In this document: positions 1 to 64,000 of the stretch, in pieces
How the letters are laid out: every line of letters begins with the position of its first letter
How positions within the stretch are numbered: the first letter of the stretch is position 1
Position numbers and translations under genes: made by a program
The notes under the pieces: generated by a model
What the model saw: the letters and a program-made list of their open reading frames with translations, nothing else
What the model was told of the DNA's origin: nothing
The model's database searches: none
Origin: an uncultured Nitrososphaerota archaeon
GTDB lineage: Archaea > Thermoproteota > Nitrososphaeria > Nitrososphaerales > Gagatemarchaeaceae
Length of the DNA: 64,000 nt
Assembly (NCBI GenBank): GCA_963838925.1
Contig: CAWISW010000003.1
Coordinates: forward strand, 352,001 to 416,000
Reading direction: 5' to 3'

Positions 1-472
1 GCTAGAGTTTTCCGCGCAAGGGAAGAGCGCGGTCCAAGCGTATGGCGCGTTGCAGGACTTGGTGAAAAGAGCCAAGGTCGAGGGTCAGGTGGTTCTGCTC
101 AAGGTCCAAGGTGAACTCTCACAAGGAAGGACCTCGGACATTGATTTTGGAGCCATACGAAAGCATGTCCTCGCGCAACGACCGATCAGTCTCTTGCTAA
201 GCTCCAGTCAGCTCACCTCTCGGGAGCAATCGGCCGCAGAGGGCACAAGACCTATCTCTCCTTCATTGACTGAAAGGGAGACCTTCGAGCAGAGGATTTC
301 AGCAGTCAAAAGTCCCGAACCTCGACTGCGGGGAGAGAGAGGCGTGCAGCTCTCACTGTCCCTCCTAAAGGCACTGAAGGACGAGAGGCGGGAGAACGAG
401 CTGAAGCCTGACTACCAGTCTAGGATCGAGAAGGCTGGAGTCGACATCCTTGAGCTGGAGAAGAGTTCCTGA
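1..472 (+). CDS. mre11: C-terminal part of Mre11/SbcD DNA repair nuclease (gene starts before the window)
   Basis: Capping-domain-like VVLLKVQGELSQGRTSDIDF; stop overlaps the Rad50 start (TGATG). Confidence 0.7.
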   Translation, partial: LEFSAQGKSAVQAYGALQDLVKRAKVEGQVVLLKVQGELSQGRTSDIDFGAIRKHVLAQRPISLLLSSSQLTSREQSAAEGTRPISPSLTERETFEQRISAVKSPEPRLRGERGVQLSLSLLKALKDERRENELKPDYQSRIEKAGVDILELEKSS

Positions 473-2508
473 TGCTGCTTCGTGAGATTTCCATCAAGAA
501 CATCCGGAGCTATAACGATGATGCGGAGACGCTCGTAGAATTCCCCGAAGGCGTGGTGCTCTTCGAGGGGGACGTCGGCTCCGGAAAGTCGTCCATCCTC
601 TACGCTGTAGAATTCGCATTGTTCGGGACCGCGGAAGTCAGCGGCAAGAACCTACTGAGCGAGGGAAAACAAAGTGGGCATGTCAGACTAAAGTTCAGCG
701 TCAACGGGAAGGAACTTGAAGTCCGGCGCGGACTCATCAGGAAGAAGGAGAGCGTCGCCCAAGAGAAGTGCTACATCGTCGAGGATGGCAAGAAGACGGA
801 CCTCTCGCCTGCGGACCTGAAGGAACGGGTCATCGGCCTGATGAAGTTCAACGAGCCTTCAAACCCTAGGGCCGAGAGCCTAGTGTACAGGTTCGCCGTT
901 TTTACCCCACAGGAGCAAATGAAAGACATCATCCTGAGGGACACCGAGGACAGGCTCAGGGTCCTCCGGAGGGTTCTGGGCATTTCAGAGTACCAACTAG
1001 CCGCCGAGAACTCCTCTCTAGTCGAACAGCGGATAAAGAACGATGCTTACGTGTTGAAGAAGTCCAGCGAAGATCTTGAGGAGAAGGAGTCGCAGGCATC
1101 GGCGCTCTCAGCCGAGATAGCCACGCTTGAGAAGCGGCTACCCATCCTCGAAGGGTTGTTGTCCGCCGCCAAGGAAGAACTCGAGAGGCTGGAGTCCGAG
1201 TCGAAGGAGCTCGTCTCTAAGAGGGAGGTCGTCAGCAACGTCGCAAGCAAAGTCCCCGCCCTCGAGAAGAACATGAAGATGCTTTCGAAAGCAGCGAGTG
1301 ATGCCTTAGACAAGGCAGACCGGCTCGAAGCAAGGCTGAACGACCAGTATGTCCCGTTCATAGATGAATTTGAAAGAAGGAAGCCACCGAGCGAGATGAG
1401 TTCGGATGCCATTGCCGAAGAGGTAGCTAGAAAGAGAGACGAGCGCGGAGAGAAGACGGCCACTCTGCGCGTGATGCAGAGCGAGTTCAAGGGGACTGAA
1501 GAGCTGCTCCGCGGCGGCAAGTGTCCTCGATGCGGGCAGAAGATAGACCACGACCAGTTCGGTGGCAAGGCAGTCCATCTGGCTTCAGAGATTGAAAAGA
1601 CCCAGGCAGAGCTCGTGCTGCTGAAAGAGAAGTGCGACATCATGGAGTCGCTTCAAAGACAGGTCGCGAATTACGAGAAGGACAAGGAAAAGTTCACTAC
1701 TTATTCGAAAGAGAAGACCAACATAAGGCGCGACATTTCCGAACTGAGGCAACAGGTCTGGTCGTTTCAGGCCGAACTGCTCAAGTCGACTCGCGATTTG
1801 GAAGCGGCCAAGAAAGAAGAAGAGAAACTCAAGGCGCTCGCTCAAGAGATCGTCGAGCTGGAGCGCGTCCTCGATTCAGGCCGGAGAAAAAGAGACGATG
1901 CCAATCTCAACTTGCAGAGGGCGATGGCACAGAAGGACGCCAAGAACGAACAACTGGAGAGCGTAAGCGTCGAACTCGGGAAGAAGAGATGGATGAGGGT
2001 CGAGGCTCAGAGACTTGGCGGTTATCAGTCGTGGCTCTCGGACTACTTCAGGCCGGCGGTAGAACAGATTGAACAGCAGACTTTCATGCAGATGAACTCG
2101 CGCTTCAATCACCACTTCCAGAGGCTCTTCTCCTCAATGGTCGATGATAACGGCATCTCGGTCCGAGTCGATGAAAAATTCTCCCCTGTTCTGGAAAGGC
2201 AGGGGTTCGAACAGGAATACGAAGCCCTCAGCGGAGGAGAGAGGACAAGCGTGGCCCTGGCTTACAGGCTTGCACTAAATGCGATCGTGCAGGAGACTGG
2301 TGCCTCGGGAACCGGAGAGCTCGTGATACTCGATGAACCGACCGAAGGCTTCAGCAAAGAGCAGATCCACAAGATGAGGGACATCCTTGTCGAGCTCAGG
2401 TCCAAGCAAGTAGTAATCGTCTCCCATGAGAAAGAACTCGAATCGATGGCTTCCCACGTCTTCCGAGTCCAGACGGTGAACGGGACTTCGACGGTCAGAC
2501 AGGCGTAG
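472..2508 (+). CDS. rad50: Rad50/SbcC SMC-family ATPase
   Basis: Walker A GDVGSGKS, coiled coils, zinc hook CPRCG, signature LSGGE, Walker B LVILDEPT, H-loop VSH. Confidence 0.92.
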   Translation: MLLREISIKNIRSYNDDAETLVEFPEGVVLFEGDVGSGKSSILYAVEFALFGTAEVSGKNLLSEGKQSGHVRLKFSVNGKELEVRRGLIRKKESVAQEKCYIVEDGKKTDLSPADLKERVIGLMKFNEPSNPRAESLVYRFAVFTPQEQMKDIILRDTEDRLRVLRRVLGISEYQLAAENSSLVEQRIKNDAYVLKKSSEDLEEKESQASALSAEIATLEKRLPILEGLLSAAKEELERLESESKELVSKREVVSNVASKVPALEKNMKMLSKAASDALDKADRLEARLNDQYVPFIDEFERRKPPSEMSSDAIAEEVARKRDERGEKTATLRVMQSEFKGTEELLRGGKCPRCGQKIDHDQFGGKAVHLASEIEKTQAELVLLKEKCDIMESLQRQVANYEKDKEKFTTYSKEKTNIRRDISELRQQVWSFQAELLKSTRDLEAAKKEEEKLKALAQEIVELERVLDSGRRKRDDANLNLQRAMAQKDAKNEQLESVSVELGKKRWMRVEAQRLGGYQSWLSDYFRPAVEQIEQQTFMQMNSRFNHHFQRLFSSMVDDNGISVRVDEKFSPVLERQGFEQEYEALSGGERTSVALAYRLALNAIVQETGASGTGELVILDEPTEGFSKEQIHKMRDILVELRSKQVVIVSHEKELESMASHVFRVQTVNGTSTVRQA

Positions 2509-2533
2509 TCCGCCAGGTCAGGTATCAGCCGGC

Positions 2534-3394
2534 GTGGGCAGTCAGATACGCTTAACTCTCAGGCAGGAGATGGAAGCACCCGGCGCTCGGGGTGGAAAAG
2601 TGGTAAACATCAGTCCCGCGACGGTGCCGATTCTTGAGGCCTTCGAAAGGAACGAGGGCTGCGTCCTCTGCTCCCTCTGGCTGAAGGACGAGTTCCAGAG
2701 CATGGAGTTCGTGGAGGACAACGAGGTGTCGATGGACCAGGCCTTCCGCCGGGACGTCGCAGACTCGTCGGGCTTCTGCAACAGGCACATGCACGTCCTC
2801 TACAGGGCAGTCTTCGGGGGCGGGATACCCGACGGCCTGGGATACGCGATGTACGCGCAGGACAGCGTCGAGAAGTTCCACGAGACCATCCAATCGGTGT
2901 ACGCGTCCTACCAGAACGTGGGAAAGAACTCTTGGAACGTCCTCGCCAAGGAGAGGACCCCCCAGGCGGTGATCGAGTCGTCCGCCGGCAAGTTCGAAAA
3001 GATGCTCCAGGGCAGTAGGATCTGCGAGATCTGCAGGAGGATGCTGCTCGCCGACGGCAGGCGGACTAGGACTTTCGTCGACATGCTGGGGCACGAAGAT
3101 TTCGCGGAAAAGTTCTCAAAGTCGGGGCGCCTCTGCTTCCCCCACTTCGTCACCTCGATCCAGATGGTCCCGACGCGGCGGGTCAAGAAGAAGGTCGTGG
3201 CAGCGCTCCTGGTCGAGACGGAGCTCAGGTGCCTGAAGGAGGTCGACAACCTGCTCGCGGACGGGGGGAAGGCCTCGCCCGAGATGGCGGCTATGATGAT
3301 TGCTGGGGTGGAGGGGCTCTACAGCGTCACCAAGAAGAGCTCCAACCCGATGACCTCGGGCATGGCCGAGAGCCGGAGCAAAGGGAGCAAGTAA
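2534..3394 (+). CDS. DUF6062-like Cys/His metal-binding protein
   Basis: Two repeats of CxxC...CxxH (GCVLC/GFCNRH, CEIC/LCFPH); start may be ATG 2570. Confidence 0.65.
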   Translation: MGSQIRLTLRQEMEAPGARGGKVVNISPATVPILEAFERNEGCVLCSLWLKDEFQSMEFVEDNEVSMDQAFRRDVADSSGFCNRHMHVLYRAVFGGGIPDGLGYAMYAQDSVEKFHETIQSVYASYQNVGKNSWNVLAKERTPQAVIESSAGKFEKMLQGSRICEICRRMLLADGRRTRTFVDMLGHEDFAEKFSKSGRLCFPHFVTSIQMVPTRRVKKKVVAALLVETELRCLKEVDNLLADGGKASPEMAAMMIAGVEGLYSVTKKSSNPMTSGMAESRSKGSK

Positions 3395-3399
3395 CGCCA

Positions 3400-4206
3400 A
3401 TGGCCACCACGACGAGCATGACGAGCGAGATCTCGGACGCCTTCAGCAAGGGGACGCGAGGGTGCCCGTTTTGCGCCCTCTGGACGCGCGAGGAGGCTTC
3501 AATGACGGAGGGCATCAGGAGGGACGACCTCTCGGCCGACCCCAAGCTCAAGGACAGGCTTGTGACCTCTTCAGGATTCTGCAACAGGCACACACACGCC
3601 ATCCACAAGGCGACCACTGCAGCGAACGTGCAGGTCGGCCTGGGGTGCCCCGAGTGCGCTCAGGTCGTGCTGAAGAAGTTCGAGGACAACATCGCCCCCC
3701 TACTCGCCAGCCTGCAGTCGGGCAAGGCGCCCGTGGAGTCTGGGAAAGAGCCCGAGGAAGACCCCCTTAGGGCCACAATCTCAACCCTCGAGAAGACGAT
3801 CAGCGGAGGCGCGATGTGCCCCGTCTGCGAGAAACTGCTAGAGTCCGACAAGGCCAGAGTCACCAGCCTACTTCAGATGCTGGGGAGCAAGGACTTCGCA
3901 GAGCTCTACGCAAAGTCCGAAGCGATTTGCATGCCGCACTTTGTGACCGCGATGCAGCTTCTCGCGGGATCCTCTGCGAAGGGCATCGAGGGGACATGGG
4001 CGCTTCTGGTCAAGACGGAGCTCGCGCGCCTGGCGTCGGTCGACAACCTTCTCAACGAGCGCATGAAGAAGTACTCGTGGGACTTTAGAGATGAGGGGAT
4101 AACTCCCGAGGAGGCCACAGCGCAGAAGACCGGCATGCTCGCGATAGTCGGAGTCGAAGGCCTGTTTGGCAGGCAGCGGAAGACGTCCCTCCGCCCCGCC
4201 AAGTGA
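3400..4206 (+). CDS. DUF6062-like protein, tandem paralogue
   Basis: GCPFC/GFCNRH and CPVC/ICMPH; similar to the upstream gene; ATG 3400 chosen over the overlapping longer ORF. Confidence 0.65.
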   Translation: MATTTSMTSEISDAFSKGTRGCPFCALWTREEASMTEGIRRDDLSADPKLKDRLVTSSGFCNRHTHAIHKATTAANVQVGLGCPECAQVVLKKFEDNIAPLLASLQSGKAPVESGKEPEEDPLRATISTLEKTISGGAMCPVCEKLLESDKARVTSLLQMLGSKDFAELYAKSEAICMPHFVTAMQLLAGSSAKGIEGTWALLVKTELARLASVDNLLNERMKKYSWDFRDEGITPEEATAQKTGMLAIVGVEGLFGRQRKTSLRPAK

Positions 4207-4233
4207 CAGGCCCCCGTTCCTCCTAGGACAGGC

Positions 4234-6234
4234 TCAGCCGAGCGTCACGGTCGCGAGCGTCGAGAAGCTTGCGAGGTCGCTCGCCATCACCTCGTCCTGC
4301 GAGATGGTGTAGAGGGCGTTCCCGATGATGACGGTCCTCTCGATGTCGTGGCCGCCGCTGCCGCCGTAGTATGAACCTGGGCCCGTCCCCTGCGCGTACT
4401 GCGTCACCGTCCCTAGCAGGTTGAAGCCGCTAGGCGACACGCCCAGGACGTAGGCGCCCTGCCAGACCTCCTGACCGTAGGGAGGAGGGCTCCCCGGAGG
4501 CGACGTCTGGCTGCCCTGGACCTTGTACAGGTCGACCGGGATCACCGTGACGTTCCTCGACGAGTCGAAGGTGAACGCCAGGTGGTTGGTGAGCACCGGA
4601 GAATCAGTCCCCCTGTCACCAATCAGGAAGTTGGCGACCTCAGTCGAGCTCCCGTCGCTCCCGATTTGGAAGAGCGAGAGCTTCAGCCCGAGGTAGTACG
4701 CGAAGTTCCCGGTAGTGGACGCAACCGTGTCCTTCCCCACCCCGATCAGGTACGAGCTGCCGAAGGGGTAGAGATAGTCGGAGAACCCGGACGTCGTCTT
4801 CAGGGCGCTCGTGATGACGGGGTTGGTCGCGTTCTGGAACGAGATGTCGAAGAGCGGGTCTACCTGCTCGAAGGTTACCACGTAGCCCACGGCGCCCGAG
4901 AACAGGACCGAGTAGATGTTCTCGCCTGGGGCGATGTTGCGCAGGGCCCCCATCTGCGTGAAGTTCTGGTCGAGGACGTAGACGTCGTCGCTCCTAGAGC
5001 TCGTCCCGTTGACAGAGACGGCCCTGCTCGTAGCGACCCTGAAGTACCCGTTGTACTCGTCCATCGAGTACTGATTGAGGACGACTCCGGGGAAGAAGCC
5101 CGCGGCCTTGACGGAGATCTGCCCGGAGGAGTACGCGACGCGGAAGACTGTGCTGTTCTGCGGCTGGCCGTTTCCTTGGCCGCCGAAGATGTCGCCCGCT
5201 ATGCCGTCAGCGTAGTATGAGGGATAGTTGGGGTAGACCACGTAGATGTTGGTGGCCGAGGCGTAGACCGTCGAGGCGGGCCCCGTGAGAACTGCCACGG
5301 CCTGTTGGGCGCCCGTGGTCATCGACATGCTCATGACCATCGTGTACACGCTCACCTGGCTCTTGTTGGGGGTATAGTACGTGGACCCGGGCGAGAGGAC
5401 CGAGGTCACTCCCTGCTCAACCACTGTCGGGTTCTGGGCTGTCACGTTCCCGCTGCTGCTCACGAAGGACGGCTGCTGGACTATCTCGTAGAGGTATCCC
5501 TGAGAAATCCTTGCGGCGACGTGGCTGCCGCTCACGCTGATCGAGTTTAGGAGGCTAGGAGCGCTCGGGTTCGCAAGGTCGTAGAGCCTCAGATTGACGG
5601 ACGAGTTCAGGTTGCTCTGCGCCACGACCGCGAGCCTCTGGGGCGCGATGGCGATTCCCAGAATCTGGGAGGTGGGCAGCCTAATGGTCGATACTATCGA
5701 CATCGAGCTAGCCGGCTGAGTCTGGATTATCGCGACTGTCTGGGAGGACGCGACGTAGAGGTAGGTCCCGTCGGTCTTCACCGTGTCGAGCTCGTCCACC
5801 CCTTGGACTTGGTCGTTCGTCATCGTGTAGCCCGAACTAGATGTGGTACCCGCCGCTTCGGGCGCTGCAGCCACGGTCGTCGTGGAGGCGGTCATCGTCA
5901 TCGTCGTCATGGCCCCCATGACGGTCGTAGTGCCCATCATCACACCGGGAAAGTTGAGGGAGTTCTCGTACTGCTGCACGCTCTTCGCGTTGGCGGTGAT
6001 GAACTGGTGGAGCTCAGCGTAGGTCTGGAAGGAATTCAAAGTCCCCGGAGTCGCGATTCCGGGGGCGATCACCGGACCAGTCGCCGGTGGGTTTGCCATT
6101 GGGGTTGAAACAGGAGGACTCGGACTCGCGTTGCGCGGGAACCAAAGCAAGGCCGCCCCCGTCATGATAAGCACGAGGACTGCGGCCCAGGCCGCTTCTT
6201 CGCGTCCGACGCCACGCCTCTGACTTGTTTGCAT
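4234..6234 (-). CDS. Membrane-anchored secreted beta-propeller domain protein (Beta_propel-like)
   Basis: N-terminal TM; TNDQVQGVDELDTVKTDG, LNQYSMDEYNGYFRVATS, GENIYSV, GFSDYLYP motifs. Confidence 0.85.
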   Translation of the reverse strand: MQTSQRRGVGREEAAWAAVLVLIMTGAALLWFPRNASPSPPVSTPMANPPATGPVIAPGIATPGTLNSFQTYAELHQFITANAKSVQQYENSLNFPGVMMGTTTVMGAMTTMTMTASTTTVAAAPEAAGTTSSSGYTMTNDQVQGVDELDTVKTDGTYLYVASSQTVAIIQTQPASSMSIVSTIRLPTSQILGIAIAPQRLAVVAQSNLNSSVNLRLYDLANPSAPSLLNSISVSGSHVAARISQGYLYEIVQQPSFVSSSGNVTAQNPTVVEQGVTSVLSPGSTYYTPNKSQVSVYTMVMSMSMTTGAQQAVAVLTGPASTVYASATNIYVVYPNYPSYYADGIAGDIFGGQGNGQPQNSTVFRVAYSSGQISVKAAGFFPGVVLNQYSMDEYNGYFRVATSRAVSVNGTSSRSDDVYVLDQNFTQMGALRNIAPGENIYSVLFSGAVGYVVTFEQVDPLFDISFQNATNPVITSALKTTSGFSDYLYPFGSSYLIGVGKDTVASTTGNFAYYLGLKLSLFQIGSDGSSTEVANFLIGDRGTDSPVLTNHLAFTFDSSRNVTVIPVDLYKVQGSQTSPPGSPPPYGQEVWQGAYVLGVSPSGFNLLGTVTQYAQGTGPGSYYGGSGGHDIERTVIIGNALYTISQDEVMASDLASFSTLATVTLG

Positions 6235-6363
6235 GGACTTGCCATGTCGCACAGGGCACATGATGCTACGCTAGAGAACACGCGTTCTAAGGGGCAGAAC
6301 AGGCCGAACGGAGGCTAGATTGGCCCCCGGTGGAGGGCATTTCCCTCCAACCGGAGTCAGTAT

Positions 6364-6656
6364 GACGCGTGTCGGTCGTAGTCCTCCTCTTGTTCTAGGC
6401 GGGATTCAGCTAAGCGGCCTACCTTGGCCTGGTGCAGGCGCGTCGTCGACCATGTTCGGCCTTGCTCTGCACGGGTCAGCCGTTTCATCCCGCTTCCGCC
6501 GACCTCGGGATTTCTCCGTCATCGCCCTAGACGGGGCGGGTGTCGTTTCTGTTCTGTTGCCAGCCGTCTCCAGCTACGCCTCTCGGCGTCGTGCATCCTG
6601 CAGTGAGGGAGGAACTTCCCCAGGAGACCCCCGTGGCCCACCCACCGACTCACGTC
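6364..6656 (-). ncRNA. rnpB: Archaeal RNase P RNA
   Basis: Minus strand shows GGAAGTTCCTCC (CR-I), ACAGAAACGAC, GGATGAAACGGC, GAGCAAG, GCTTAGCTGAAT, AACAAGAGGAGGACTAC (CR-V); termini can pair as P1. Confidence 0.92.
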
Positions 6657-6735
6657 GTCCGCTAAACGCACTTGATTCGGAATTAAGTGTTTCGCGCAAC
6701 GCAGCTCCCGGTCGAAGCCAACGAAATCAGACTCC

Positions 6736-7296
6736 CTAGGGCGTAAACACGCCTGCGAATGGTGCGAAGGCCGTATTGTTTCCAATGCCCACTCTAATCT
6801 GAATGCCCCCATACAGTTTTTCGCCCACTAAAGGAGTGCATGGGCTGCAACCTGCGGTGAAGTTGGCCCCTATTGATGAAACCGTAGCATTGACAGTCGC
6901 CCACTGTCCGTATGAAAGGACAGCCGACGGCGAGCTTGTGCAACCGTCCGCAGCGGTCGATGTTGTTCCGTAGGTCAATTCCATACATCCTTCGCTATGA
7001 CCTATGGTTACGGTGCTGCTAAGAGCCGTGCTATAGACAAGCAGAGTGCAAGAGGTATGACTGATACTGCATCCCATCAGACCCACTGACACTTCGGTAA
7101 CCGGAACCGTATACGTTCCGATGGTCTCAATGGTGGTAGTGTAGGTTGTAGTCTGGACTGAAGTTGCTGTGACTGTCATTGCAGCGGCTCCTGAAGCATA
7201 GGCAATCAGCCCGCCCAGAATTAGCCCAATCATGAGGGCGCTGCTTACTGTCACGATGAGCACTGGCCCTCTGGTCCGAGTAGGTTTACTGCTCAA
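6736..7296 (-). CDS. Membrane-anchored Thr/Ser-rich surface protein
   Basis: N-terminal TM helix, Thr-rich linker, paired cysteines. Confidence 0.7.
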   Translation of the reverse strand: MSSKPTRTRGPVLIVTVSSALMIGLILGGLIAYASGAAAMTVTATSVQTTTYTTTIETIGTYTVPVTEVSVGLMGCSISHTSCTLLVYSTALSSTVTIGHSEGCMELTYGTTSTAADGCTSSPSAVLSYGQWATVNATVSSIGANFTAGCSPCTPLVGEKLYGGIQIRVGIGNNTAFAPFAGVFTP

Positions 7297-7344
7297 GATA
7301 ATTCAGAGATGAAAAAAGGGCTCTTAGGAGCGATTAATAGTTTG

Positions 7345-7872
7345 TCAGAACCTGCTTCCCCGTTCTGGTACGCGGAGCTGCGGGAAGAAGCTCCGCTCGA
7401 TCTCCACCGCCTCCTGCTCGGACGACGCCCTGGAGTACTCCACGAGAGGGTCGTGGTTGAGAGTCAAGAAGGTCGGGCCCCACTTGTATATGTTGAGGAA
7501 ACGCACTGCTTCCTCCTCCTCGCCGAGTATGAACAAGGTAGCGGCGACAGCTTCCACCGAGCTCAGGATTCCTAGCCGCGAGTAGTTCGTCGGGTTGGCC
7601 GCCAAGAGGCCGGGGAGCCTCCTGTGCTTTCCGCCAATCTTCCTGAAAAAGACCTCCTGGGCGAGGTTCCACGAGCAGTCTATCGCAAGGATGGACTTGC
7701 ACATCTTGTCGATGGGGGTGAGCAGCTGGCCCGAGTAGGGGTTGAGCACGACCGTCGTGTTGGGGGCGTGGAACTTCCTGTTGACCTCCGTCGCCAGGCC
7801 CATGTGCACCATCTTCTTGGCGGTGCACTTCTCCGGGGCGTCCTGCCCGAAGTCGATAACGAAGACGTTCAA
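7345..7872 (-). CDS. tsr3: rRNA aminocarboxypropyltransferase Tsr3
   Basis: DAPEKCTAKK, IDCSW, RRLPGLLAANPTNY, LSSVEA, KWGPTFLTLN. Confidence 0.93.
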   Translation of the reverse strand: MNVFVIDFGQDAPEKCTAKKMVHMGLATEVNRKFHAPNTTVVLNPYSGQLLTPIDKMCKSILAIDCSWNLAQEVFFRKIGGKHRRLPGLLAANPTNYSRLGILSSVEAVAATLFILGEEEEAVRFLNIYKWGPTFLTLNHDPLVEYSRASSEQEAVEIERSFFPQLRVPERGSRF

Positions 7873-7949
7873 TCTCTGAGCAACCCTGATTGAGAAAGGT
7901 TGATGAAAGAGGTGCTAATATACATCGTGAGAGTACCACCTTGAGCAAC

Positions 7950-8309
7950 TTGGGGCACACCTTTGTGGAGGTGACCGTCTACGGTGGCGATCTCTCGGCA
8001 GGCAAGAGGGTGAGGCTGCTCGTTGACACGGGCTCGACGTACACCTGGATTAGAGGGACGCTGCTCGGGGAACTCTCCATAAGGCCAACCAAAGAAAGGA
8101 GCTTCAGGACGGTTGACCGTAGGATTCTCAAACGGCAAATCGGCGAGGCGGTCATCGACTACGCCGGAGAGAGGGTTACCGCGGTCGTGGTGTTCGCGGA
8201 AGAAGGAGATGAGGAGGTCATTGGCGTCCACACTCTCGAGGGCATGGGGATGGAATTCGAGCCCGTGGCGAACCAGTTGAGGAAGGTCGAGGCCATCCTG
8301 GCCGTCTAG
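7950..8309 (+). CDS. Clan AA (retroviral-like) aspartyl protease
   Basis: LLVDTGSTYT and VIGVHTLEGMG; start uncertain (TTG 7941/7950). Confidence 0.85.
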   Translation: MGHTFVEVTVYGGDLSAGKRVRLLVDTGSTYTWIRGTLLGELSIRPTKERSFRTVDRRILKRQIGEAVIDYAGERVTAVVVFAEEGDEEVIGVHTLEGMGMEFEPVANQLRKVEAILAV

Positions 8310-8363
8310 CATTCGGACAAAACTATTTACTTCGCCGAGGGCTTCCGTTTTCGTGCTTCGCAG

Positions 8364-9659
8364 ATGCCCCGCCGAAGTGTAATCGTGTTTGTGATTACTG
8401 CGTTGGTCGCCACCGGAGCATACCTATCGGTTTCAGAACTTGCGGGTCAGCCCCCCGTCACTTCCAATCAAGTGACTTCGACCGGCAACTCGGTTTCTGT
8501 GGGCAGCTCCGGCAGTTACCAGGTCCTTAAGACGAACCTGACGATATATTATGGTCCGGCCTGCATTCCACCTAACCTTGAGGGCTTCGGCTGCGAGACG
8601 ATAGACACGGCGCTCCATTCCCCTTCCCTCAGCGGGGTGGACCTCATCCAGTACCAGGGCAGCAAGTATTATGGCCTGAACTTCACGGGTTACGAGAACG
8701 GGCAGCCTGACACCCGCGACATCTGGTTCACCAATTCAACGATCCTCTGCGTCAGCCCTCCGACCAGTGAATATCCCCCATGTCCGACGAGCTCTGCACG
8801 GCCGCGCGCCATCGTAATCTTCAACTCATCGGCTTCTGCATTGAACTCCTCAAGCGGTCTTACGCTGAGCCTCCAACTCTCACTCGCCCCCGGGAATTCC
8901 TCCAAGCTGCAAGTTAGGGTGGATCTCTTCAACACGCAACAAGCGGAGAATACAGTAGGCGCCGCAAACAGCTGGCCTGTCTCCAACGACTCTGTGAGGG
9001 ACATTTGCGTAAATCACATCGTCGGATACGTCTTGTATCAGGGACACTATGACTTCGGCAACTTCACTGCGGGCTCGCCTCTGGCCCTTGACCCTACTAA
9101 CACCCAGACGCTGTGTCCCGCGCCCTCATCGTCGGTATATTACTCATTCCAAGCCAACAGCGACAACGCAACGATTCAGGGGGCTAGCGCCTTCCCCTCG
9201 GGCGGTGCAACCCGGACAATCTCAGTCTCAGACAGTCTCTCGGGTTATTGGACCGGGAACCGGACATCATCTTCATTCGACTCGTTCCTCCCTGGAATCT
9301 ACTCTGTGGCTGCAATGGACCAATGGGGGCAGGTCGTCGTGCTCCAGTTCGAGGTCAGCGGAATCAGCCTACAGAACTTCTCGCTCTGCCCCTCTAACTG
9401 CCTCTATCCCAGCCCGTCTCTGACCGGAGAGATCTATTTCGGAGGCCCTTCTCTTGCGAAGAGCATGGAACTCTTCGTCAACGGGACCGACGAAGGGTCT
9501 CTGGGACACGGCATCGGTAGCACCAACGTCATCTACTTGTACAAGGGGAGTTTCCAGTCTCCGCAAGTAATAGCAGGCGATGCGTACGTGATCAAGTTCG
9601 TGGCCACTCTCGCGGACAACTCGACCGCCACCGCCTCGACCACAGTGGTAGCGAAATGA
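8364..9659 (+). CDS. Multi-domain secreted/surface protein
   Basis: Signal anchor; module ending GYW...PGIYSVAAMDQWG shared with 13722, 22275, 34438. Confidence 0.8.
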   Translation: MPRRSVIVFVITALVATGAYLSVSELAGQPPVTSNQVTSTGNSVSVGSSGSYQVLKTNLTIYYGPACIPPNLEGFGCETIDTALHSPSLSGVDLIQYQGSKYYGLNFTGYENGQPDTRDIWFTNSTILCVSPPTSEYPPCPTSSARPRAIVIFNSSASALNSSSGLTLSLQLSLAPGNSSKLQVRVDLFNTQQAENTVGAANSWPVSNDSVRDICVNHIVGYVLYQGHYDFGNFTAGSPLALDPTNTQTLCPAPSSSVYYSFQANSDNATIQGASAFPSGGATRTISVSDSLSGYWTGNRTSSSFDSFLPGIYSVAAMDQWGQVVVLQFEVSGISLQNFSLCPSNCLYPSPSLTGEIYFGGPSLAKSMELFVNGTDEGSLGHGIGSTNVIYLYKGSFQSPQVIAGDAYVIKFVATLADNSTATASTTVVAK

Positions 9660-9735
9660 CCCGCAACGATAACCTTCGCTCACCTGGGCAGAGTCGAGAC
9701 GAAACTGTTTTTCTGCTGCCGTACCAGCGTCTGGA

Positions 9736-10200
9736 GTGACCTTGCGCCGAATCGAAGTCGCCGCGGTGATTGTCGTCCTGGCGTCGGCCTGGATAGCGGG
9801 CTACCTCGTCGCCCCATCCTCTTCCCCCGCGACGTCTGTCTCCTATCAGACGGTCACCGGGCTCTACACGTCGTCGGCACTTCAGGTCTTCACTTCGACC
9901 TTCCTCGCGCAGAGCAGCACTCAGAGCGGGGTGAAGACGGCGACCGTCTACAACACGATAACCTACACGACGTCCGCAACCGGACTCACCTCCACGATAA
10001 CTCTCTGCTCATCGGTCGAGTACGCCACCGTCACGACTACGGGGACGGTGACCTCCTATCTCTCAAATGAGACGGTCGTCACCAAGACGACCACGACTGG
10101 CGTGACGACCATACGCGCCGGCTCCACGGTCACCACGACGGGGTGCGATGTTGCCACGGTCACCAGAACTACCACCACTTACGTGACGACGACTCAGTGA
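9736..10200 (+). CDS. Thr-rich membrane-anchored surface protein
   Basis: N-terminal TM, extreme Thr bias. Confidence 0.7.
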   Translation: MTLRRIEVAAVIVVLASAWIAGYLVAPSSSPATSVSYQTVTGLYTSSALQVFTSTFLAQSSTQSGVKTATVYNTITYTTSATGLTSTITLCSSVEYATVTTTGTVTSYLSNETVVTKTTTTGVTTIRAGSTVTTTGCDVATVTRTTTTYVTTTQ

Positions 10201-10226
10201 TCCGACGCCTTCCAAAGCAGTCAGTA

Positions 10227-10826
10227 TCAACCTTCCTGGGCGTACTGGACGATGAAGGCCAGGTAGTCGGAGCTCTCTCTCAAGATGAGCCAGTCCCCAG
10301 CCCTATAGACATAGGAGTAGCTTGCCGAAAGATTCCCCTCAAAATCCCCCATCATGTTGGAGTGTCCTGAGAAGGACAAGGAAGCACCGAGACTTGCGGT
10401 TCCGTTTGGGAGGAGGCTCGCGTTCTCAGAGCGGATGGTGTAGTTGATCTCCGTCGCGGCGCCCGGGAACGTCCGCAGCGTTGTGCTGATGGCGCTGGTC
10501 CCCCTGTAAGTGCCTCCGAAACCCTGCGTGACCCCATACCAGTACATTATCCCGTTGGACGCGTAGTCCTCCGTTGCCGCGGTATAGTTTCTCTCGTCGA
10601 GGTGCGATAGGTGCATGTTGAATGCTTGGACGACCGCGCTCAGGTTCTTGAGGGACTGCGACTGGGCCGCGGTGTAGCTCCCTACCTCGGAGCTAAGGCC
10701 CGAATTCTCCTTCTGGAGCGATGCGACCAATCCGTATTCGTAGCCGCTGATGAACAGGACGACCACCAGCGCGACAATGAGGCAGATGGCGAGTTCGCTG
10801 CGGACCGTCTTCGGGGTCGGCTCCAA
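10227..10826 (-). CDS. Membrane-anchored protein with NTF2/SnoaL-like domain
   Basis: TM + short coil; HLSHLDERN...WYGVTQGFGGTY module shared with 15080 and 19646. Confidence 0.7.
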   Translation of the reverse strand: MEPTPKTVRSELAICLIVALVVVLFISGYEYGLVASLQKENSGLSSEVGSYTAAQSQSLKNLSAVVQAFNMHLSHLDERNYTAATEDYASNGIMYWYGVTQGFGGTYRGTSAISTTLRTFPGAATEINYTIRSENASLLPNGTASLGASLSFSGHSNMMGDFEGNLSASYSYVYRAGDWLILRESSDYLAFIVQYAQEG

Positions 10827-10905
10827 GCCACTCGAAAGAGGGTCAGGTCACGGATAAAGGATTCTCGGTTCGGTAAATCGCCTTGCTAGTCGCATCAAGA
10901 AGAGA

Positions 10906-11110
10906 TTTCCATCAGCACATCCTTTCTCCGCAAGGGGAGGGGAGAGCTGAGGAGAGCGGCGATAGAAGATCGCGTTGAAGGGGTGGGGGTGTACGCTAGA
11001 AGCCTTCGGGCGACCAGTTCAGCCCGTCCACTACCTATAGCTCAACGTGCGAGTGAAATGCCCCGGCGGAGGGGCAATGAACCCCTGTGCACGGCGAAAT
11101 CACTTTCATT
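10906..11110 (+). ncRNA. Candidate unrecognised structured RNA (three hairpins)
   Basis: Hairpin 10906-10955 capped by GCAA, long hairpin 10971-11049 capped by cTTCGg, third hairpin 11051-11106; no ORF in the track. Confidence 0.5.
11031..11110 (+). repeat. Cassette-delimiting element copy A (longest)
   Basis: ctacctatagctcaacgtgcgagtgaaatgccccggcggaggggcaatgaacccctgtgcacggcgaaatcactttcatt. Confidence 0.92.
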
Positions 11111-11151
11111 CGGATAAATCCCGTCCTAGAACAAAGCGGCATACCGGCTGA

Positions 11152-11736
11152 CTATTGGGCGGTCACTGTCACAGTTTCTAGGTCAGCTGGCCTGGAATGG
11201 CTCAGGGGACCTGAGTTCCAGTTTGCGACTGCCTGAACTGTGTAGTTCATCCCTCGAACTATATCGAGCTCTGCATTCGATATCATGAAGGAGTAGTTGG
11301 TCTCCTGCTCGCCACGAGAGTTGGGTGTCCACGTGGGGTCCCAATTGATGCCAGTGGTGTCGATGTGGATTGTGGTGACATTGGTGCCCACTGGCCATCC
11401 ACCATTCACCGGGTTGGGCAGAGCCCACTGCAGTTCGATGGTCGAGGGCGGTGAGAGATCGCTGTGGGTGCACTCTATCGTGCCGGCAAGCAAGCTCTCA
11501 TTCGTTCCAAGCGTGGATGAGGACGTGAGATTGGTGTCGATCAGCAAGATGTATGGGCCGCAATAGGTGTCCGGACCCTCGCAGTTCGTCGATGTCGTGA
11601 CCCCGAACTCGCTCGTTACGCTCGTGGTCTGCCCGCTGCGAGTCGTTGCAAGGTAGCCGACGGCAACCGACCCCAGCACCACGGCGAGCGCCAAGATGAG
11701 CGCGGCAACAGATCTTCCGATTGCGGCTCGAGGCAT
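11152..11736 (-). CDS. Membrane-anchored surface protein (cassette 1)
   Basis: Start taken as MPRAAIG (11736) after the promoter motif; the longer ORF runs through repeat B. Confidence 0.75.
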   Translation of the reverse strand: MPRAAIGRSVAALILALAVVLGSVAVGYLATTRSGQTTSVTSEFGVTTSTNCEGPDTYCGPYILLIDTNLTSSSTLGTNESLLAGTIECTHSDLSPPSTIELQWALPNPVNGGWPVGTNVTTIHIDTTGINWDPTWTPNSRGEQETNYSFMISNAELDIVRGMNYTVQAVANWNSGPLSHSRPADLETVTVTAQ

Positions 11737-11791
11737 TGCAGGCTGGGTTCTGTCGTATCGCGTTCGGGATATAGTTTTGTCCGAACCAAGC

Positions 11792-11829
11792 GCCCCGGCG
11801 GAGGCACAATGAACCCTCATGCATTGCGA
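11792..11829 (+). repeat. Cassette-delimiting element copy B
   Basis: gccccggcggaggcacaatgaaccctcatgcattgcga. Confidence 0.9.
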
Positions 11830-11950
11830 GAATTGCCATTCAGCTCCTGCAATTACGGTTCGACTTTCGGAAACGTACCTTGTAGCCCGTCTAGGACTCA
11901 GATCAAGAGGCTCGTAGCAGACCCTCTCTTCTCGACCCAACTCCCTCTCT

Positions 11951-13507
11951 TCAACCACCGTTCTTGATGGACGTTGCGGAAGTCGTCGTCGTGGTGACGG
12001 TGCTGCTCCCCTCGTTCGACGTGACAACGGTCACCACACCGGACGGGACTGACACCGTGACGTAGATGGTCGAATTGGGATGAACCTGAATCGAAGGGAT
12101 CGTCGCACTATACCCCGGCCCCTGGTTGTAACCGGCCATGAAGGTCACGTTGTAGTAGCCACTCGCGATGAAGGTCATGTTCCCCGCGAGCTGCAGGTAG
12201 CCGGTTCCGTTGACGTCCCCCAGCCTGATGCAGTAGTGGTTTGTCAGGCCCCATTCGCCGTTTGTCGCGTTTCCGAACTGGGTCACGAAGAGTGTCCCAT
12301 TCGTTATGACAGTGCCCTGGTCCGTGGCCACCTTCATGTATACGGTCCCTTTCGGAGCCGGATTCAGCACCGTGTTGAGCGGTGCACCGCAGGCAGGGAA
12401 GTTCACTGTCGTAGATGTGCTCGTTGTTGATGACTGCAGAGTTGTGGAGGCGGAGGACCCGGCCGTGGTGCAACTTGTCCCATAAGTGGTATCAACCGCT
12501 CCAGAAGGAACCTGCAGCGTCACACAGGTGGATCCCGCCCTTTGGCTCGCCGTCACGTTGTAGGTTTGACCACCGTATTCGACGGAGAAAGAATTGGTGG
12601 CGTCCCCGAAGGCATACCATTCTGTGCTCGTGGTCGTGAAGCTCACGAATGCCTCGCCGCTGAAACACGACGGATACACGGAACACGGAACGCACGTGTA
12701 CGGGAAGTCGTAGGATGTCGTCGCGACCGCTCCCGCGACGGGGGCCGAATCGGAGTCCGAAAGCACGCGCAAGTAGACCTCCCCAAAGCACGCGTAAGTG
12801 GACTTCCCCGCCCACGCTACGAGGTTCCCCGCGCAGTCATAGTTCGAGAATTGATAGCTGGCCAGGGTGACCACGCCGGACGGCACGGCGAGCGTAACAC
12901 ACGTCGTCGAATCAGGGTAAGTGCCCCCTGAGAACAAGTATGTGTTGCCGGCATAGCCTACCGTAAAATTGTAGCCCCCGGCGATGTTGTCTGTTGAATT
13001 ATTGGGAATGTCGAACCATCCCGACGACCCTTCGCTGACTCTGTCAAAGTAAAGCGTCTCTGTCGTATGGAACTCTGCGGCGTTGCAGCCCGTCTCAAAG
13101 GCGGCGCTGACGGCAGGCGCGCCTTGCTGAACCGGCATCCCAGTGGTGTCTGACACGACCTGCAACTCCATCGTGGCACCGCCCGGGGGAGTGCAGTTGG
13201 TCATGGTGGCGTTCATCTCGGTGGACGTCGTCAGAGAGCTAGAGAGACTCACGTTTGCCGAGTAGGTGCTTTGAGTGTCGGCAATCCTCGAAACCGTGGA
13301 AGAGGTTGAGGTCTGTGAGGTCGCCACGGTTTCGGTCCCTTGGGACGTCGAAGCTGTCGTGCTCGTCGTGCTGTTAGGTAACGAGCTGGTCCCCTGTGAA
13401 AAGAAAGCCGCGGTTATTGCAACTAGCCCAACTGTAATGGTAACAAGAGCAATCGAGAGGTATCGTGCCGCAAGGGCGGTCCTCTTTTGACCGACTTCAA
13501 ACCTCAT
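11951..13507 (-). CDS. Surface protein with three internally repeated Cys-containing domains (cassette 2)
   Basis: TM, S/T linker, repeats ending TCVTLAVPSG / TCVTLQVPSG / TIYVTVSVPSG. Confidence 0.8.
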   Translation of the reverse strand: MRFEVGQKRTALAARYLSIALVTITVGLVAITAAFFSQGTSSLPNSTTSTTASTSQGTETVATSQTSTSSTVSRIADTQSTYSANVSLSSSLTTSTEMNATMTNCTPPGGATMELQVVSDTTGMPVQQGAPAVSAAFETGCNAAEFHTTETLYFDRVSEGSSGWFDIPNNSTDNIAGGYNFTVGYAGNTYLFSGGTYPDSTTCVTLAVPSGVVTLASYQFSNYDCAGNLVAWAGKSTYACFGEVYLRVLSDSDSAPVAGAVATTSYDFPYTCVPCSVYPSCFSGEAFVSFTTTSTEWYAFGDATNSFSVEYGGQTYNVTASQRAGSTCVTLQVPSGAVDTTYGTSCTTAGSSASTTLQSSTTSTSTTVNFPACGAPLNTVLNPAPKGTVYMKVATDQGTVITNGTLFVTQFGNATNGEWGLTNHYCIRLGDVNGTGYLQLAGNMTFIASGYYNVTFMAGYNQGPGYSATIPSIQVHPNSTIYVTVSVPSGVVTVVTSNEGSSTVTTTTTSATSIKNGG

Positions 13508-13596
13508 TACTACTCGTTGCGAAAGAGCGGTTGGAGATACTTACAGGTTGCGCACTAATGTTCTAGGCCTATCCAAGCCGGAGTCGAGGTCCCACA

Positions 13597-13641
13597 CCCG
13601 GCGGAGGCGCAATGAACCCTTATGCACGGCGATTGCCCGCA
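13597..13641 (+). repeat. Cassette-delimiting element copy C
   Basis: cccggcggaggcgcaatgaacccttatgcacggcgattgcccgca. Confidence 0.92.
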
Positions 13642-13721
13642 TTTTCTCAAAGCTACCGGGAGCTGGAACGTTCGGAGACAAAGGTATTAGTGAGCAGGAG
13701 GGCCTTCACGCTCCGATCTCC

Positions 13722-15005
13722 ATGACACTGCCGACGAACAGCGACAGGAGACTGGTCTACGTAGCCGCGGCGATAATAGTCGGCGTAGTGCTCGTATCGG
13801 CAGCAATCATACTCCCTCCAGCCATCCATCAGACGAAGACAGCGCCACCATCGACCTCGACCACGGTATCTCAACCATCGGTCTCGACTAACGCCTCAAG
13901 CACGACAGCAGACGCGACCGGGCTCCGACTTTCGCTGGCCATAAACAATGACGTGATAGCTGAAGGGGGCAGCATCTCAATCAACATCACAGATTTCAAC
14001 ATACTGCCGGTCAGTAACTCACCCCAGCCTATCAGCATCTTGAGGCTCGGCACGAGCGCGTGCCCTACATCGTTGCCCCTTGGTGTTGGGATATTCCAGG
14101 GCGACTTCGACGCCGGAAACGTCTCCAGCGCCCAGCCGATGGATCTCTACCAACCAGGAGTCTACAGCTGTCCCGGCATTCCATCGGGCGGCTACTCCTA
14201 CACCTTTGAGCCGGAGAGCGACAACGTGAACCTCTCCGTCGGGACGAGCACTGCGACGCACACCGTTACAGACAACGGCACGACTAGCGTGCAGTACATC
14301 GTCACGAATCCCACATACGTCAAGGACGCGTCCGCAACTCTGCAGTATTCGGGCTATTGGACGGGGGAAGCGACCTTCACCTTCTCGAACGCCACCTTTC
14401 ATTCCTTTGGTGCGGGGGAGTACACCATCGAAGCGGTCGACTTGTGGGGCCACGAGGTGTTCGCCCACTTCCAAGTAGTCCCGAACCCTGCATCGTCGGC
14501 CACAACCACGACGATAACGGTTGCTGCACCCGGCCAGTGTCCTGCAGGGAACACTTGCGCTTCTTTCAGCTACAACTCTGACGGCCAGGTCAAGGTGGAT
14601 TCCGTCAACGCGACCCAGCAGGCGTGCTTCAACTGCGGAGTCGTGAATGGGAACGGTCACTCGTACGTGTACATTCAGGTGACGTTCGAGAACACAGGCA
14701 GCTTGCCTATCTACATCCCAGACGGCTCGGCAGTGATTTCAACGTCGCCCTCGTCGAACTCCTCTGTGCTCCAGCAGGTGGTCTCGGCCCAGTGCGCAGG
14801 AACATATTCGATCCTGGAGCTCGACCCCGGGAAGAGCGCCACATTCTCAGGTCCTTCCTGCGAGGACGGATTTGCATACCAGATGGTCAATCCTGGGACC
14901 GTGACCCTCACTCTCAGTTTCAATTGGACGACCAACTCGCAAGCTTCGACAAATCCGACCGACTTCCAAGAGAAAACCACAATCTTGGCGCAGCTCACTT
15001 TCTAG
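13722..15005 (+). CDS. Two-domain surface protein (cassette 3)
   Basis: Start MTLPTN 13722; TM; module shared with 34438 and 8364. Confidence 0.8.
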   Translation: MTLPTNSDRRLVYVAAAIIVGVVLVSAAIILPPAIHQTKTAPPSTSTTVSQPSVSTNASSTTADATGLRLSLAINNDVIAEGGSISINITDFNILPVSNSPQPISILRLGTSACPTSLPLGVGIFQGDFDAGNVSSAQPMDLYQPGVYSCPGIPSGGYSYTFEPESDNVNLSVGTSTATHTVTDNGTTSVQYIVTNPTYVKDASATLQYSGYWTGEATFTFSNATFHSFGAGEYTIEAVDLWGHEVFAHFQVVPNPASSATTTTITVAAPGQCPAGNTCASFSYNSDGQVKVDSVNATQQACFNCGVVNGNGHSYVYIQVTFENTGSLPIYIPDGSAVISTSPSSNSSVLQQVVSAQCAGTYSILELDPGKSATFSGPSCEDGFAYQMVNPGTVTLTLSFNWTTNSQASTNPTDFQEKTTILAQLTF

Positions 15006-15043
15006 TTAGGCCGTGGCATTAGTGTCGGGCGAGATTGAACTCT

Positions 15044-15072
15044 CGGCGCAGGTGCAATGAACCCTTATGCAC
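15044..15072 (+). repeat. Cassette-delimiting element copy D
   Basis: cggcgcaggtgcaatgaacccttatgcac. Confidence 0.88.
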
Positions 15073-15079
15073 AGTTATG

Positions 15080-16792
15080 CTAGCAGAGCGTCAGGTTTGA
15101 TACCAGCGACACCCCGTCGTAGATGCTTAGCGCCCCGCAAGCGCCTGGGCCGACCATGCCCTCCGCGTCGACCCACTCGGGGCTGGTCGAGGAGCTCACT
15201 ATGTTGAGGAATGAACCGGGCGAATCAAAAGTGGCCGCGATGGTCCCGTTGTACCCTATCAGTCGGACGGTCGTCCCGTCTCCCACGATCACCAACGAAG
15301 CACCGTTGACGAATGCCAGCGGGTTCCCGTAGCCGGTGTCGTTCCAGAGGATGTTACCACTTGAGTCGAAGAGGAGCTTACCGACGTTGCCGCCCGAAGC
15401 TATGTATCCGCCATCGGAAGACATGAAGAGCGGCTGGACAGCGGTGTATGCCTGCCTCTTCCAGAGGACGTCGCCATCTTTGCCGCTGAAGTAGTAGACG
15501 CTCCCGTTCTCGCCGTTCACGAACGTCCCCACCGCCACCCTGGAGCCGTCGCTCGACATCTGCACGAAGTTCACGCCTTCGCCTTGATTGCCAATATGAC
15601 TCCACAGAAGGCGACCTTGCGAGTCGAGGTAGACCACTCCCCAGCTGAAATCGGTCCGGTTGGGGAGCAGCATGTACTGCACCGCGCTCACGACGTAGTC
15701 TCCTTGGCCCGACGTAGCGATGTGCATGCCCGAGCCTCCGTAGGGGAAAGTGTAGTTCCAAAGTACTGAACCAGCGTCATTCAAGCAGAGTATGCCCCAG
15801 TAGTAGTCCGCGAATATCCTTGAACCGTCTGGCGACATCCCCAGCGAAATCACCGAACCCTTCGCGGTGACGTTCCAGAGCTGTGCGCCCTCCCCGTCGA
15901 AGAGAAAGAGGACACCGGTATCGCTGACATGCCCGAGCCGCTCCAAACCGTATCCGCCCGCTGCGACATAGGACGCATTCTGAGAGACAGCCACCGACTC
16001 TATGTTGCTATTGTTGGTGACACGCCTCCAGAACACCCCTTGGGATTGGCTCCGCAACGAGACCAGGTACACGGAGCCGTTGCCGCCGCCTCCTATGCTG
16101 ATTGTCCCCACTGCGGCGTAGCCTCCGTCCGGACTTATGCTCTCAGCATCAGGCCTCTGGGTAGCCGCTTGTCCTGGAGGCGGAGGCCCTCCACCCTGCT
16201 GGGAATACTGAATGTTGAAGTTTGTGAAGTCCCAGTGCTCGGCGGAGATCAGCCAGACGCCTTCCGCAGGGAAGTAGGCATAGGAATCGTTCGCCAAGAC
16301 AGCACCAGCGAAGTTCCCCCAGATGTTGCTGTGGCCGGAGAACGAGAAGTTCCAGTCCACCAACACCGCGCTTGTCGAGGGCAGGATTGTCTGCGTCACG
16401 TTCGTGATCTGGAACGACGACATTCCACCTATCGCGGTCTCAAGTGTGAGTTTGATGTCGGTCCGAGACTCGTAAGAGCCGCCAAGGCCTTGAGTAGTTC
16501 CTACCCACGTCATCGTCCCATTGGGTGCGAAGAGATCGGCGACTGCCGAGGCGTTCCTCGACTCGAGCAGTGAGACATGCATCGCGTGCGTTGCGTTGAC
16601 CATCTCGACGGCCTGTGAGGGAGGGGACGGGTAACTCGAGGACGCGTTGGTTGTGGTCGATACGCTCGATGCCGAGGAGGTCGCCGTCTCAGTACTGCTC
16701 TGCAGACTCACCAGAGGCAACGACACCAGGGTGAGAACGGCGATCATCACAAGCGCCTGCGCCGCGACGAACAGACCTTCTTTTCTTCTCAT
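15080..16792 (-). CDS. Surface protein: NTF2-like domain + WD40/PQQ-like beta-propeller (cassette 4)
   Basis: TM leader; repeated S.DG.YVAVG / G..LW blades. Confidence 0.8.
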   Translation of the reverse strand: MRRKEGLFVAAQALVMIAVLTLVSLPLVSLQSSTETATSSASSVSTTTNASSSYPSPPSQAVEMVNATHAMHVSLLESRNASAVADLFAPNGTMTWVGTTQGLGGSYESRTDIKLTLETAIGGMSSFQITNVTQTILPSTSAVLVDWNFSFSGHSNIWGNFAGAVLANDSYAYFPAEGVWLISAEHWDFTNFNIQYSQQGGGPPPPGQAATQRPDAESISPDGGYAAVGTISIGGGGNGSVYLVSLRSQSQGVFWRRVTNNSNIESVAVSQNASYVAAGGYGLERLGHVSDTGVLFLFDGEGAQLWNVTAKGSVISLGMSPDGSRIFADYYWGILCLNDAGSVLWNYTFPYGGSGMHIATSGQGDYVVSAVQYMLLPNRTDFSWGVVYLDSQGRLLWSHIGNQGEGVNFVQMSSDGSRVAVGTFVNGENGSVYYFSGKDGDVLWKRQAYTAVQPLFMSSDGGYIASGGNVGKLLFDSSGNILWNDTGYGNPLAFVNGASLVIVGDGTTVRLIGYNGTIAATFDSPGSFLNIVSSSTSPEWVDAEGMVGPGACGALSIYDGVSLVSNLTLC

Positions 16793-16923
16793 GCTTGGTC
16801 ACCGTGTGGAACAATCGGTAGCAGCCGAGGGCTGCTTCGAGAAGAAGGGCCCGCCTCAGTAAATAGTTTTGTCCGAGCTGGGCGCGAGGCCGTAAATAGG
16901 TCCGATGGCCATTCCGGCACGAC

Positions 16924-17163
16924 ATGAATAAAGGAACGATTCTGCTTCTTGCTGCCGGAGCTTGCGCGATAGGCTGCGCCTTCGTCTGTTTCTTCTTTTT
17001 CGTTCCAATAATAAGGATGGACATAACGCCTTGCGAACCTAATGGTGCTGGGGTTGGATATGCTTCTTTGTCATATCACTTGTTCTACATGGGAATGAAC
17101 TATCTTGGAAACCAATTAGTCTGGATGACGGGAAGTAATGCCAGTTGCATGGGGCTTCCCTAA
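16924..17163 (+). CDS. Small membrane protein (cassette 4)
   Basis: 79 aa, hydrophobic N-terminus, lower GC. Confidence 0.55.
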   Translation: MNKGTILLLAAGACAIGCAFVCFFFFVPIIRMDITPCEPNGAGVGYASLSYHLFYMGMNYLGNQLVWMTGSNASCMGLP

Positions 17164-17226
17164 GATTATCATCACCCGCGACTGGACACCCGAGGCGAAT
17201 CACCCGACCATTGGACAGAACCGCTG

Positions 17227-17260
17227 GGCGGAGGCCCGATGAACCCTGTGTATGGCGAAG
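17227..17260 (+). repeat. Cassette-delimiting element copy E (degenerate)
   Basis: ggcggaggcccgatgaaccctgtgtatggcgaag; 1-nt deletion relative to the consensus. Confidence 0.85.
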
Positions 17261-17394
17261 CCCTTCTACTTCATTTTAGACAAACGCAGCGGAGCCCGCG
17301 CCCCTCGGAACGAGACTTCGAAGCCCAACCCTCCGCTAATCACGTTCGGACAATCCCTTAACTGGGACCTCGCTCTGTCGTTAGAACGTTCGAA

Positions 17395-18273
17395 ATGCGT
17401 CCGATTGCTGGCGCTGCCGTTGCCGCAGTCATTGTGGTCGCGGGGCTTGGAGGATACCTCATAGCTACAGGAGCGATGTCGCCCGGCTCTTCGCAGACCA
17501 GGTCACAGACGACAGTCACCGTTACTGCTTCGAGCACGGAAACCGCAACCGCGGCCTTCAACGGATCATCGTACTACAGCGACAATGTAACAGGCATCAT
17601 GATAACGGAGAACCCGGGGGCATTCCACTTCGACAACGGGTCGGTGACGTTCATGGGAGTGGAGTTCCAGACGATCTGCACGGATTACGGCGCTGGATGT
17701 CCGGTCCCGGCTCCCCCTCCAGGAACAACGTTCGTGGTGCCCTCCGGCGCAAGCATCACCCTGAACGTCACCTTCCCAGACCACAGCAGCGAGATTGTCG
17801 AGGGGGGACCTTTATTTGCAGGGCCTGTTCGCTCGGATACATTCTCTCATCACATCGATCCTCAGGCGGGGATTATGATAGTGTACAACGATTCGGACCC
17901 CATCTACAAGTCCTACCTGCTCGTCTCCATTCCGGAGCCGACACCGAGCCAAGCGACGAACTCCAGCACATCGGGCGACGCAGGGACTTCCTCGAATACC
18001 TCCGTCGCGACCTCCACGGCGACCGAGACCCTCACCACGCAGGCCTCCCAGGCTACGACGAGTTACGCTGCTCCGACTTCTGACTGCACCTTACTGGGCG
18101 GTACCGTCACGGTGACGACCACTGTCACTGCCTTCGCGCCGCCCGCGACGTCTACCGTCACGGTGACGACAACGACAGTCTCGACCAGCTACACCCAAAC
18201 CGTCACCGTGACCAGTTGCACATACACCGAGCCGACGGTCACTTCTACCGTCACGACCACAGCGAGCCCGTAG
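17395..18273 (+). CDS. Surface protein with Thr-rich tail (cassette 5)
   Basis: TM; VTF.D..SE...SH..PQAG module shared with 36644. Confidence 0.8.
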   Translation: MRPIAGAAVAAVIVVAGLGGYLIATGAMSPGSSQTRSQTTVTVTASSTETATAAFNGSSYYSDNVTGIMITENPGAFHFDNGSVTFMGVEFQTICTDYGAGCPVPAPPPGTTFVVPSGASITLNVTFPDHSSEIVEGGPLFAGPVRSDTFSHHIDPQAGIMIVYNDSDPIYKSYLLVSIPEPTPSQATNSSTSGDAGTSSNTSVATSTATETLTTQASQATTSYAAPTSDCTLLGGTVTVTTTVTAFAPPATSTVTVTTTTVSTSYTQTVTVTSCTYTEPTVTSTVTTTASP

Positions 18274-18276
18274 GGA

Positions 18277-18318
18277 CGGCGGAGGCGCAATGAACCCTTA
18301 TGCATGGCGAAGTCACTC
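18277..18318 (+). repeat. Cassette-delimiting element copy F
   Basis: cggcggaggcgcaatgaacccttatgcatggcgaagtcactc; starts 3 nt after the upstream stop. Confidence 0.92.
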
Positions 18319-18396
18319 ATTTCCATTGCCGAAGCTCAGTCTAACTACCAAGTTCAAAAGAGACCTCCTGACTTCTACCTCACGCAGGGTTGCGGA

Positions 18397-19530
18397 GTGC
18401 CAAAGCGTGTTCCACATTTCCGTTCCAGCCGCTCGGCGGCGAGCATCTTTCTTGCCCTCTTGGTCGTCTGCATCATGCTCGCTCCCTTCGCCAGAGCCCA
18501 AGATGCAGTCACGTCCATCACTGTCGGATACTATCCTGATGCGGCAGCGTACGACGCTTCAAAGGGAGAGGTGTTCGTGGCCAATTCTGGCTCCGAGAGC
18601 CTGTCCGTGATATCCGACAGCAGCAATCAGGTTATCGCGACGGTAAGCTTGGGGAGCGCTCCGAATGATTTGGCCTATGATCCCGCAAGAGGAGAAGTGT
18701 TCGTGACCGATGCGGCCGCTAGCGACGTCCTCGTAATATCTGATACCACGAACTCAATCGTCGACACCATAGCGTTGCCCCCAAACAGTCAGCCCATGTA
18801 CATCGAGTACGACCCCTCGAAGGGCGAGATGTTCGTAGCAGATCGCGGCTCGGCCACAATCTCAGTGATATCTGATAGCGCCGACACGATTGTCGCGACC
18901 ATAATCATGCAACCCCAAACAAGCTCGTTTGTATACATGGCCTACGACTCTGCCAAGGTCGAGATGTTCCTCACCAATCCTGTGACTCACGACGTTTCCA
19001 TTGTCTCAGACACAACCAACACCGTCATCGCAAACGTGACCTTGCCTGCCATAGCAGATCCCACGAGCATAGTATTCGACCCCGCGAGGGGCGAGATGTT
19101 TGTGGCGAATTTCGATTCAAACATCTTCGTCATATCGGACAGCAGCAACACGCTAGTCGCGACGATGAATGCAGTTAGCGGATCAAAGGCCGAGGTCTAC
19201 GACTCGGCTCGGGGCGAGATTTTCGTAGCGAATGCTGACACTGCCTCGATCTCTATCATATCCGACAATAACAACACGGTCTTGACGACAGCGTTTTTGC
19301 CGATGGCAAGTACGCCCTCTGACCTTGCCTATGACTCCGCCAAGGGAGAGGTGTTCGCAACAGACTCAGGGGGTACCACAGTCTACGTCGTATCAGACGC
19401 ACAATCATCGACCATCACTACAAGTTCCACGGCCCCAGAATTCTCCCAAGGCGACACAGTCATCGTGATGGCGGCAATGATAATGTGCATTGCATTGCTG
19501 ACAAGGAACTATCGTTCAACGTGCGAGTGA
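18397..19530 (+). CDS. YVTN/YncE beta-propeller surface protein with PEF-CTERM-like tail (cassette 6)
   Basis: Seven (Y/F)D..(K/R)GE(V/M)FV blades; C-terminal APEF + TM; GTG 18397 taken as start. Confidence 0.85.
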   Translation: MPKRVPHFRSSRSAASIFLALLVVCIMLAPFARAQDAVTSITVGYYPDAAAYDASKGEVFVANSGSESLSVISDSSNQVIATVSLGSAPNDLAYDPARGEVFVTDAAASDVLVISDTTNSIVDTIALPPNSQPMYIEYDPSKGEMFVADRGSATISVISDSADTIVATIIMQPQTSSFVYMAYDSAKVEMFLTNPVTHDVSIVSDTTNTVIANVTLPAIADPTSIVFDPARGEMFVANFDSNIFVISDSSNTLVATMNAVSGSKAEVYDSARGEIFVANADTASISIISDNNNTVLTTAFLPMASTPSDLAYDSAKGEVFATDSGGTTVYVVSDAQSSTITTSSTAPEFSQGDTVIVMAAMIMCIALLTRNYRSTCE

Positions 19531-19585
19531 AATGCCACGGCGGAGGTGCAATGAACCCTTGTGCATGGCGATTGCCCGCACTTTC
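19516..19585 (+). repeat. Cassette-delimiting element copy G
   Basis: tcaacgtgcgagtgaaatgccacggcggaggtgcaatgaacccttgtgcatggcgattgcccgcac. Confidence 0.92.
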
Positions 19586-19645
19586 AACAAGCTAGCGGAG
19601 CCTCCACACGGAATAATAGGCGCCGCCGCTATTCCCGCATCCAAG

Positions 19646-20326
19646 CTGAAGGCAAAGACGAGCGCCTATGTGGCCGCTCAAATCGCCGCTTTTGCTGCCG
19701 TGTTGGTCCTGATCTCATTGCCACTCGAGTCAGGGAGCCAGCAACCGATTTCGGCGCCCTCCACCAGTCAAGAGCTGACCTTCACATCGTTTAGTTGCAC
19801 TTCCACCTCGAAGGCCGTCACTAACGTGTTGCCCGTCAGCTCTGAATCCCAATTGCTTTCAATGGTCAACAGCAGCTTTACCGAGCATCTCCTGCATCTC
19901 GGCTCTAGAAACACCTTCGCGGCAACGAACGACTTCGAGGATGGGGCGCAAATGGCCTGGTCGGGGTCGGGGTTCGCCAACGCCGGAGGCTTCGCAGGAA
20001 ACTACACTGGGTTGCGGGCAATCAACGAGGTCTACGAGGGGCTCTTGGAAATCCCAACTTCACTCTCCATTGTCAACGAGAGCTGGACTTTGGCCACAAC
20101 CGGGCCAGAGTCGGCCGTGGTCCACTCTTCACTGGGATTCGAGGGATACGGCAACGCAACGCATGGGGAGGGCTTCGACGCCCAAGTCGTTGGAACAGAC
20201 TATTACGTGGCCGCAAACGGCTGGCAGATTTCGCAGGAATTCTGGAATTTCACGAGCTTCGACTGGCAATACTCGTTCTCAACAATGTTTGGCCCTGGCC
20301 CATCTGACGATTCGTGCTACCACTAG
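19646..20326 (+). CDS. NTF2-like surface protein (cassette 7)
   Basis: Leader LKAKTSAYVAAQ...LISLPL aligns with N-termini of 15080 and 22275 genes, implying a start near CTG 19646; track start lies inside repeat G. Confidence 0.7.
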   Translation: MKAKTSAYVAAQIAAFAAVLVLISLPLESGSQQPISAPSTSQELTFTSFSCTSTSKAVTNVLPVSSESQLLSMVNSSFTEHLLHLGSRNTFAATNDFEDGAQMAWSGSGFANAGGFAGNYTGLRAINEVYEGLLEIPTSLSIVNESWTLATTGPESAVVHSSLGFEGYGNATHGEGFDAQVVGTDYYVAANGWQISQEFWNFTSFDWQYSFSTMFGPGPSDDSCYH

Positions 20327-20341
20327 AGCATCCAGCGCCAG

Positions 20342-20396
20342 CTACCTATAGCTCAACGTACGAGTGAAATGCCCCGGGGGAGGCGCAACGATCCCT
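20342..20396 (+). repeat. Cassette-delimiting element copy H (terminal)
   Basis: ctacctatagctcaacgtacgagtgaaatgccccgggggaggcgcaacgatccct; left part nearly identical to copy A. Confidence 0.9.
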
Positions 20397-20568
20397 CTTC
20401 AAGAGAAACGGAATCCGCCAAGACGGGCTTATCTCGCGATTTGCCATTTCAGGACTTCGACGATGAGCATGGTCATGTCTCCAACCCTAGTCTGAACTCA
20501 GTCGAATCTCTCCGTGTAACGAAATGAACTCTTTTATACCGAGTCCGACCAAATAGTGCCGAACACAA

Positions 20569-20802
20569 ATGCCCATGGCTTTCGTGCTTATCAACGCAGA
20601 TTTAGGGGCCGAGGAGGAGCTGCTAAAGTCGCTCAGAGGGTTGGAGTTCGTACGCGATGTGTACGTCGTCTACGGAGTTTACGATATTATAGCTCGCGTC
20701 GAGGCCGACACCATGGAGAAGGTCAAGGAGACCATCACGTGGAAGATTCGCAGGCTCGACCGCGTCAGGAGCACCCTGACGATGATAGTCGTCGAGGGCT
20801 AG
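20569..20802 (+). CDS. Lrp/AsnC ligand-binding-domain protein
   Basis: MAFVLIN...VYGVYDIIARVE...IRRLDRVRSTLTMIV; TATA tttata at ~20533. Confidence 0.9.
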   Translation: MPMAFVLINADLGAEEELLKSLRGLEFVRDVYVVYGVYDIIARVEADTMEKVKETITWKIRRLDRVRSTLTMIVVEG

Positions 20803-20887
20803 CTACACAACTCTCTGTCGCACGATAATCTTCGTGGCGACCGACAATTCCATGGCGAGCGAGACGGCCATGATAATCGCGAGATGA

Positions 20888-21682
20888 TTGAAGATGAACG
20901 GGAGAAACGCACTGTTCGCGCTCTTCGTGCTGCTCACACTTGTGTTCGCCGCCCTTTCCGTGCTGGAGTATGAGCAGGTCCAGACGTTGAGCTCACAGAC
21001 TCGTTCATCAAGCACAACAAGCACCACGAGTACGTCGCTCGGCCTTTCTTTCCCTCACACCGAGTCACAAATTAGCTCATTCTGCAACTTCGGACAACTA
21101 GTCGGTGGACCGGGCAGGGAAGACGCTGAGAATGCAACCGGTCAGACTGTGACCACCTTTAACATCCCGGTTCTCGTCATGAAGGTTCCCACCACGGCCT
21201 ACGCTTGCGTGACATACAAATCCTTGGTCAATGGGCCGGCGCCCTTGAATTACACTGCGGGAGAGAACTACACGCTTCCTTTTGCGTTCAGCCTTCGGGT
21301 CTGTCACAGGATAGGCCAGTCAGGGATGGGCTGCCTGCCATCCCAAGCTCTCTCAGGAGTCGCGTTCCCTTCTTCAATTGCTCTCACGAACTCGACTACG
21401 ACGTTCACGGTGGTCTACAACATCACATCGACGGTTGGATCGACGGGATTCTACGATGACGCGGGGGATGTCTACTGGGGTTATCCTCTCGCCGTAGGGT
21501 ACCAGGACTCCCAGCTGAATTCGTCAGACTTTAGCCTTGTCCTTCCCTTGGGAAGCGGAGGAGGGCTCTATGAGCCGATTCAGTCTACTTCGGTCAGCGT
21601 GATTGGGATGGACTGGACTTACGTCCAATTCCAGTGCGTCATCACCAGACTAAGCTGCTCCTTTGGACCTGTCGGCGGCTAG
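20888..21682 (+). CDS. Membrane-anchored surface protein (Lrp-array cassette 1)
   Basis: TM leader similar to 36644 (ALSVLEY/LSALEY); S/T linker. Confidence 0.75.
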   Translation: MKMNGRNALFALFVLLTLVFAALSVLEYEQVQTLSSQTRSSSTTSTTSTSLGLSFPHTESQISSFCNFGQLVGGPGREDAENATGQTVTTFNIPVLVMKVPTTAYACVTYKSLVNGPAPLNYTAGENYTLPFAFSLRVCHRIGQSGMGCLPSQALSGVAFPSSIALTNSTTTFTVVYNITSTVGSTGFYDDAGDVYWGYPLAVGYQDSQLNSSDFSLVLPLGSGGGLYEPIQSTSVSVIGMDWTYVQFQCVITRLSCSFGPVGG

Positions 21683-21712
21683 GGAGGCGCCCTTGGGACA
21701 ACAAATAACCAA

Positions 21713-21754
21713 CGCGTCAGGAGCACGCTGACGATGATCGTCGTCGAAGGCTAG
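21713..21754 (+). repeat. Copy of the last 42 bp of the Lrp gene
   Basis: 39/42 identical to 20761-20802; all three differences synonymous. Confidence 0.95.
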
Positions 21755-21765
21755 GTGTTAATGCT

Positions 21766-22014
21766 TCAATCGTAAGCTGAGCTTCTCGGCGCAATCTTGA
21801 AGACGAGTATCTCGTCTTGAGGAAGTATCGAGTACAGGACGCGAATGTCGCCGACTCTCAGCCTGTAAGAATTCAAGGCTCCCTTGAGCTTCTTGCAACC
21901 GGGCGGATACGGAGTGTCGATAAGTTCGGAAATCTTGGACCCCAATCGAGCCTTCAAGTCCGCCGAAGCACTGTCGAGGCTTTTCCTTGCCTTGGTCGAC
22001 AGGTATACCTTCAA
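21766..22014 (-). CDS. RelE/ParE-family toxin
   Basis: P.PPGCKKLKG...YRLRVGDIRVLY...IAPR. Confidence 0.9.
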   Translation of the reverse strand: MKVYLSTKARKSLDSASADLKARLGSKISELIDTPYPPGCKKLKGALNSYRLRVGDIRVLYSILPQDEILVFKIAPRSSAYD

Positions 22015-22184
22015 CGCTTGCTTTTCCTGACGAAGGGAACGGTCTTGCCTTCCTGATGCTCCTTCAGCGCTTCTCTTCGGGCAGCCTTGTCGTCCTCGGA
22101 CATCTGCTCTGCCAAGGCGTCCTCGATTGAATCGAGCCGCTCACGTATCAGCTTTAGTTCTCTCTCGACCGCCGACGCCATCAT
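22011..22184 (-). CDS. Cognate antitoxin (57 aa, not in ORF track)
   Basis: MMASAVERELKLIRERLDSIEDALAEQMSEDDKAARREALKEHQEGKTVPF...; TTGA overlap with toxin start. Confidence 0.8.
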   Translation of the reverse strand: MMASAVERELKLIRERLDSIEDALAEQMSEDDKAARREALKEHQEGKTVPFVRKSKR

Positions 22185-22236
22185 CGATTGATTAGTCAGC
22201 TGAGATAATTAAACACAACAGCGCTCGAATCATCCG

Positions 22237-22260
22237 GACGATGATAGTCGTCGAAGGCTA
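22237..22260 (+). repeat. Second, shorter copy of the Lrp gene 3' end
   Basis: gacgatgatagtcgtcgaaggcta, 23/24 identical to the Lrp gene end. Confidence 0.88.
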
Positions 22261-22274
22261 CACGGGATTTCGCT

Positions 22275-23090
22275 CTAAGTGCAATCCTCGTTAGGGCCTG
22301 GAAACAGACAGACGATGGGCGAGGCGACCGCCGGACTTCCAGAGGGACCAGTCGCCACAAAGAAGCTCAGCGTGACGAGGCCGCCCCACGCGTCGCCAAC
22401 GGCTATCGTGTAGTTGGCTCCTGGGTCCCATTGCGTTGGCGCCCCAATGTACAGAATTGGGCCTCCGTTAGGCAGGTGAGAGGGATCCCAGTACCCCGCG
22501 ACCCGCACCGAAGCGTTCGAAGAAAACGACTGGCTTAGCGTGTAGTTGTCGTTGCAAATCGCGCAAGCCGGGACCTTCATGGTGGCGTTGTCGCTCTGAG
22601 GCGGGAAGAGGTACCAGAGAGCCGCCCCGTTCTCCATGCAGAGGATGTGCACCGGCGTCCCGCTATACAGCAGTCCCTGGACTGAGGAATCATTGTAGAA
22701 TCCCTTCAGCACCACGAACTCGTATGGCTCGTTCCAGTTGCACCAAGGATCCGGGGCCAGAGGGAATCCTAGAAATGGGAAGTGCCACGTCAGCTGGCCG
22801 CTCGAGGCATAGGCCGCGAAATCCTCTCCGCTGGCGTTTAGAGCGTTTGGGTTCTTGTTGTAGAGCGCAATCGAGAAGGTGATGCTCTGATTCGGCTGGA
22901 TGCCGCCCGCCGCGTTATCTGAGACTTCGAGCGTCAATCCCTGAGCGTCTGTCGCCTGAGCGGAAGTCACGAATCTTTCAATACCGGAGCTCCCGACGCT
23001 GGGCGAACCGATGGGCAGTGAGACGAGCAGAAGCACCCCGACCATCATCAAAGCCAATGCCACTGCGAAGCCTGCTTCCTTCGTCTTCAT
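22275..23090 (-). CDS. Membrane-anchored surface protein
   Basis: TM leader; GYW...PGANYTIAVGDAWG module. Confidence 0.75.
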   Translation of the reverse strand: MKTKEAGFAVALALMMVGVLLLVSLPIGSPSVGSSGIERFVTSAQATDAQGLTLEVSDNAAGGIQPNQSITFSIALYNKNPNALNASGEDFAAYASSGQLTWHFPFLGFPLAPDPWCNWNEPYEFVVLKGFYNDSSVQGLLYSGTPVHILCMENGAALWYLFPPQSDNATMKVPACAICNDNYTLSQSFSSNASVRVAGYWDPSHLPNGGPILYIGAPTQWDPGANYTIAVGDAWGGLVTLSFFVATGPSGSPAVASPIVCLFPGPNEDCT

Positions 23091-23218
23091 TTACCAGGCG
23101 TCTTGAGGTCACTGATTCAATATTAATGATGCGAAGCAATCCTCTGCGTAGCCTTGCTGGCGAATAGGAATATTTAGGTCAAGGAATTATATATATTAGG
23201 AATATCACCGCAGAGACC

Positions 23219-23416
23219 GTGAAGCCGCCCTTCCTCGTGGTCGCAAGAAATGGTGATCTGGTCAACAAGTTCGAGCAGGACTCGATGCTGAGGGCCGTCA
23301 ACCTCAAGGACTTTCTGGAGGGGCTCGGGGACTATCAGGAGGTCTCCATCTTCCAGCTCTCCCTCAACAGCGGCCAGAGCAAGGAGTGGGTGAAGCTGGA
23401 CGTCTTCGAGTCCTAG
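23219..23416 (+). CDS. Small hypothetical protein
   Basis: Host-like codon usage, strong AT-rich TATA region upstream. Confidence 0.6.
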   Translation: MKPPFLVVARNGDLVNKFEQDSMLRAVNLKDFLEGLGDYQEVSIFQLSLNSGQSKEWVKLDVFES

Positions 23417-23430
23417 GGCGGGCTTCTGCA

Positions 23431-24492
23431 TCATCGCGTTCCCTCGTACATCCTGACGACCGCCCTGAGCTGCGCCCTGCTCAGCTCGACCGGGGGGCTG
23501 GCCTGGGACTTGACCACAATCATCTGCGACTGCGAGGCGGGGCCCGCGTCGGCTATCCGCATCCCGACTGGCTCGCCGCTAGTCGCGAGCAGGCTGCTCA
23601 GGAACGCGGTGTACTGGTCGGGGCTCGGCCAGGTCAGCCTCCCCCCGATTGCCTTGAAGACCTCCATTAGGAGGGGAGGGTGGACGAACTCCTGGGGTGA
23701 AGACGGAACCTTTCCTCGGCCGTCGCGCCCCCGGTCGACCCTCCTGTAGAGTCCAAGGGACATCCCGAAGCCTTTCTCCTGTCTGATGGAGATGACGTCA
23801 TAGGTGCGGGACATCAAAGCTGTCGACCAGTCGTTCTTGCCGATCTTGGAGGCCTGCAGGGAGGGTTGGAGCAGCGCAAGCGCCTGCCCGGAGTCCAGCG
23901 GCAGCAGGTAGGCACCGAGCGCGGAAAGGGAGAGGGCGGTCTCCTTGAGGGCGGTCAATATCGCCTCCTCGGCCGACCGCTCGGTCGGGGCCATCCTTTC
24001 GACCACGACGTAGATGGACGGAGTATCGGAGGCGGACACCATGACGGTCCCGGTCACGCCAGCCAAGGCCCTGCCCACGTCGCGGGTCAACGGCTTCACC
24101 TGGGCGACTGCTACCCACGAGACCGGGAGCGGCGACGACCTGAGAAGGATTGACTCTTTGACAGGCTTCAGCGTGGACCCGAGGGCTGACATCGGGAGCC
24201 GGCCCCAGAGCATCACGAGCACCCCGAGAGCCCCAAAGACGAGCGGGGAGGAGGGGCCGTGGGCGAGGTACCCTAGGAACGCGAGCAGGAAGAGGAATCC
24301 TGCGAGGCCGTACCTGACCGGGAACTTCCCCCTCGGCTTCCCCCTGTCCTGAGACGCCGGCTTGCGCTTCCTAGCCCTCAAGATAGGCGGGAGGAGGAGC
24401 CAGGCGAAGATCAAGAGCGTCAGCTCCCACACTCCCGCGCCGAGAAACATTAGGGCGAGGAGGACCGCCAGAGACTTGCCCAGCCAGCCCAT
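23431..24492 (-). CDS. Hypothetical protein with four N-terminal TM helices and a soluble domain
   Basis: Hydropathy pattern; coupled to upstream ATPase. Confidence 0.7.
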   Translation of the reverse strand: MGWLGKSLAVLLALMFLGAGVWELTLLIFAWLLLPPILRARKRKPASQDRGKPRGKFPVRYGLAGFLFLLAFLGYLAHGPSSPLVFGALGVLVMLWGRLPMSALGSTLKPVKESILLRSSPLPVSWVAVAQVKPLTRDVGRALAGVTGTVMVSASDTPSIYVVVERMAPTERSAEEAILTALKETALSLSALGAYLLPLDSGQALALLQPSLQASKIGKNDWSTALMSRTYDVISIRQEKGFGMSLGLYRRVDRGRDGRGKVPSSPQEFVHPPLLMEVFKAIGGRLTWPSPDQYTAFLSSLLATSGEPVGMRIADAGPASQSQMIVVKSQASPPVELSRAQLRAVVRMYEGTR

Positions 24493-25520
24493 CAGTGGAA
24501 CCCCTCGTCGTCGATGTAGGCGTGCCCGTACCTCGAGAAGTCCTCGAGTGCGGGGTGCCGGTGCACCCAGAACGCCCGCCCGTCGGTGTCCACCTTGATG
24601 GTGTCCTCGGGGTTCACCGAAGTAGCGTCCTTGTTCCTCTTCGACGTGTTCTTCGTCAGCTCGAAGCTAAACTTCGCCTCGTGCCCGAGCGTGATCCCGC
24701 CGTAGGGCTTCCCCCTGTCCCAGGCGGCCATCGGGTTTATCGACGCGTGGCTCGTCACGACGACCGCGATGCCGTACTCGACGCAGAGCCTCTGGGCGTG
24801 GGCGAGCAGTATGACCATTCCCGCGCTCCTCGCGGGGAGGTCCTGAGTGCCGAGGAATGCCGACTTGAATGGGGCGGAGATGGAGTCGTAGACCAGCAGC
24901 TTGGCCTTCGTCGCCTCGACTATCTGGTGGAGCGCGGACTGGTAGACCGGGGTGGACTTGAGCCTCAGCTCGACCCTCCCGCCCTCGGAGACTATCTTCT
25001 GCACGTCGTTGCCGTGCAACGCCAGCAGGTCGATGATCTCCGGCATCTGCACGATGAAGATGGACGGCTCCTCAGATTTGTCAAGGTTGACGGTAAAGTC
25101 GGGCGAGAGCACGTCGGCTATCGCGCTCATGTGGTTGTCGTTGTAGGCGACACCGATTCGGTCTAGGGTGCTGCTGATTGCGGTCACCAGCTCGCTCCGC
25201 GACGCCGCCTGGTCCTTCTTCTTGGCGGCGCGCGTGCTCCGCTCGAGCTTGAGCTCCTTGACTTTGATCTTGTCGCCAAACCTCTTCTCGAACCCCGGCC
25301 TCCGGTAGTCGACGAGGTAGCTGAAGTAGGACTGCTCGGTGTCAAGGATAACCGCGCTGCTGCCTGCGGCGACGGTCGAGTACGCGGCCTGCAGCGAGAG
25401 TATGCTCTTCCCGAGGGCCTTCTCGCCGAATATCTGGGTGATGGTCCCCGTCGAGAGCCCTCCGTCCGTCATGATGTCGAGCGCCTTGGCGCCAGTCTGG
25501 ATCTTGTCCATGGGCATCAC
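24492..25520 (-). CDS. RadA/RadB-like RecA-superfamily ATPase
   Basis: TGAKALDIMTDGG, Walker A GEKALGKS, ILDTE, Walker B LLVYDS, KPYGGITLGH. Confidence 0.8.
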   Translation of the reverse strand: MMPMDKIQTGAKALDIMTDGGLSTGTITQIFGEKALGKSILSLQAAYSTVAAGSSAVILDTEQSYFSYLVDYRRPGFEKRFGDKIKVKELKLERSTRAAKKKDQAASRSELVTAISSTLDRIGVAYNDNHMSAIADVLSPDFTVNLDKSEEPSIFIVQMPEIIDLLALHGNDVQKIVSEGGRVELRLKSTPVYQSALHQIVEATKAKLLVYDSISAPFKSAFLGTQDLPARSAGMVILLAHAQRLCVEYGIAVVVTSHASINPMAAWDRGKPYGGITLGHEAKFSFELTKNTSKRNKDATSVNPEDTIKVDTDGRAFWVHRHPALEDFSRYGHAYIDDEGFH

Positions 25521-26743
25521 CTCGAGCTCTCCCAGAACGTCCGGCCTTTTTCGGTCAGGGAGAGCCCGTGGATTGTCCGACCCGACCTCTCCTGCGGCGT
25601 TACCGCGATGTATCCCTCGGCCTGGAGCCTGTCGAATGTCCTCTCGAGGAGATCCTTGTCGAACTCAGAGGAGAGAAACGAAATCAGCGAAGTCCGGGTG
25701 GCGCCCTCGTAGCCCGCGACCTCCTCGAGTATCCGCTTGGCGAGCTCCTCGCCGGCGGTCGGGACGAGAGAGGCGCCCGTCTTGGCCTCTCCCTTCCTCC
25801 CCTCGAACTCCCTCGGGACGAAGACCTCGCTCGAACCGTAGGATGGGTTCTGGAACATGAACATGTTCGGGGTGAGGACGAGGCCGCCCCTGCCTGACTC
25901 GTTCCACGCGGCGCTGGAATGTATCCTGACCGAGCAGGTGTCCATGTAGCCCTTGTCGAGACCGTAGGCCGCGTCAGAGGCTAGGACCTTGGGCAGGGGC
26001 GCCGAGACGAACGAGGTGAGGAACCGCGGGTTCCTCCGGAAGACCGGGCGCTCCTTGAACAGGCGGTTCGCCTCTGTCATGATGATGACGTCAGGCCCGT
26101 GAACCTCTTCTCTGCCGCCCAGCATCGCTAGGAGCTTTGCGAGGAACAGGGCCACGGCCGTCTCCGCGGCCTCAGGCGACCCGGCATTCCTAAAGTTCAA
26201 GACCGCGCTCTTCCCCATAATCTGCCTGACCACATCTTTCTCCCCGACTAGGTTGAGAGACCGGAGAGCCTCCAGCCTGACGCGCAGCCTATCGACGGCG
26301 CGCCCCTTCGCAGAATCTGGGGACTGTATCAGGTCGGCCAGAGACGATGGGCTGGCGACGCCCCGCTCGTTGGCGATGATCTGGGCGATTGCGTTCAGGC
26401 TGGCCTCTTGCTCGAAAGACAGTTCGAGGGAGGTGGAATAGGCGCCGGACAAGAGCTGCGCGTGGACGATGGGGTTGTCCTCGATCCTGATTGAGTCGTA
26501 GAGGAAGTAGGAGACGTCGTACTCGTCGATGTATCCGGAAAGCGAGTCTGAGACGCTGCCGTCCATATCGAGGAGGAGAGACTTCAACCCCGCTTGGTGG
26601 CACGCGTAGGCGACCAGAGGGGCGAGGCGGTTCGCGCCCTGGCCGAGCATCGCGATTCCCCCCTTCAGGTCGTCGAGCTTCACCTCAAACCTCCCGCCCA
26701 ACCGCGTGAACCCCAACCAGACCGAGCTTGTTGCCGAACTCAT
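25517..26743 (-). CDS. Degenerate HerA/FtsK-like P-loop protein with C-terminal wHTH
   Basis: IAMLGQGANRL at the Walker A position, LLLDMDG, IIMTEANRL at Walker B; C-terminal L...G.I...LTEKG. Confidence 0.55.
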   Translation of the reverse strand: MSSATSSVWLGFTRLGGRFEVKLDDLKGGIAMLGQGANRLAPLVAYACHQAGLKSLLLDMDGSVSDSLSGYIDEYDVSYFLYDSIRIEDNPIVHAQLLSGAYSTSLELSFEQEASLNAIAQIIANERGVASPSSLADLIQSPDSAKGRAVDRLRVRLEALRSLNLVGEKDVVRQIMGKSAVLNFRNAGSPEAAETAVALFLAKLLAMLGGREEVHGPDVIIMTEANRLFKERPVFRRNPRFLTSFVSAPLPKVLASDAAYGLDKGYMDTCSVRIHSSAAWNESGRGGLVLTPNMFMFQNPSYGSSEVFVPREFEGRKGEAKTGASLVPTAGEELAKRILEEVAGYEGATRTSLISFLSSEFDKDLLERTFDRLQAEGYIAVTPQERSGRTIHGLSLTEKGRTFWESSR

Positions 26744-26885
26744 GCGGAGAAAGGACGGAGCGACCTTATAGAGAATTGCTCATCTTAAGCACTCATTTAT
26801 GATGAGTGCAGTCCCGATACCAATATCGGTTCGGACAAACTACTAATAACAAACGACCCTCCAGTATTCTGAAGGCGAGAGACGG

Positions 26886-27269
26886 ATGAACTTGTCACGA
26901 TTAGGTCTCGTCCTCATAGCGCTCGGACTGATCTCCCTAGTCCTGTTTTTTGCCACCCCAATCAATCCTAACACCACGCTCGCCGACTTGGGATTGCTGA
27001 GCATCCTCGGCGGCGCGCTCTTCGTTTATCTGGGCTTCCTTCGAAAGCGGACAACTCCTGGCGAGCAAACCAAAGCTCTCGTCATGACGGGATGGAAGAT
27101 CCTCTCGGTTGGGCTGCTGGTTGCCTTGGGCGCGTTCCTGCTGCTGAATCAGACCATGTGCGCGGAGGCCTGCAGTCTAACCGGCTATCTGGTGTATTTC
27201 TATGGAGGGCTCCTAGCAGCTGCAGCCGGGTTCGCCGCAATCATTGTAGGCAGACGTTCGAGAAGGTAG
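26886..27269 (+). CDS. Small 4-TM membrane protein
   Basis: Four hydrophobic segments; TTCGGACAAA promoter motif. Confidence 0.7.
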   Translation: MNLSRLGLVLIALGLISLVLFFATPINPNTTLADLGLLSILGGALFVYLGFLRKRTTPGEQTKALVMTGWKILSVGLLVALGAFLLLNQTMCAEACSLTGYLVYFYGGLLAAAAGFAAIIVGRRSRR

Positions 27270-27343
27270 CCTGTGCACAGCCAGACTGCTTACGCCAAAG
27301 CGTGCGACGAGCGCCGTAATGCTTGGGAATGACGGTACCGCGA

Positions 27344-28234
27344 TCACGATTCTAGCGATTTCGGCGGTCGCTGCTGTACGACCGGCCCGTCGGTCTTCTC
27401 AAGGTCATCGAAGAGGTCCAGAAGCATCTTCCCCATCGGCGTCACTTCGTAGAGTCTCACGGTCCCGAAGGCAGCCTGCTCTCTGACGAAGCCGTACTTG
27501 TTGAGAATCTGAACGTGCCTGTCGACGGTCTTCCAGTCGACCCCCAGCTCCTGCGCGAGCTGCAGCCTGTCCTTGGGAGTGCTCAACGTGTTGAGGACCT
27601 TGATCCTCGTGGCTCCCCCCTTCATCTTCATGAAGAGCTCGAAGACGTCAGACCCGAAGCCCATCTCGCTGTACCGTGCCCTCACCCTCCCCCTCCAGAC
27701 CCACATCCCTCCGAGGAGGACCCACGTGACGGGCGCGAGAAGGAGCGAACCGGCCTGCACCTGCCTGAGGAGCGATTCGCTTTCAGTCGTAGGGCCGAGC
27801 GTCGACAAGCTTGCGAGCGCGCCCTGGTTTTGGTTCGTCGTGGTTGAGGCAATCCCGTTTCCGGCCACGAAAGCCATGCCGCCAGACGTCGTGGTTGTTG
27901 CGGCGACAGCGGATGTCGTGACCGTCGTGGTCGTCGCCGTGGTGACAGCGCTTGAGACAGTGTTCGAGGAGGTGGAGCTCTCCGTCGACGACACGGAGGT
28001 AGTCGAGCTCGAGATAGCCGACGAGGAACTCGTATTGACATTGCCATAGGTCTGGGAGCTGTTGCCTGAATTGGGCGATAGTTGCGGGAGGGAGGAGGAG
28101 CTCGATGCCGAGATGGCGGGGCCGAAGCTGCTTGATTGAAGGGCAGAAGTGCCGATAAGGCCCCAACCCGCAAGAGCGGTGGTCGCCACTGCGAAGAAAA
28201 GCAGAGTGGCAAAGGCCACTCTAAACCTGTTCAA
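27344..28234 (-). CDS. Membrane-tethered winged-HTH transcription regulator
   Basis: N-terminal TM, S/T-rich region, second TM, then GGATRIKVL...LAQELGVDWKTVDRHVQIL...YEVTPMG. Confidence 0.82.
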   Translation of the reverse strand: MNRFRVAFATLLFFAVATTALAGWGLIGTSALQSSSFGPAISASSSSSLPQLSPNSGNSSQTYGNVNTSSSSAISSSTTSVSSTESSTSSNTVSSAVTTATTTTVTTSAVAATTTTSGGMAFVAGNGIASTTTNQNQGALASLSTLGPTTESESLLRQVQAGSLLLAPVTWVLLGGMWVWRGRVRARYSEMGFGSDVFELFMKMKGGATRIKVLNTLSTPKDRLQLAQELGVDWKTVDRHVQILNKYGFVREQAAFGTVRLYEVTPMGKMLLDLFDDLEKTDGPVVQQRPPKSLES

Positions 28235-28270
28235 TCTAACTACAAATCTGCAAAAACAGCATTTTCATCA

Positions 28271-28300
28271 TAAATACTTTTGTCCGAACGTTAGGACAAA
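28271..28300. promoter_or_regulatory. Divergent promoter with an inverted pair of the TTCGGACAAA motif
   Basis: tttgtccgaa-cg-ttaggacaaa, near-perfect palindrome. Confidence 0.75.
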
Positions 28301-28321
28301 CCCTCATCAAAGCAGCCGCGT

Positions 28322-29653
28322 TTGAAGTCGACCATGCGCTCCAGAAAAGCACTGATCGCGGTAGTCTTGCTATTGGTCATCGTCCCGGGTGGAGTACTCT
28401 TGGGGCTCACGAGGGCGTCTTCCCCGCAGGCCTCGTCGTTCGGGCCGGCGCTGGCACCTAGCACCCAGAATATCTCTTCGGGCGCGGCTCTGGCGAGTCT
28501 CGGCACGAGCTTTGGGTACGAGGCAGCGGGAGGGATAAGCTCGGTAGGCAACAACATACCGATCTCAGCCGGCGCGACCACGGAGTCGAGCACGGTCATG
28601 ATGACCGCCACGACCACGACCGTCGCGGCGGCCTCGAACGGCGGCACAACCGTGGTGCAAGGAAACACCCAACAAGTGTCCTCCCAAGGGACAGGCGCCC
28701 CTCTCTCCGCAGCGTCGACGGGCACCAACGGAAGCCGTGACATAGAGTTCTTCACGAACGTTACCCTCCAGGCTGGGTCCGCTTCCACAGCCTTCACGAG
28801 GGCCACCGCGATAGCATACTCGGTCGGCGGATACGTCTCCGACTCCACCGAGAGCAACACGACGGCCTTGGTCGTGTTACGGGTTCCAGCCGCGAGCTAT
28901 CAGAGCGCCCTGACGCAGCTCGAAGCCCTAGGTACGCTCGTCACGTTGCGCTCTTCGAGCAACGACGTCACGGTGCAGTATACCGACCTGAACGCCACCC
29001 TCCAGTCGCTGCAGGCGGAGCAGACCTCCCTCCTGAAGATCCTTGGCGAGTCGACCAACATCAACGCGACGCTAAACGTCGAGTCAAGGATACAGACGGT
29101 CGACCAACAGATCAACGCGGTCGAGAGCGAGATCCTCCAGACCCAGACCCTCGTGTCTTACGCCACGATCTCCGTCTTCGTGGAGGAGAAGGTCCAGACC
29201 CAGCCGCTGGCCATCAAGGTGACTGCCACTCCGAAGAGCGGGGAAAGCCCGCTCAGCGTCACGTTCAACGCGGTGACAAAGGGCGGAGTCCAGCCGTACA
29301 TCGTCAACTACAACTTCGGCGACGGCACTTCTTACGAGGGGCAGGCGTTGATACACACTTTCGAGCAAGCCGGGCACTACAACGTCACCGTGACCGCCAC
29401 CGACGCCTCCGCCAATGTCACAGAGGCCTGGACAATCGTCAACGTCTCCTCTCCGCCCGCCACCTCGACCTTCGGCGGTTTTCCTAACTTCGTCGGCGGG
29501 CTCTTCGTCCAGGTGGTAGAGGGGATAGTCGAGGTCGCGGTCGTGGTCGTCCCGATAGCCGCCGCGCTCCTGATCGCGCTCTTCCCTCTGCGGCACAGAC
29601 TGGGCATGTCGTCCCGGCGGCCGCAAAAGGACGAGGGAGGAGAGGCGGCGTGA
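28322..29653 (+). CDS. DUF4349 + PKD domain membrane protein
   Basis: GGYVS...LRVPA...DVTVQYTDL...VSYATI; ATPKSGESPLSVTF...YNFGDG PKD; C-terminal TM. Confidence 0.85.
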   Translation: MKSTMRSRKALIAVVLLLVIVPGGVLLGLTRASSPQASSFGPALAPSTQNISSGAALASLGTSFGYEAAGGISSVGNNIPISAGATTESSTVMMTATTTTVAAASNGGTTVVQGNTQQVSSQGTGAPLSAASTGTNGSRDIEFFTNVTLQAGSASTAFTRATAIAYSVGGYVSDSTESNTTALVVLRVPAASYQSALTQLEALGTLVTLRSSSNDVTVQYTDLNATLQSLQAEQTSLLKILGESTNINATLNVESRIQTVDQQINAVESEILQTQTLVSYATISVFVEEKVQTQPLAIKVTATPKSGESPLSVTFNAVTKGGVQPYIVNYNFGDGTSYEGQALIHTFEQAGHYNVTVTATDASANVTEAWTIVNVSSPPATSTFGGFPNFVGGLFVQVVEGIVEVAVVVVPIAAALLIALFPLRHRLGMSSRRPQKDEGGEAA

Positions 29654-29770
29654 ATCAGGTTCGAAGGAGAGACAAGCGGATAGCCTTATCTCAGAACGCC
29701 TTGCTAAAGAAACCCAAGAGTTGAGACATTCTCTTCTGAGGAATCGCGTTCTACACTCAATCGTTTCTTC

Positions 29771-30001
29771 GTGGTCACAGCAATCATAGCCGTTCTTTTC
29801 ACGGCGTATGAAATTGTGCTCTCGCCCTATCAGCTCTGCTCTTGTAGCCTCGCATCCCACATGGTTCCATGTTGCCCTGATCGTCCGTCGTGGTACTACC
29901 CGCTTCTGTTCGCGGGCATCAGCATCCTGATCCTGTCACTGATTGGAATTCTGGCTACTCGACGGGTGACGACGGTCGACACCAGTAATTCCCTGTCGTG
30001 A
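29771..30001 (+). CDS. Small 2-TM protein with Cys-rich loop
   Basis: Two hydrophobic helices around CSC...CC. Confidence 0.5.
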   Translation: MVTAIIAVLFTAYEIVLSPYQLCSCSLASHMVPCCPDRPSWYYPLLFAGISILILSLIGILATRRVTTVDTSNSLS

Positions 30002-30081
30002 GTGAGAAGGACGTAACAACACTGTGGAACTAACCCCCCCCATCGCCCGTCGGCGGGACTACACGCAATTCGATCGAAGTC

Positions 30082-30481
30082 TTAGGCTGTGAATGGTGCG
30101 GTTGTGGATGAAGAGATTGCGTAACCGCTCGCGCTGACAGCAAAGAATGTCGCGGCATACATTCCGGAAGCCAGTCCGAATGTTATCGTGTAGGCCGTCC
30201 CGTTGGCGCCTGCCGCGAGCTGAAGAACGCTCGTCGAGATCTCAACTGTTTGACCAAGGGAGTTATGGACTACCATGAACACGATTCCGGTCACAGTGGC
30301 ATTGATTCCGTTGACATATGAAATAGCGAAAGCGGCGTAGGCGGCAAGTTGGACGTAGGCGGGAGGGCCTGTTTCAAACCAACATCCACCAGCACCACAA
30401 GCAGCGTTGGCGCTCGCTGTCGCAGATTGGAGCGAAGGGAGAAAGAGAAGCAGAATGATGAGGCCGAAAGAACGGGCCCAA
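30082..30481 (-). pseudogene. Secreted protein gene lacking an in-frame start
   Basis: Frame of 30082-30294 stays open upstream through a signal peptide (RSFGLIILLLFLPSLQSATASANA); nearest TTG is 1 nt out of frame. Confidence 0.55.
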
Positions 30482-30621
30482 TCGTGAAGCCGAGAGTCGT
30501 GTCTATCAAGACGCTTCGGTGGTGATGGTCGGATTTAGTCGTTCTGGAACAACCGTCGGTTCTGTTAACTTAGAGAGTCACGCCTGAGCAAGGTAACAGT
30601 CGGGTCACTCGGAGATAAGAG

Positions 30622-31170
30622 CTAGGTCGTTTGGGTGACAGTTGTTGTCGTGATAGTCGTTTGGCAGCCTGTCGAGGTCGCCGTCGAACCATAGTTCGTT
30701 GACGTTACCGTTGCAGTAGTCGTCACTGTGGCTGCGGCTTGAGTAGTGGAGGATTCCATTTGTGTGACGGTTACTGTGCTCGTGCTACTGCATTCCGTCA
30801 CCACAGTAGTCACCCCCGGGTAGCTGACTGTCCTCGTTACTGTGGCGGTTATCGTCTCCGCACCACCTTGTTGAGAACTCGATCCTTCCGACGACGTTGA
30901 GGAGGTCGGATATGAAATGGGCGTTGTGGTAGTAGATATCCCGTTCGACAGCGTAAACGAGGTTGTCGTGGAGCCCGGAATCGTGGTGTAGGTGCTTATT
31001 CCCGTCTCTGATGTTGTTGAAGTGTTGGTGCCGCCAGAACCTGATGTAACGGTAGTGGTGGAGGATGATGACGAAAAGAGTTCTGCGGCCGCTAGTATGC
31101 CGACAATGACCACTACGATTAGGACTGCAATAACGGCTGGAAGGCCGATAGCCGCTCGCCGAGTCCTCAT
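30622..31170 (-). CDS. Thr/Ser-rich membrane-anchored protein
   Basis: RRAAIG + TM leader; Thr-rich tail like 17395 and 9736. Confidence 0.75.
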   Translation of the reverse strand: MRTRRAAIGLPAVIAVLIVVVIVGILAAAELFSSSSSTTTVTSGSGGTNTSTTSETGISTYTTIPGSTTTSFTLSNGISTTTTPISYPTSSTSSEGSSSQQGGAETITATVTRTVSYPGVTTVVTECSSTSTVTVTQMESSTTQAAATVTTTATVTSTNYGSTATSTGCQTTITTTTVTQTT

Positions 31171-31278
31171 GTGCAATTATTCGATTGTCATTCATCATTA
31201 ATACCTTTGTCCGAATGGTACTGAATAGGGCGCATTCGTCGTAGCGGGTGATTGCAGCCCGAAGACTTTCCATAGCCG

Positions 31279-31590
31279 GTGGCTCCTCGACTTAATTACT
31301 TCGATTCCCCTCTCAGGGAGGCACAGTTGAAGAAACGAGAGAGGACTCTCATTCTCATGGAGATACTCTCGATTTTGCGCTCCGGTCCCATGGGGCCGAC
31401 CAGGATCGCCCAGGCAACGGGGCTAAGCTTCGACAAGTTCATGCAGCTGGCGGCGCTGCTCGAGTCGAGGCGCTTCGTTGGAAAGTCCGTCAGGGAAGGG
31501 CAGAACGTCTACGCAATCACGCCGGACGGCAGTCAGCTCCTACAGGAGTGGGAGAAGGTGTGGACCAAGATATCGCCGGACTTATCCTAG
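31279..31590 (+). CDS. Archaeal winged-HTH transcription regulator
   Basis: KRER...EIL...PTRIAQATGLS...YAITPDG. Confidence 0.85.
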   Translation: MAPRLNYFDSPLREAQLKKRERTLILMEILSILRSGPMGPTRIAQATGLSFDKFMQLAALLESRRFVGKSVREGQNVYAITPDGSQLLQEWEKVWTKISPDLS

Positions 31591-31646
31591 AGGGGACAGT
31601 CATGTCCTAAAATAACACCGCTGGCTAGAAGATTCTGTGTCTGAAG

Positions 31647-32294
31647 ATGCCGTGGCACAAGAAGGAGATGGCGATTGGCGTCATAATAGGAATCCTGGTG
31701 GCGAGCGCCTTCGCTGCCGCGCTGCTCGTCCCGCGCTCTACGAGTAGTTCCACGTCTAGCTCACAGCAGCAAACAACCGGGACGCTCATCGCAAGCTCAA
31801 GCACACAGACCCAGTCCGCGTGCTCCGAGATTACGCAGGGCAAGCAGTACTTCGTCGCCTGCGGATCGACTACGTACACGAACACGAGCACAAGCAACAC
31901 CTGCACGACCACAGGTCTTGTCCCCGGCACGTGCGCCGAGATTGGGCCGCCTTGCTTCAATGCTCCCGAGAGCTGCGCCACCACCCAGGCGGTGGCATAT
32001 TATCTGGCGGTATCGGATGCCGGGACCCAACTGTTTCTTGCCATGGAGAACACAGGGAATGTGCCGATAGGAGGCTATGAGGTGATGATTGACAATCAAT
32101 TCGCCGGCACTCTCAACCAGACGTCCACGCCGCACCAGATTGTAAGCGGAACGATTCAGGTTGCAAGCGGCATCACAGTCGTCGTCGGAAACACCTACGC
32201 CGTTAACGTGATCCCGATGGTTCATTCGGGAATCTCCTTCGGAGACCTCATCAATATGACAGCCATCGATGCATCAGAGACACCAAGCGCCTGA
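31647..32294 (+). CDS. Membrane-anchored surface protein
   Basis: TM, S/T linker, Cys-rich region, Ig-like C-terminal domain. Confidence 0.7.
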   Translation: MPWHKKEMAIGVIIGILVASAFAAALLVPRSTSSSTSSSQQQTTGTLIASSSTQTQSACSEITQGKQYFVACGSTTYTNTSTSNTCTTTGLVPGTCAEIGPPCFNAPESCATTQAVAYYLAVSDAGTQLFLAMENTGNVPIGGYEVMIDNQFAGTLNQTSTPHQIVSGTIQVASGITVVVGNTYAVNVIPMVHSGISFGDLINMTAIDASETPSA

Positions 32295-32354
32295 CGAACA
32301 TCGTGCGCCCCAAAGACGTCCTCTTGTGGGCTCTCGCAGTCGAACTCATCTAAG

Positions 32355-32792
32355 ATGAGGAACAGTTTTATCCGCGAAACGAGACGAAAGTATCGTTTCT
32401 TGTCAAGCCCCGATAGCGAGAAGCAGGCGGGAAGCGAGGCTGCCGGCTTGGCTCCCTCCGTGGAGATAATCGAGGCCCACGGCTCGTTCGTGCAGCACAT
32501 CGAGGACGGACAGGCGAGGATGAAGGTTCTCTCGGTGATAACGATAGTAGTCGCATTTCTCCTATTAGCCTCCTACTTCTATCAAGTCCTGACGCCATTC
32601 ACGACCGGGACGACGGTGGTCACAGTGAACCTTCTCGACCCGACGCTCCTTGCGCTCGAGGCCATCCTCATCGTCGTGACGTTCGCGTGGCTCTACGTGG
32701 GAGTCGTGAACTATCTCTTCGCCTCGCGCCTCGGAAGGCAGATCAAGGAGGCGCGCGCAAAGGAGAGGGACATCGAGAGGAAGCTCACGTAG
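32355..32792 (+). CDS. 2-TM hypothetical membrane protein
   Basis: Two TM helices, charged C-terminus; start uncertain. Confidence 0.65.
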   Translation: MRNSFIRETRRKYRFLSSPDSEKQAGSEAAGLAPSVEIIEAHGSFVQHIEDGQARMKVLSVITIVVAFLLLASYFYQVLTPFTTGTTVVTVNLLDPTLLALEAILIVVTFAWLYVGVVNYLFASRLGRQIKEARAKERDIERKLT

Positions 32793-32829
32793 GGATTTAT
32801 TAGCTCCCGCGTCATGTCAGGATGTGAAG

Positions 32830-32979
32830 ATGCCCTCTCGCGAGGAAGACGAGTTCCAGAGAGAACTGAAGGAGGTTCTCGCCAAGCCCGAAAGGTGGTA
32901 CCTGGAGAGAGTCGACCGGGCGGTGAAGGGCGCGCGTAATGTCAGAGCAAGACGTGTGCGAGTTTCTCAAAAGAGTTGA
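32830..32979 (+). CDS. Small protein A of two-gene module 1 (49 aa)
   Basis: MPSREEDEFQRELKEVLAKPERWYLERVDRAVKGARNVRARRVRVSQKS; TATA tttatta upstream. Confidence 0.55.
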   Translation: MPSREEDEFQRELKEVLAKPERWYLERVDRAVKGARNVRARRVRVSQKS

Positions 32980-33097
32980 GGCAGCCTACACGAAGCGCCT
33001 CGTCAAGGGTTGGGAACGTGACCCAGAGTCCTTTGACGAATATGTCAGGCAGCTCGAGAACGTGATCGACCTCCGCGGAAAAATCTGCAAAGCCTAA
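32939..33097 (+). CDS. Small protein B of two-gene module 1 (52 aa)
   Basis: MSEQDVCEFLKRVEAAYTKRLVKGWERDPESFDEYVRQLENVIDLRGKICKA. Confidence 0.6.
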   Translation: MSEQDVCEFLKRVEAAYTKRLVKGWERDPESFDEYVRQLENVIDLRGKICKA

Positions 33098-33149
33098 TGG
33101 CCGTAGCACAGCCTTATCTGCAAGCTCGCCGAAACCCAACCGGCACCGC

Positions 33150-34430
33150 ATGAGCTACCTCATCGGGATTGACGACACAGATTCCCGCTTCGGCCACTGC
33201 ACGACTCACCTCGGGTACCTCATCGTCTGCGAGCTAGAGAGAATCGGTTGCACCTTCACGACGTATCCTCGCCTGGTCAGGCTGAACCCCAACATCCCAT
33301 TCAAGACGAGGGGCAACGCGGCCGTCTGCATCGAGTTCGAAGCCGATTCCGACCGCCTTCGTGATGAGGCTTTCAGGGCCGCGGAGAGGCTCCTAGAGGC
33401 AGAAGCCGACGTCGCGAACGGGGCGAACTCAGCGCTAGTGATGGTGTCGAAGGACGCGGCCGACGGCCTCGCATTCTGCAGGCAGGTCTACCAAAGAGCG
33501 GTCAACGGCGTCGTGAGCTACAGGAGCGTGTCTGCAGCGGTCTCCAACATGGGCATCCACCATAGGCTGCTCGGAAACGGGATGGGGATCGTCGGGGCGG
33601 TCGCGAGCCTGGGGTTCTCGTGCGCCATGGACGACCACACCTACGAGCTGATCTCGTACCGCTTGCCTGAGAACTGCGGGACGCGAAGGGCAGTCGCGCC
33701 CGAGTCTGTCAAGGGGATGGAGGCCGAGACCTTCCCGCACACGTTCAACAGCTACGACCACGAGTCAGGTCGGGTTCTCATCGCCCCGACCGGGCCAGAC
33801 CCCGTGCTCGCGGGGGTAAGAGGAGACTCTCCCCAAGCCGTCCTCGAGGCATTCGGCAAGGTCCGGATGGGCGAGGAGGCGCTGGGCCACGTCATCTACG
33901 CCACGAACCAGTGCACGGACGCCCACCTGACGCGCCAGTTGTCGATCCCCCTCACTTCATATTCTGCGGGTTGGCTTGAAGGGAGGATCGTCACTTCGCA
34001 GCCCTTCCAAGGCGGCCACCTAATGCTCGAAGTCAGCGTCGGCGACTCGGAGGTGGGATGCATGGTCTACGAGCCTTCAGGAGACCTCATGCGGGTCGCC
34101 CGTCTCTTGTCGCCTGGGAATACCGTCAGAATCTCGGGCGGAGTCAGAAGGGCCTCGTCCAAGAACCCGGTAGTAATCAATGTGGAAAGGATTGACGTCG
34201 TCAACACTTCGCACCAAGCTCGAAGAAGGGAGGCGTTTCGGGCAGCTGCATCCCGAGTCCACCCCGGCGCGTACCTTCCTTCCCCCAGAGCTCAGAGGCA
34301 TCTGACAAAGCAGCTAGTCCGCTATGGGAACGAGATGACTGGCGAGCATGCCCTAATCAAAGGCTGGGTCAAGGCGCCGATATTACGAGCAAAGCTGCCG
34401 CTGCGGGCTGTGACCAGTAGCGGTCGCTGA
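33150..34430 (+). CDS. tiaS: tRNA(Ile2) agmatinylcytidine synthetase
   Basis: IGIDDTDS, CTT, PRLVRLNPNIPFKTRGN, GPDPVLAGVRG, TNQCTDAHL, RHLTK. Confidence 0.93.
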   Translation: MSYLIGIDDTDSRFGHCTTHLGYLIVCELERIGCTFTTYPRLVRLNPNIPFKTRGNAAVCIEFEADSDRLRDEAFRAAERLLEAEADVANGANSALVMVSKDAADGLAFCRQVYQRAVNGVVSYRSVSAAVSNMGIHHRLLGNGMGIVGAVASLGFSCAMDDHTYELISYRLPENCGTRRAVAPESVKGMEAETFPHTFNSYDHESGRVLIAPTGPDPVLAGVRGDSPQAVLEAFGKVRMGEEALGHVIYATNQCTDAHLTRQLSIPLTSYSAGWLEGRIVTSQPFQGGHLMLEVSVGDSEVGCMVYEPSGDLMRVARLLSPGNTVRISGGVRRASSKNPVVINVERIDVVNTSHQARRREAFRAAASRVHPGAYLPSPRAQRHLTKQLVRYGNEMTGEHALIKGWVKAPILRAKLPLRAVTSSGR

Positions 34431-34437
34431 TTGTCAG

Positions 34438-35568
34438 TCAAGGGCTGAATGTGAACGTCTGCGTCTCGTTGTCGGTGAAACTCAACGTCAGCGGACCGCG
34501 CGGTAATGGGGAGGAGTTGGTCACGCTGATGAGCGAGCACTCGTTTGGATAGAAGAGTGCGGGGTAACTCAGAGTCCCGTTGGGCGCGTAGTATTGCCAA
34601 CTCTGCACTTGGATTCCATCGGGAGAGAACTGGTAAGGCGAGTTGCCGTAATGGAAGGATGATGAGTCAAACGATAGAAGCGTGAGGGTTGAGTTTCCTG
34701 TGTTCGAGAGCGCTAGCACGACCGTCCTGTTGCTCCCCAGATTTTGGTAGTAGCTTTGGAGCTTGAGAGGACCGGCGCTTGATGTGCCATTTGTGAAGCT
34801 CACAAACGAGGAATTCGATGCGATTGTGGCGCAGTCGAGAGGGTTCGCGTTCTTGAGCACCTTGAAATGCAGAATCGCCATCTGCCCAAATGCGTCCTCG
34901 CCTACCATAGTGTAGTTGCCTGGAGAAAACGACCGAAAGGTGATGTTCGGCGATGAGCCGACCGGAATGAACGGGATCGTACCGGTCCAATATCCAAAAT
35001 ATTTCTCCGTCGCGGTCGCCGCCTGAGTGTACACATCGGTGAGGTTGGGTTGCGGGCTGACTAGGGTGAAGACATCACTTGAAGGCGCGAATGAGAAATA
35101 AGCAATTTGGAAAGCTTCTGGGCAGCTGGTTGGGCCAGGATAACTGAGTCCCAAGGGGTCACCCTCAGACATGTTTTCAACACCATAGTTGCCCTGGTAA
35201 ATCCCGACTCCTACGGGAAGCTGACCGCATGGACCGATACGAAGATGGACTCCGGTCGTCAGAGTCAAGTTGCTCCTATCGGTGAGCGTATTCTCAAGCG
35301 TCACATTCATCGACACACCGTCGTTTTGAGGTACCTGAGCTTGTCCGATGCTTAATGTAAGCCGAATGCCCAAAGACGAGTTGTAATCACTAGCCGTGAG
35401 CTGGGTGCTGTTTGTCAGGATGGCTGTCGTCGCCGTGGTAGCGCTTGATGAAATCGTGGAGGTCGTGCCGGAATGAGGCAGAATCACGATCACAGAGACG
35501 AGAATCACTCCCGCTATCATCGCGGCAGCAGCCATAGGGAGCCAGCGACGGGGCGCTTGATTGCTCAA
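34438..35568 (-). CDS. Two-domain surface protein
   Basis: Leader and first module paralogous to 13722. Confidence 0.8.
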   Translation of the reverse strand: MSNQAPRRWLPMAAAAMIAGVILVSVIVILPHSGTTSTISSSATTATTAILTNSTQLTASDYNSSLGIRLTLSIGQAQVPQNDGVSMNVTLENTLTDRSNLTLTTGVHLRIGPCGQLPVGVGIYQGNYGVENMSEGDPLGLSYPGPTSCPEAFQIAYFSFAPSSDVFTLVSPQPNLTDVYTQAATATEKYFGYWTGTIPFIPVGSSPNITFRSFSPGNYTMVGEDAFGQMAILHFKVLKNANPLDCATIASNSSFVSFTNGTSSAGPLKLQSYYQNLGSNRTVVLALSNTGNSTLTLLSFDSSSFHYGNSPYQFSPDGIQVQSWQYYAPNGTLSYPALFYPNECSLISVTNSSPLPRGPLTLSFTDNETQTFTFSP

Positions 35569-35711
35569 CAGACCAGTTTCTTGAGGTCGGATTTCGCTAA
35601 ATAGTTTTGTCCGACCGCGCGAATGCTTCTTTCAAAGGGACTTTGGTCTAGACTTGTCGAACCCCGCCGTGTCTCGAAAAGCTTAAGATTGAATTTGCGC
35701 CGAACAGCGTC

Positions 35712-35767
35712 GGCGGTGGAGCTCGCCATAACCGCTCGCAACCTGTTGTGGGCCAATAGCTCCTACC
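35712..35767 (+). promoter_or_regulatory. Fluoride (crcB) riboswitch
   Basis: GGCGGTGGAGCTCGCCATAACCGCTC...GGCCAATAGCTCCTAC fits the motif, pseudoknot GGAGCT/AGCTCC; directly upstream of crcB. Confidence 0.9.
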
Positions 35768-35800
35768 AAACAAAACAAAAGCGAGCGGGAATGATACACG

Positions 35801-36181
35801 ATGAAGTATGACCTGGTCTATCTGGCAGCGGGCGCTCTTCTCGGGGCCTTCATGCGCTACAAGGTCACAGGCGACAACCTCTTCGCCGGAGGACTCCCGA
35901 TCTCTGTCTTGCTCGTGAACATCATCGGAAGTTTGATTTTGGGGGCGAGCTCGACCGCAGTTTCGAGCCTCGGCCTCGACGAGCGCTACACCCTGCTAAT
36001 CGGGATAGGATTCTGCGGCTCCCTTACCACGATGTCCTCCTTCGCCTTTGAGACCGTGAACCTGATAAGCGTCGGAGAGATTGCGACCGCGGGACTGGAC
36101 TTAGTACTCAATGTCGGCGCCTCGCTCGGCGCAATAATATTAGGCAGGGCGGTCATGACGCTCCTGCTAGGACTAGGTTAG
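35801..36181 (+). CDS. crcB: Fluoride channel CrcB/Fluc
   Basis: GALLGAFMRY, VNIIGS, GFCGSLTTMSSF. Confidence 0.93.
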   Translation: MKYDLVYLAAGALLGAFMRYKVTGDNLFAGGLPISVLLVNIIGSLILGASSTAVSSLGLDERYTLLIGIGFCGSLTTMSSFAFETVNLISVGEIATAGLDLVLNVGASLGAIILGRAVMTLLLGLG

Positions 36182-36189
36182 ACTCCAAG

Positions 36190-36525
36190 ATGGTCGCAGA
36201 CTCAGGCCTGCCGGCTCCCAAGAAGATGCTAAGGCTCACCGTCATTGTCAAGGCCCGTGACTCCTACCAGGGGAAGCCGGTCGTAGACGTGCTGCTCTCG
36301 CTATACAAGAAGGTCGGCATCTCGGGCGCCACTGTGACTCACGCGGCAAGGGGCTACGGGGTCCGTGGCGTCGCTCGAGCAGACGTCCTGGGCCTCTCGG
36401 TCAACCTTCCCACGATAATCGAGACTGTGGCCGACAATGAGAAGGTCGACAAGGTCCTTCCGGAGATCCACCGGATGGTCGGGAATAACGGTCTGATTAC
36501 GACTTCAGAAGTGAACGTATACTGA
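36190..36525 (+). CDS. DUF190 PII-like protein
   Basis: GISGATV...GYG...LSVNLP; usual crcB partner. Confidence 0.85.
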   Translation: MVADSGLPAPKKMLRLTVIVKARDSYQGKPVVDVLLSLYKKVGISGATVTHAARGYGVRGVARADVLGLSVNLPTIIETVADNEKVDKVLPEIHRMVGNNGLITTSEVNVY

Positions 36526-36643
36526 CTAGGATGAGAAAAGTAGCGAGAGGTTGAACTGAGTCTTCTTGCGCTAGGCCAAACGAAGACTAGACTCTACCCG
36601 TTGGGACAATACTATAAGAAAAGCCGCTTGACTTACCCACTCA

Positions 36644-37252
36644 ATGCAACGAACCAATACTGTCTTGGCAGTCTTCGTAGTATTGGCCATTGCGCTCGCT
36701 TCTCTCTCCGCTCTGGAATACTCGATGCTCGGAACGCAAAAGACCACAACCATGTCAGAGATCGGGACTAGCGTTCTATCTACTACAACCGTTACCTCCA
36801 CAGTTACCACCTTGAGCGAAATCACGGTAACTGCTTCCTCGCTCCCTTACGTGTTGCCTCCGGACGAACATTGTTGCTTTGTGATTCAGACCGCTGACAA
36901 TGTTACTGGAACTACTTTTGCATACACAGAGTTGAACGGATCCATCCCAGCAGCCTCTTACGCCCTCGATAACGTAACCTCGTTCACCCTCGATAACGTG
37001 AGATTCAGCATCGTGGTATCGTTGGTCGGCCAAGCCCAACATGGACTTGGTTGTTACCTATGGCCGCCCACAGAAGCCGGATACGTCCAAGCGACCTTCT
37101 CAGACGGGACCTCTGAGCGACTGAATCCCTGCCTTGTGCTTGGAGCTCCAAGCATGGCGGTCTTGCTGACCAGCCACGTCAATCCTCAGGCAGGATTCCT
37201 CATATCTGGAGCTACGGGCGGCTTCTACTTCCTTGTGAGCACAACTCCATAG
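36644..37252 (+). CDS. Membrane-anchored surface protein
   Basis: TM, Thr-rich linker, module shared with 17395. Confidence 0.75.
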   Translation: MQRTNTVLAVFVVLAIALASLSALEYSMLGTQKTTTMSEIGTSVLSTTTVTSTVTTLSEITVTASSLPYVLPPDEHCCFVIQTADNVTGTTFAYTELNGSIPAASYALDNVTSFTLDNVRFSIVVSLVGQAQHGLGCYLWPPTEAGYVQATFSDGTSERLNPCLVLGAPSMAVLLTSHVNPQAGFLISGATGGFYFLVSTTP

Positions 37253-37317
37253 AGATTCGAACCTACAGAAGACAGGAGTGGAACGGCAAGAGCATACGCT
37301 CATCTTTTGATAATGAA

Positions 37318-37384
37318 TAGCGAGGGGTGGAGTTTCAGAGGGATATCCCTCCTTTGAACTTACGGCCGGATTACTCCGGTCACC
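37318..37384 (-). pseudogene. Isolated tRNA-iMet 3' fragment containing two BHB introns
   Basis: Removing 37360-37380 and 37332-37352 gives GGTGG-TTCAAAT-CCACC-CCTCGCT-A: a perfect T arm plus the same acceptor strand as tRNA-iMet. Confidence 0.85.
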
Positions 37385-37419
37385 CTTGTCGTCTAAATAC
37401 TCCGTAGTCCTATTGAATC

Positions 37420-38109
37420 ATGGAGTTTTCGTCGCTAACTCCTGGCCGGGCGGAGCTCCTTGGAGCCATGACAGGAGACAAGCGAGTTTTCAAACAGACC
37501 CATGGCTACGGTTTCTACAAAGGATACGATTTGTCGAAATATACCCGATACATTACTTCGATTTGTCTTGGAGCCGACAAGGAATGGGGGAAAAGGCTCT
37601 CGGGCATAGCTTTCAAAGAGTTTGGAATTAGAGGATCAATCTACTGGGATCGTGACGAATGGTTCTTGTTCACCAGCTCGGCGAGATTATTCAGAGGTTT
37701 ATCCCCTTACTATTCGCCTGAATGGAATGCTAGGAAATGGAGGGTCAGCCCGGCCATACTGGCGTCTTCGTTGGAGGCGAGATGTCGCTTCGTAAAGGGC
37801 TATTTCGACGCCGACGGCTATCCGTACTTCAATAAATCTAGAAACAAGATTCTGGTGCAGGTCAATTCTGTAAACAACCGGGGACTAATGGATGTGAGAC
37901 AACTTTTGGAAAGCATGGACTTCCATCCCGGACTCTACAAGCGCTACCGAGACAAAGCGGTTTGGGAGGTCACGATTCAAAGAAAGCAAGAAATCGTGCG
38001 GTTTTCCAGGGAAATTGGTTTTAGCATCGCCAGAAAGCAGAAACGCCTATTGCGAATGATAAATCGCAAATGGCCCGGCTTAATAGTGAGTAGCGAGGGA
38101 AGGATTTGA
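37420..38109 (+). CDS. Free-standing two-motif LAGLIDADG endonuclease-like protein
   Basis: AELLGAMTGD and FVKGYFDADG; basic; lower GC; stop lies antisense within the tRNA. Confidence 0.8.
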   Translation: MEFSSLTPGRAELLGAMTGDKRVFKQTHGYGFYKGYDLSKYTRYITSICLGADKEWGKRLSGIAFKEFGIRGSIYWDRDEWFLFTSSARLFRGLSPYYSPEWNARKWRVSPAILASSLEARCRFVKGYFDADGYPYFNKSRNKILVQVNSVNNRGLMDVRQLLESMDFHPGLYKRYRDKAVWEVTIQRKQEIVRFSREIGFSIARKQKRLLRMINRKWPGLIVSSEGRI

Positions 38110-38187
38110 ACCTTCGCTCTGCGGGTTATGAGCCCGCCGGGATAACAACCAACGCCTTTTGGGCGCACCTGGCTTCCCCACCTCGCT
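38091..38187 (-). tRNA. Initiator tRNA-Met(CAT) with a 22-nt D-loop intron (38146-38167)
   Basis: A1-U72, three G-C anticodon-stem pairs, BHB central helix GCCA/TGGT; CCA not encoded. Confidence 0.92.
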
Positions 38188-38293
38188 AAGCTGAAACACC
38201 CGATTTCTGACTCTTATATCCTTCTCGGAGTCTTGAGGTCCTAAGATTCGCGCGATTCTAGGATTGATGGGGCGACCAGAGAACAAGGCGTTT

Positions 38294-38545
38294 CTAGGAA
38301 GTCACGGGAGAAGGCGGAGTGACCTTCTTGGAACCAGGTTCCGAGATTAGTATGAAACCCGCCAAAATCAACGCAAATCCCACATATTCGAAAATGGGAT
38401 TGGAGCTTGTAATGCAATCTCCGGGAGGGGAAGCGCAACCAGTTAGAGGGAAGAATCTGCTCAGAAACAAGAATCCGCCTACCAAGAGGAATATTCCCGT
38501 CGCCAACACGATCCATCCCAAACGGCGGACCTGACTCTTCCTCAT
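38294..38545 (-). CDS. Small 2-TM membrane protein
   Basis: Two TM helices with a Cys pair in the loop. Confidence 0.6.
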   Translation of the reverse strand: MRKSQVRRLGWIVLATGIFLLVGGFLFLSRFFPLTGCASPPGDCITSSNPIFEYVGFALILAGFILISEPGSKKVTPPSPVTS

Positions 38546-38712
38546 GTCTCTAGAATCTTCACCCTCTAAGATAAGCGTGCGCCGAGCCTAAGACGCGGGC
38601 GGCGTCGTCCAGGCATTGACAGGAAGAATGTGACGTGCATCTACGAGAGCCCAACGTATCGCCCGTTTCGTTACGTGTGACTGTAAAGAAATGAGTGTGA
38701 AAAGAGCCTAAA

Positions 38713-39252
38713 CTAACTTCTCTGGAGAACTAGGCTCTCGGCATCCACCCCAACCGCAGCGTCAACGTCTTCCTTGAGCCGCCTGAGCCTTTGCACGTCG
38801 TGCCCCTTCCTGACGAAGCGCTTGACCTCCTCCTCGAAGGGCCTCGCCGTGTCTCCTTCCAGCATCTTGTCGGCGAAGCAGACTATCTTCTCCTCGAGGG
38901 TCCTAGGGACGTATTCCCCCGCGGGGAACTTTAGCGCGACAGCCTCCTCGTGCGAGATCCCCGCGCCGACGTGCCTCTTGACTATCTCCACGACGACACC
39001 GTCCACTCCTTCCTTCTGCAACAGCTCCGCCCCGACGTACCCGTGAGCCACCGTCTGTATCTGTGTCCGCCCGATGTCGTGGAGGAGCGCTCCCGCGACC
39101 GCGGCCTCCTGGTTGACGAGGTTCCCGCGCGACGCAGCCTTCTCGGAGAGCAGCCTCGAGATGGTGGCGCACGCCTGGCAGTGGCTGACGATGCGCTCGT
39201 TGCTCCCATACTTCTTGTGGAGGGCCAAGGCCTGCTGCGCGCTGGGAATCAT
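38713..39252 (-). CDS. HD-domain (HDIG) phosphohydrolase
   Basis: LLHDIGR, HGYVG, RHVGAG, EEKIVCFAD. Confidence 0.88.
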   Translation of the reverse strand: MIPSAQQALALHKKYGSNERIVSHCQACATISRLLSEKAASRGNLVNQEAAVAGALLHDIGRTQIQTVAHGYVGAELLQKEGVDGVVVEIVKRHVGAGISHEEAVALKFPAGEYVPRTLEEKIVCFADKMLEGDTARPFEEEVKRFVRKGHDVQRLRRLKEDVDAAVGVDAESLVLQRS

Positions 39253-39287
39253 TCAATCACGGTCTTGGCCGGCGGAGAGAGAAGAGG

Positions 39288-39803
39288 TCACTTTGCGATC
39301 GTGATGTCTTCTTCGAGCTGGTTGATCTTCCACTTCAGCGCCTCCTTCAGCTCGGTGTTGTCTATCCTGTTGAGCGGCCTCTGGCAGGTGGGGCACTTGA
39401 AGAAGGTCTCCATGGCCTCCTCGAAGGTCCTGGTGACGCACGTGGGCGTCCCGCAGAAGTAGAACTCGCGAGTCTCCTCGTGGTCGAGGCGCTGCTTGAG
39501 CCTGTTGAGTATCTTCTTCTTCTGGGTCTGGATGAACCCGTCTGTCTGGTCGCGCTGCGCCTTCCACCTGTACACGAACCACCCCCTCTTCGGGTCCCTG
39601 ACCCTGACTCCCGAGATGAGGCTCCTCCCGAAGAGGTCGTAGAGGGCCTTCCTGACCGTCTTGATCTTGAGGCCCGTGGCCGAGGCGATCTCCTCGTCCG
39701 TGGCGTTCTCGTTGTTGAGCAGAGCCCGGGCTACCCGGACGTAATCGGGGCCGCCGATGAGGCCCGCGACCTTCACAAAAGTATCCTCGTATTCTATTTT
39801 CAC
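39288..39803 (-). CDS. tfe: Transcription factor E (TFIIE alpha)
   Basis: TDEEIA...VRKALY, GWFVYRW, FEEAME..FKCPTC. Confidence 0.92.
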   Translation of the reverse strand: MKIEYEDTFVKVAGLIGGPDYVRVARALLNNENATDEEIASATGLKIKTVRKALYDLFGRSLISGVRVRDPKRGWFVYRWKAQRDQTDGFIQTQKKKILNRLKQRLDHEETREFYFCGTPTCVTRTFEEAMETFFKCPTCQRPLNRIDNTELKEALKWKINQLEEDITIAK

Positions 39804-40330
39804 GGTTTCTGTTCTACCTGCTTTCCGTTCGCAGAAGGAACGATCCTTAGCTTGTAATCGCCGAACACCTTCTTAAGCTCTTCCCCCTTTTGCAGGTCGT
39901 GGATCGTTATCGCGAGGGCCGCGACCTCCGAATGGGGCTGCGACGTCACCGCGATGTTGTAGTCCGCCATCTTGTAGACCTCCCCTGGGACCTTCGGGCC
40001 TCCGACGGCGATGAGGAAGCTGTCTCGCTTCCTTAGCTCGGCTATCTTGTCTTGGAGCGGGCCGCCGTACATGGTTAGGTGGACGATGGTCCTCCCCTCG
40101 GCCTTCGAGTCCTGGAAGACGCGCTTCCACTTCTCCTCGACTATCGCAAAGTCACCGCCCCACGTGCGGTTTACCTCTCCCACCGTCTCGGCGAGCTCCT
40201 TCTCCACCTCCTCGAGATAGATTGCCTCCGCCCCGAGCGCCCTCGAGACGAGGCACAGGTGGGTTAGCGTGCGGTAGTCGCGTACGTACCTGTGGCCGAC
40301 CCTGACGACCTTGACGCTCTTCAGCCCCAA
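39800..40330 (-). CDS. trm56: tRNA (cytidine56-2'-O)-methyltransferase
   Basis: GHRYVRDYR, VHLTMYG, KVP...ADYN...QPHSEVAAL. Confidence 0.93.
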   Translation of the reverse strand: MGLKSVKVVRVGHRYVRDYRTLTHLCLVSRALGAEAIYLEEVEKELAETVGEVNRTWGGDFAIVEEKWKRVFQDSKAEGRTIVHLTMYGGPLQDKIAELRKRDSFLIAVGGPKVPGEVYKMADYNIAVTSQPHSEVAALAITIHDLQKGEELKKVFGDYKLRIVPSANGKQVEQKP

Positions 40331-40331
40331 C

Positions 40332-41429
40332 TCAAAGGGGCACCTTGCCCTCTATGCCCTCCTCCTCGGCCATCTCGCTGAGCTTCAAGTCGGCGAGCCC
40401 GAGGAGGTTCTCGACTCCCTGCCCCGTCTTAGACGAGATCTCTACCATGTCGACGGGACCGAGCGCGTGCTTCCTCTCCTCGATGAGCTCCGCTGGCGCG
40501 AGGTCGCACTTGTTGAGGACGAAAATCGCCCTCGATGGCTTCACCATCAGCTCCGTCAGCGCCTGCGCGGAGCTCTCGTAGCTCCTCAGGAACTTCTCGG
40601 CGGACTGGCTGACGTCGAGGAGGAGAAAGACCACGCTCGCGTAGGATATCTCCTCCAGGGTGGACTTGAACGACTCGATGAGGTACGGAGGGAGGTTGCT
40701 GATGAAGCCGACCGTGTCCGTGAGGAGGGTCTTCCTGTCCCCGACCATTACGGCCCTCGTCGTGGGCGCGAGCGTCGTGAAGACCCCCGCGTCGACGCTC
40801 TTCGACTCCCCCGTCAGCTTGTTGAAGAGGCTGGTCTTCCCGGCAGCCGTGTAGCCCGCGAGGGCTATAGTGGGGAACGCGAGCTTCCTCCTGTGCTCCC
40901 GGAAGAGCTCCCTCCTCTTCGCGACCCCTTCGACCTTCTTCCTCAAGACGGAGACGCGGCTCTTCATCATCCTCGTGTAGACGTCGGCCTCGTACTTGCC
41001 AAGGCCGAAGAACCCCGGCTGCTCTCCCTGCCTAGCCATCTTGACGCTCTCCCTCGCCCTTGGGAGCTCGTAGACGAGCTCAGCGAGCTGGACCTGGAGC
41101 TTCGCCTCGGCGGTCGAGGCCCTCATCGCGAATATCTCGAGTATCACCTTCTCCCTGTCCTTGACCTCCACCTTGCAGAGCTTGGCGAGCGCGTAGGCCT
41201 GCGAGGCCCTCAGCGCCTCGTCGAATAGGACGATGCCCGCTCCCTTCTCCCTCACCTCCCTCGCGAGCTCCTCGGCCTTCCCGCTGCCCACCCCGTACTT
41301 GGCGTGGTGCAGGAAGCCCTGTGTGACTACGCCGATGGGCTCGTATCCCGCGGCCTCCGCGAGAGCCTCTGCTTCCTCTATGGTGTCCCTGTCGGGGCGC
41401 GCTACCAGGAGCGCCTTTCGCGCGCTCAG
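40332..41429 (-). CDS. hflX: GTPase HflX
   Basis: GSGK, EAKLQVQLA, GYTAAGKTS, FTTL, DTVGF, NKCD; frame extends to CTG 41429 overlapping the mbf1 stop. Confidence 0.9.
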   Translation of the reverse strand: MSARKALLVARPDRDTIEEAEALAEAAGYEPIGVVTQGFLHHAKYGVGSGKAEELAREVREKGAGIVLFDEALRASQAYALAKLCKVEVKDREKVILEIFAMRASTAEAKLQVQLAELVYELPRARESVKMARQGEQPGFFGLGKYEADVYTRMMKSRVSVLRKKVEGVAKRRELFREHRRKLAFPTIALAGYTAAGKTSLFNKLTGESKSVDAGVFTTLAPTTRAVMVGDRKTLLTDTVGFISNLPPYLIESFKSTLEEISYASVVFLLLDVSQSAEKFLRSYESSAQALTELMVKPSRAIFVLNKCDLAPAELIEERKHALGPVDMVEISSKTGQGVENLLGLADLKLSEMAEEEGIEGKVPL

Positions 41430-41869
41430 ATTCCCGTCGGCCTGCCGCCCTCGAGCTCTGAGAGGGAGACTAACAGATTGATCTTCAGCTGGTGCATGAA
41501 CTTCCTCGTCAGCGTGAGGTCGGGCTTTATCTTCTTCGACTCGACCATCCTGATCACAGAGGGCTTTTCGCTGAGGAGCTGCCCCAGCTGCTCCTGAGAT
41601 AGTCCGAGCTTCTCCCTCGCCTGCCTGATCTTCAGGTTGTACTCCGGGTCCACGTCGAACTCTACCTCTATGGGCTGAATCGGCCTCGAGGACATCGTCC
41701 TCAGCGTGTTCTGCACCGGGGTGGCCCTGTGCAGCGCCGGGGCTGCCGGGCCGAGCGGCTTGCCCAGCTTCGCGCAGTTGTTACAGACGACCATGGTGGC
41801 CCCGTCTATCAAAACCCTGTTTGGAGACGCCCTGAGGGGAGAGCCGCAAACCTCGCATGCAGCTTTCAT
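41426..41869 (-). CDS. mbf1: Archaeal multiprotein bridging factor 1
   Basis: CEVCG...CNNC zinc ribbon + IRQAREKLGLSQEQLG HTH. Confidence 0.9.
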   Translation of the reverse strand: MKAACEVCGSPLRASPNRVLIDGATMVVCNNCAKLGKPLGPAAPALHRATPVQNTLRTMSSRPIQPIEVEFDVDPEYNLKIRQAREKLGLSQEQLGQLLSEKPSVIRMVESKKIKPDLTLTRKFMHQLKINLLVSLSELEGGRPTGI

Positions 41870-41919
41870 GAACGGCTATCCGTTTTGGACTCGCCTTAAA
41901 CACTTCGCTGGTCGGTCTT

Positions 41920-42096
41920 CTAGAGTGCGTCTTGCTTTCGCAACGAATCCCTGATCGTGAACAGGTTGGCAAGCGTCGCAATCTCTGACTCGACGTCCTC
42001 CCTGGATCTCTCCATCGCAGCCAAGACTCTCTTCTTCACCATAGGTATCATCGCCTCAGTAATTTCTCCAAGCCTATCGTCTATCTCGGCGCTCAA
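41920..42096 (-). CDS. Small protein B of two-gene module 2 (58 aa)
   Basis: MSAEIDDRLGEITEAMIPMVKKRVLAAMERSREDVESEIATLANLFTIRDSLRKQDAL; TTGA overlap with A. Confidence 0.6.
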   Translation of the reverse strand: MSAEIDDRLGEITEAMIPMVKKRVLAAMERSREDVESEIATLANLFTIRDSLRKQDAL

Positions 42097-42236
42097 CGCC
42101 TTCGTCGCATTCTGGACATGTCAAGCGTCTCGTTGACCCACTTTTCAAAGGCGACAGGGTCTGCGAGGAGCTTCTTCACGTACTCGCTCGCCCTTGCGAC
42201 GTCTTCGTCAGAAGGGGCCTTCTTGAGCCTCGACAT
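42093..42236 (-). CDS. Small protein A of two-gene module 2 (47 aa)
   Basis: MSRLKKAPSDEDVARASEYVKKLLADPVAFEKWVNETLDMSRMRRRR; TATA cttaatat upstream. Confidence 0.6.
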   Translation of the reverse strand: MSRLKKAPSDEDVARASEYVKKLLADPVAFEKWVNETLDMSRMRRRR

Positions 42237-42326
42237 GTTGTTGTTTAGAAGCCTCAGGGACATATTAAGCATACACGCGTCGTAGATTTTTAGATAGGCC
42301 TCGCGACACCGCCTTCGCATCTCCAA

Positions 42327-42806
42327 ATGAGGCTACTCGACGGCCGGAAGCAGTTCTCCATCATGCTGGACTATGAGTTCGGCGTGGGGACCAGCAGGGT
42401 CCTCCCAAAGACCGGCCTCACGTTCATCTACTCGAAGCGCTCGGACAGGCTGAAGCACGTCGTCCACGACGACAAGCTTTTCGCCACCGTCAGGCCCAAC
42501 GGCACCATTTCCCCGACGTTCTATGGTGCCTGCGTCCTAATCAAGTCCAAGGCATACGCGGAGAACTCGGTGGTCGTCGAGCAGGCGGCGGTCGAGTTCG
42601 TGAAGGAGGGCAAGTCGGTCTTCTGCAAGTTCGTCAAGAAGGTGGGCAAGCACGTCCTTCCCTCGGGGGAGGTGGCCGTGCTAGACCCCTCGGGGAATGT
42701 CATCGCCGTTGGGAGCGCGAAGATGCACGGAGACTTCATGCGCGAGTTCAAGCACGGCGTCGCCGTGAAGACGAGAGGGGCCGCCGACGTCCCCTCTGAC
42801 GAGTAG
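42327..42806 (+). CDS. PUA-domain RNA-binding protein (TgtA C-terminal-like)
   Basis: LDYEFG, GKSVFCKFV, IAVGSA, GVAVKTR. Confidence 0.82.
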   Translation: MRLLDGRKQFSIMLDYEFGVGTSRVLPKTGLTFIYSKRSDRLKHVVHDDKLFATVRPNGTISPTFYGACVLIKSKAYAENSVVVEQAAVEFVKEGKSVFCKFVKKVGKHVLPSGEVAVLDPSGNVIAVGSAKMHGDFMREFKHGVAVKTRGAADVPSDE

Positions 42807-42869
42807 CCGGGCCAGCACAACGATGGCTTTAAGGCTGGACTCGACAACAGCGGAGGTCAGGGAAGACGC

Positions 42870-43208
42870 ATGGGAATGAAGATCAACGACAGGAACGCGC
42901 GCCGCATGATGGAGCGCATGGGAATCAACCAGAAGGAGATTCCAGACGTCCAAGAGGTAATCATAAGGACGGCCACCAAGGACTTGGTAATCGCCGACGC
43001 ATCCGTCTCAGAGGTCGTCTTCCAGGGCAACAGGGTATTCCAGGTCGCGGGAGAGGTGGAAGAGGTCGCCAAGGAGGTCAAGAAGTTCTCCGACGACGAC
43101 ATCACCCTGGTCCAGCAGCAGGCCAATTCGACGAGAGAGAAGGCCATAGCCGCGCTCGAGCAGTCAGACGGCGAGGTGGCTAAGGCCATCATGCTCCTGA
43201 CTTCCTGA
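42870..43208 (+). CDS. nac: Nascent polypeptide-associated complex protein
   Basis: RMMERMGI...VQEVII; UBA-like DDITLV...GEVAKAIM. Confidence 0.92.
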   Translation: MGMKINDRNARRMMERMGINQKEIPDVQEVIIRTATKDLVIADASVSEVVFQGNRVFQVAGEVEEVAKEVKKFSDDDITLVQQQANSTREKAIAALEQSDGEVAKAIMLLTS

Positions 43209-43291
43209 TTTTCGCAACTCCAGGGCCTTCGATTCAGGAACCTTCCTTCCGCGGTTTACAAACGGTTCTGTTCCGTTGATTAGGTGGTCGC

Positions 43292-44488
43292 TCATGGTGT
43301 TTCACTTTGGGTGGTAAGCGCCTTGGTGAGGAGGGTTAGCCACTTCTGTTCCCCTTGAACCCCGATTCCCGCCGCGTCTGCGGGGGTCTGCCCTTCCAAG
43401 GCCTCATGGGGCTTGACAAAGTTATAGTGAATCCGCTGGCCTTCGGCCAGCGTGGTCTTCATCGACTTCCATCCGCGCTGAACCTTGATTCTCTCACGAA
43501 GGGTGCCGTTCATCCTCTCGACCCGGTTGTTATTGGCGTGAGGCTTGCCGACACCCATCCTCGCCACCAACTCAGGCCTCGCGCTCTCCCCTTCCCAATA
43601 GGTCAAGGCCTGCGGGTAGGCGCTCAAGCCGTCTGCGAATATCTTCTCAGGCTCGCTCCCGTTGGCGTTCCGTCTTGCCTCGTTGAAGACCGCTACGGCC
43701 CCGTTCACATTCCTGTGCTGTGAAAGTCTGGACGCGAGAAGAAATCTCGTCTTCCTGTCCATCACATTCCAGAGGTAGGCCATGTTCTTCTGCGGCTTGC
43801 TTCTGTCCATGCCTCCCTTCGCTGTCTCTCCACCCCTCATCTTCACGAAGACCTCATCCGCCTGCCATGTCTCTGAAAGTTGGGGGGTCAGGCTGTTCAC
43901 ATACTCGGAAATCTTCGGCACGAAGGTTTCAATCCACCGATAGATTGAGGTCGCGCCCATCTCCGTCCCGAATTGGCTGTTCACGGTTCGGGCAATCTTG
44001 CGAAGGCTCATGCCTGAAAAGTAGAGGTCGAGGGTGAGACTGACAACCTCCGGCGTGTATCTCGACCCTCTGATTAGCGCCTGCTCTCTGAACCTGTGGC
44101 CGCAATCGTTGCACTTGAAGGCCTGCCTGCCGTGCGAGTTTCCAAACCGGATGACCTTGATCGACCCGCACTTTCCGCATTGAACCGCGTCGTCTGCGAA
44201 GACCTTTGGCTTGGGCTTCTGCTGAATCTCGACCCTTGCGGCAATCCACAGCTTGACCGCGAGCGCATGCTTGCAGGCCTCTATCTGGTCGGCTCTGGTC
44301 TCAAAGTCCGGACATGAACAGACCCACGATTGGCCGAGGAGTCGGACTTCATAGGCGAGGCCTTCCTTGCTTTGGGACGGGACGCTGAACGAGCCGTTCT
44401 GATTCTCGGTTATCCTGTTCTGCTCACAGATTACGAGCGCTTTCGTCATTCTTGCATCCCCCGCGTTTTGCTGAGACATGTTAGGCAC
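43292..44488 (-). CDS. IS6/IS240-type DDE transposase with SWIM finger and zinc ribbon
   Basis: CSCPD...CKH, CGKC...CNDC, WQADE, FADG, NNRVERMN. Confidence 0.9.
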   Translation of the reverse strand: MPNMSQQNAGDARMTKALVICEQNRITENQNGSFSVPSQSKEGLAYEVRLLGQSWVCSCPDFETRADQIEACKHALAVKLWIAARVEIQQKPKPKVFADDAVQCGKCGSIKVIRFGNSHGRQAFKCNDCGHRFREQALIRGSRYTPEVVSLTLDLYFSGMSLRKIARTVNSQFGTEMGATSIYRWIETFVPKISEYVNSLTPQLSETWQADEVFVKMRGGETAKGGMDRSKPQKNMAYLWNVMDRKTRFLLASRLSQHRNVNGAVAVFNEARRNANGSEPEKIFADGLSAYPQALTYWEGESARPELVARMGVGKPHANNNRVERMNGTLRERIKVQRGWKSMKTTLAEGQRIHYNFVKPHEALEGQTPADAAGIGVQGEQKWLTLLTKALTTQSETP

Positions 44489-44549
44489 CTAAGTATTAGA
44501 TACCTAACTATATCAACCTTTAGGTATCTAATCCTTATTAGGCTCCTAA
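44481..44549. promoter_or_regulatory. Four TTAG-N4-CTAA palindromic operators in the divergent promoter
   Basis: 44481-44492, 44496-44507, 44520-44531, 44538-44549; fifth copy at 45575-45586. Confidence 0.75.
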
Positions 44550-44566
44550 GAGAAGGCCTTGGAGTA

Positions 44567-44731
44567 ATGAGGTTGCAGAAGCAGAAGACGCGAGAGGTGA
44601 AGGGGAAGGAATACTTCCGGTGGACGGTTGTGATTCCGCCCGATGAGGTGGAGGGACTTGGATGGAAAGAAGGAGAGGAACTAAGGCCAAAGAGAGAGGG
44701 TAAGAAGTTGGTCATTGAGAAGAATCCTTGA
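44567..44731 (+). CDS. AbrB/MazE-like small DNA-binding protein
   Basis: VVIPPDEVEGLGWKEGEEL; ATG 44567. Confidence 0.8.
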   Translation: MRLQKQKTREVKGKEYFRWTVVIPPDEVEGLGWKEGEELRPKREGKKLVIEKNP

Positions 44732-45557
44732 TGTCGGTTGCCCTCTCTTCGCCTGACTGTCTCTTCCTGATTTCTTCATAGTATTTCAGGCTCATTTCCT
44801 CTCTTACCTTCTCAGCGAATTCTTCGAATGTCTTGTCGTCTTTGAAGTATCTATCTACGGCGCTCGCTTCCCATGTCTTGAACGCCACTCTCTTGAGATA
44901 GGACTCGGATAACCACTTCCAGTCGTTGAAGTGGGGGTCTAATACCGAACCCTCAGGAGTCTTCTCCATTTCCCGAAAGTCCATCTGATGAGGCTTCGAA
45001 TCTGGTTCGAGAATGATGACATCGGGAAGCCCGCCGACACTTTCATCGAGTTCCAACCTCTCCACCATGCTGATTGCGAAGAATGAACCTCTCCACATGT
45101 GCAAGATGCTGGAATCATACTCGTGGAGTAGTCTTACAAAGGGAGAGGCGTAGGGCGAGCCATGACCGACTATCGAGTAGGTCTCGACTTCCTCTGAGAA
45201 TCCCTCTTCCTCGATCAACTTGATTCTTGGAGCGCCCGAAGTGAGCTTGTCGAGGCCCATAATCAGGACTCCAAACCCGGGCCAGTTGTATCCAAATCTG
45301 GGCCTGTAGCGCTTGTAGAGTTCGCTAACGATGTCCTCAGCTTTCATCGCAAGAGAAGTGAAGTCCTTTGCCTCTATCTCCTTCATTTGCGGAAGGAAAT
45401 AGTCCAGCATGAACTTTCCGCCCGCCGCACCTATTACGGCACCATTAGGAAGGATGAACATCTTTTCCTGCTCCTCGGCCTCGTATCCACTTAGAACGCG
45501 CCTATCTGCTACCATCACCGCGCCATTCTTGGACTTCTGCGCCACGATGCAAGTCAT
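44712..45557 (-). CDS. Proteasome-beta-like Ntn-hydrolase (transposon cargo)
   Basis: M-TCIVA...GAVMVADRR...EK...IGAAG...VGHGSPYA...D.SVGG. Confidence 0.75.
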   Translation of the reverse strand: MTCIVAQKSKNGAVMVADRRVLSGYEAEEQEKMFILPNGAVIGAAGGKFMLDYFLPQMKEIEAKDFTSLAMKAEDIVSELYKRYRPRFGYNWPGFGVLIMGLDKLTSGAPRIKLIEEEGFSEEVETYSIVGHGSPYASPFVRLLHEYDSSILHMWRGSFFAISMVERLELDESVGGLPDVIILEPDSKPHQMDFREMEKTPEGSVLDPHFNDWKWLSESYLKRVAFKTWEASAVDRYFKDDKTFEEFAEKVREEMSLKYYEEIRKRQSGEERATDIKDSSQ

Positions 45558-45591
45558 CGGCTTGCGATAGAGCTTTAGGTTCCTAAAAGGC

Positions 45592-45882
45592 TTGCGAGGG
45601 TGCGAGTTGCCATACGGATACGGGGTAGTCGGAATTTCGACATTCGCGGGTTTCATCTTCGGAATATGGCTCCAATTTTCGCAACCTACCAACAGCGAGT
45701 CACTCCAATACATCGGTTATCTGCTCTTGGCGGTCGGACTGGTCAGCATGTTCGGGAATAGGAAGGCCGTTACCGGATTTCCGGGCGGTTTGTTGACGGG
45801 CGTTGGACTCGGAATCACCCTTGCCTCCGAGCCCGGATTCAGGCAATCCTTTTCCAATTTCTTCCCCTCGGCAGGACAATAG
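45592..45882 (+). CDS. Small membrane protein (transposon cargo)
   Basis: Three hydrophobic segments; start uncertain. Confidence 0.5.
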   Translation: MRGCELPYGYGVVGISTFAGFIFGIWLQFSQPTNSESLQYIGYLLLAVGLVSMFGNRKAVTGFPGGLLTGVGLGITLASEPGFRQSFSNFFPSAGQ

Positions 45883-46099
45883 AAGAAAGAACAGGGCGAG
45901 AACGAAAAACAACAACCCGGCTTGAGGGATTCTAAGAATCAAGGTGAGGCCGCCGACTGCGAGGAAAAGCCCGAAGAGTCGTCTCGCCACCCCCTTCTGG
46001 AACGCCCGCAACCTTACGGAATCAACGGAACAGAACCTTACAAACGGTCAGATATGCATAAATACGGTTCACCAAAGCAACGGAAGCACAGAGTTTCAA

Positions 46100-46324
46100 A
46101 TGCCAGTAGTCGACCCTGAGCTTGCAATTGCCGCCGCACTCGTGATGGCAGGCGGCCTGATCGGAACCGGTATCGCCCAGCAGGGCATCGGCGCTGCTGG
46201 CATGGGAATCATCGCCGAGAAACCCGAGAAGTTCGGCCAGGTTCTCTTCTTCTTCGTCATCCCAGAGACCCTGTGGATTATCGGCTTCGTTCTCGGAGTA
46301 ATCCTACTCCTCAACATCCTCTAA
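46100..46324 (+). CDS. atpK: A/V-ATP synthase subunit K (c)
   Basis: GTGIAQ...IPETL; single hairpin proteolipid. Confidence 0.9.
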   Translation: MPVVDPELAIAAALVMAGGLIGTGIAQQGIGAAGMGIIAEKPEKFGQVLFFFVIPETLWIIGFVLGVILLLNIL

Positions 46325-46340
46325 GGGGCTGTCTATTCCC

Positions 46341-46901
46341 ATGATGGGCGTAGACGCACTCCTCAAGGAGGTCGAGGACCGCAGGAAGAAGGCCCTGGAG
46401 GCCCTAGAGGCCGAGTACAACGCGAAGCGCGAGGAGGTCAAGAAGAGGACAGCAGAGCAGGTCTCCTACCTGATGGACTCCGCCAAGAAGGAGGCGGTCA
46501 CCCTCGCCCAGAAGGAGGTCACGAAGGTGGAGGGCGCGTCGAAGCTCCAGTCCAAGAAGATGCTCTTCGACGCCACCGAGCAGCTCCTCGAGAACAACAT
46601 CTCAAGCCTGGAGCAGGCGCTGGCCGAGGTCGCCGCCTCCACCGCTTATCCAGAACTCCTCGCGAGGATGGCAAAGTACGCTAGCAAGAGGCTCGGCGGG
46701 AAGATCGTCGTGGTCTGCCGCAAGCAAGACGAGGCCGCCCTCAAGGCGGCGGGCGCGAAGGTGCTCTCAGCCAACCTGAACGCCGTCGGCGGCTTCAAGG
46801 CAGAGAACGAGGACAGGACGCTGGAGCTCGACCTCACCTTCGAAGAGATCCTCAGGGGCCGCGAGGACGACGTCCGCGCAGCCGTCCTCGGCAAGGAGTA
46901 G
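46341..46901 (+). CDS. atpE: A/V-ATP synthase subunit E
   Basis: Charged coil, GGF...DLTFE. Confidence 0.85.
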   Translation: MMGVDALLKEVEDRRKKALEALEAEYNAKREEVKKRTAEQVSYLMDSAKKEAVTLAQKEVTKVEGASKLQSKKMLFDATEQLLENNISSLEQALAEVAASTAYPELLARMAKYASKRLGGKIVVVCRKQDEAALKAAGAKVLSANLNAVGGFKAENEDRTLELDLTFEEILRGREDDVRAAVLGKE

Positions 46902-46912
46902 CGGGTCGACCA

Positions 46913-47977
46913 ATGAACTCCGCGCAGTTCGCCGGCCTCGGGAGGCTTCGCGCGCTCTCACTGTCGTTCCTCAACAAGGAGAAGCTCGACGAGCTCACCA
47001 GGGCGAAGGACATCGCAGAGATCGCCCAGCTGCTGGAGTCGACCTGGTACGGGCCTGAGATCGAAGCCGCGGCCTCGGTCTACAAGCCGCCGGAGCTCAT
47101 CGAGGTCGCGGCCAACCGCCACCTCGTAGGCGTCAACAAGACCGCCATGCAGACGGCGCCCCTCTTCGGGAAGGCCGCCATGACCGCTTACCTGGCGAAG
47201 TGGGACATCGAGAACATCGAGCTCATCCTCGCGGCCAAGAGCCTCGGCAGGGGACTCGAAGAGACCGAGGCCTTCCTGGTCTCCTCTCGCAACCTCCCCG
47301 TGGGCCTGTCGTTCACCGTCATACCGCTGTCGGAGCTGCAGACGCTCCTCCAGCAGCCGGACGTCGAGGCTGTGATCAACTACCTCGTGAAGTACGGGTA
47401 CGGCGCCATCCTCCTCCAGCAGCTCGGGGACTTCCGCAAGTCGGGCGACCTCGGAGTCTTCACCGCGGCCCTCCAGAACTTCTACTACTCCAAGCTCCTG
47501 TGGGAGCTGCGGTTCCTGCAGGGCGACGAGGGCGTCCTCAGGGAGTACGTAAAGTCGGACATCTCCAAGAGGAACCTGCTCAACTTCCTAAAGTCGCGCG
47601 AGTCCAAGATAGACAAGGAGACCTTCTCCAAGCACCTGATAGAGGGAGGCCTCATCCCCATCGCGAGCCTCCAGGAGGCCTACTCCTCGGCCGACGTGGG
47701 CGACGCCGTCAAGAGGTTCGAGCCGTGGTTCGACCTCAGCGCGGCCTTCGAGGCATACAAGCAGTCCGGGAACCTGACCCAGTTCGAGGTGGCCATCGAC
47801 AAGCTGATAGTCGCAAAGTTCCTCCCGAGGTTCCGCAGCCTTCCCATCTCTCTCACCGCCGTCTTCGGGTTCGTCCTTCAGGCGGAGATAGAGAGGCAGA
47901 ACATCAGGCGAATAACCTACGCAAAGCAATACGGAATGACCGAAGAATACATTAAGACGGTAATTCTGGCAGGCTAA
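46913..47977 (+). CDS. atpC: A/V-ATP synthase subunit C
   Basis: GRLRAL, KWDIENI, EIERQNIR. Confidence 0.9.
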   Translation: MNSAQFAGLGRLRALSLSFLNKEKLDELTRAKDIAEIAQLLESTWYGPEIEAAASVYKPPELIEVAANRHLVGVNKTAMQTAPLFGKAAMTAYLAKWDIENIELILAAKSLGRGLEETEAFLVSSRNLPVGLSFTVIPLSELQTLLQQPDVEAVINYLVKYGYGAILLQQLGDFRKSGDLGVFTAALQNFYYSKLLWELRFLQGDEGVLREYVKSDISKRNLLNFLKSRESKIDKETFSKHLIEGGLIPIASLQEAYSSADVGDAVKRFEPWFDLSAAFEAYKQSGNLTQFEVAIDKLIVAKFLPRFRSLPISLTAVFGFVLQAEIERQNIRRITYAKQYGMTEEYIKTVILAG

Positions 47978-47981
47978 CAAA

Positions 47982-48323
47982 ATGAGTTCGAGAACCGCAG
48001 CCCAGACCGGCAAGATTGCCGTCGTTGGGGAGAACGAACTCGTCCTCGGCTACCGGCTCATCGGGGTAGAGGACGCGGTGATGGCGAAGAATGAAGACGC
48101 GCAAAAGGCTGTTTTAGAGCTCTTCAACTCTGGCAAGTATGGCCTCATAATCGTGGGGAGCGAGGCGAGGAAGGGGATCTCCCCGGCGACCATGGAGAAG
48201 CTAGAGTCCTCAATCGTGCCGCTGGTGGTCTTCATGCCCTCGACGCAGGCGACCGTCTCGGAGGAGTCGCTCTCGAGGCTGGCGAAGCGGGTCCTCGGCG
48301 TGGACCTGAAGGTTGGCAGTTAA
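47982..48323 (+). CDS. atpF: A/V-ATP synthase subunit F
   Basis: KIAVVG...GYRLIG...RVLGVDL. Confidence 0.9.
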   Translation: MSSRTAAQTGKIAVVGENELVLGYRLIGVEDAVMAKNEDAQKAVLELFNSGKYGLIIVGSEARKGISPATMEKLESSIVPLVVFMPSTQATVSEESLSRLAKRVLGVDLKVGS

Positions 48324-48324
48324 G

Positions 48325-50091
48325 ATGACTAGCGGAGTAGTATACAGGGTCAGCGGTCCAGTCGTCGCGGCGCGCGGCCTGGAAGATGCGAAGATGTTCG
48401 ACGTCGTCCGCGTGGGCGAGCTGGGCCTCGTAGGCGAGGTCATCAGGCTCCAGGGCCCGACGGCGACCCTCCAGATCTACGAGGACACGACCGGCTTGAG
48501 GCCGGGCGACAAGATCATCAACACGGGCCAGGCGCTCTCCGTGGAGCTCGGCCCCGGGCTGCTGAAGTCGATCTACGACGGCATCCAGAGGCCGCTGGAC
48601 GTGCTAAAGGCGCAGAGCGGCGACTTCATCAGCAGAGGACTGGTCATCCCGGCGCTCGACGAGAAGAAGAAGTGGGACTTCAAGCCCGTGAAGAAGAACG
48701 GGGACAAGGTCGTCGAGGGAGAGGTGATCGGAGAGGTTCAGGAGACGCCCCTCGTCTCTCACAAGATCATGGTTCCGCCCGGAGTGAGCGGCGAGCTCAA
48801 GGACATCAAGGCAGGTAGCTACACCATCAGGGAGAAGGTCGGCGCCATCAAGACCCTGGAGGGCGACGTCGACGTCTTCCTCGCCACCAAGTGGAGGGTC
48901 AAGACCCCAAGGCCAATCGCGAAGAAGCTCCCGCCCGACACGCCACTCCTAACCGGGCAGAGGGTCTTCGACACCTTCTTCCCGCTTGCAAAGGGCGGCA
49001 CCGCGGCCATCCCCGGACCCTTCGGCTCAGGGAAGACCGTCTCCCAGCAGCAGCTCGCCAAGTGGAGCGACAGCAGGATCATCGTCTACGTGGGGTGCGG
49101 CGAGAGGGGCAACGAGATGACCGAGGTCCTCGCAACCTTCCCAGAGCTCGAGGACCCGCGCTCGAAGAGGCCTCTCATGGAGAGGACCATCCTAGTCGCG
49201 AACACCTCCAACATGCCCGTCGCCGCGAGGGAAGCGAGCATCTACACAGGCATCACGATAGCAGAGTACTATAGGGACATGGGGTACGACGTCGCGCTCA
49301 TGGCCGACAGCACCTCCAGGTGGGCCGAGGCCCTGAGGGAGATCTCGGGCAGGCTCGAGGAGATGCCCGGCGAAGAGGGCTATCCCGCGTACCTCGGCCG
49401 CAGGCTGGCCGAGTTCTACGAGAGGGCAGGGAAGGCCACGGTGCTGGGCCCGGAGGGGAAGATGGGGTCCGTCACCGTGGTGGGAGCGGTCTCGCCTCCG
49501 GGAGGGGACTTCTCAGAGCCGGTCTCGCAGAACACGCTCCGCGTCACCAGGGTCTTCTGGGCGCTCGACGCGAGCCTCGCGGCGCGAAGGCACTTCCCGT
49601 CCATCAACTGGCTCAACAGCTACTCGCTCTACACCGACGACCTCCGCGCGTGGTACCAGGCCAACGTCGCCAAGGACTGGCCTGACTTCCGCAGCGAGGC
49701 GCTCGAGATACTCCAGAAGGAGGCCGAGCTCCAAGACATCGTCCAGCTCGTGGGCTACGACGCGCTCCCAGAGTCGGAGAAGGGAGTCATGGACGTCGCC
49801 AAGATGATCAGGGAGGACTACCTCCAGCAGAGCGCCTACGACCCGGTGGACACCTACTCCTCGATCAGGAAGCAGTACCTGATGATGAGGACGATTCTCA
49901 CCTTCGGGCACAAGGAGGCGGAGGTCCTGAAGACGGGCGCGCAGGCCGCCCAGGTGGCCGTGATGCCGGTCAAGTCAAAGATATCGAAGATAAAGTGGAC
50001 CCCCGAGGACCAGACGGAGGCCTTCATCAAGGAGATAGAGGGAGACATGGAGATGCAGTTCGGGTCGCTCGCGCAGGAGATCAAGGTGTAA
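48325..50091 (+). CDS. atpA: A/V-ATP synthase subunit A
   Basis: GPFGSGKTV, GERGNEM, EEMPGEEGYPAYL. Confidence 0.96.
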   Translation: MTSGVVYRVSGPVVAARGLEDAKMFDVVRVGELGLVGEVIRLQGPTATLQIYEDTTGLRPGDKIINTGQALSVELGPGLLKSIYDGIQRPLDVLKAQSGDFISRGLVIPALDEKKKWDFKPVKKNGDKVVEGEVIGEVQETPLVSHKIMVPPGVSGELKDIKAGSYTIREKVGAIKTLEGDVDVFLATKWRVKTPRPIAKKLPPDTPLLTGQRVFDTFFPLAKGGTAAIPGPFGSGKTVSQQQLAKWSDSRIIVYVGCGERGNEMTEVLATFPELEDPRSKRPLMERTILVANTSNMPVAAREASIYTGITIAEYYRDMGYDVALMADSTSRWAEALREISGRLEEMPGEEGYPAYLGRRLAEFYERAGKATVLGPEGKMGSVTVVGAVSPPGGDFSEPVSQNTLRVTRVFWALDASLAARRHFPSINWLNSYSLYTDDLRAWYQANVAKDWPDFRSEALEILQKEAELQDIVQLVGYDALPESEKGVMDVAKMIREDYLQQSAYDPVDTYSSIRKQYLMMRTILTFGHKEAEVLKTGAQAAQVAVMPVKSKISKIKWTPEDQTEAFIKEIEGDMEMQFGSLAQEIKV

Positions 50092-50095
50092 GATC

Positions 50096-51487
<1,392 letters not shown>

Positions 51488-51502
51488 GCGGCGAAAGACA
51501 CC

Positions 51503-52138
51503 TTGCCAGTCGCTAGCAACGTTCGGCCGACGCGGATGGAATACCTCAGGACCATCCGCCGCATAGCGATATCCCGCAAGGGCCTGAAGCTCCTCAAGCT
51601 CAAGAGGTCCGCCCTCATCTTCGAGTTCTTCGCGGTGAGCAAGAAGGTCGCGAGCCTAAGGAGCGGCCTCCAGTCGAAGCTCATCAGCGGCTACGAGGGC
51701 ATCCACAACACGGAGATGTTCGTCGGGACGCTGCGGCTCGAGTACGAGTCGATGCGCATCCCCAAGATGCACGAGCTCACGCTCAAGAGCAAGAACATCA
51801 TGGGCGTGAAGATCCCCGAGCTCAGCTCCCAGAGCCGAGGGAGCGCGGGCCAGGAGTACCTCCTCGAGGTCCCCACGTCCGTCAACCAGGCGATAAAGTC
51901 CTTCGAGGCGGTCCACCAGATGGTGCTGGACGTCGCGGAGAAGGAGACCGCGCTCCGCAAGCTCCTCGTTGAGATAGAGAAGACGAAGAGGAGGTCCAAC
52001 GCGATCGAGAACGTCCTCATCCCCAGGCTGCAGGCGAACGCGCGCTTCATCAAGTTCAGGTTCGACGAGATGGAGAGGGAGAGCTTCACCAAGCTGAAGA
52101 CGGTCAAGAGGAAGATGGCCCAGAGGGAGGCGCCCTAG
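51503..52138 (+). CDS. atpD: A/V-ATP synthase subunit D
   Basis: PTRMEY, KLLKLKR, KTKRRSNAIE. Confidence 0.93.
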   Translation: MPVASNVRPTRMEYLRTIRRIAISRKGLKLLKLKRSALIFEFFAVSKKVASLRSGLQSKLISGYEGIHNTEMFVGTLRLEYESMRIPKMHELTLKSKNIMGVKIPELSSQSRGSAGQEYLLEVPTSVNQAIKSFEAVHQMVLDVAEKETALRKLLVEIEKTKRRSNAIENVLIPRLQANARFIKFRFDEMERESFTKLKTVKRKMAQREAP

Positions 52139-52360
52139 ATGTCAGACGGAGAGAAGCAAGAGGAGAAGAAGGAAGAGAAGAGGCGCGCCGGCGTCCCCAA
52201 GTTCTACTACTGGGGCAAGAGCCCTCCCAAGGTCAAGCAGGTCCAGAGGGGCTTCGTGAACGGCTCGCAGAAAAAGTACTACCTCGTCCAGCTCGCGTTC
52301 AGGACCGCCAAGGTCACAGCCATCGTGATGGTCTTCCTACTGTTCTTCGCGAGGATTTGA
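52139..52360 (+). CDS. Small tail-anchored protein inside the ATP synthase operon
   Basis: 73 aa, C-terminal TM, host-like codons. Confidence 0.65.
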   Translation: MSDGEKQEEKKEEKRRAGVPKFYYWGKSPPKVKQVQRGFVNGSQKKYYLVQLAFRTAKVTAIVMVFLLFFARI

Positions 52361-52366
52361 GCTAAA

Positions 52367-52693
52367 ATGTCCACAGACTACACCGAGACGCTGAAGAAGA
52401 TCAAGGAGACCGAGGAGGCCACCAGCAGGGAGATCCTGGAGCGAAGGAAGGCGCTCGAGGAGGAGCTCCGCCGGATGGAGGGAGACTCGGCGAACTCGAT
52501 AGCCCAGGCGAAATCCCAGGCCGAGGCGTACACCGCCGCGGAGGTGGAGAAGGCCCGCAAGTCCTCCCAGGTCAAGGCCGACGCGCTCCTTGCGACGACA
52601 AACAAGGAGGCGAGGGAGGTGGCCTCGAGCAAGCTCGACAAGAAGGACCTGAAGAAGATAATCGACAACACTCTATTCTCGGAGTTCAAGTGA
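52367..52693 (+). CDS. atpH: A/V-ATP synthase subunit H (G)
   Basis: ETLKKIKETE, charged helical; precedes subunit I. Confidence 0.75.
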   Translation: MSTDYTETLKKIKETEEATSREILERRKALEEELRRMEGDSANSIAQAKSQAEAYTAAEVEKARKSSQVKADALLATTNKEAREVASSKLDKKDLKKIIDNTLFSEFK

Positions 52694-52702
52694 GACCTGC
52701 GA

Positions 52703-54730
52703 ATGCTGAAGCCTGCCCGCATGCAGAAGGTAGCCGTACTTGGGCTGAAGGATGAGCGGCAGAGGGCCGTCTCGGTCCTCTACGACCTAGGGGCAGTGCA
52801 GGTCGAGCCGCTCTCGAAGGACGCCGTGCCGTATCTGACGGGCGACTCGGACTCCGGCGGGGTCAGGGAGATCTCCGAGGAGCTCCTCAGGATAAGGGCG
52901 CTGAAGGCTGCTCTCCCGGCAGTCCCGGTCAACGAGAAGAGGCGTTTCGGGTCCTTCTCAGAGGCGCTGACCATCTCCAGGTCGATAACCGTCGACCAGG
53001 AGGTCTCCGGCCTGAAGGAGCGGCAGGAGAGGCTGACTTCGCAGCTCGAGGACCTAAAGGGCAGGATAGAGCTCGTCCAGAGCCTGCAGTTCGTCAGGGA
53101 GGACCTGAGCATCTTCGACCTGGAGAGCGCAGTCTCCTTCTTCGGGTCCGTGTCCGCGGCCACGCACGCAGCGCTCCTGCAGAGCCTCGCCTCGACCGAG
53201 GCGGTCGTCTCCTACTCGTCCGGCACAGACCCAGTCAAGATAATCGTGACCGTCCCCAAGGCGGCGCTCGAGAAGTTCGGCTCCATCATCCAGAAGGCCG
53301 ACGTCAGGCTTCAGCGAATCCCCCAGCTCAAGGGCAAGCCCGCGGACGTCCTGGCGAGGCTCCAGGAAGACGACCGCTCCAGGCAGGCCGAGCTCGCGGA
53401 CATCGCGAAGCAGCTGCAGTCGATCTCTGAGAAGAGCTACGGCCTGATATCCCAGGTGGAGGAGCAGCTCTCGATAGAGGCCAGGAAGCAGGAGGTCACC
53501 AACAGCTTCGGGTTCACAGAGAGCGCGTTCGTCCTCGAGGGATGGGTCCCCTCGAAGAGGCTCCAGACGCTCAAGGAGACGCTGACCAGGAGCGTCCCCT
53601 CAACCAAGGTCTTCGAGGTCGAGAGCGAAGAGCACGACCGCCCGACGCTCCTCGAGAACCCTGCCAGGTTCAAGTTCTTCGAGTCCTTCATCAGGTTCTA
53701 CACCATTCCGCTATCAATGGAGTTCGACCCGAGCTTGCTGTTCGCGGTCGCCTTCCCCATCTTCTTCGGGTTCATGCTCGGGGACGTGGGATACGCCGTG
53801 CTCATCCTGCTCATCTCCGTCTGGATAATCCGGAGGGTCAACCACCCAGAAGGGAAGACGCTGATCCCAGGCGCGCTCCGTTCCTTTGCCGCAAGGATCC
53901 TCAAGCCCGCCCAGTTCAAGAAGCTCGCGAAGGCGATGATACTCGGGTCGATCGTGGGCATGGTGATGGGCTTCATCCTGAACGCCTACTTCGGGTTCGG
54001 GGTGAACCAGTACCTCTTCGACTACCTCAACAAGAGCTTCAACGCAGGCCTTCCAGCGGACGGCGTCTTCCTCAACCCGATATCGACCAGGGGGCTCAAG
54101 GAGCTCTTGCTCTACTCTGGGTACATCGGCCTGTTCATGGTCTCATTCGGGCTGGTGCTGGGCATGCTCAACGCGTACTGGATGCACGAGAGGAAGCACA
54201 TCGTCGCCAAGATCGGCTGGCTCTCGGTCGCCTGGGGGCTCTCGCTCTTCGGACTGACGCTCCTGCACCATGGAAACGTGAACCCCGCAGGCAATCCGCT
54301 TGCAGGCGGCTACCTCGGGATGGTGGTGGTCGGCGTCGGGCTCATCATCTTCGGAGAGGGGACGCTGGCGGTCATAGAGCTGCCTTCCATCGTCAGCCAC
54401 ATCATATCCTACACGAGGCTGCTGGGGATACTCCTGGCCTCGTTCGTGCTAGCTTTCGTGATCGACAGCCAAGCGGTGGGCACGTCTGCCGCCCCCGGGC
54501 TGATGTACGGCGGCATCGGGTTCGCCATAGCAGGGATCGCACTGCTGGTCGTGGGGCACGTCTTCAACCTCGTGCTGGGCATGCTCGAGCCAGGCATACA
54601 GGGAGCAAGGCTTCTCTACGTGGAGACCTTCTCAAAGTTCCTCCACGGGGGCGGAAAGCAGTTCTCGCCCTTCAAAGGCCCGAGGACCTACACGGTCAGC
54701 GAGACCGAAGTCGCAGAGCCGAAGGCCTAG
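52703..54730 (+). CDS. atpI: A/V-ATP synthase subunit I (a)
   Basis: PARMQK, EGWVP, FFGFMLGDVGY, SYTRL, RLLYVETFSKF. Confidence 0.94.
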   Translation: MLKPARMQKVAVLGLKDERQRAVSVLYDLGAVQVEPLSKDAVPYLTGDSDSGGVREISEELLRIRALKAALPAVPVNEKRRFGSFSEALTISRSITVDQEVSGLKERQERLTSQLEDLKGRIELVQSLQFVREDLSIFDLESAVSFFGSVSAATHAALLQSLASTEAVVSYSSGTDPVKIIVTVPKAALEKFGSIIQKADVRLQRIPQLKGKPADVLARLQEDDRSRQAELADIAKQLQSISEKSYGLISQVEEQLSIEARKQEVTNSFGFTESAFVLEGWVPSKRLQTLKETLTRSVPSTKVFEVESEEHDRPTLLENPARFKFFESFIRFYTIPLSMEFDPSLLFAVAFPIFFGFMLGDVGYAVLILLISVWIIRRVNHPEGKTLIPGALRSFAARILKPAQFKKLAKAMILGSIVGMVMGFILNAYFGFGVNQYLFDYLNKSFNAGLPADGVFLNPISTRGLKELLLYSGYIGLFMVSFGLVLGMLNAYWMHERKHIVAKIGWLSVAWGLSLFGLTLLHHGNVNPAGNPLAGGYLGMVVVGVGLIIFGEGTLAVIELPSIVSHIISYTRLLGILLASFVLAFVIDSQAVGTSAAPGLMYGGIGFAIAGIALLVVGHVFNLVLGMLEPGIQGARLLYVETFSKFLHGGGKQFSPFKGPRTYTVSETEVAEPKA

Positions 54731-54738
54731 CCTCCCCC

Positions 54739-54996
54739 CTACTCCTTCATCGCTTTCTCTTGCAAGAGGTCTATCTGCTTCTGCCTGATCTCTGTGAACA
54801 GGTTGCACCAGTCGCGACCCGAGACTATGAGGTCGAAGGCCTTGAGCTTGGGGTGGATGCACTTTCCCCGCTCCAGGATGTCCGCGTTGAGCGGGTCGTT
54901 TGGAGAGAACCAGACGCACGAGAGGCAGTTCTCGTATTGCCACGTCAGCCTCTTCAGGCTCTTCTGAGGTTCGGGCTCGTCCTTGCCGACGCTCAT
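54739..54996 (-). CDS. Small Cys-rich hypothetical protein
   Basis: CLSC...GKC...WC. Confidence 0.65.
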   Translation of the reverse strand: MSVGKDEPEPQKSLKRLTWQYENCLSCVWFSPNDPLNADILERGKCIHPKLKAFDLIVSGRDWCNLFTEIRQKQIDLLQEKAMKE

Positions 54997-55022
54997 GGAT
55001 AAAGAAGAGAGGGCCCGATTAC

Positions 55023-55463
55023 TTAAGCCTGATTCTGCTGCCCTGGAACCTTCTGCTCGGCGCCCGTGAGCCTCTCGAGCGCGTGCCGCGTCCCGCTCCT
55101 AAAGTGCCCTCCGGTCCAGCTCGAGGTCAGCTTGAAGAGGCCCGTGAAGCTCACGTCCCAGTTGACCTCTATCGCGTTCCCGACGATCTTGACGACCTGG
55201 GCTCCCTTGAACGGGCCTGAGGTGTAGTCGGAGGTGAGCGTCATCGTCGCCTTGTCGGCGGTTATCTCAACGTCCCCCGAGCCGCCGAAGGCGAACTTGG
55301 CCTTCGCCCTTGCCCTTTCCTTCCCCCTTCCCAAGGATTCCCTCTCGATGATCTCTAGAGACCTCGTCCCGTGCCAGAACTCCGGGATCTTCTCGATGTC
55401 CGACAGCCTCGCCCACACGCTCGCCGGGTCTTCCTTGAACTCCAACCTCTCCTGAATGAGCAT
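55023..55463 (-). CDS. SRPBCC/START-like protein
   Basis: VWARLSDIEKIPEFW, GPFKG. Confidence 0.8.
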   Translation of the reverse strand: MLIQERLEFKEDPASVWARLSDIEKIPEFWHGTRSLEIIERESLGRGKERARAKAKFAFGGSGDVEITADKATMTLTSDYTSGPFKGAQVVKIVGNAIEVNWDVSFTGLFKLTSSWTGGHFRSGTRHALERLTGAEQKVPGQQNQA

Positions 55464-55530
55464 CGTGAGGCGTACCAGCGCACGCCCGTATAACAGTTAT
55501 TAGCGCAGACGCGTCTCATGGAGCTCCAGC

Positions 55531-56016
55531 ATGCCGCAGGTCCCTGTTCGGTACTCGTTCAAGCAGAAGTTCTCCGTCCCAGTGGAGGAGGCGTTCAGGT
55601 GGTCCATCGACTACGACCCGAACGACTTCTCTCTGATGGGCCAGGAAGGCACGAGGAAGATCAACAAGCTAACGGAGGACACCGTCATCCTCGAGGACGC
55701 GAGAAAGACCCCGGATGGCACAATCGAGAGGACGCGTCTCATCAGGATCAATCCGGACAAGCACGCGTTCACCAACACGCACATCACAGGCCCGACCCTT
55801 CACTCCCAGTTCTGGTATGAGTTCTTCCCAGAAGGGAAGCGGGCATCGAGGCTCGAGTTCACAGGACTGCTCCTATACCCGAGCGACAGGAAGCTGACCA
55901 AGAAGGAGGTCGCCCAGATCGCGGCCAACGAGCTGAAGGGGGACTCTCTGATCTGGAAGAACCTGGCGAAGGCAATGGAAGCCGACCTGAAGAAGACCCG
56001 CAGGACCAGGCGTTAG
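55531..56016 (+). CDS. SRPBCC-like hypothetical protein
   Basis: F.VP..EAFRW..DY; paralogue of the next gene. Confidence 0.7.
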   Translation: MPQVPVRYSFKQKFSVPVEEAFRWSIDYDPNDFSLMGQEGTRKINKLTEDTVILEDARKTPDGTIERTRLIRINPDKHAFTNTHITGPTLHSQFWYEFFPEGKRASRLEFTGLLLYPSDRKLTKKEVAQIAANELKGDSLIWKNLAKAMEADLKKTRRTRR

Positions 56017-56019
56017 CCC

Positions 56020-56487
56020 TTGGTCGTCGTCTCGACAAGGTACGAGTTCTCCCAGCACTTCGACGTCCCAGCGGCCCAGGCATTCCGCTGGTGCACGGAC
56101 TATGACGCCAAGGACCACAATCTCATGGGACTCAAGGGCTTCAGGAAGGTGACTCGAGTGGCGGACGACACGGTAATCCTCGAGGACACGCTGTATCCAG
56201 AGGGCAAGGCCGTGACCAAGAAGAAGCTGATCAAGATCGACAAGGAAAGGATGACCTACTTCAACTTCCACGTCACCGGCGCGAACAAGAATTCGCTGTA
56301 CTTCTACCGGATAATCCCTGAAGGAGACGGCAAGTCCAGGCTCGAATACACCGGCTACGAGCTGACCTACCCAAAGAGGGCCCCGACAAAGAAGCAGCTG
56401 GCGGCCACCGCCGTAGCTGATGCGGCGACGAGGACGAAGGAGTGGGCACGGCTCGCAAAAGCGATGGAGAGGGAGCTGCGCGGTTAG
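56020..56487 (+). CDS. SRPBCC-like hypothetical protein, tandem paralogue
   Basis: Shared DTVILED, SRLE.TG, W..LAKAME. Confidence 0.7.
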   Translation: MVVVSTRYEFSQHFDVPAAQAFRWCTDYDAKDHNLMGLKGFRKVTRVADDTVILEDTLYPEGKAVTKKKLIKIDKERMTYFNFHVTGANKNSLYFYRIIPEGDGKSRLEYTGYELTYPKRAPTKKQLAATAVADAATRTKEWARLAKAMERELRG

Positions 56488-56508
56488 CGCACCTAGCCTC
56501 CTCGTTGC

Positions 56509-57078
56509 GTGGTCGTTAAGTATCCAAAGACCCTGCAATCGTGTTTGGCTTCTCGCAGAGTCTGCAACAGATGTAAGAGGGAACTACCCACTACTGCCTT
56601 CTACACTCAACCGATAGGAATCCGCCGAATTTGCAAGAGGTGTGACAACGAATACTCGAAAAACTATCACAAGTCTCATCTCGAAGGCGCCAGAAGATTA
56701 GATAGGAAACGCGCGCTCAGAAACCCGAAGAGAAGATGGGCGACGGCTTGTTTGTCAGGTCATCGAAGAAGGGGGTATGCTATTGAGATGACCTCTGAAG
56801 AGCTCTATCAAGTGGCGTTGCATACTGAGCTTTGCTTCATCTGCGGTTCTCAGATAGACTGGGAGCTGGGAAACAAGGGTCACATGCATAACAGGAGTCC
56901 AACGCTAGACAGAGTGGACAACGAAGATGTAATCAGGATTGACAACATCCTCATTCTCTGCTACAAATGCAACGCAACCAAGCGCGACCGCACCCTGAAA
57001 GAGTTCCTAGACTATTGCAGGGCCGTCGTCGCTAGGTTCTACTCACACTTCGAGTATCCGCAGCTCGTGCATTTATAA
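56509..57078 (+). CDS. HNH-like endonuclease with N-terminal zinc finger
   Basis: CNRC...CKRC; CFICG...TLDRVDN...N....CYKCNATK; lower GC; overlaps nrdJ end by 40 nt. Confidence 0.75.
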   Translation: MVVKYPKTLQSCLASRRVCNRCKRELPTTAFYTQPIGIRRICKRCDNEYSKNYHKSHLEGARRLDRKRALRNPKRRWATACLSGHRRRGYAIEMTSEELYQVALHTELCFICGSQIDWELGNKGHMHNRSPTLDRVDNEDVIRIDNILILCYKCNATKRDRTLKEFLDYCRAVVARFYSHFEYPQLVHL

Positions 57079-59363
57079 CAACCCGCCTCGAATATTATCG
57101 CGTTCTCGTGACAGTCGGGGCACGTGCCTCCGCGCATCAGCGGGACCGACGACTCCTTGTTCACCTTGCCCGAGGTGAGGACCTCGAGCGCCTTGGCGAC
57201 GGCGTCTGGTATCGAGAGCAGCTGGATTCCCTCCTCCCACGAGACGTACTTGCCGCGGATGCCCTTCAGCATCTTCACGACGCTCTGGATGTCCCCGCCG
57301 TGCTGGAGGTAGAGGCTGATCAGCCTGCCGATCGCCTCGGCGTCGGCCTTCTCGTCCCCGCCCAGCTTGCCCAGAGTCACGAAGACCTCCTTCAGGTCGC
57401 CGGCCTCGTCGGAGTTGGCGGTGACGTACAGCCCTCCCTGGGGCAGCTTGAGCTTCAGAGTCCTCCCGGTGAGCACCTTCGGCCTCTCGAATGTCGTGGG
57501 CGCCTCCTGCTTGGGCTCCGTCCTCACGCCGCCGGCCTCCTTCTTGTCCACGTTCGCCGTCTCGAGGATGCCCTCCCTGCTTCCTTCCCTGTAGACCGTG
57601 ATGCCCTTGCACCCGAGCTTCCACGCGAGGAAGTAGATCTTCTCGACCTCTTCCGTGGAGATGTCCTGGGGTAGGTTGACCGTGCTCGAGATGGCCGTGT
57701 CGATGTGCTTCTGGATGGCGGCCTGCATCCTGACCCTCATCTCGGGCTTGATCTGGTGAGCCGTCACGAAGTACGCGGGCAGGGAGGTCTCGTCGGTGAT
57801 GCGGAAGACCCTCATGTATTCCTTGACGAGCGGGTGCCAGACCTTGAACTCGCCCTCGCTGAGGGACTTGCTCCTCCGGGTGTAGTAGAGGGCGAAGACC
57901 GGCTCGACGCCGCTCGAGGAGCCCACGAATATGGAGCCTGACCCCACCGGCGGGACGGTCGTGAGGGCTGAGTTCCTTATCCCCTGGGTCCTGATCTTCT
58001 CGCGCACGTTCGCGTCCAGCCTCTTGATGAAGGGCTGGGCCAGGTGCTTCTCCGCGTCGAAGGCGGGCGCCGGGCCCTTCTCCTTCGCGAGGTCGGTCGA
58101 GTAGTCGTAGATGACGTTCGTCATCCTCTCGAAGAGCTTGTCGACGAACTCTACGGTGGCCTCGTCGTCATACTTCATGCCGAGCTTGATGAGCATGTCT
58201 CCCAGCCCGGTCGTCCCTACTCCCACTCTCCTCGACCACAGAGAGGCGGTCTTCTGCTGCGGGAGGGGGTGCTTGTCCGCGTTGTAGTCGAGGACGTTGT
58301 CCAGGAACCTAGTGGCGTACTGCGCCGCCTTTGCGAGGCCGGGCCAGTCGATGCTCGCCCGGTCGGTGAAGGCGTCCTTCACGAAGGAGCTCAGGTTGAC
58401 CGAGCCCAGGCAGCAGCAGCCGTAGTTCTCGAGGGTCTGCTCGCTGCACGGGTTGACCCCCTCGACCGCCATGCCGTTGTACTCGGTGGTGGAGTCCCTC
58501 TTGATCGTGTCCCAGAATATGAGGCCCGGCTCGTCGCTCTGCCACGCCGCCTTGACCAGCTGGTTCCAGACCTCCCTCGCGCGGACGCTCCTCTCGAACT
58601 TCACCTTCTCGTTCTGGAACCTGAGAGTGAACTGGGAGTCCTTCTCGACCGCGTTCATGAACTCGTCGGTTATCTTGACCGAGATGTTCGCATAGTTCAC
58701 CTTCTTCAGGTCCTTCTTGACGTTGATGAAGTCGAATATGTCGGGGTGGTCAACGCGTATCGTGATCATCAGGGCCCCCCTTCGCCCGGCCTGCCCGATC
58801 GTCCCCGTGGTCGTCGAGAGGAGCTCCATGAAGGAGACCGAGCCGGAGCTGAAGATGGCCGAGTTGTTCACGGGCGTGCCGCGCGGCCTCAGCAGCGAGA
58901 TGTCGGTGCCCACGCCCCCTCCGAAGCTGTAGGTCCTCGCCGCCTCCTTGCACCAGTCGAAGATGCCCTCGATCGAGTCCTCCCTGATCTTGAAGAAGTA
59001 ACAGTTGAGTAGCGTCGACCTTCTGGACTGACCTGCGCCGAACAATATCCTGCCGCCAGGCACAAACTTGAAGTCGTCTAGGAGCCAGTAGAACTTCTCT
59101 GTCCACTCGGCCCTCTTGACGTCGTTGACCTCCACGGAGGCCAGCTCTCGGGCGACCCTCTCCCAGAGCTGCTTCGGGAGCCTCTCGACCTGCTTCCCGG
59201 TCTCGTCCCTGAGCGCGTACTTCTCGTAGAAGACCCGCGCCCTGAGCTCGTCGCCGCCGAAGGCCTCGAGCGTCTCTTTTGGAAGAATTACCTCCGGCTT
59301 TTGGAGCTGCTGCTCCATCATCTCGCCCTCCTTCTTCGTTGATTCCTCAATCTCAGCTGTCAA
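57039..59363 (-). CDS. nrdJ: Adenosylcobalamin-dependent (class II) ribonucleotide reductase
   Basis: PGGRIL, LLNCY, RRGA, NPCSEQ, AISSTVN, KGITVYR, C-terminal C..C..C..CG.SKC. Confidence 0.93.
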   Translation of the reverse strand: MTAEIEESTKKEGEMMEQQLQKPEVILPKETLEAFGGDELRARVFYEKYALRDETGKQVERLPKQLWERVARELASVEVNDVKRAEWTEKFYWLLDDFKFVPGGRILFGAGQSRRSTLLNCYFFKIREDSIEGIFDWCKEAARTYSFGGGVGTDISLLRPRGTPVNNSAIFSSGSVSFMELLSTTTGTIGQAGRRGALMITIRVDHPDIFDFINVKKDLKKVNYANISVKITDEFMNAVEKDSQFTLRFQNEKVKFERSVRAREVWNQLVKAAWQSDEPGLIFWDTIKRDSTTEYNGMAVEGVNPCSEQTLENYGCCCLGSVNLSSFVKDAFTDRASIDWPGLAKAAQYATRFLDNVLDYNADKHPLPQQKTASLWSRRVGVGTTGLGDMLIKLGMKYDDEATVEFVDKLFERMTNVIYDYSTDLAKEKGPAPAFDAEKHLAQPFIKRLDANVREKIRTQGIRNSALTTVPPVGSGSIFVGSSSGVEPVFALYYTRRSKSLSEGEFKVWHPLVKEYMRVFRITDETSLPAYFVTAHQIKPEMRVRMQAAIQKHIDTAISSTVNLPQDISTEEVEKIYFLAWKLGCKGITVYREGSREGILETANVDKKEAGGVRTEPKQEAPTTFERPKVLTGRTLKLKLPQGGLYVTANSDEAGDLKEVFVTLGKLGGDEKADAEAIGRLISLYLQHGGDIQSVVKMLKGIRGKYVSWEEGIQLLSIPDAVAKALEVLTSGKVNKESSVPLMRGGTCPDCHENAIIFEAGCYKCTSCGYSKCE

Positions 59364-59478
59364 ATATCAAATCGCGCATTCTGACCAACGGACGCCCTTT
59401 ATCTTCCTCTTGGTGGAGTATTTGTTCACCCATCCCCTGCTCTAAAGGGTTCCGAGGGAGTCAATGAGACGCTCCTAG

Positions 59479-59505
59479 GTCAACTAGAGTTGACAGGAAG
59501 TCAAC
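59479..59505. promoter_or_regulatory. Candidate operator upstream of nrdJ
   Basis: GTCAAC-taga-GTTGAC-aggaa-GTCAAC. Confidence 0.5.
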
Positions 59506-59519
59506 CGTTTTTGCCTAAA

Positions 59520-61607
59520 TCACTCGGTCGTCGAATATTGAGCCGTGGCCGTCGACCTGCATTTTGTGCATCTTTCCGTCTTTGCAGGAAGTTTCGAGCC
59601 GCAGTTGCGGCAGAAGGACACCGTCCTCTCGATCCCGAAGAAGTCGAGCTTCGGAGTCGCGTTCAAGGCGAGGTTGTATATCCCGCGGAGGTCTAGCGAC
59701 GACGCGTCCAGGTAGACCGAGAAGCCGCCGGCCGCGGCCTGGCTGACCTTGCTCATGTAGTTCATGGTCTCCGCGTTGTTGAGGTCCTCCCCCGTCAGCC
59801 TCGCCGCCTGGGAGTACCCGCGCTTCTCGAGGCTCTGCAGGTTCGCCCTGCCGTATCTCTCCGAGTCCAGCGAGGCGAGCCTCGCCGCCCCTCCCTCCTC
59901 GATGAGCGCGATCGCGAGCCGCTCGCTCTTCCCCGACTTCTCCGAGGCCGACTGCGACGCGGTCCCCAGTATCTTCGCGGCGAGGTCCGCCCTGGCGGAG
60001 GGCGCGGCCTCCTTGCTCAGGCCGAAGAGCGCTTCGTCGAGCCCTACCAGGTTCATCACCAGCGGCATCGTCGTGGAGCTCACGTTGTCGGAGCCGAAGC
60101 TCAGCGCAGGAAGGAGCCCCTTGTTCATCACCCTCTCGAGGAGGCGCCTGCGGGTGATCAGCGCGTCGGATGCGACGCCCATGAGCATGGAGAGCTTTGC
60201 CCTGAAGTACGTCTCGTCCTGGTTGGACTCGTAGGAGAGCCTCGGGAGGTTGATCCCCAGGTTGTGCAGGACGCTGACGTTGTCGCTCTGGTTGTCGGCG
60301 GGGAGGACGTCCAGGTTGATCCCCAGGGAGCTCCTCTTCTGCCCCGAAGGGAAGAACCCGACCTTGCCTCCGTGGAATATTATGGCGGCCGCCTCCTTCA
60401 GGTACGACGTCTCCTCCGACTTGTGTGGCTTCGCGAGCAGAATCCGGAGCTGCGGCCTCGGGACCTGCTCGACGTAGTCCCTGTAGGCGTCGAGGGTTGC
60501 GCCGAGCGTCTTCTCCATGAGGTCGCGCCCCGCGTCGTCCTTGACGTAGAGGTCCAGGTGCAGGGTGACCGACGGCCGCTGCAAAGGCTGGAGCACCGAC
60601 GAGACCTGGTCGAAGAGCTTGACGAGCGCGTCGGCCACGTCCTTCTTGGTCCGGGACCGCGTGAACTGCGCGAGGTACTGTAGGAAGTTGCTGAAGACTA
60701 TCTCCTGGTTGGCCTCCTTCTTGATGAGGGGCGTGATGTTCGCGATGACGTTGATCGCCTCCTCGAGGTTCGCAGGGCTCTGGAGCATCGGGACCCCCGG
60801 GAGCCTCCCCTTGGGGTTGAACCCCGAGGCGCGGACGGAAAGGAGGTCGAGGAAGATCGTGTCAGGGATGAGCGCCCAGGTGCCGGCCTCCGAGATGTTG
60901 ATGTCCCCGTTGAGGTGAGCGTCGGAGACGTCCCTCGGGAGCTGCTCGAGCAGGAGGTACTCAGAGAAGACCGACTTGCCCGTCTGGTGGAGGAGGGACT
61001 CCGCGTCGCCGTCGTCCGCACCCGCCTTTGTGAGGAGCTGGGTTACGTCGTAGACGGGCAGGCCTAGGCGCGTGAGCTTGTGCCTGTACTCCTCCAGGTT
61101 CTGCTCGACGAGGAGCGCGTTGACCATCTCCCTGATCAGGGGCGCCGTCAGGTACTGGGTCTGGAACTTGTAGAGCCGCGATTCGGTCTCGCTCGTGATC
61201 TTCTGCGCGAGCTCGACGGGCATCCCCGCCTCCTTGACGAGCGACTGGAGTATCTTGTCCGCGTTGAACTCCTCCATCGCCTGGCGGGTCGTCCTGACGT
61301 AGAGCTTGCCGCTCTCGATCAGCGACTGCTCCTCGATCTGTCGGGTGAGGTTGAGCACGAGCCTCCCAAGGTTGGTGACCGTGTACTTCCTCTCCTGCCT
61401 GTTCAGCTGGATCAGCAGCTGGCGGACTAGCTTCCTCAGGTGGTATGCGAACTTTCCCGACTCCTTCTTGGACTTGAAGCCCGCCAGCGACTTGAGCGCG
61501 CTGTAGGTGAGAGGTCCCTTGACGTTGAGGATCTTCAGGATCTCGAGCCTCTGCGGGGAGGCGATGACGCTGTAAATTGTCCTGACTCTGCGAGGAGCGG
61601 CTTGCAT
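59520..61607 (-). CDS. wHTH + ATP-cone + NrdD-like fusion protein
   Basis: ASPQRLEIL...FAYHLRKL; VRT....EEFNADKI ATP cone; DAHLNGDI, INLPRL; ends after a zinc ribbon without a glycyl-radical motif. Confidence 0.82.
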   Translation of the reverse strand: MQAAPRRVRTIYSVIASPQRLEILKILNVKGPLTYSALKSLAGFKSKKESGKFAYHLRKLVRQLLIQLNRQERKYTVTNLGRLVLNLTRQIEEQSLIESGKLYVRTTRQAMEEFNADKILQSLVKEAGMPVELAQKITSETESRLYKFQTQYLTAPLIREMVNALLVEQNLEEYRHKLTRLGLPVYDVTQLLTKAGADDGDAESLLHQTGKSVFSEYLLLEQLPRDVSDAHLNGDINISEAGTWALIPDTIFLDLLSVRASGFNPKGRLPGVPMLQSPANLEEAINVIANITPLIKKEANQEIVFSNFLQYLAQFTRSRTKKDVADALVKLFDQVSSVLQPLQRPSVTLHLDLYVKDDAGRDLMEKTLGATLDAYRDYVEQVPRPQLRILLAKPHKSEETSYLKEAAAIIFHGGKVGFFPSGQKRSSLGINLDVLPADNQSDNVSVLHNLGINLPRLSYESNQDETYFRAKLSMLMGVASDALITRRRLLERVMNKGLLPALSFGSDNVSSTTMPLVMNLVGLDEALFGLSKEAAPSARADLAAKILGTASQSASEKSGKSERLAIALIEEGGAARLASLDSERYGRANLQSLEKRGYSQAARLTGEDLNNAETMNYMSKVSQAAAGGFSVYLDASSLDLRGIYNLALNATPKLDFFGIERTVSFCRNCGSKLPAKTERCTKCRSTATAQYSTTE

Positions 61608-61743
61608 CTCTACCACAGTCACCGAGTCGAAACTATATAATGATGACATCACTCAGAGTCAAATAAAATCCACCGTTCCTGAGGAGTATTGCAACTAAGA
61701 TTGAAGACTGCGTGAAAGTGTAAATTTCGCGCTGTTCTGCGCT

Positions 61744-61917
61744 CTACGCGCCGAAGTTCTTCCTCAGTTCTCCGAAGGCCCGCAACCTATCGACAAGCTC
61801 CCAGAACTCTTCGTAGCTCGTTCCCCTCCGATAAACCTCTAGCAGTTGCTTGACTAGGTCACTTTCGATTTCTGCGAGTTCTGTCCCCAGCGCTCTTCTT
61901 TCTTCTCGACTTGCCAA
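61744..61917 (-). CDS. Small protein B of two-gene module 3 (57 aa)
   Basis: ...ELAEIESDLVKQLLEVYRRGTSYEEFWELVDRLRAFGELRKNFGA; start uncertain. Confidence 0.55.
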   Translation of the reverse strand: MASREERRALGTELAEIESDLVKQLLEVYRRGTSYEEFWELVDRLRAFGELRKNFGA

Positions 61918-61999
61918 TTATCGCTTCTACCGCTTTCTCCGCCAACTTCTTTCTTTCTGACGGGGGCAAATTGGAGATCTTTTCATCTTCGCTCAGCAC
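61859..61999 (-). CDS. Small protein A of two-gene module 3 (46 aa)
   Basis: MLSEDEKISNLPPSERKKLAEKAVEAIIGKSRRKKSAGDRTRRNRK; TATA cttaaata upstream. Confidence 0.5.
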   Translation of the reverse strand: MLSEDEKISNLPPSERKKLAEKAVEAIIGKSRRKKSAGDRTRRNRK

Positions 62000-62073
62000 C
62001 CAGATTTCCCTCGCTCATGGCCTTCTGATGCACCCAGATATTTAAGCGGCTTGCAAAATCTTGGCAGGGAGAA

Positions 62074-62101
62074 TTGGTGGGGTCGCCCGGATTTGAACCG
62101 G
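62074..62101 (-). repeat. 28-bp copy of the tRNA-Pro 3' end (att-like)
   Basis: ttggtggggtcgcccggatttgaaccgg identical to 63541-63568. Confidence 0.95.
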
Positions 62102-62165
62102 ACACGTCGGGCCCTTCCGGGTAACCTATTTACGACAGCGAGCCGACTTTCACTCGGCGTCCAGG

Positions 62166-63530
62166 TTGACTAGTCGCAGCTCTATGGCGTTTGCTGCCGC
62201 TACGATTTGCACACTGGCCTTCTATCTTCTAGTCTCCAGCTATCTCTCTCCGAATTCGGTTACGACGTCCACGAGTTCGACTGAGATCAGCACCACCCCT
62301 TCACCTTACGGCGCTCTGCTCAGGGGGTCGACGATCTACTCGCAGCTAGGCTATCCGTTGGTGAGCTACAACGGCAATTCGCAATACTCCCCAAGCAAAC
62401 CAAATTTCACCCTTTCTTACCGAAGCACTCATCTTGGTTTGGACGACGTGGGCTTTGCAGTAGCGACGCCAGTCATGAGTCTCACTCAAGCAGTTCGACT
62501 CGTTGAATCTCCGGAAGGCCCGAGTAAGGCAAACTACAGCTTGGTGGCAGCGGAATTCGACCCGGGCATAATCGTAAACAACACTGTCTGGCAATCGGCC
62601 ACTTGGCTGCTTTGGTTCGCCCAGGTCTACGACGGGTTCTGGCTCTTCGGACAAGGTAACGATGCAAGCTCATTCCTCTTCAGCGTGAACGCCGCTTCGG
62701 GCACGGTCTCGCAACCTACCAGCTTCCCTACCTACCAACCTTTGCCTGGGAACTATGCGCTAACCGTGACGGGCTCCCAGGCGATGAAAGTTGTGCGGGG
62801 ACTTGGAATCTTTTCAAGTGTCCCGTTTGAGCTGACACAAGGCGGGAACCTCACTAGTATCAGCCCTAGAATCATCAGGTTTGATTCAGGATCGAGTCTT
62901 GACATCCAGCACCCATTGAACTCTGCCCTTGATGGGACCTCGAGGCTATGCTGGATGATCTCGCTGACCTATTCCGCGTCAGCGAGCAGGCAAGGGTGGG
63001 AGGGAGAGTTCGCTGTGGACGCGCAGTCAGGCGAGCTCGACTCCGTATCCGTCGGCCCAATTTTCCCGGAGAGCTTTTTCGCAACGGTCAATTCAAATCT
63101 GGTCCAGTCGTCTGCGCGCAACCTCACAATCTCTCAGGAAACATTCCAAATGAGCGTGAATGCGACTGGACTTCCAAGCTCAATTGCCATCGCAGTTCCT
63201 GGCGTTCTTGTGGTCCGGCCAGGATCGACCGCTTCAATCGAAGTGAACTTCACGTCGAACTCTAACTACATCGCAAACCTTACCCTCTCGAATCCTCTCT
63301 CCGGCCTCCAAGGCCTTTCGGCAAACGGGCTTCCTCAAGGCGTGTCTGCAAGGTTCAGCAACACCACGCTCGCGCTTCAGGGAGGTACAAGCACCACGCG
63401 GACAATCATGCTTACGATTGAAGCGGATGCGCCTGCAGGAACATACCTGATGTACGTTGACAATCTGCCATTCTTCCTGACAGTCTGGAATGGCGCTGGT
63501 CAGTGGCCTCCGCCGCCCTCGGTTGGGTAG
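62166..63530 (+). CDS. Multi-domain surface protein between the tRNA-Pro repeats
   Basis: TM, S/T linker, PepSY-like VDAQSGE/VNAASG, Ig-like LPQGVS...APAGTY. Confidence 0.78.
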   Translation: MTSRSSMAFAAATICTLAFYLLVSSYLSPNSVTTSTSSTEISTTPSPYGALLRGSTIYSQLGYPLVSYNGNSQYSPSKPNFTLSYRSTHLGLDDVGFAVATPVMSLTQAVRLVESPEGPSKANYSLVAAEFDPGIIVNNTVWQSATWLLWFAQVYDGFWLFGQGNDASSFLFSVNAASGTVSQPTSFPTYQPLPGNYALTVTGSQAMKVVRGLGIFSSVPFELTQGGNLTSISPRIIRFDSGSSLDIQHPLNSALDGTSRLCWMISLTYSASASRQGWEGEFAVDAQSGELDSVSVGPIFPESFFATVNSNLVQSSARNLTISQETFQMSVNATGLPSSIAIAVPGVLVVRPGSTASIEVNFTSNSNYIANLTLSNPLSGLQGLSANGLPQGVSARFSNTTLALQGGTSTTRTIMLTIEADAPAGTYLMYVDNLPFFLTVWNGAGQWPPPPSVG

Positions 63531-63541
63531 GGGGGCAAATT

Positions 63542-63664
63542 TGGTGGGGTCGCCCGGATTTGAACCGGGGGTCTCAAGCGCCCAAGGCGACTTCTCATGC
63601 TGATTTGAAGCCTAGACCAGACTCGCCCTGCAGCTCTGAAAGCTACAGCCTAGCCGACGACCCC
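63542..63664 (-). tRNA. tRNA-Pro(TGG) with two non-canonical introns (63622-63649, 63589-63604)
   Basis: Acceptor GGGGTCG/CGACCCC-ACCA; anticodon arm CAAGC-CTTGGGC-GCTTG after splicing; BHB helix CTTC/GAAG at 29/30, relaxed BHB at 15/16. Confidence 0.9.
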
Positions 63665-64000
63665 TTGTCCAAGGTTCTATTGCGTCTCATATTATACTCT
63701 ATCTCCGCAAATTTGGTGAAGCTGATGACTTCTCTTTTGACGGCCTTCTTGAAGTCTTGCACTTTGGGCTTGATGCGATCCCAACTTAATTCCGCCGATT
63801 CCAAGACGAGTTTCATCTTCGCAATTTTCTCCGGATGTCTTGATATCGGCAACAGCCTTTCTGCGAGCGTTCTCACTTCACTCCTTCGGCGCACCTCAAG
63901 CCTTGCCTTGGCGTCAACATCGATTCTGGAGTTTCCCTGTGCTCCATAGAGCAAGGGGTGGAAACCATCTCGGCCCAGCGCCGCTGCAGATTCTCTTAGG
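63643..64000 (-). CDS. 3' part of a hypothetical gene entering from the window edge
   Basis: Frame is open to the edge, but its stop overlaps the tRNA 5' end. Confidence 0.35.
   Translation of the reverse strand, partial: LRESAAALGRDGFHPLLYGAQGNSRIDVDAKARLEVRRRSEVRTLAERLLPISRHPEKIAKMKLVLESAELSWDRIKPKVQDFKKAVKREVISFTKFAEIEYNMRRNRTLDKGSSARL

Follow-up and report, generated by a model that had tools for sequence, protein, structure and literature searches.

Arrays of small accessory-gene modules bounded by copies of the 23S rRNA 3′ end in a genus of Nitrososphaerota archaea

What kind of locus is formed when one short repeat, always on the same strand, recurs after every gene or two of an archaeal chromosome, and where does such a repeat come from? 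The locus lies in the window analyzed here, a stretch of 64,000 nucleotides on contig C3 (offset 352000) of G000, a thaumarchaeal (Nitrososphaerota) MAG of 87% completeness. A first-pass annotation had proposed an integron-like site of cassette capture; we compared the window with the rest of its genome and with related genomes.

Repeats and modules of the window

Motif and alignment searches of the window recovered the eight repeats at the eight places first reported, all eight on the plus strand and all eight between long ORFs, that is, at gene boundaries. A 12-mer alone is weakly above chance (9 matches vs 3.9 expected, with at least 9 in 2 of 100 shuffles), and a 12-mer match at 20521 was rejected as a ninth copy since it fails to align with the repeat family. 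The 20-mer GGCGGAGGNNCAATGAACCC, allowing up to two mismatches, gave 21 matches in the genome vs 0 for the reversed control. Common to every copy is a core of ~25 nt, CCCCGGCGGAGGCGCAATGAACCCT. Repeat coordinates are given relative to the reference for the alignment, the real 23S end of G000 at C3:203899.

10896..11098, plus strand: repeat A, the final 161 nt of a 23S rRNA gene followed by trailer (40 nt); core 11065-11085
11779..11817, plus strand: repeat B, reference -10 to +28
13597..13638, plus strand: repeat C, reference +5 to +45
15044..15065, plus strand: repeat D, core only, +7 to +28
17227..17304, plus strand: repeat E, +8 to +86, with a long right flank
18277..18311, plus strand: repeat F, +7 to +40
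19509..19577, plus strand: repeat G, -22 to +45
20342..20396, plus strand: repeat H, -26 to +28, the degenerate final copy and right edge of the island

Between these copies lie seven modules, preceded by a repeat-free left part of the island.

8310..10895, no strand assigned: repeat-free left part, three genes
11152..11736, minus strand: module 1 gene, membrane-anchored Ser/Thr-rich protein of ~194 aa from an internal Met; no Pfam family
11951..13507, minus strand: module 2 gene, 518 aa, anchored, Ser/Thr-rich; no Pfam family
13722..15005, plus strand: module 3 gene, anchored protein of 427 aa; no Pfam family
15080..16792, minus strand: module 4 gene, 570 aa, anchored, beta-propeller; PQQ_2 at 41.2 bits (cut-off 27.6)
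17395..18273, plus strand: module 5 gene, 292 aa, anchored, Ser/Thr-rich
18304..19530, plus strand: module 6 gene, secreted repeat beta-propeller protein whose exact start is uncertain; NHL at 35.6 bits (cut-off 20)
19565..20326, plus strand: module 7 gene, anchored protein

The modules had been called surface-protein cassettes. The layout behind that name was found in all seven, each protein having a hydrophobic anchor at its N-terminus and, after it, a Ser/Thr-rich stretch, but a Pfam gathering cut-off is reached by just two of the seven, both with beta-propeller families, and for that reason surface location is something we infer. A longer, 291-aa version of the module 1 ORF reads through repeat B and was taken as an artefact. 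Internal repeats D3, D5 and D6 lie within the module 6 gene. The three genes of the left part are absent at this locus in the relatives G007, G010, G015 and G018, and no Pfam family was found for their ORFs (8364-9659, 9736-10200 and 10227-10826). Two window modules have relatives in the 23S-linked array of G009 described below: the module 5 gene has 68% nucleotide identity to a module there, and the stretch made of a repeat and the module 7 gene has 71% nucleotide identity to the first module behind the 23S.

The position of the repeats next to genes could suggest a cis-regulatory module (promoter, 5′ UTR or terminator) that was copied before or behind paralogous genes. The core has a GGAGG followed by an ATG, the long right flank has a TTTTAGA box, and copies C, E, F and G precede same-strand genes, F and G giving an in-frame ATG. 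However, what follows copies A, B and D is in each case the 3′ end of a gene on the opposite strand, genes separated by copies are mutually unrelated, right-flank length bears no relation to the orientation of the next ORF across arrays (Fisher p = 0.57), and indels between copies shift every reading frame, so that a regulatory role of this kind is very unlikely. The same frame shifts led us to reject a small peptide starting at the ATG after the GGAGG.

The 23S rRNA trailer and the arrays of the genus

In origin, the repeats are duplicates of DNA from the 23S rRNA gene, covering its 3′ end together with the trailer. Those of the window correspond to the last 0-161 nt of G000's own 23S rRNA gene and the first 20-86 nt of the 3′ trailer, and their alignment to the 23S end bears out the earlier description of copies truncated on the left at differing points. 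Repeat A is 97.5% identical to the real 23S end of G000 across 203 nt, and its positions 10952-11043 match positions 2885-2973 of the Rfam family LSU_rRNA_archaea with 51.4 bits (gathering score 50). The right flank of repeat C resembles the real 23S trailer of G018. Among 173 copies, conservation is 69-98% from -4 to +20, with a sharp drop to the right and gradual decay to the left, and the points where homology ends cluster at +5 to +8 and at +28.

The 23S trailer appears to supply the 3′ strand of a bulge-helix-bulge (BHB) processing stem, and the G000 trailer/leader duplex has a computed energy of -100.6 kcal/mol. In the master pairing as we drew it, a 4-bp helix lies between a 3-nt bulge and a second loop, and a 3-4-3 drawing is possible with a 1-nt irregularity. 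The 23S leader is single-copy in G000, so the extra repeat copies have no partner strand in cis. The bulged hairpins of the first-pass annotation did not hold up: none of the eight window copies folds as single-stranded DNA better than its own shuffles (z -0.53 to +1.34). Its comparison of one repeat arm with the XerC arm of dif proved spurious, that arm being the complement of the 23S leader strand.

G000 carries ~30 copies, ~27 of them in two arrays, one linked to the 23S and the other in the window. All 21 of the 20-mer matches fall on C3: immediately behind the 23S, at 171-204 kb, 14 are on the minus strand, and the window has the other 7, on the plus strand. Genome-wide 20-mer and alignment searches thus find the repeat clustered, and the scatter typical of REP/MITE elements, which the first-pass annotation had named as grounds for giving up its reading, does not apply. 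A selfish small repeat of the MITE or REP type inserting between genes would indeed be short, multi-copy, intergenic and present in truncated copies, as this one is; yet besides their clustering in two arrays, the copies have no hairpin or terminal inverted repeats, none of 181 copies in the arrays of G007, G009, G015, G018 and G000 is on the opposite strand, related loci differ by a module together with a repeat and were never seen to differ by a repeat alone, and no Y1 transposase was found in G000 (87% completeness). Insertion of a selfish repeat is already contradicted by these data, and we give it next to no weight.

The core is present in 21 of 22 congeners and in the one sister-genus genome searched; it was found neither in the one genome of a third genus nor in any of 16 other families of the order, and in three closed genomes of other families the 23S end is not repeated within 20 kb downstream. 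No exact core match was detected in viral contigs. In four well-assembled relatives, the arrays extend 40-85 kb downstream of the 23S. Array copies number 40 in G007, 50 in G009, 53 in G015 and 11 in G018, next to 19 and 8 in the two arrays of G000, and the median repeat spacing is 857, 807, 843 and 1745 nt in G007, G009, G015 and G018, respectively. In these four relatives the sole full-length match lies at the array start. The first ORF of a module is co-oriented with the array in 101 of 154 cases and on the opposite strand in the other 53. No conserved gene was seen at the far ends of the compared arrays, and a 5S gene at the far end, as in SAR11, is ruled out by the position of the G000 5S at C3:421688. 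Copies do not decay consistently as distance from the 23S increases: G018 alone shows a clear trend, G007 a partial one, and G009, G015 and G000 none. Capture restricted to a proximal, attI-like site was rejected on these grounds.

The rRNA origin of the repeat, the start of an array at the rRNA operon and the occurrence throughout the genus had all escaped the first-pass annotation.

Module turnover and breakpoints at the core

The content of the modules is hypervariable, comprising toxin-antitoxin, defence-like and surface-protein genes, and 289 of 374 module ORFs have no relative in other arrays. Comparison between relatives, as the first-pass annotation had advised, showed that module content differs and that the breakpoints are at the repeat. 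G007 and G015 have three modules in common at 90-95% identity with differing neighbours, and in each the homology begins 1-4 nt before one core and stops 19-32 nt into the next repeat. A block consisting of tRNA, integrase, DnaJ and repeat is 91-96% identical in four species, vs 66-75% for the chromosomal flank. Its integrase gene is intact in G020, at C86:6396-7727. From this platform, homology to G012 and G018 stops at the core or at most 15 nt past it, and behind the core G012 has wholly different modules; between the G020 and G009 platforms it runs on into a common first module at 77%. The G018 platform equals that of G020 minus one module and one repeat, and at its junction the core has the flank of repeat 1 on its left and that of repeat 2 on its right. 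A near-identical platform carrying different modules in four species indicates that the turnover is recent.

At the window locus, the conserved flanks are 1.2 kb apart in G010, 1.8 kb in G015, 4.6 kb in G007 and 6.0 kb in G018, with no repeat between them, 12.3 kb apart in G000, with eight repeats, and 28.4 kb apart in G009, with seven repeats, and no module is common to G000 and G009. Gene order at this locus is thus not kept among the relatives compared, and the objection that relatives might show the same order here falls away.

In the few orthologous copies compared, a count on alignments shows the core diverging about as fast as the surrounding module, so individual copies need not be under selection. 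The copies of G007 and of G015 carry their own clade's variant of the 23S end and those of G009 are mixed, although donor typing by these variants is weak because they differ by single transitions. No excised circles or empty sites within a population were seen in Logan contigs from four soil DNA runs of one study at 3-5x depth. Repeat-to-repeat "joints" in the soil contigs were rejected as evidence of excision, their sides being 20-49 nt long, as a shared repeat would give. Many soil contigs have a common core followed by divergence at 13597/18277 and 11098/13632, which shows flank diversity only.

The probable processing-stem origin of the repeat raises the question of whether the copies act in RNA rather than in DNA. 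Each could be a functional 3′ half of a BHB motif. Its transcript would base-pair with the one 23S leader, either in cis, when rRNA transcription reads through, or in trans, after which the tRNA-splicing endonuclease and a ligase would cut the copy and join the leader to the module RNA. In the stem as drawn, the conserved block from -4 to +20 covers the inner helix and the 4-bp GCGC helix as well as the AAU bulge, and reaches 6-7 bp into the outer helix; the most variable core positions, +11 (A/G) and +13 (T/C), are bulge positions, and the arrays are co-oriented with the rRNA operon, as are most first ORFs (101/154). Such an element nevertheless leaves unexplained why interspecies DNA homology breaks at the core; in the outer helix from +14 to +19, changes that keep pairing (37) are not commoner than others (35), 53 of the 154 modules begin with an opposite-strand ORF, and orthologous copies diverge like their surroundings. 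We therefore regard a purely RNA-level role as unlikely. A dual role, in which the copies are both DNA boundaries and working rRNA-processing half-sites, with the endonuclease and ligase joining the operon leader to a chosen module transcript, appears quite unlikely. If the half-site reading were true, it would amount to archaeal alternative or trans-splicing that uses the strongest promoter of the cell and is coupled to a cassette store, and the site of cassette capture would be an rRNA processing signal.

The copies could also be passive scars with no present role, att duplications left by successive integrations of larger elements at the 23S 3′ end that have since decayed to one or two genes. 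Duplication of the 3′ portion of an RNA gene as repeats is the classical footprint of integration, and in this genus repeats lie behind tRNA-adjacent integrases at 7 of 19 loci. Tandem re-use of one integration site is known for archaeal elements (PMC6563490), which fits such a history, yet rRNA genes go unmentioned as integration targets in the two reviews searched ("rRNA" has 0 occurrences). The unit is also tightly small, with a median of ~0.8 kb in three arrays of 40-53 copies, which is unexpected from the decay of large elements, no integrase remnants were seen in the arrays (the PF00589 match of G000 lies outside both), and the near-identical platform with different modules points to recent turnover. 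An origin as inert scars is thus improbable.

Probable recombination at the core, known systems and candidate enzymes

From the turnover and its breakpoints we infer recombination at the core as the cause, along with the type of enzyme responsible: throughout the genus, the repeats probably bound small accessory-gene modules and act as their recombination sites. A site-specific recombinase acting in trans is a serious candidate, at somewhat less than an even chance, and recombination through homology or short homology, with the conserved rRNA sequence as its anchor, is possible, if more tentative. In the proposed mechanism, the primary array, which starts at the true 23S 3′ end, would grow downstream, and secondary arrays lie elsewhere, at the window locus (in the lineage of G000 and G009 only) and behind integrases in tRNA-integrated elements. 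Modules of one or two genes would be gained, lost and exchanged by crossing-over within or beside the ~25-bp core, and the outcome would be a hypervariable store of surface, toxin-antitoxin and defence-like genes.

Several known systems resemble these arrays in part. Tandem att arrays, or "additive" genomic islands, arise where elements integrate time after time at a tRNA gene's 3′ end, and in them, as here, direct repeats of variable length reproduce the 3′ part of a conserved RNA gene and the array starts at the target RNA gene and grows away from it. The arrays described here differ in that the target is the 23S rRNA trailer, the units are single genes (one or two ORFs) without an integrase of their own, none being found in the G000 arrays, and up to 53 units occur in one array. 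HVR2 of SAR11 is likewise a hypervariable island of cell-surface genes directly behind the 23S, and its authors took the rRNA genes to be where homologous recombination happens and detected no attC sites; HVR2, however, is a single block swapped whole with no internal copies of rRNA sequence, whereas here the rRNA tail is repeated between single modules and, in G000, the far end lacks the 5S gene. As in archaeal pre-rRNA BHB processing stems, the master copy appears to be the 3′ strand of a stem and pairs with the leader, as drawn from the computed duplex, but of one strand there are ~30 extra copies, and of its partner just one copy.

Sedentary chromosomal integrons and CALINs (attC clusters without an integrase) have been reported also in Archaea (PMC9668308); in the main text of that paper, supplementary genome lists aside, the terms "rRNA", "Thaumarchaeota" and "Nitrososphaer" are absent. 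Like these, the arrays have a conserved platform followed by tens of same-strand repeats around ~0.8-kb modules, hypervariable content rich in toxin-antitoxin genes and genes of unknown function, and breakpoints at the repeat, and some, like integrons, lie directly behind a tyrosine recombinase gene. Unlike in integrons, the site is set by sequence, a 25-nt rRNA-derived core with no hairpin fold, the rRNA operon provides the main platform at its 3′ end, one third of the modules begin with an opposite-strand ORF, and no consistent proximal-to-distal age gradient is seen. The earlier description of an integron-like cassette-capture locus is thus upheld for same-strand repeats around accessory modules of one or two genes that differ between relatives, and it falls short on membership of the integrons, there being neither attC-type hairpins nor IntI.

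We found no description of such rRNA-trailer-bounded arrays in the literature, supplementary tables aside. Until now, integron-style gene capture has meant IntI and folded attC sites. In the archaea described here, an entire genus abundant in acid soils, arrays bounded by probable rRNA-processing sequence store single-gene modules by the tens, with the rRNA operon as the main platform. If recombination is confirmed, modular gene capture would have been solved a second time and independently; the arrays would also be a route for the turnover of toxin-antitoxin, defence-like and surface genes in Nitrososphaerota, and a case where a conserved signal for RNA processing serves anew as a DNA landmark. 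The core of 20-25 nt is a practical marker for extracting the flexible gene pool of these uncultured archaea from metagenomes.

No recombinase is tied to the arrays among the genomes examined. As first reported, the window has no integrase: it contains 0 matches to PF00589, and the sole match in the genome is at C3:13943-14476, ~338 kb off. This one tyrosine recombinase of G000 is atypical, lies 157 kb from the nearer, 23S-linked array, and has its best match to XerA_Arch, at 74.9 bits vs a cut-off of 220; with that score and ~30 copies of the repeat per genome, a Xer/dif site was rejected. On the IntI models it scores 43.1 bits (TIGR02249, cut-off 265) and 17.3 bits (NF011946, cut-off 435). 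Serine recombinase and Cas1, like the Y1 transposase, were not found in G000 at its 87% completeness. PF00589 matches occur in 17 of 22 congeners, never beside the 23S-linked array, and G006, G008, G010 and G014 (76-88% completeness) have repeats and no PF00589 match. The integrases that adjoin repeats are ordinary tRNA-adjacent ones, and of the 19 loci in that family only 7 have repeats downstream; the G020-type integrase family was not found in G000. An IS6/IS240-type transposase in the main array of G000 was rejected as the array enzyme, being an ordinary IS with four paralogs in the genome and no copy found in other arrays. One module is conserved at 88-89% in three arrays, and from its motifs we take its ORF to be aldo/keto-reductase-like, not a recombinase.

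Repeat copies in the window and their rRNA origin

The genome under study (G000) is archaeal and comprises three contigs (C1 to C3) totaling 1.84 Mb, at 87% completeness; the window corresponds to C3:352001-416000 and carries an archaeal RNase P RNA at 6367-6653. The eight repeats (A to H) described in the first-pass annotation were all recovered (8/8), every copy on the plus strand, and their placement at gene boundaries was likewise upheld, with 8/8 copies lying between long ORFs and one or two ORFs of at least 100 aa, on either strand, in each interval between neighboring copies. A short 12-mer exceeded chance just modestly, matching the window nine times against 3.9 expected, a count reached in 2 of 100 shuffles; one match, at 20521, lies outside the repeat family and was ruled out as a member. 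The 20-mer GGCGGAGGNNCAATGAACCC, with up to two mismatches allowed, gave 21 matches in the 1.84-Mb genome and none with the reversed control. The hairpins that had been proposed for the repeats failed, since all eight copies, treated as single-stranded DNA, fold no better than their shuffled versions (z −0.53 to +1.34).

The repeat is derived from rRNA. When the longest copies were aligned, their left extensions ran into rRNA sequence, and window 10952-11043 matches positions 2885-2973 of 2987 in the Rfam model LSU_rRNA_archaea (51.4 bits versus a gathering score of 50). The 16S-23S operon of G000 is found on the minus strand of C3, with the 23S model end at C3:203899, and repeat A is 97.5% identical to this genome's own 23S end over 203 nt; counted from the 23S 3′ end, the match extends from −161 to +40. 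The invariant repeat sequence begins 8 nt past the 23S model end and therefore represents the immediate 3′ trailer. This trailer pairs with sequence directly upstream of the 23S gene (duplex −100.6 kcal/mol) and is thus the 3′ strand of the 23S processing stem. As drawn, CCCCGGCGG and CCGCCGGGG form an inner helix; next come a leader-side loop, a 4-bp GCGC/GCGC helix, and a trailer-side 3-nt AAU bulge, and GAACCC and GGGUUC form an outer helix, a predicted geometry that is BHB-like. The leader strand is single-copy in the G000 genome. The 23S gene itself (C3:203899-207575) has ~670 nt beyond the Rfam model span, and the 23S genes of five species measure 3.68, 3.68, 3.98, 4.02, and 5.06 kb, their insertions falling in different places; the extra lengths probably represent introns or insertions in the rRNA.

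A sensitive BLAST search using the 23S end and trailer as query detected ~30 copies in G000: ~19 minus-strand copies at C3:171-204 kb, from the real 23S end onward (the main, 23S-linked array), eight on the plus strand in the window, and a few lone copies, at C1:131729, C3:146402, and C3:322249. On the left, homology in these BLAST alignments ends between −161 and +8, with a cluster at +5 to +8; on the right, the ends cluster at +28 and form additional groups at +37 to +47 and +74 to +102. A logo of 173 copies exhibits 69-98% conservation over −4 to +20 (CCCCGGCGGAGGCGCAATGAACCCT), the core common to all copies. Outside the core, conservation falls sharply rightward and decays gradually leftward, where the 23S tail is cut at variable points.

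Arrays behind the 23S gene across the genus

In four congeners (G007, G009, G015, and G018), the sole full-length match to the 23S end is the start of the main repeat cluster. Their arrays, scanned with a profile built on the G000 copies, are 40-85 kb long, and all array copies found with the profile are on the rRNA strand, with none on the opposite strand.

Repeat copies per array found with the profile, and median copy spacing
G007: 40 copies, 857 nt
G009: 50 copies, 807 nt
G015: 53 copies, 843 nt
G018: 11 copies, 1745 nt
G000: 19 copies in the 23S-linked array, 8 in the window array

Of 154 modules (the gene units between repeats) of up to 3 kb with an ORF of at least 70 aa, 101 begin with a co-oriented ORF and 53 with one in the opposite orientation. 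With up to two mismatches allowed, the core was found in 21 of 22 congeners, at 1 to 69 copies per genome, and in the one sister-genus genome; it was found neither in the one third-genus genome nor in any of 16 genomes from other families of the order, a zero that differing trailer sequence could explain. In three closed genomes from other families, no further copy of the genome's own 23S end and trailer occurs within 20 kb downstream. Records with exact core matches are titled Nitrososphaerota or Thaumarchaeota MAGs, including Candidatus Gagatemarchaeum stordalenia. The exact core is also present in two contigs (loci L077 and L106) binned as Acidimicrobiales and Acidobacteria, which are most simply mis-binned archaeal contigs. 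The genus-wide cassette-array system, with the rRNA processing-stem trailer as its boundary site, is real.

The integron-like character assigned to the window array holds for its layout, which works alike, but two defining features of integrons, IntI and attC hairpins, are absent here. The arrays also resemble tandem att arrays at tRNA genes, except that the units here are integrase-free single genes and the 23S trailer serves as target. HVR2 of SAR11 likewise lies behind a 23S gene but has no internal rRNA-derived repeats. The genome paper of the archaeal family mentions none of integron, repeat, 23S, integrase, or cassette; rRNA is unmentioned in an archaeal recombinase review and a Thaumarchaeota mobile-element survey, as are rRNA and Nitrososphaerota in the main text of the archaeal-integron paper PMC9668308. 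A search of main-text literature for such arrays found no description, and rRNA-trailer cassette arrays are apparently undescribed.

Module turnover at the core

Turnover of modules at the core is evident from sequence comparison between species. Three modules common to G007 and G015 are 90-95% identical and have different neighbors, and their homology extends from 1-4 nt before one core to 19-32 nt inside the next repeat. The 23S-linked G009 array contains relatives of window modules: its first module behind the 23S gene is 71% identical to module 7 with repeat G, and its module 6 is 68% identical to module 5. Five relatives have the three conserved flanks of the window locus, namely the RNase P RNA, a gene spanning 7376-7872, and an element spanning 20568-20800.

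Gap between the conserved flanks of the window locus
G010: 1.2 kb, no repeats
G015: 1.8 kb, no repeats
G007: 4.6 kb, no repeats
G018: 6.0 kb, no repeats
G000: 12.3 kb, eight repeats
G009: 28.4 kb, seven repeats, same orientation

G000 and G009 have no module in common at this locus, which, together with the differences in gap and repeats, indicates that the window array is a lineage-specific island with turnover.

The clearest evidence that whole modules may be gained and lost via crossing-over at the core comes from comparison of a platform shared by four congeners, located in G020 at C86:5751-7727 (locus L171); the other loci are L172, L174, and L176.

Order of the platform
intron-bearing tRNA
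tyrosine integrase
DnaJ-domain membrane protein
repeat

The block is 91-96% identical in G020, G012, G018, and G009 and its left chromosomal flank 66-75%, a difference that points to recent horizontal spread. G000 has the platform tRNA without the block. Platform homology to G012 and G018 extends to the first repeat's core and at most 15 nt past it, and between G020 and G009 it runs on into a common first module. Behind the core, G020 has platform modules A and B, G018 a B-like module only, G009 A′ (77% identical to A) plus one other module, and G012 wholly different modules. In the first G018 repeat, the core joins the left flank of G020 repeat 1 to the right flank of G020 repeat 2. A distal block after the last repeat is 90-92% identical in G020, G018, and G009, and the left flank of that repeat differs in each.

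G020 and G012 encode the platform integrase (444 aa; PF00589 50 bits; zinc ribbon under its cut-off) in intact form; the G018 and G009 versions are broken. The integrase family comprises 19 loci in 11 of 22 congeners, and wherever a tRNA was detectable it was directly upstream. Seven of the 19 loci, representing about four independent lineages, have same-strand repeats in the 7 kb downstream, and 4 of the 12 repeat-negative loci had less than 3.7 kb of sequence available; the tRNA-Leu subgroup had downstream repeats at 0/8. We read these integrases as ordinary tRNA-targeting enzymes on elements able to carry repeat arrays, elements that are possibly the vehicle moving modules between species.

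The recombination mechanism behind this turnover is one that we infer. A site-specific enzyme acting at the core would account for its sharp bounds, the strict polarity of the copies, and the fact that joined copies have little in common beyond 20-35 mismatched nt. Homologous recombination between rRNA-derived copies would account for the variable lengths of rRNA flank to which each copy is homologous, and would fit the 23S-tail variants that are clade-specific in G007 and G015, the divergence of orthologous copies and their modules at about equal rates, and the fact that no conserved enzyme was found. The single PF00589 match in G000 (C3:13943-14476) scores best with XerA_Arch, at 74.9 bits versus a cut-off of 220, and searches of this 87% complete genome for serine recombinases, Y1 transposases, and Cas1 found none. 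PF00589 matches are present in 17 of 22 congeners, none adjoining a 23S-linked array, and absent from four repeat-bearing genomes of 76-88% completeness. Copies display no consistent proximal-to-distal decay along the arrays, and insertion is therefore not limited to the 23S-proximal site.

Module content and neighboring features

Across six arrays, 289 of 374 ORFs of at least 60 aa have no relative in other arrays. By their N-terminal motifs, the shared module families resemble AbrB/PIN toxin-antitoxin pairs, HicB-like and ribbon-helix-helix proteins, J-domain proteins, and anchored Ser/Thr-rich proteins. All seven window modules encode a protein whose hydrophobic N-terminal anchor is followed by a Ser/Thr-rich stalk, and two of the seven reach a Pfam gathering cut-off, both for beta-propeller families.

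Pfam matches in the G000 main array
Mrr_cat
NERD with HEAT repeats
AAA_16 in a 1028-aa protein, under the family cut-off
radical SAM protein
DEAD/ResIII helicase, just past the last copy
IS240-type DDE transposase

Two big adjoining ORFs (792 and 721 aa) at C3:189414-193957 in the main array resemble type I restriction-modification subunits in their N-terminal sequence. Transposases of the IS240/IS6 DDE type that carry a SWIM zinc finger number four in G000, paralogs with 32-66% mutual identity.

IS240/IS6-type paralogs
window 43340-44479, minus strand
C3:179323-180489, main array
C2:509174-510310
C2:411372-412223

Window 20565-20801, the right edge of the island, is 74-89% conserved in 5/5 relatives examined; no Pfam family matches its 90-aa ORF and no Rfam model matches the stretch, which could be a small gene or RNA. 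To the immediate right of the window array, a second, unrelated family of 60-nt direct repeats occupies gene boundaries; one part of this family shows 95% conservation in both G009 and G018.

Second direct-repeat family, window positions
20742-20801
21694-21753
22201-22260

Further along the window are a fluoride riboswitch at 35703-35772 (37.4 bits versus a gathering score of 34) and a tRNA-Pro(TGG) at 38090-38187, called at 98 nt versus a 66-nt Rfam tRNA match, the excess length possibly being an intron.

Follow-up and report, generated by a model that had tools for sequence, protein, structure and literature searches.

Organization of the locus

The window, that is, the whole 64,000-nt stretch analysed here, corresponds to C3:352001-416000 of a genome assembled in three contigs (1.84 Mb, 87% complete; G000 below). 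It contains an array of short gene cassettes separated by copies of a repeat, and a piece of 23S rRNA sequence stands at the head of this array. The features of the array and the gene directly upstream of it are listed below.

10227..10826, minus strand: gene directly upstream of the head, encoding a 199-aa membrane-anchored secreted protein; no Pfam match
10896..11057, plus strand: detached copy of the 3'-terminal 162 nt of the genome's own 23S gene (the "P arm" of the array head); blastn, 198/203 over 10896-11098
10952..11043, plus strand: Rfam LSU_rRNA_archaea match, model 2885-2973 of 2987; 51.4 bits
11058..11098, plus strand: copied 3' strand of the 23S processing stem (3' trailer), repeat copy A; nhmmer profile match 11037-11098
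11065..11084, plus strand: 20-nt repeat core, consensus GGCGGAGGCGCAATGAACCC, here with GGGGC and CCCC; delimited by the repeat family, the RNA contigs and the limits of cassette homology
11152..11739, minus strand: cassette 1 gene, 195 aa, with an N-terminal membrane helix; no Pfam family
11779..11829, plus strand: repeat copy B; nhmmer E 2.4e-09
11951..13507, minus strand: cassette 2 gene, 518-aa Ser/Thr-rich secreted protein; from the ORF and its translation
13548..15005, plus strand: cassette 3 gene; the listed ORF reads through repeat C and the real start lies further in
13597..13633, plus strand: repeat copy C; nhmmer E 8.2e-09
15033..15072, plus strand: repeat copy D, degenerate; nhmmer E 8.8e-05
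15080..16792, minus strand: cassette 4 gene, 570-aa PQQ_2-type beta-propeller; PF13360, E 2e-10
17227..17259, plus strand: repeat copy E, degenerate; nhmmer E 4.2e-04
17395..18273, plus strand: cassette 5 gene, 292-aa secreted protein; from the ORF and its translation
18277..18311, plus strand: repeat copy F; nhmmer E 2e-08
18304..19530, plus strand: cassette 6 gene, 408-aa NHL-repeat beta-propeller; PF01436, with internal coding repeats of 126-135 nt
19512..19572, plus strand: repeat copy G, its core preceded by some 25 nt of 23S-like sequence; nhmmer E 1e-18 and alignment
19532..20326, plus strand: cassette 7 gene, secreted protein; over its full length, the cassette shows 70% identity to cassette 1 of the G009 23S array
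20348..20399, plus strand: repeat copy H, the last of the array, with 23S-like sequence 5' of the core; nhmmer E 1e-13 and alignment

The seven cassettes of the window encode membrane-anchored and Ser/Thr-rich secreted proteins and two beta-propellers, most of them without a Pfam family. The product of the gene directly upstream of the head is weakly related to cassette genes of the G009 array (tblastx, 29-54% identity). The repeats belong to a 21-nt family with eight copies in the window, starting at 11065, 11797, 13600, 15045, 17227, 18278, 19539 and 20376, and a 24-nt pattern gave six matches in the window at up to three mismatches, against 0.00 expected. Upstream of the head, no copy of the core was found in 7900-10895 (nhmmer --max, E up to 50), so the "cassette" that would own the P arm of the head has no left boundary.

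Concerning the surroundings, the closest relative, G012, has sequence in common with the window at 4233-7922 and at 20522-26311. The 12.6 kb between these blocks are unrelated in G012 and contain only two weak cores; shared flanks around an unrelated middle indicate that the array sits in a variable island. The conservation at the syntenic locus that would be expected of an RNA gene is therefore missing in G012, whose DNA is non-homologous between window positions 7922 and 20522. At its downstream end, the array adjoins a 77-aa Lrp/AsnC-type gene. The earlier note on this DNA had recognised the same pattern of displaced 3' ends at this gene, and this proved correct, its 3' end being repeated three times here and six times in G012.

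The head element is a partial copy of the 23S gene

Positions 10896-11098 of the window agree with the end of the genome's own 23S gene and the next 41 nt at 198 of 203 positions (blastn; match at G000:C3:203859-204060); the stretch is composed of 162 nt of 23S 3' end and 41 nt of 3' trailer. The 169 nt that precede the core show 99.4% identity to the own 23S; for the full 203 nt, identity to the corresponding ends of the G012 and G009 genes is 93%. The single complete 23S gene of the genome lies on the minus strand (C3:203899-207577; 2484 bits over model 1-2987), 159 kb from the head element and opposite to it in strand.

The head had been described as an unrecognised structured RNA starting at 10906. 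When the Infernal/Rfam check was run in E-value mode (cmscan of 10700-11300), the family RF02540 (LSU_rRNA_archaea) matched positions 10952-11043 with 51.4 bits, against a gathering score of 50 (E 7.9e-14), and the feature begins at 10896. The match extends over model positions 2885-2973 of 2987 and not over the model from end to end, which makes the element a fragment and no rRNA gene. The LSU fragment is absent from the gathering-mode Rfam scan of the whole window, where only an RNase P RNA (6367-6653, minus strand), a fluoride riboswitch and a tRNA were reported.

The sequence letters quoted in the earlier description are present as stated, and the stretch is ORF-free as claimed, no ORF of at least 80 aa overlapping 10890-11151. 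The preference for a plus-strand structure was also borne out: this strand folds at -91.7 kcal/mol (z -3.23), a value reached by 0 of 200 shuffles, and the fold of the minus strand is unremarkable (z -1.24), with 22 of 200 shuffles doing equally well. Hairpins closed by the GCAA and UUCG loops both appear in the MFE structure, and both belong to the normal 23S 3' domain. On the other hand, the long stem proposed between CGCGTTGA and TCAACGTG has to be given up, as the rRNA model instead pairs GCGGCGA with UCGCG in a local hairpin. Compared with the archaeal 23S 3' domain and its processing stem, 10896-11057 has the same sequence and fold, whereas the complete archaeal 23S gene differs from the window copy in that the latter holds 162 of about 3,680 nt, is detached and has no leader partner nearby.

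Both borders of the head are real in reads, since DNA unitigs of X1, which may be the source sample, cross them (10617-10936 and 11066-11257) with 0 differences. Five private differences, including G at 11073 and C at 11015, separate the window copy from the true 23S gene. An X1 DNA contig that jumps from 11086 to 11792, with five differences in 62 nt and unrelated flanks, was considered as an excision product; this was rejected, and the contig was read as another repeat unit of a relative.

These alignments show the head element to be an incomplete second copy of the organism's own 23S gene, placed apart from it and limited to the final 162 nt and 41 nt of trailer; it is probably not a functional RNA gene. 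A split or fragmented rRNA of the 4.5S kind was rejected because the own 23S matches model 1-2987. A simple inversion of the primary array, described below, was rejected as well: the true 23S gene is intact and retains its own end, so the head must have arisen through duplication of that end.

The repeat is a strand of the 23S processing stem

Rather than a hairpin, the repeated unit represents one side, the 3' strand, of the stem at which pre-23S is processed. The last hairpin of the head had been taken for the repeated unit; the repeat itself is real, but the hairpin GGGG(CAATGAA)CCCC exists in copy A alone. The seven other copies of the window carry GGCGC, GGCAC, GGTGC or GGCCC, followed by CCCT, without the GGGG/CCCC hairpin. 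In the true pre-rRNA, the GGGG(CAATGAA)CCCC stretch pairs with the 23S 5' leader, in which the trailer sequence recurs as its reverse complement. An extended helix of leader and trailer was obtained by cofolding in five of the six genus genomes, G007 being uninformative because its coordinates were off. Moreover, the helix covaries, with GCCGUG/GCCAUG in the leader switching together with CACGGC/CAUGGC in the trailer.

RNA evidence was found in Logan contigs of the metatranscriptome runs X11 and X15, which come from different studies; the contigs cover 10896-11077 only, and the lack of RNA cover elsewhere carries no weight in either direction. Before 10896 these contigs continue into the 23S body, and after 11077 into the 23S leader from GCATCCGCCGGGG on, and not into the flanks of the window. 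This RNA evidence derives from the true 23S of the organism or of a close relative, not from the window copy, and the transcript of its own that the earlier note had envisaged for the element, to be sought by metatranscriptome mapping, is not what these contigs represent. In the RNA contigs of both studies, the ligation junction of the circular pre-23S, ...GGCGCAA joined to GCAUCC, falls in the middle of the 20-nt core. The pre-rRNA has the characteristics of a bulge-helix-bulge, namely a leader/trailer helix with the cut and the ligation inside it, and a 3-4-3 bulge read by eye only. Circular 23S rRNA in Nitrososphaeria, formed by bulge-helix-bulge cutting and subsequent ligation, is described in the available part of PMC12918454.

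Arrays in the genome and in the genus

A profile search of the genome gave 29 copies of the repeat: 19-20 behind the true 23S gene, eight in the window and two elsewhere, the latter being one in C1 and a weak one at C3:322249. The primary 23S array, with its 19-20 copies, occupies C3:171262-203919 on the minus strand and spans 32.6 kb. Consequently, the idea that an ncRNA gene in the window acts as the integration anchor could not be maintained: the element is a 203-nt partial 23S duplicate, and the true anchor, 159 kb away, carries its own downstream array. The cargo of the 23S array includes a type I restriction-modification system (REase_I E 7e-221, MTase_I E 8e-171), a prokaryotic viperin (E 6e-68), an Mrr-type nuclease, a PIN/MazE pair, a NERD-HEAT protein and an IS240-type transposase, and a Hachiman-type helicase is encoded immediately past the last repeat.

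Counting this genome, 13-54 same-strand repeats lie behind the 23S gene across six genomes of the genus. The counts for the other five are as follows.

G009: 49 copies behind 23S, over 56 kb
G015: 54 copies behind 23S, over 83 kb
G007: 26 copies behind 23S, in a single-contig genome
G018: 13 copies behind 23S
G012: 19 copies behind 23S, and 5 in a second array

Altogether, 193 copies were collected from eight arrays of the six genomes, and 193 of 193 lie on the 23S strand. The 185 intervals between them have a median length of 905 bp (interquartile range 724-1447 bp) and hold about one gene each; 106 measure at most 1 kb, 170 at most 2.5 kb, and seven exceed 5 kb. The longest ORF per interval runs with the array direction in 109 cases and against it in 59.

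Concerning the distribution, a 215-nt query matched 18 of 22 other genomes of the genus, the well-assembled ones many times. The two other genomes of the same family gave no match to this query; for the 17 remaining families of the order there were 0-2 matches, confined to the 23S body. Among the matches listed for the exact core, the records are MAGs of Nitrososphaerales or Thaumarchaeota, including 'Candidatus Gagatemarchaeum stordalenia'. A few long contigs labelled as bacterial contain a single exact-core match each, which agrees with the four or so matches estimated to arise by chance. A search of IMG/VR for the exact core gave 0 viral contigs.

Cassettes as exchangeable units

The 185 intervals were compared all against all, and seven pairs had a coverage of at least 0.9 and an identity of at least 80%. 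Over the whole interval, cassette 4 of G012 and cassette 28 of G009 are 94% identical, cassette 17 of G007 and cassette 15 of G015 95%, cassette 22 of G007 and cassette 36 of G015 91%, and cassettes 17 and 33 of the same genome, G015, 99%. The order of related cassettes is non-collinear, since cassettes 1, 6, 12, 13 and 17 of G012 correspond to cassettes 10, 6, 15, 18 and 13 of G000.

The limits of homology in the seven pairs lie at the repeat. Directly downstream of the upstream core, the first 100 nt are 73-98% identical in all seven; the last 100 nt ahead of the downstream core reach 83-92% in five, the homology of the two other pairs stopping short of the core. Outside the unit, identity is only 50-77% over the 100 nt that precede the upstream core and 50-65% over the 100 nt that follow the downstream core (all seven pairs). 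By this comparison, the 20-nt core is throughout the genus the junction between short gene cassettes stacked in one direction, both behind the 23S gene and in a few secondary arrays, one of them that of the window. Each unit consists of a right half-core and a P-prime arm able to complete the processing stem, the gene or genes, and a P arm (0-160 nt of 23S 3' copy) with the left half-core. The exchange point probably lies inside the core, in the region 11065..11084 in copy A; as the core is identical everywhere, the exact crossover cannot be placed within it.

For 136 of 193 units, the P-prime arm is able to pair with the leader strand of its genome at -15 kcal/mol or below, compared with 5 of 193 controls taken 300 nt downstream, although this count is partly circular because the search profile includes the stretch. 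A terminator function of the P-prime arm was also considered and found weak, with at least four T within 80 nt of the core in 48 of 193 units versus 18 of 193 controls.

Furthermore, ten P arms of at least 60 nt were compared with six 23S ends. The P arm of the window head is the longest (169 nt), and its best match is the 23S of its own genome. The four long P arms of G009, by contrast, are all closer to the 23S of G012 than to that of G009 itself, which points to import from another lineage. The inserts are flanked by direct repeats of the 3' part of the target, as is the case in Islander-type elements. The copying of up to 160 nt of 23S by P arms is unexplained by a simple core-by-core exchange.

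A candidate recombinase

No tyrosine recombinase was found in the window array or in the six 23S arrays by tblastn with three integrases (E 1e-3), Pfam analysis of 30 + 22 ORFs of the window and the 23S array detected none, and no PF00589 gene was found in or beside the 23S arrays. When the three integrases and a DnaJ ORF were searched by tblastn against the genome and the eight arrays, only DnaJ-like cassettes were obtained and no integrase remnants. The sole PF00589 gene of the genome is of another type, located elsewhere and adjoining a glnA fragment. The genes upstream of the 23S are housekeeping genes, as far as inspection of their ORF translations goes.

In the relatives, a 443-aa integrase with a C-terminal zinc ribbon, encoded in G012 at C7:140887-142215, heads secondary arrays, often followed by an ORF with a DnaJ domain. 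It heads only secondary arrays (G012, G009, G018, G020), and a platform made of integrase, site and cassettes, in this order, is present in G012, G009 and G018. A copy of the core lies about 0.6 kb downstream of the integrase on the same strand at four of four loci. Around ten more distant homologues of the integrase (34-70% identity, 13 loci), no core was found within the 1.5-kb flanks; in G001, an integrase fragment with 32% identity has a core nearby. The close integrase clade is 94-100% identical across G012, G020, G009 and G018, while a RadA-like housekeeping protein of the genome studied and its G018 counterpart are only 58% identical, so the integrase clade looks recently mobile between species. 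This zinc-ribbon tyrosine recombinase is the candidate for the enzyme that acts on the core. It was not found in the present genome, which is 87% complete, and the G012 integrase has no relative in IMG/VR. Relatives of the backbone proteins encoded by the G012 element were not found in this genome, with the exception of one weak match of p181.

Origin of the head and of the arrays

The explanation considered probable joins three elements: the 23S-derived head, the core-joined cassettes and site-specific recombination in trans. Cassettes would move as circles (P-core-P') and recombine with the core behind the 23S gene, the recombinase being supplied in trans, possibly by the zinc-ribbon enzyme of the relatives. 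The P-prime arm of the cassette in first position would keep the 23S processing stem intact, which can be likened to tRNA-targeting elements that carry the 3' part of the tRNA. The head copy would then mark the place where a piece of the primary array seeded the secondary array or joined it. No circular cassettes or empty sites were seen. The earlier reading is partly supported by this explanation: copies B-H do appear as displaced 3' ends of an RNA gene, with a geometry like that of integration arrays at tRNA genes, and the identity assigned to the RNA was wrong.

An unlikely but serious alternative is that homologous recombination or gene conversion between the 23S-derived repeats shuffles the arrays with no dedicated recombinase, excised circles re-entering at any repeat, and that the head arose from the own 23S end through gene conversion or duplication. 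The arrays and the window without an integrase would agree with this, and so would repeat extents that vary on both sides and P arms that are long (60-169 nt) and often near-identical to a 23S gene, as is the head with its 99.4%. Nevertheless, many units, such as C, E and F of the window, have only about 20-35 nt in common with their neighbours, and the homology of cassettes still starts and stops at the core. Neither the single orientation of all 193 copies nor the association of one specific integrase clade with a core copy at four of four loci is readily accommodated by homologous exchange.

It is improbable, and more so than homologous exchange, that the arrays are the remains of self-integrating proviruses or plasmids that hit the 23S trailer serially and decayed to their cargo, with no mobile cassettes involved. 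There are precedents for such a history: the available parts of two papers on archaeal elements (PMC8371274, PMC6563490) describe a single att site re-used in tandem with loss of integrase genes, and the available part of the tycheposon preprint describes the same re-use and loss in tycheposon islands (bioRxiv 10.1101/2020.12.28.424599). Seven of the 185 intervals, those above 5 kb, would also suit elements of this kind, yet 106 do not exceed 1 kb and the interquartile range is 724-1447 bp. In addition, the same small units occur whole in other species and at other positions, which is not expected from independent decay, no integrase fragments were detected in the eight arrays, and the exact core occurs in none of the IMG/VR viral contigs.

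An independent functional ncRNA gene, either as a separate piece of rRNA like the chloroplast 4.5S rRNA or as an RNA that pairs with the 23S leader, is very improbable. The plus-strand fold (z -3.23) and the ORF-free region speak for it, but the structure is inherited from 23S, and the leader pairing that a trailer copy could in principle form with pre-23S has to be set against RNA contigs that continue over the stretch into 23S body and leader. The genome's 23S is complete to model position 2987, with no piece missing, and the syntenic region of G012 (window 7922-20522) is non-homologous.

Finally, a repeat-induced chimeric join that misplaced the 23S end in the assembly deserves the least credence of all, for although the head repeats another locus at 98%, the genome was assembled from a metagenome and no single short-read contig spans its full 203 nt, unitigs (of X1, possibly the source sample) cross both borders with 0 differences, five private differences separate it from the true gene, and partial 23S ends are common inside the arrays of relatives, including the single-contig genome.

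Relation to known systems

The closest parallels to the arrays are islands at tRNA and tmRNA genes of the Islander type, tycheposons and integrons. With Islander-type islands and tycheposons, the arrays have in common that direct repeats of the 3' part of a structural RNA gene mark successive insertions. In those systems the incoming DNA preserves the function of the target and older units are pushed outward, according to the available parts of bioRxiv 10.1101/2020.12.28.424599 and PMC4383910. However, the target here is the 23S trailer and processing site instead of a tRNA. Most units hold one gene, measure about 0.9 kb and lack integrases; an array may have up to 54 of them, and they also copy sequence upstream of the crossover. 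The integrase that is found at one end of each insert in Islander-type elements is absent from these arrays.

In scale and unit size the arrays resemble integrons, especially sedentary chromosomal integrons and CALINs (attC clusters without an integrase). The likeness consists in one-directional arrays of short, mostly single-gene cassettes with similar sites between them, an order of cassettes reshuffled between relatives, and an adjacent integrase that is often lacking. The cargo of toxin-antitoxin, defence and secreted proteins is likewise shared with integrons. Integrons and CALINs have been reported in Archaea too (PMC9668308, available part). Canonical attC sites were rejected for the present repeats, as the R'' (RYYYAAC)/R' (GTTRRRY) arrangement occurs in 0 of 29 units on either strand. 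The sites differ from those of integrons in being copies of the rRNA trailer and not imperfect palindromes; there is no IntI beside the site, and the candidate recombinase is a zinc-ribbon protein whose gene points to the array. The orientation of genes is mixed here (109:59), unlike in integrons.

Xer-dependent elements such as IMEX and pdif modules also consist of modules bounded by short recombination sites, and their recombinase is not self-encoded. No dif-like symmetry was recognised by eye in the core, which sets the arrays apart from them.

Regarding previous descriptions, the literature searched (main texts, with subscription journals outside its range) describes neither arrays of this kind nor an attachment site located at the 3' end or the processing stem of 23S. 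The main text of the genome paper of the family (PMC10640624) makes no mention of integrases or mobile elements. The word "rRNA" occurs 0 times in the main texts of the thaumarchaeal mobile-element survey (PMC6563490), the archaeal tyrosine recombinase review (PMC8371274), PMC9668308 and the tycheposon preprint.

Biological meaning

Taken as a whole, the arrays could tentatively be regarded as an undescribed integron-like cassette platform in a genus of soil Thaumarchaeota. Such a platform would insert cassettes at the pre-23S bulge-helix-bulge site, with a mimic of the 23S end and trailer in place of attC and a horizontally spreading zinc-ribbon recombinase acting in trans, and it would stock defence genes (viperin, type I restriction-modification, toxin-antitoxin) and surface genes. 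In a bolder form, RNA cutting and ligation at the repeated trailer copies would help to make or move the cassettes, but this is much less likely and little more than a long shot.

The claim of a new RNA fails; the system behind the element adds a further form to the known arrays of site-specific cassettes or islands. Abundant archaea of acid soils, across a whole genus, carry 13-54 swappable single-gene units behind their only 23S gene, joined at an RNA processing site. The partial 23S ends in the arrays may mislead rRNA callers and binning. If the units move as proposed, this would be a second, independent route to an integron-like gene bank and, within the literature searched, the first case of an rRNA processing stem used as an attachment site. 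Moreover, the birth of cassettes, a question long open for integrons, becomes testable here, since each unit has a datable copy of the donor 23S end. The system would also explain the exchange of defence and surface genes among these uncultured archaea.

23S rRNA genes and the pre-23S RNA

In G000, the genome under study, the complete 23S gene lies at C3:203899-207577, and together with those of five relatives of the same genus it spans a range of 3,667-4,496 nt, versus 2,987 positions in the model, so large insertions, either introns or expansion segments, are present in these genes. In the relative G007, the 3' end of the 23S placed by the model is about 1 kb upstream of another copy of the 23S end. 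Regarding transcription, contigs from the metatranscriptome runs X11 and X15 that cover window positions 10896-11077, the detached copy of the 23S end, showed the 23S trailer (...GGCGCAA) fused to the 23S leader (GCAUCCGCC...). This fusion is the junction of a circular pre-23S (or circular 23S) for this lineage.

Cargo of the primary array

The array located behind the true 23S gene and an insertion sequence shared in type with the window are as follows:

G000:C3:171262-203919 (loci L002 and L003), primary array, 19-20 repeats behind the true 23S
G000:C3:179323-180489, minus strand, IS240/IS6-type DDE transposase gene inside the 23S array
Window 43295-44488, minus strand, IS240/IS6-type DDE transposase gene

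Among the genes carried by the primary array are those for a type I restriction-modification system, a prokaryotic viperin, a nuclease of the Mrr type, a PIN/MazE pair, a NERD-HEAT protein and the IS240 transposase. A Hachiman-type helicase is found immediately beyond the final repeat.

Integrases

Four relatives encode an integrase that has a zinc ribbon at its C-terminal end and is 94-100% identical between these species:

L142:887-2215, G012 (the closest relative)
L143:4904-6567, G009
L144, G018
L147, G020

In the module, this integrase is followed by an ORF with a DnaJ domain (present in G009 and G018), next by a copy of the 23S core (the 20-nt repeat) and finally by the cassettes. In G012 and G009 the module sits within an element, and the two elements have in common a zinc-ribbon protein of 200 aa and another protein of 303 aa. 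The only PF00589 integrase of G000 (431 aa, C3:12443-15976, locus L004) adjoins an ORF of 219 aa, which on inspection by eye resembles a C-terminal fragment of glutamine synthetase; if this reading is right, the pair would mark the insertion of an element into glnA.

Core matches in bacteria-labelled genomes

Among the matches listed, the exact core was also found in contigs of MAGs labelled as Gemmatimonadetes, Acidimicrobiales, Caldilineales, Acidobacteria and Eubacteriales (L007, L022, L038, L041-L042, L068, L072 and L083), including one short contig whose two copies are separated by about 1.1 kb. The short contigs look like mis-binned pieces of thaumarchaeal arrays, and the long ones, with one match each, fit the chance level.

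Other features of the window and a second array

Window 11764-11793, 16856-16885, 28264-28293 and 31191-31220, recurring ATAGTTTTGTCCGAAC-like motif (GGACAAAACTAT on the other strand)
Window 37420-38106, plus strand, LAGLIDADG-domain ORF
Window 38090-38187, minus strand, tRNA-Pro(UGG) call, 98 nt
Window 20572-20805, plus strand, Lrp/AsnC-type gene, 77 aa (RAM-domain-like, by eye)
Window 20742-20801, 21694-21753 and 22201-22260, repeats of the end of the Lrp/AsnC-type gene
Window 21769-22014, ParE toxin gene, among the small genes between these repeats

The recurring motif is located just upstream of minus-strand cassette genes and looks like an archaeal promoter box common to the cassettes and carried by them. 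The LAGLIDADG-domain ORF abuts and overlaps the tRNA-Pro(UGG) call of the opposite strand, the two together covering 37420-38187, and the length of the tRNA suggests an intron. A crcB gene and the fluoride riboswitch (37.4 bits) directly upstream of it, an ordinary pairing, lie at positions 35703-36178.

The final 40-60 nt or so of the Lrp/AsnC-type gene are present in three copies in the window, with small genes interspersed, and in six at the syntenic locus of G012. These repeats form a second cassette array, which uses a different site and lies immediately behind the 23S-type array of the window.

Follow-up and report, generated by a model that had tools for sequence, protein, structure and literature searches.

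Why should the 3' end of a tRNA gene occur twice, in two different versions, with a homing endonuclease gene between them? We asked this of a locus in a window of 64,000 nucleotides (the whole stretch of DNA that was analysed) in which the minus strand, read from 38187 to 37318, presents a tRNA-iMet(CAT) gene, then a LAGLIDADG gene on the opposite strand, and then a displaced T arm with acceptor 3' strand. The assembly of the host genome is of the metagenome type, with 3 contigs and 87% completeness, and holds two splicing-endonuclease subunit genes. A sequence-only reading of this DNA had proposed that a free-standing endonuclease was inserted together with a replacement tRNA 3' end, and that two introns were thereby lost in one event. 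We found that the native end has indeed been displaced, but "one event" and "a route for intron loss" claim too much; the locus is probably an iMet gene into which a homing-endonuclease cassette has moved, bringing a substitute for the end of the gene, and such a cassette can swap intron complements either way. The features of the locus are as follows.

38211..38221, minus strand: TATA box GGATATAAGAG of the tRNA gene, in the native upstream flank and conserved in relatives
38091..38187, minus strand: complete tRNA-iMet(CAT) gene (sequence reading, ARAGORN on the spliced form, Rfam)
38146..38167, minus strand: predicted D-loop BHB intron, 22 nt (helix script; same intron in G020)
38091..38115, minus strand: putative replacement T arm (GAAGG TTCAAAT CCTTC) with acceptor 3' strand and discriminator, intron-less (sequence)
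37420..38109, plus strand: two-motif LAGLIDADG homing endonuclease gene, free-standing, 229 aa (Pfam, motifs, fold model)
37391..37400, plus strand: TATA-like box GTCTAAATAC, 20-29 nt ahead of the endonuclease ATG
37318..37384, minus strand: displaced native T arm and acceptor 3' strand (tRNA positions 49-73) with two predicted BHB introns (pattern, alignments)
37360..37380, minus strand: predicted 52/53 BHB intron of the displaced arm, 21 nt (inner helix 5 bp, central helix 3/4)
37332..37352, minus strand: predicted 59/60 BHB intron of the displaced arm, 21 nt (central helix 4/4, inner helix 5 bp)

Archaeal initiator tRNAs are marked by a CAU anticodon, an A1:U72 end and three consecutive G:C pairs closing the anticodon stem, and the intact gene, as read from its sequence, has the CAU anticodon, the A1:U72 end and three G:C pairs in the anticodon stem. 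Its T arm had been described correctly as having a stem (GAAGG/CCTTC) unlike the GGTGG of the displaced piece and no introns, but the gene's own 22-nt D-loop intron had been overlooked. By script this insert has a central helix (GCCA/TGGT) with 4/4 pairs and an inner helix of 5 bp, and its removal leaves the D loop AGCCAGGTTA, matching G012, and a gene of 75 nt that ARAGORN identified as tRNA-Met(cat). Because of this intron, the unspliced gene was miscalled tRNA-Pro by ARAGORN, and the Rfam tRNA match (31.5 bits) aligned only 38091-38156. ARAGORN also found no tRNA in L022, L002, L005 and L004 although the genes are present; standard finders miss or miscall these tRNA genes, and loci of this kind can therefore go unnoticed. 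Of the 53 alleles parsed only 1, the window's, has the GAAGG stem, so that no relative was seen to possess the intron-less GAAGG arm already; the stem closest to GAAGG is the GGAGG of related cassettes, one compensated pair away. Going by its sequence, we read this foreign-looking arm (38091..38115) as the cassette-borne part of the tRNA gene, and it is presumably the arm used in mature tRNA-iMet.

The displaced piece (37384..37318, minus strand, 67 nt) consists of GGTG, 21 nt, GTTCAAA, 21 nt and TCCACCCCTCGCTA, just as had been described, and this pattern has no second occurrence in the window, even when 2 mismatches are tolerated, and none in 100 shuffles. Both inserts lie in the BHB contexts claimed for them: by script, each forms an inner helix of 5 bp, which the 59/60 insert combines with 3-nt bulges (AAG, ACT) and a central helix TTCA/TGAA paired at 4/4 positions, and the 52/53 insert with a central helix (AGGG/CCGT) paired at 3/4. 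The 52/53 central helix of the intact G012 allele has 4/4 pairs (GCGG/CCGT, one G-U), and the pair missing from the window's fragment is therefore due to the junction. Without its inserts the arm reads GGTGG TTCAAAT CCACC followed by CCTCGCT A, and when this spliced arm was joined by coordinates to the neighbouring body, ARAGORN called a 75-nt tRNA-Met(CAT) with 7/7 acceptor pairs and 5/5 T-stem pairs, in agreement with the perfect T arm and iMet acceptor strand of the sequence-only reading. The predicted introns have the marks of BHB introns, namely a 4-bp central helix, two 3-nt bulges and a canonical tRNA once they are removed.

That reading had also predicted that relatives lacking the endonuclease would have a GGTGG stem with introns at 52/53 and 59/60, and this is what we saw in the contiguous genes of G012, G022, G017 and G008, all endonuclease-less members of the same genus. 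The displaced arm is 98.5% identical to the working arm of G012 over 68 columns with one indel (94-98.5% for the working arms of the four same-genus genomes, 95% for that of G022), and 96% identical to that of metagenome locus L030, whose contiguous iMet gene likewise has the GGTGG stem and introns at 52/53 and 59/60. The 59/60 intron is letter-identical in G012, G018, G022, G017, L030 and the fragment of G020, and the alignment of the displaced arm with G006 continues ~40 nt beyond the tRNA end into the trailer. Judged by these alignments, the displaced arm is the native gene end and keeps its native downstream context and trailer.

A piece so little changed might still be in use, either as an alternative 3' exon, spliced on across a long intron, or by trans-splicing as part of a split tRNA, the alternative that the sequence-only reading had kept. 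Besides its near identity to G012 (the single indel), the G020 copy of the displaced arm has three changes that all preserve RNA pairing as G-U, and split and permuted archaeal tRNAs, including an iMet permuted at 59/60, are described in the accessible text of PMC3218864. However, at the only register giving the mature sequence, a BHB between the iMet body and the distal piece would have 0/4 central pairs, and our script found no inner or outer helix joining them there; the piece's own 52/53 central helix was weakened (3/4) by the junction. There is one iMet body in the 87%-complete assembled genome and it belongs to the complete contiguous gene upstream. Finally, proximal arms are intact throughout, while the distal arm shows erosion in L032/L033, has almost vanished in L030 and is down to 15 nt in G018. 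A long cis-spliced intron reaching the distal arm was excluded as no BHB could form, and a split tRNA was rejected given the contiguous gene, the single iMet body and the lack of a joining BHB; overall we consider continued use of the distal piece very improbable.

The insert between the tRNA-iMet gene and the displaced arm holds a single sizeable ORF, 37420-38109 on the plus strand, so the claim that a two-motif LAGLIDADG gene lies there alone was upheld; we add as a correction that this gene is antisense to the tRNA and that its final 19 nt overlap the tRNA 3' end. The 229-aa ORF matched Pfam PF14528 LAGLIDADG_3 with an E-value of 6.9e-11 (42.7 bits, cut-off 22.5), and its motifs are GAMTGDK (D20) and GYFDADGY (D132). 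Among 25 homologues D132 is invariant and D20 is present in at least 90%, with both invariant in a 3-sequence comparison; we take them, by analogy, to be the catalytic acidic residues closing each motif. An AF2 model (pLDDT 90.1, pTM 0.87) shows two predicted tandem alpha-beta-beta-alpha-beta-beta-alpha domains as in I-DmoI, and Foldseek matched it to the TliVMA intein endonuclease (E 2.2e-10), I-DmoI (TM 0.74-0.77, target-normalised) and PI-PfuI; a PDB sequence search gave only weak intein matches (E 2e-3). From its sequence and model the endonuclease looks intact and I-DmoI-like in fold. The TATA-like box at 37391..37400, which also precedes the homologue in L029 and, as GCCTAAATAG, that in L030, may serve as promoter for a leaderless endonuclease mRNA. 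A search of 36500-39000 gave no Rfam match to Intron_gpI at E up to 10, a missing match being no proof of absence.

The distribution of the endonuclease is patchy: it turned up in 4 of 97 genomes from the family, in 1 of 23 from the genus and in 0 of 400 genomes in a further sample of the class. Its closest homologues are P0002 (88%) and P0003 (82%), with 26 further clusters besides, and among homologues with the locus compared the closest is that of L030 (59% by tblastn, 59.9% by local alignment). Since endonuclease identity mostly follows host-protein identity, homing and long vertical residence with losses are hard to separate on these sequences.

The same layout, with homologous endonucleases (45-56% identical), was found in four other loci, all beside the HD/TFE genes; the genes for an HD-domain protein and a TFE-like protein upstream of the tRNA are syntenic in all endonuclease-bearing loci, and the TATA box of the tRNA gene is also kept in G020, G014, G022, G017, G008, G018 and L030. 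A full second arm is present in L022 (=G194), L029 (=G227) and L034, and an eroded one in L032/L033. The endonuclease is intact in the window, L022, L029, L030 and L032, frameshifted into three ORFs in L034, and reduced to a C-terminal remnant in G250. The cassette is a recurrent, old element and not a single recent accident.

These loci also bear on the idea that a tandem duplication or illegitimate recombination arose independently of the endonuclease, the LAGLIDADG gene having settled between the copies and the downstream copy having decayed from its 5' side. Consistent with this, the 5' limit of the displaced piece varies, being at about 49 in the window, 47 in G020, 44-49 in L022 and L034, ~27-41 in L029 and ~66 or none in L030; the L029 piece reaches furthest, back to an anticodon arm that is scrambled, as would be expected of a full copy in decay. 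Given these differing limits no single precise homing junction is seen, and by sequence they may reflect either independent junction origins or erosion of the piece. In L030 the endonuclease gene stands behind a tRNA with an unaltered native two-intron arm and no clear second arm, so an endonuclease can adjoin the gene without replacing its end. Against a duplication, the two arms differ in stem and introns at every locus, whereas a fresh copy would start out identical: the window's arms differ by four compensated changes and two introns, those of L029 have GGAGG with a 52/53 intron versus GGTGG with a 59/60 intron, and in every homologous-endonuclease locus with the layout the arms diverge within 5 nt 3' of position 48. 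A passenger endonuclease is also hard to square with at least four unrelated cargos (three nuclease-like) at iMet in the same layout and another at tRNA-Pro. We regard the duplication as unlikely, if the least so of the alternatives weighed here, and prefer invasion by a cassette bringing its own gene end.

The unrelated cargos with a displaced arm at the same iMet gene come from three relatives. That of G018 is an antisense ORF with a single-motif LAGLIDADG_1 match (1.9e-7). In G020 it is a broken protein of ~420 aa, with no Pfam family and no match in the Atlas or, at E up to 1e-3, in Foldseek. Its C-terminal domain is similar to PD-(D/E)XK nucleases (VIA-align Z 7.3-5.2); these matches are middling, and we treat the PD-(D/E)XK-like assignment as a lead. 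The G239 cargo is a 135-aa ORF with no Pfam family and only unnamed clusters in the Atlas. In the window's own genome, tRNA-Pro(TGG) presents a mirror image, with a displaced 5' fragment, a LAGLIDADG-like ORF at C3:415646-416422 and a complete gene, in that order. By blastn-short, no duplicated pieces were found beside LAGLIDADG ORFs near tRNA-Cys, Asp and Gln, a method that misses the iMet case too.

What these loci do not bear out is a directional route for intron loss. The replacement arms of related cassettes carry introns (at 52/53 in L022, L029, L034 and L042, at both positions in L030 and L032), and at tRNA-Pro(TGG) the replacement end has two introns more than the displaced end. Exchange of intron complements by the cassette thus runs both ways. 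Among the parsed alleles are six with GGTGG and no introns; five belong to genomes in which no insertion was detected at the gene, and the sixth is the replacement arm of G020.

Integrative elements commonly rebuild an interrupted tRNA end and leave a displaced fragment, and an integrase-type or recombinase element might have left an att-like duplication here, with the endonuclease as cargo. A precedent, as given in the accessible part of PMC3293823, is Caldiarchaeum subterraneum tRNA-Thr(GGU), where a displaced 5' fragment and, at a distance of 1.8 kb, a gene copy that has one more intron flank a recombinase-encoding element. As far as that account goes, both cases have a mobile element at an archaeal tRNA gene, a displaced fragment and a changed intron number, but our locus has a displaced 3' piece in place of a 5' one, a homing endonuclease as cargo and no recombinase: the LAGLIDADG gene is the sole sizeable ORF of the 730-bp insert. 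Nor are the repeats identical att cores, as they differ in stem and introns. A search of viral contigs with the endonuclease profile gave no match, and a viral origin was set aside for that reason. An integrative element of this kind has, in our view, only a slight chance of being the explanation.

The assembly being of the metagenome type, two strain variants might have been joined in error. We compared the locus with contigs of four DNA runs (X1-X4), which inform on presence and variants only. Runs X1 and X4 also hold alleles that have the same arm but lack the endonuclease (loose ends at 37384), but an independent contig of run X3 (1556 nt, ~96% identity) spans 37318-38234 with fragment, endonuclease gene and tRNA, and the same layout is present in the separately assembled L022, L029, L032, L033 and L034 (genomes and metagenome contigs); the chance of an artefact is negligible. 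The X3 cassette-bearing contig lacks the D-loop intron ("left out 22" at 38145). Run X1 shows one odd joint ("goes back 516", 31-nt side). Among 16 listed runs, none of RNA was seen to hold the locus.

We propose the following course for an invasion by the cassette. The cassette would comprise ~730 bp (38115 down to 37385), made up of a new T arm with acceptor 3' strand, a short spacer, and the antisense LAGLIDADG gene with its own promoter, and would sit at the boundary of variable loop and T stem (48/49). The endonuclease would cut iMet alleles that lack its gene, within or close to the region of anticodon stem, variable loop and T stem, and the break would be repaired by copying the cassette-bearing allele from the strongly conserved tRNA body onward; on its far side the break may have been closed on the displaced arm as homology arm or through illegitimate joining. 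The resident 5' two-thirds would then run on into the imported arm to form a complete tRNA, which should need only one BHB splice, and the native two-intron arm would be stranded downstream, out of use. The cassette-bearing allele might escape cutting because its site is altered, by the GAAGG stem here and by the 52/53 intron in related cassettes. The displaced arm has a 52/53 intron, and in the allele invaded here this intron would have split any target that extends beyond position 52. Every such invasion would exchange the stem sequence and intron complement of the tRNA end.

Among known systems, the closest appear to be the fungal mitochondrial mORFs with a replacement gene end, which the accessible text of PMC3630166 describes for atp6 of Allomyces macrogynus (its reference 48) and for atp6, atp9, cox2 and nad3 of a Glomus species. 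On that account, an endonuclease ORF (LAGLIDADG or GIY-YIG) lies inside the host gene, whose resident upstream portion is fused to an imported terminal portion; the native terminal portion is displaced downstream and is nearer to the relatives' genes than the inserted one. Our locus shows both the fused inserted end with a displaced native end and the greater nearness of the displaced end to relatives. Unlike in the fungi, the host is an archaeal chromosomal tRNA gene and not a mitochondrial protein gene, the ORF is antisense and unfused to the host gene, the exchanged part carries or lacks BHB introns so that intron content is altered, and a mirror version exists at tRNA-Pro, with the 5' end replaced together with its own promoter. 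The monomeric two-domain LAGLIDADG fold predicted for the window's enzyme is shared with I-DmoI, I-Tsp061I and archaeal intein enzymes (Foldseek E 2e-10 to 3e-7). Those enzymes reside inside rRNA BHB introns or inteins that are removed from the host product, whereas the window's enzyme, 10-22% identical to solved enzymes, is free-standing and would spare the host gene by end replacement. In the "intronless homing" of T4-like phages, break repair spreads a free-standing homing endonuclease gene together with the DNA around it, and in "collaborative homing" a free-standing endonuclease acts with an intron interrupting the endonuclease's target; the donor stays uncut because its sequence differs or because an intron lies at the target. 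Spread of a free-standing endonuclease gene with flanking DNA, as we propose it, would be common to both, but the phage systems are those of bacterial phages, involve group I introns and do not produce a displaced end of a gene. In the open-access main texts searched, we found no earlier account of an archaeal tRNA gene whose end is replaced by a homing endonuclease.

For the gain, loss and movement of archaeal tRNA introns, this locus and its relatives offer a concrete testable case: a nuclease gene is physically linked to an exchange of tRNA ends that differ in introns, native and imported ends adjoin, and natural alleles of every intron combination exist as potential substrates, among them the two-intron GGTGG type of G012, the 59/60-only type of G018 and the intron-less GGTGG type of G014. 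According to the accessible text of PMC3218864, which cites it, there is a long-standing idea that introns and split genes shield tRNA genes from mobile elements. A bolder version for this family, which we put forward as speculative and rather doubtful, is that tRNA genes are habitual targets of such cassettes, that the cassettes move BHB introns and compensated stems which act as immunity, and that the resulting arms race explains the iMet mosaic of D-loop, 37/38, 52/53 and 59/60 introns. With this locus the strategy of an endonuclease plus a replacement gene end, known for protein genes of fungal mitochondria, extends to RNA genes on archaeal chromosomes, and the layout shared by the relatives suggests one way in which tRNA introns get exchanged between alleles.

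The iMet locus of the window holds a complete tRNA-iMet gene, one sizeable ORF downstream of it, and a second T arm with acceptor 3' strand beyond that ORF:

38187..38091, minus strand: tRNA-iMet body and proximal arm (anticodon CAT, A1:U72 end, GGG/CCC anticodon stem)
37420-38109, plus strand, antisense to the tRNA: endonuclease ORF of 229 residues, Pfam LAGLIDADG_3 (6.9e-11)
37384..37318, minus strand: stranded arm, GGTG + 21 nt + GTTCAAA + 21 nt + TCCACCCCTCGCTA

The T arm of the complete gene reads GAAGG TTCAAAT CCTTC. The pattern of the stranded arm occurred once in the window, with a chance expectation of zero; its 59/60 insert forms a textbook BHB (the archaeal intron splice motif), and its 52/53 insert has three of four central pairs, compared with four of four in intact alleles. 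When this arm was spliced and joined to the body, ARAGORN called a canonical tRNA-Met, and together these results confirmed the two-insert arm beyond a LAGLIDADG gene that the sequence-only reading had described. That description holds overall, but it mentioned neither that the ORF is antisense to the tRNA and overlaps it nor an intron in the D loop. The latter is a 22-nt insert with perfect BHB geometry (GCCA/TGGT central helix, 4/4; 5-bp inner helix), because of which ARAGORN miscalled the gene as tRNA-Pro and Rfam aligned only part of it (31.5 bits); with the insert cut out by coordinates, ARAGORN returned a 75-nt tRNA-Met(CAT).

The D-loop intron (38146-38167) was polymorphic among near relatives: it was missing from a cassette-bearing contig of DNA run X3 that was ~96% identical to the window, and letter-identical in the related genome G020, although the upstream flank there was only 82% identical. 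This independent X3 contig spans 37318-38234 and, along with other assemblies, ruled out an assembly artefact. Default-mode ARAGORN found none of the multi-intron tRNA-iMet genes of four fetched loci (L022, L002, L005, and L004), and with long introns permitted it strung unrelated halves together.

We searched 41 related genomes, the window's own included, at the DNA level and then read the loci. Four genomes of the same genus (G012, G022, G017, and G008) had a contiguous gene whose T arm was the one stranded in the window, with both introns present, as the sequence-only reading had predicted for endonuclease-free relatives; no endonuclease was detected in these four. The stranded arm was 98.5% identical to that of G012, 95% to G022, and 94% to G017; the alignment with G006 ran on ~40 nt into the trailer, and the gene following the tRNA in G012 and G022 was the convergent small gene at window 36190-36525. 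These contiguous alleles, the arm identity, the trailer, and the downstream gene show that the stranded arm is the native gene end, still at its native position. The GAAGG stem of the proximal arm was found in 1 of 53 parsed alleles; it is one compensated pair away from GGAGG, a stem found in related cassettes and characteristic of a different genus in the family.

The stretch separating the displaced arm from the convergent small gene was ~760 bp longer in the window than in G012 and G022 (36526-37317), of which the first 40 nt were common to G006; a 202-residue ORF inside this stretch (36644-37252) had no Pfam match. The window fragment shared its 21-nt 59/60 intron (37332-37352) letter for letter with G012, G018, G022, G017, locus L030, and the G020 fragment, with one change in G006, and the intergenic flanks of the loci sharing it were only 70-82% identical.

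Both LAGLIDADG motifs were present in the window ORF; among 25 homologs, D132 never varied and D20 was kept in at least 90%. Its predicted structure was confident (pLDDT 90.1), and by this model the nearest solved structures were LAGLIDADG enzymes: the TliVMA intein endonuclease (E-value 2.2e-10), I-DmoI (TM 0.74-0.77), PI-PfuI, and I-Tsp061I. A search of 5.8 billion proteins at E-values up to 1e-10 gave only 29 clusters, all of 128-259 residues, so this is a small protein family. It is also patchily distributed: it turned up in 4 of the 97 genomes from the archaeal family and 1 of the 23 from the genus, in none of 400 other genomes of a class-wide sample, and in no viral contigs searched. An order-level search gave matches in 8 of 201 genomes, six of the matches lying within open frames of 1107-2166 residues that look like inteins. 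Endonuclease identity mostly tracked host-protein identity; for L030, however, the endonuclease was closer to that of locus L029 (66.5%) than to the window's (59.9%), and the HD protein showed the opposite ranking (57.1% and 75.6%, respectively), a sequence-level hint that the endonuclease may have been transferred.

All loci bearing homologs shared upstream genes (an HD-domain protein and a TFE-like protein) and had the endonuclease gene antisense behind tRNA-iMet:

L022 (genome G194, another genus): proximal arm with 52/53 intron only; distal arm GGAGG, 59/60 intron only; gene intact
L034: proximal arm with 52/53 intron only; distal arm GGAGG, 59/60 intron only; gene frameshifted into three ORFs
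L029 (genome G227, third genus): proximal arm GGAGG, 52/53 intron; distal arm GGTGG, 59/60 intron, with a scrambled anticodon arm before it; gene intact
L032 and L033: proximal arm with both introns; distal arm eroded; gene intact in L032
L030 (closest fetched homolog, 59% by tblastn): native two-intron proximal arm; distal remnant of at most 11 nt; gene intact
G250: proximal arm with 52/53 intron; gene a C-terminal remnant only

The endonuclease gene was thus seen whole, frameshifted, and truncated; proximal arms were intact in every locus and distal arms often decayed. In each two-armed locus of this endonuclease family the arms diverged within 5 nt after position 48, in stem letters or in presence of the 52/53 intron. 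One 448-nt contig of DNA run X1 joined 37831 back to 37316 (a step back of 516, with a 31-nt side), which suggests that a related locus with another arrangement exists.

The erosion of distal pieces at other loci bears on whether the window's distal piece could be functional, as half of a split tRNA or the far side of a long intron; no BHB forms between body and distal piece, and the assembled genome has only one iMet body, which makes this alternative, raised in its split-tRNA form in the sequence-only reading, unlikely. An integrase-type element at the tRNA gene is likewise unlikely, as the insert lacks a recombinase and the repeats are non-identical. The reading with the best support is that a homing-endonuclease cassette severs the end of its host gene and supplies a substitute, so that the gene stays functional. 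The endonuclease would cleave endonuclease-less iMet alleles, break repair would be primed from the conserved tRNA body, and the far side would be sealed either at the displaced arm or through illegitimate joining. Divergence of the arms within 5 nt after 48 fits a putative target that straddles the variable-loop/T-stem boundary and is no longer whole in the carrier. Two observations speak against one extending deep into the T arm: the window's displaced arm carries the 52/53 intron itself, and among proximal arms linked to the endonuclease 6 of 7 had that intron, vs 24 of 46 others, the loci being related to one another. Junction positions differ among loci, and a single, precisely repeated homing junction was not seen.

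Other cargo occupied the same gene. G018 had an antisense single-motif LAGLIDADG_1 ORF (1.9e-7) between tRNA-iMet and a 15-nt T-stem/acceptor-strand remnant, and G239 had a 135-residue ORF between that gene and a full second arm that begins in the anticodon loop. The insert in G020 was ~1.3 kb:

L002 200-1437, minus strand: G020 cargo, two ORFs of 142 and 276 residues

Combined, these ORFs matched a family of ~410-430 residues (31 clusters) without a Pfam domain. In the AF2 model (pLDDT 89.8) the C-terminal domain (~270-397) gave middling scores to PD-(D/E)XK nucleases (Z 7.3-5.2), with conserved E, D, and Q-x-R residues; as a lead, the modeled fold may represent an undescribed homing nuclease family. 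A passenger endonuclease sitting between tandem tRNA copies is a less likely alternative; it leaves unexplained both the arm differences in every locus and the recurrence of this layout with several unrelated nuclease genes.

A mirror image of the replacement cassette lies at tRNA-Pro in the window's own genome (contigs C1-C3), which also holds a second copy of the tRNA-Pro end and other small LAGLIDADG_3 ORFs:

C3:416485..415542 (window 63542-64000 and beyond the window end), minus strand: tRNA-Pro(TGG) locus
C3:414075-414101 (window 62075-62101), minus strand: exact 27-nt copy of the tRNA-Pro end
C1:284831-285100, C2:55584-55775, C2:217968-218249, C3:45283-45516, C3:45999-46151: small free-standing LAGLIDADG_3 ORFs

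The tRNA-Pro order is native promoter with an intron-less 5' fragment, LAGLIDADG-like ORF, and complete gene. The fragment reaches ~position 42 and has a mutated anticodon loop; the ORF (259 residues, on the tRNA strand) matched Pfam LAGLIDADG_3 at only E 0.023, and a TATA-like box lies within its end. The duplicated 5' part of the complete gene carries two introns, in the D loop and at 29/30. Among relatives with a contiguous allele, G006 had no introns and G020, G008, and G022 had two; G002 had a homologous ORF and G018 another LAGLIDADG cassette. The 27-nt copy, which comprises T arm, acceptor strand, and CCA, lies 1.47 kb downstream of the tRNA-Pro gene; no tRNA finder called a gene in the sequence preceding it. 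It may belong to a second tRNA-Pro isoacceptor with several introns, or represent one more displaced end. Tested with a low-sensitivity method, the LAGLIDADG_3 ORFs 133 nt from tRNA-Cys, 154 nt upstream of tRNA-Asp, and ~100 nt upstream of tRNA-Gln showed no duplicated tRNA pieces; the last two listed ORFs flank a tRNA-like call (C3:45632-45726) on both sides. tRNA genes look like the habitual neighborhood of such ORFs in this genome.

In the set of 53 alleles, GGTGG and GGAGG stems each occurred with every one of the four possible combinations of 52/53 and 59/60 introns, and the presence of 37/38 introns and of D-loop introns, of which there are at least two kinds, varied. The tRNA-iMet genes of G189 (L056) and G194 (L022) were 99% identical over 134 nt, three introns included, with no flank alignment in 400 nt upstream or 1.5 kb downstream, which points to exchange of the whole tRNA allele or to intron sequences under unusual constraint.

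Fungal mitochondria offer a precedent: an account of mORFs (PMC3630166) describes the same gene-end replacement at atp6, atp9, cox2, and nad3, the host gene being kept working via the replaced end as proposed for the window cassette. Displaced tRNA fragments with altered intron content have been described from a recombinase element in Caldiarchaeum (PMC3293823). Our literature search, which covered few subscription journals, found no description of homing endonucleases replacing archaeal tRNA gene ends. Replacement ends were intron-less in the window, but carried one intron in L022, L029, and L034 and both in L030 and L032, and added two at tRNA-Pro, so loss of two introns, as in the window, is one outcome, possibly but not necessarily in the single event proposed earlier; given this varied content, the window event is best described as an allele-end replacement that reshuffles introns.
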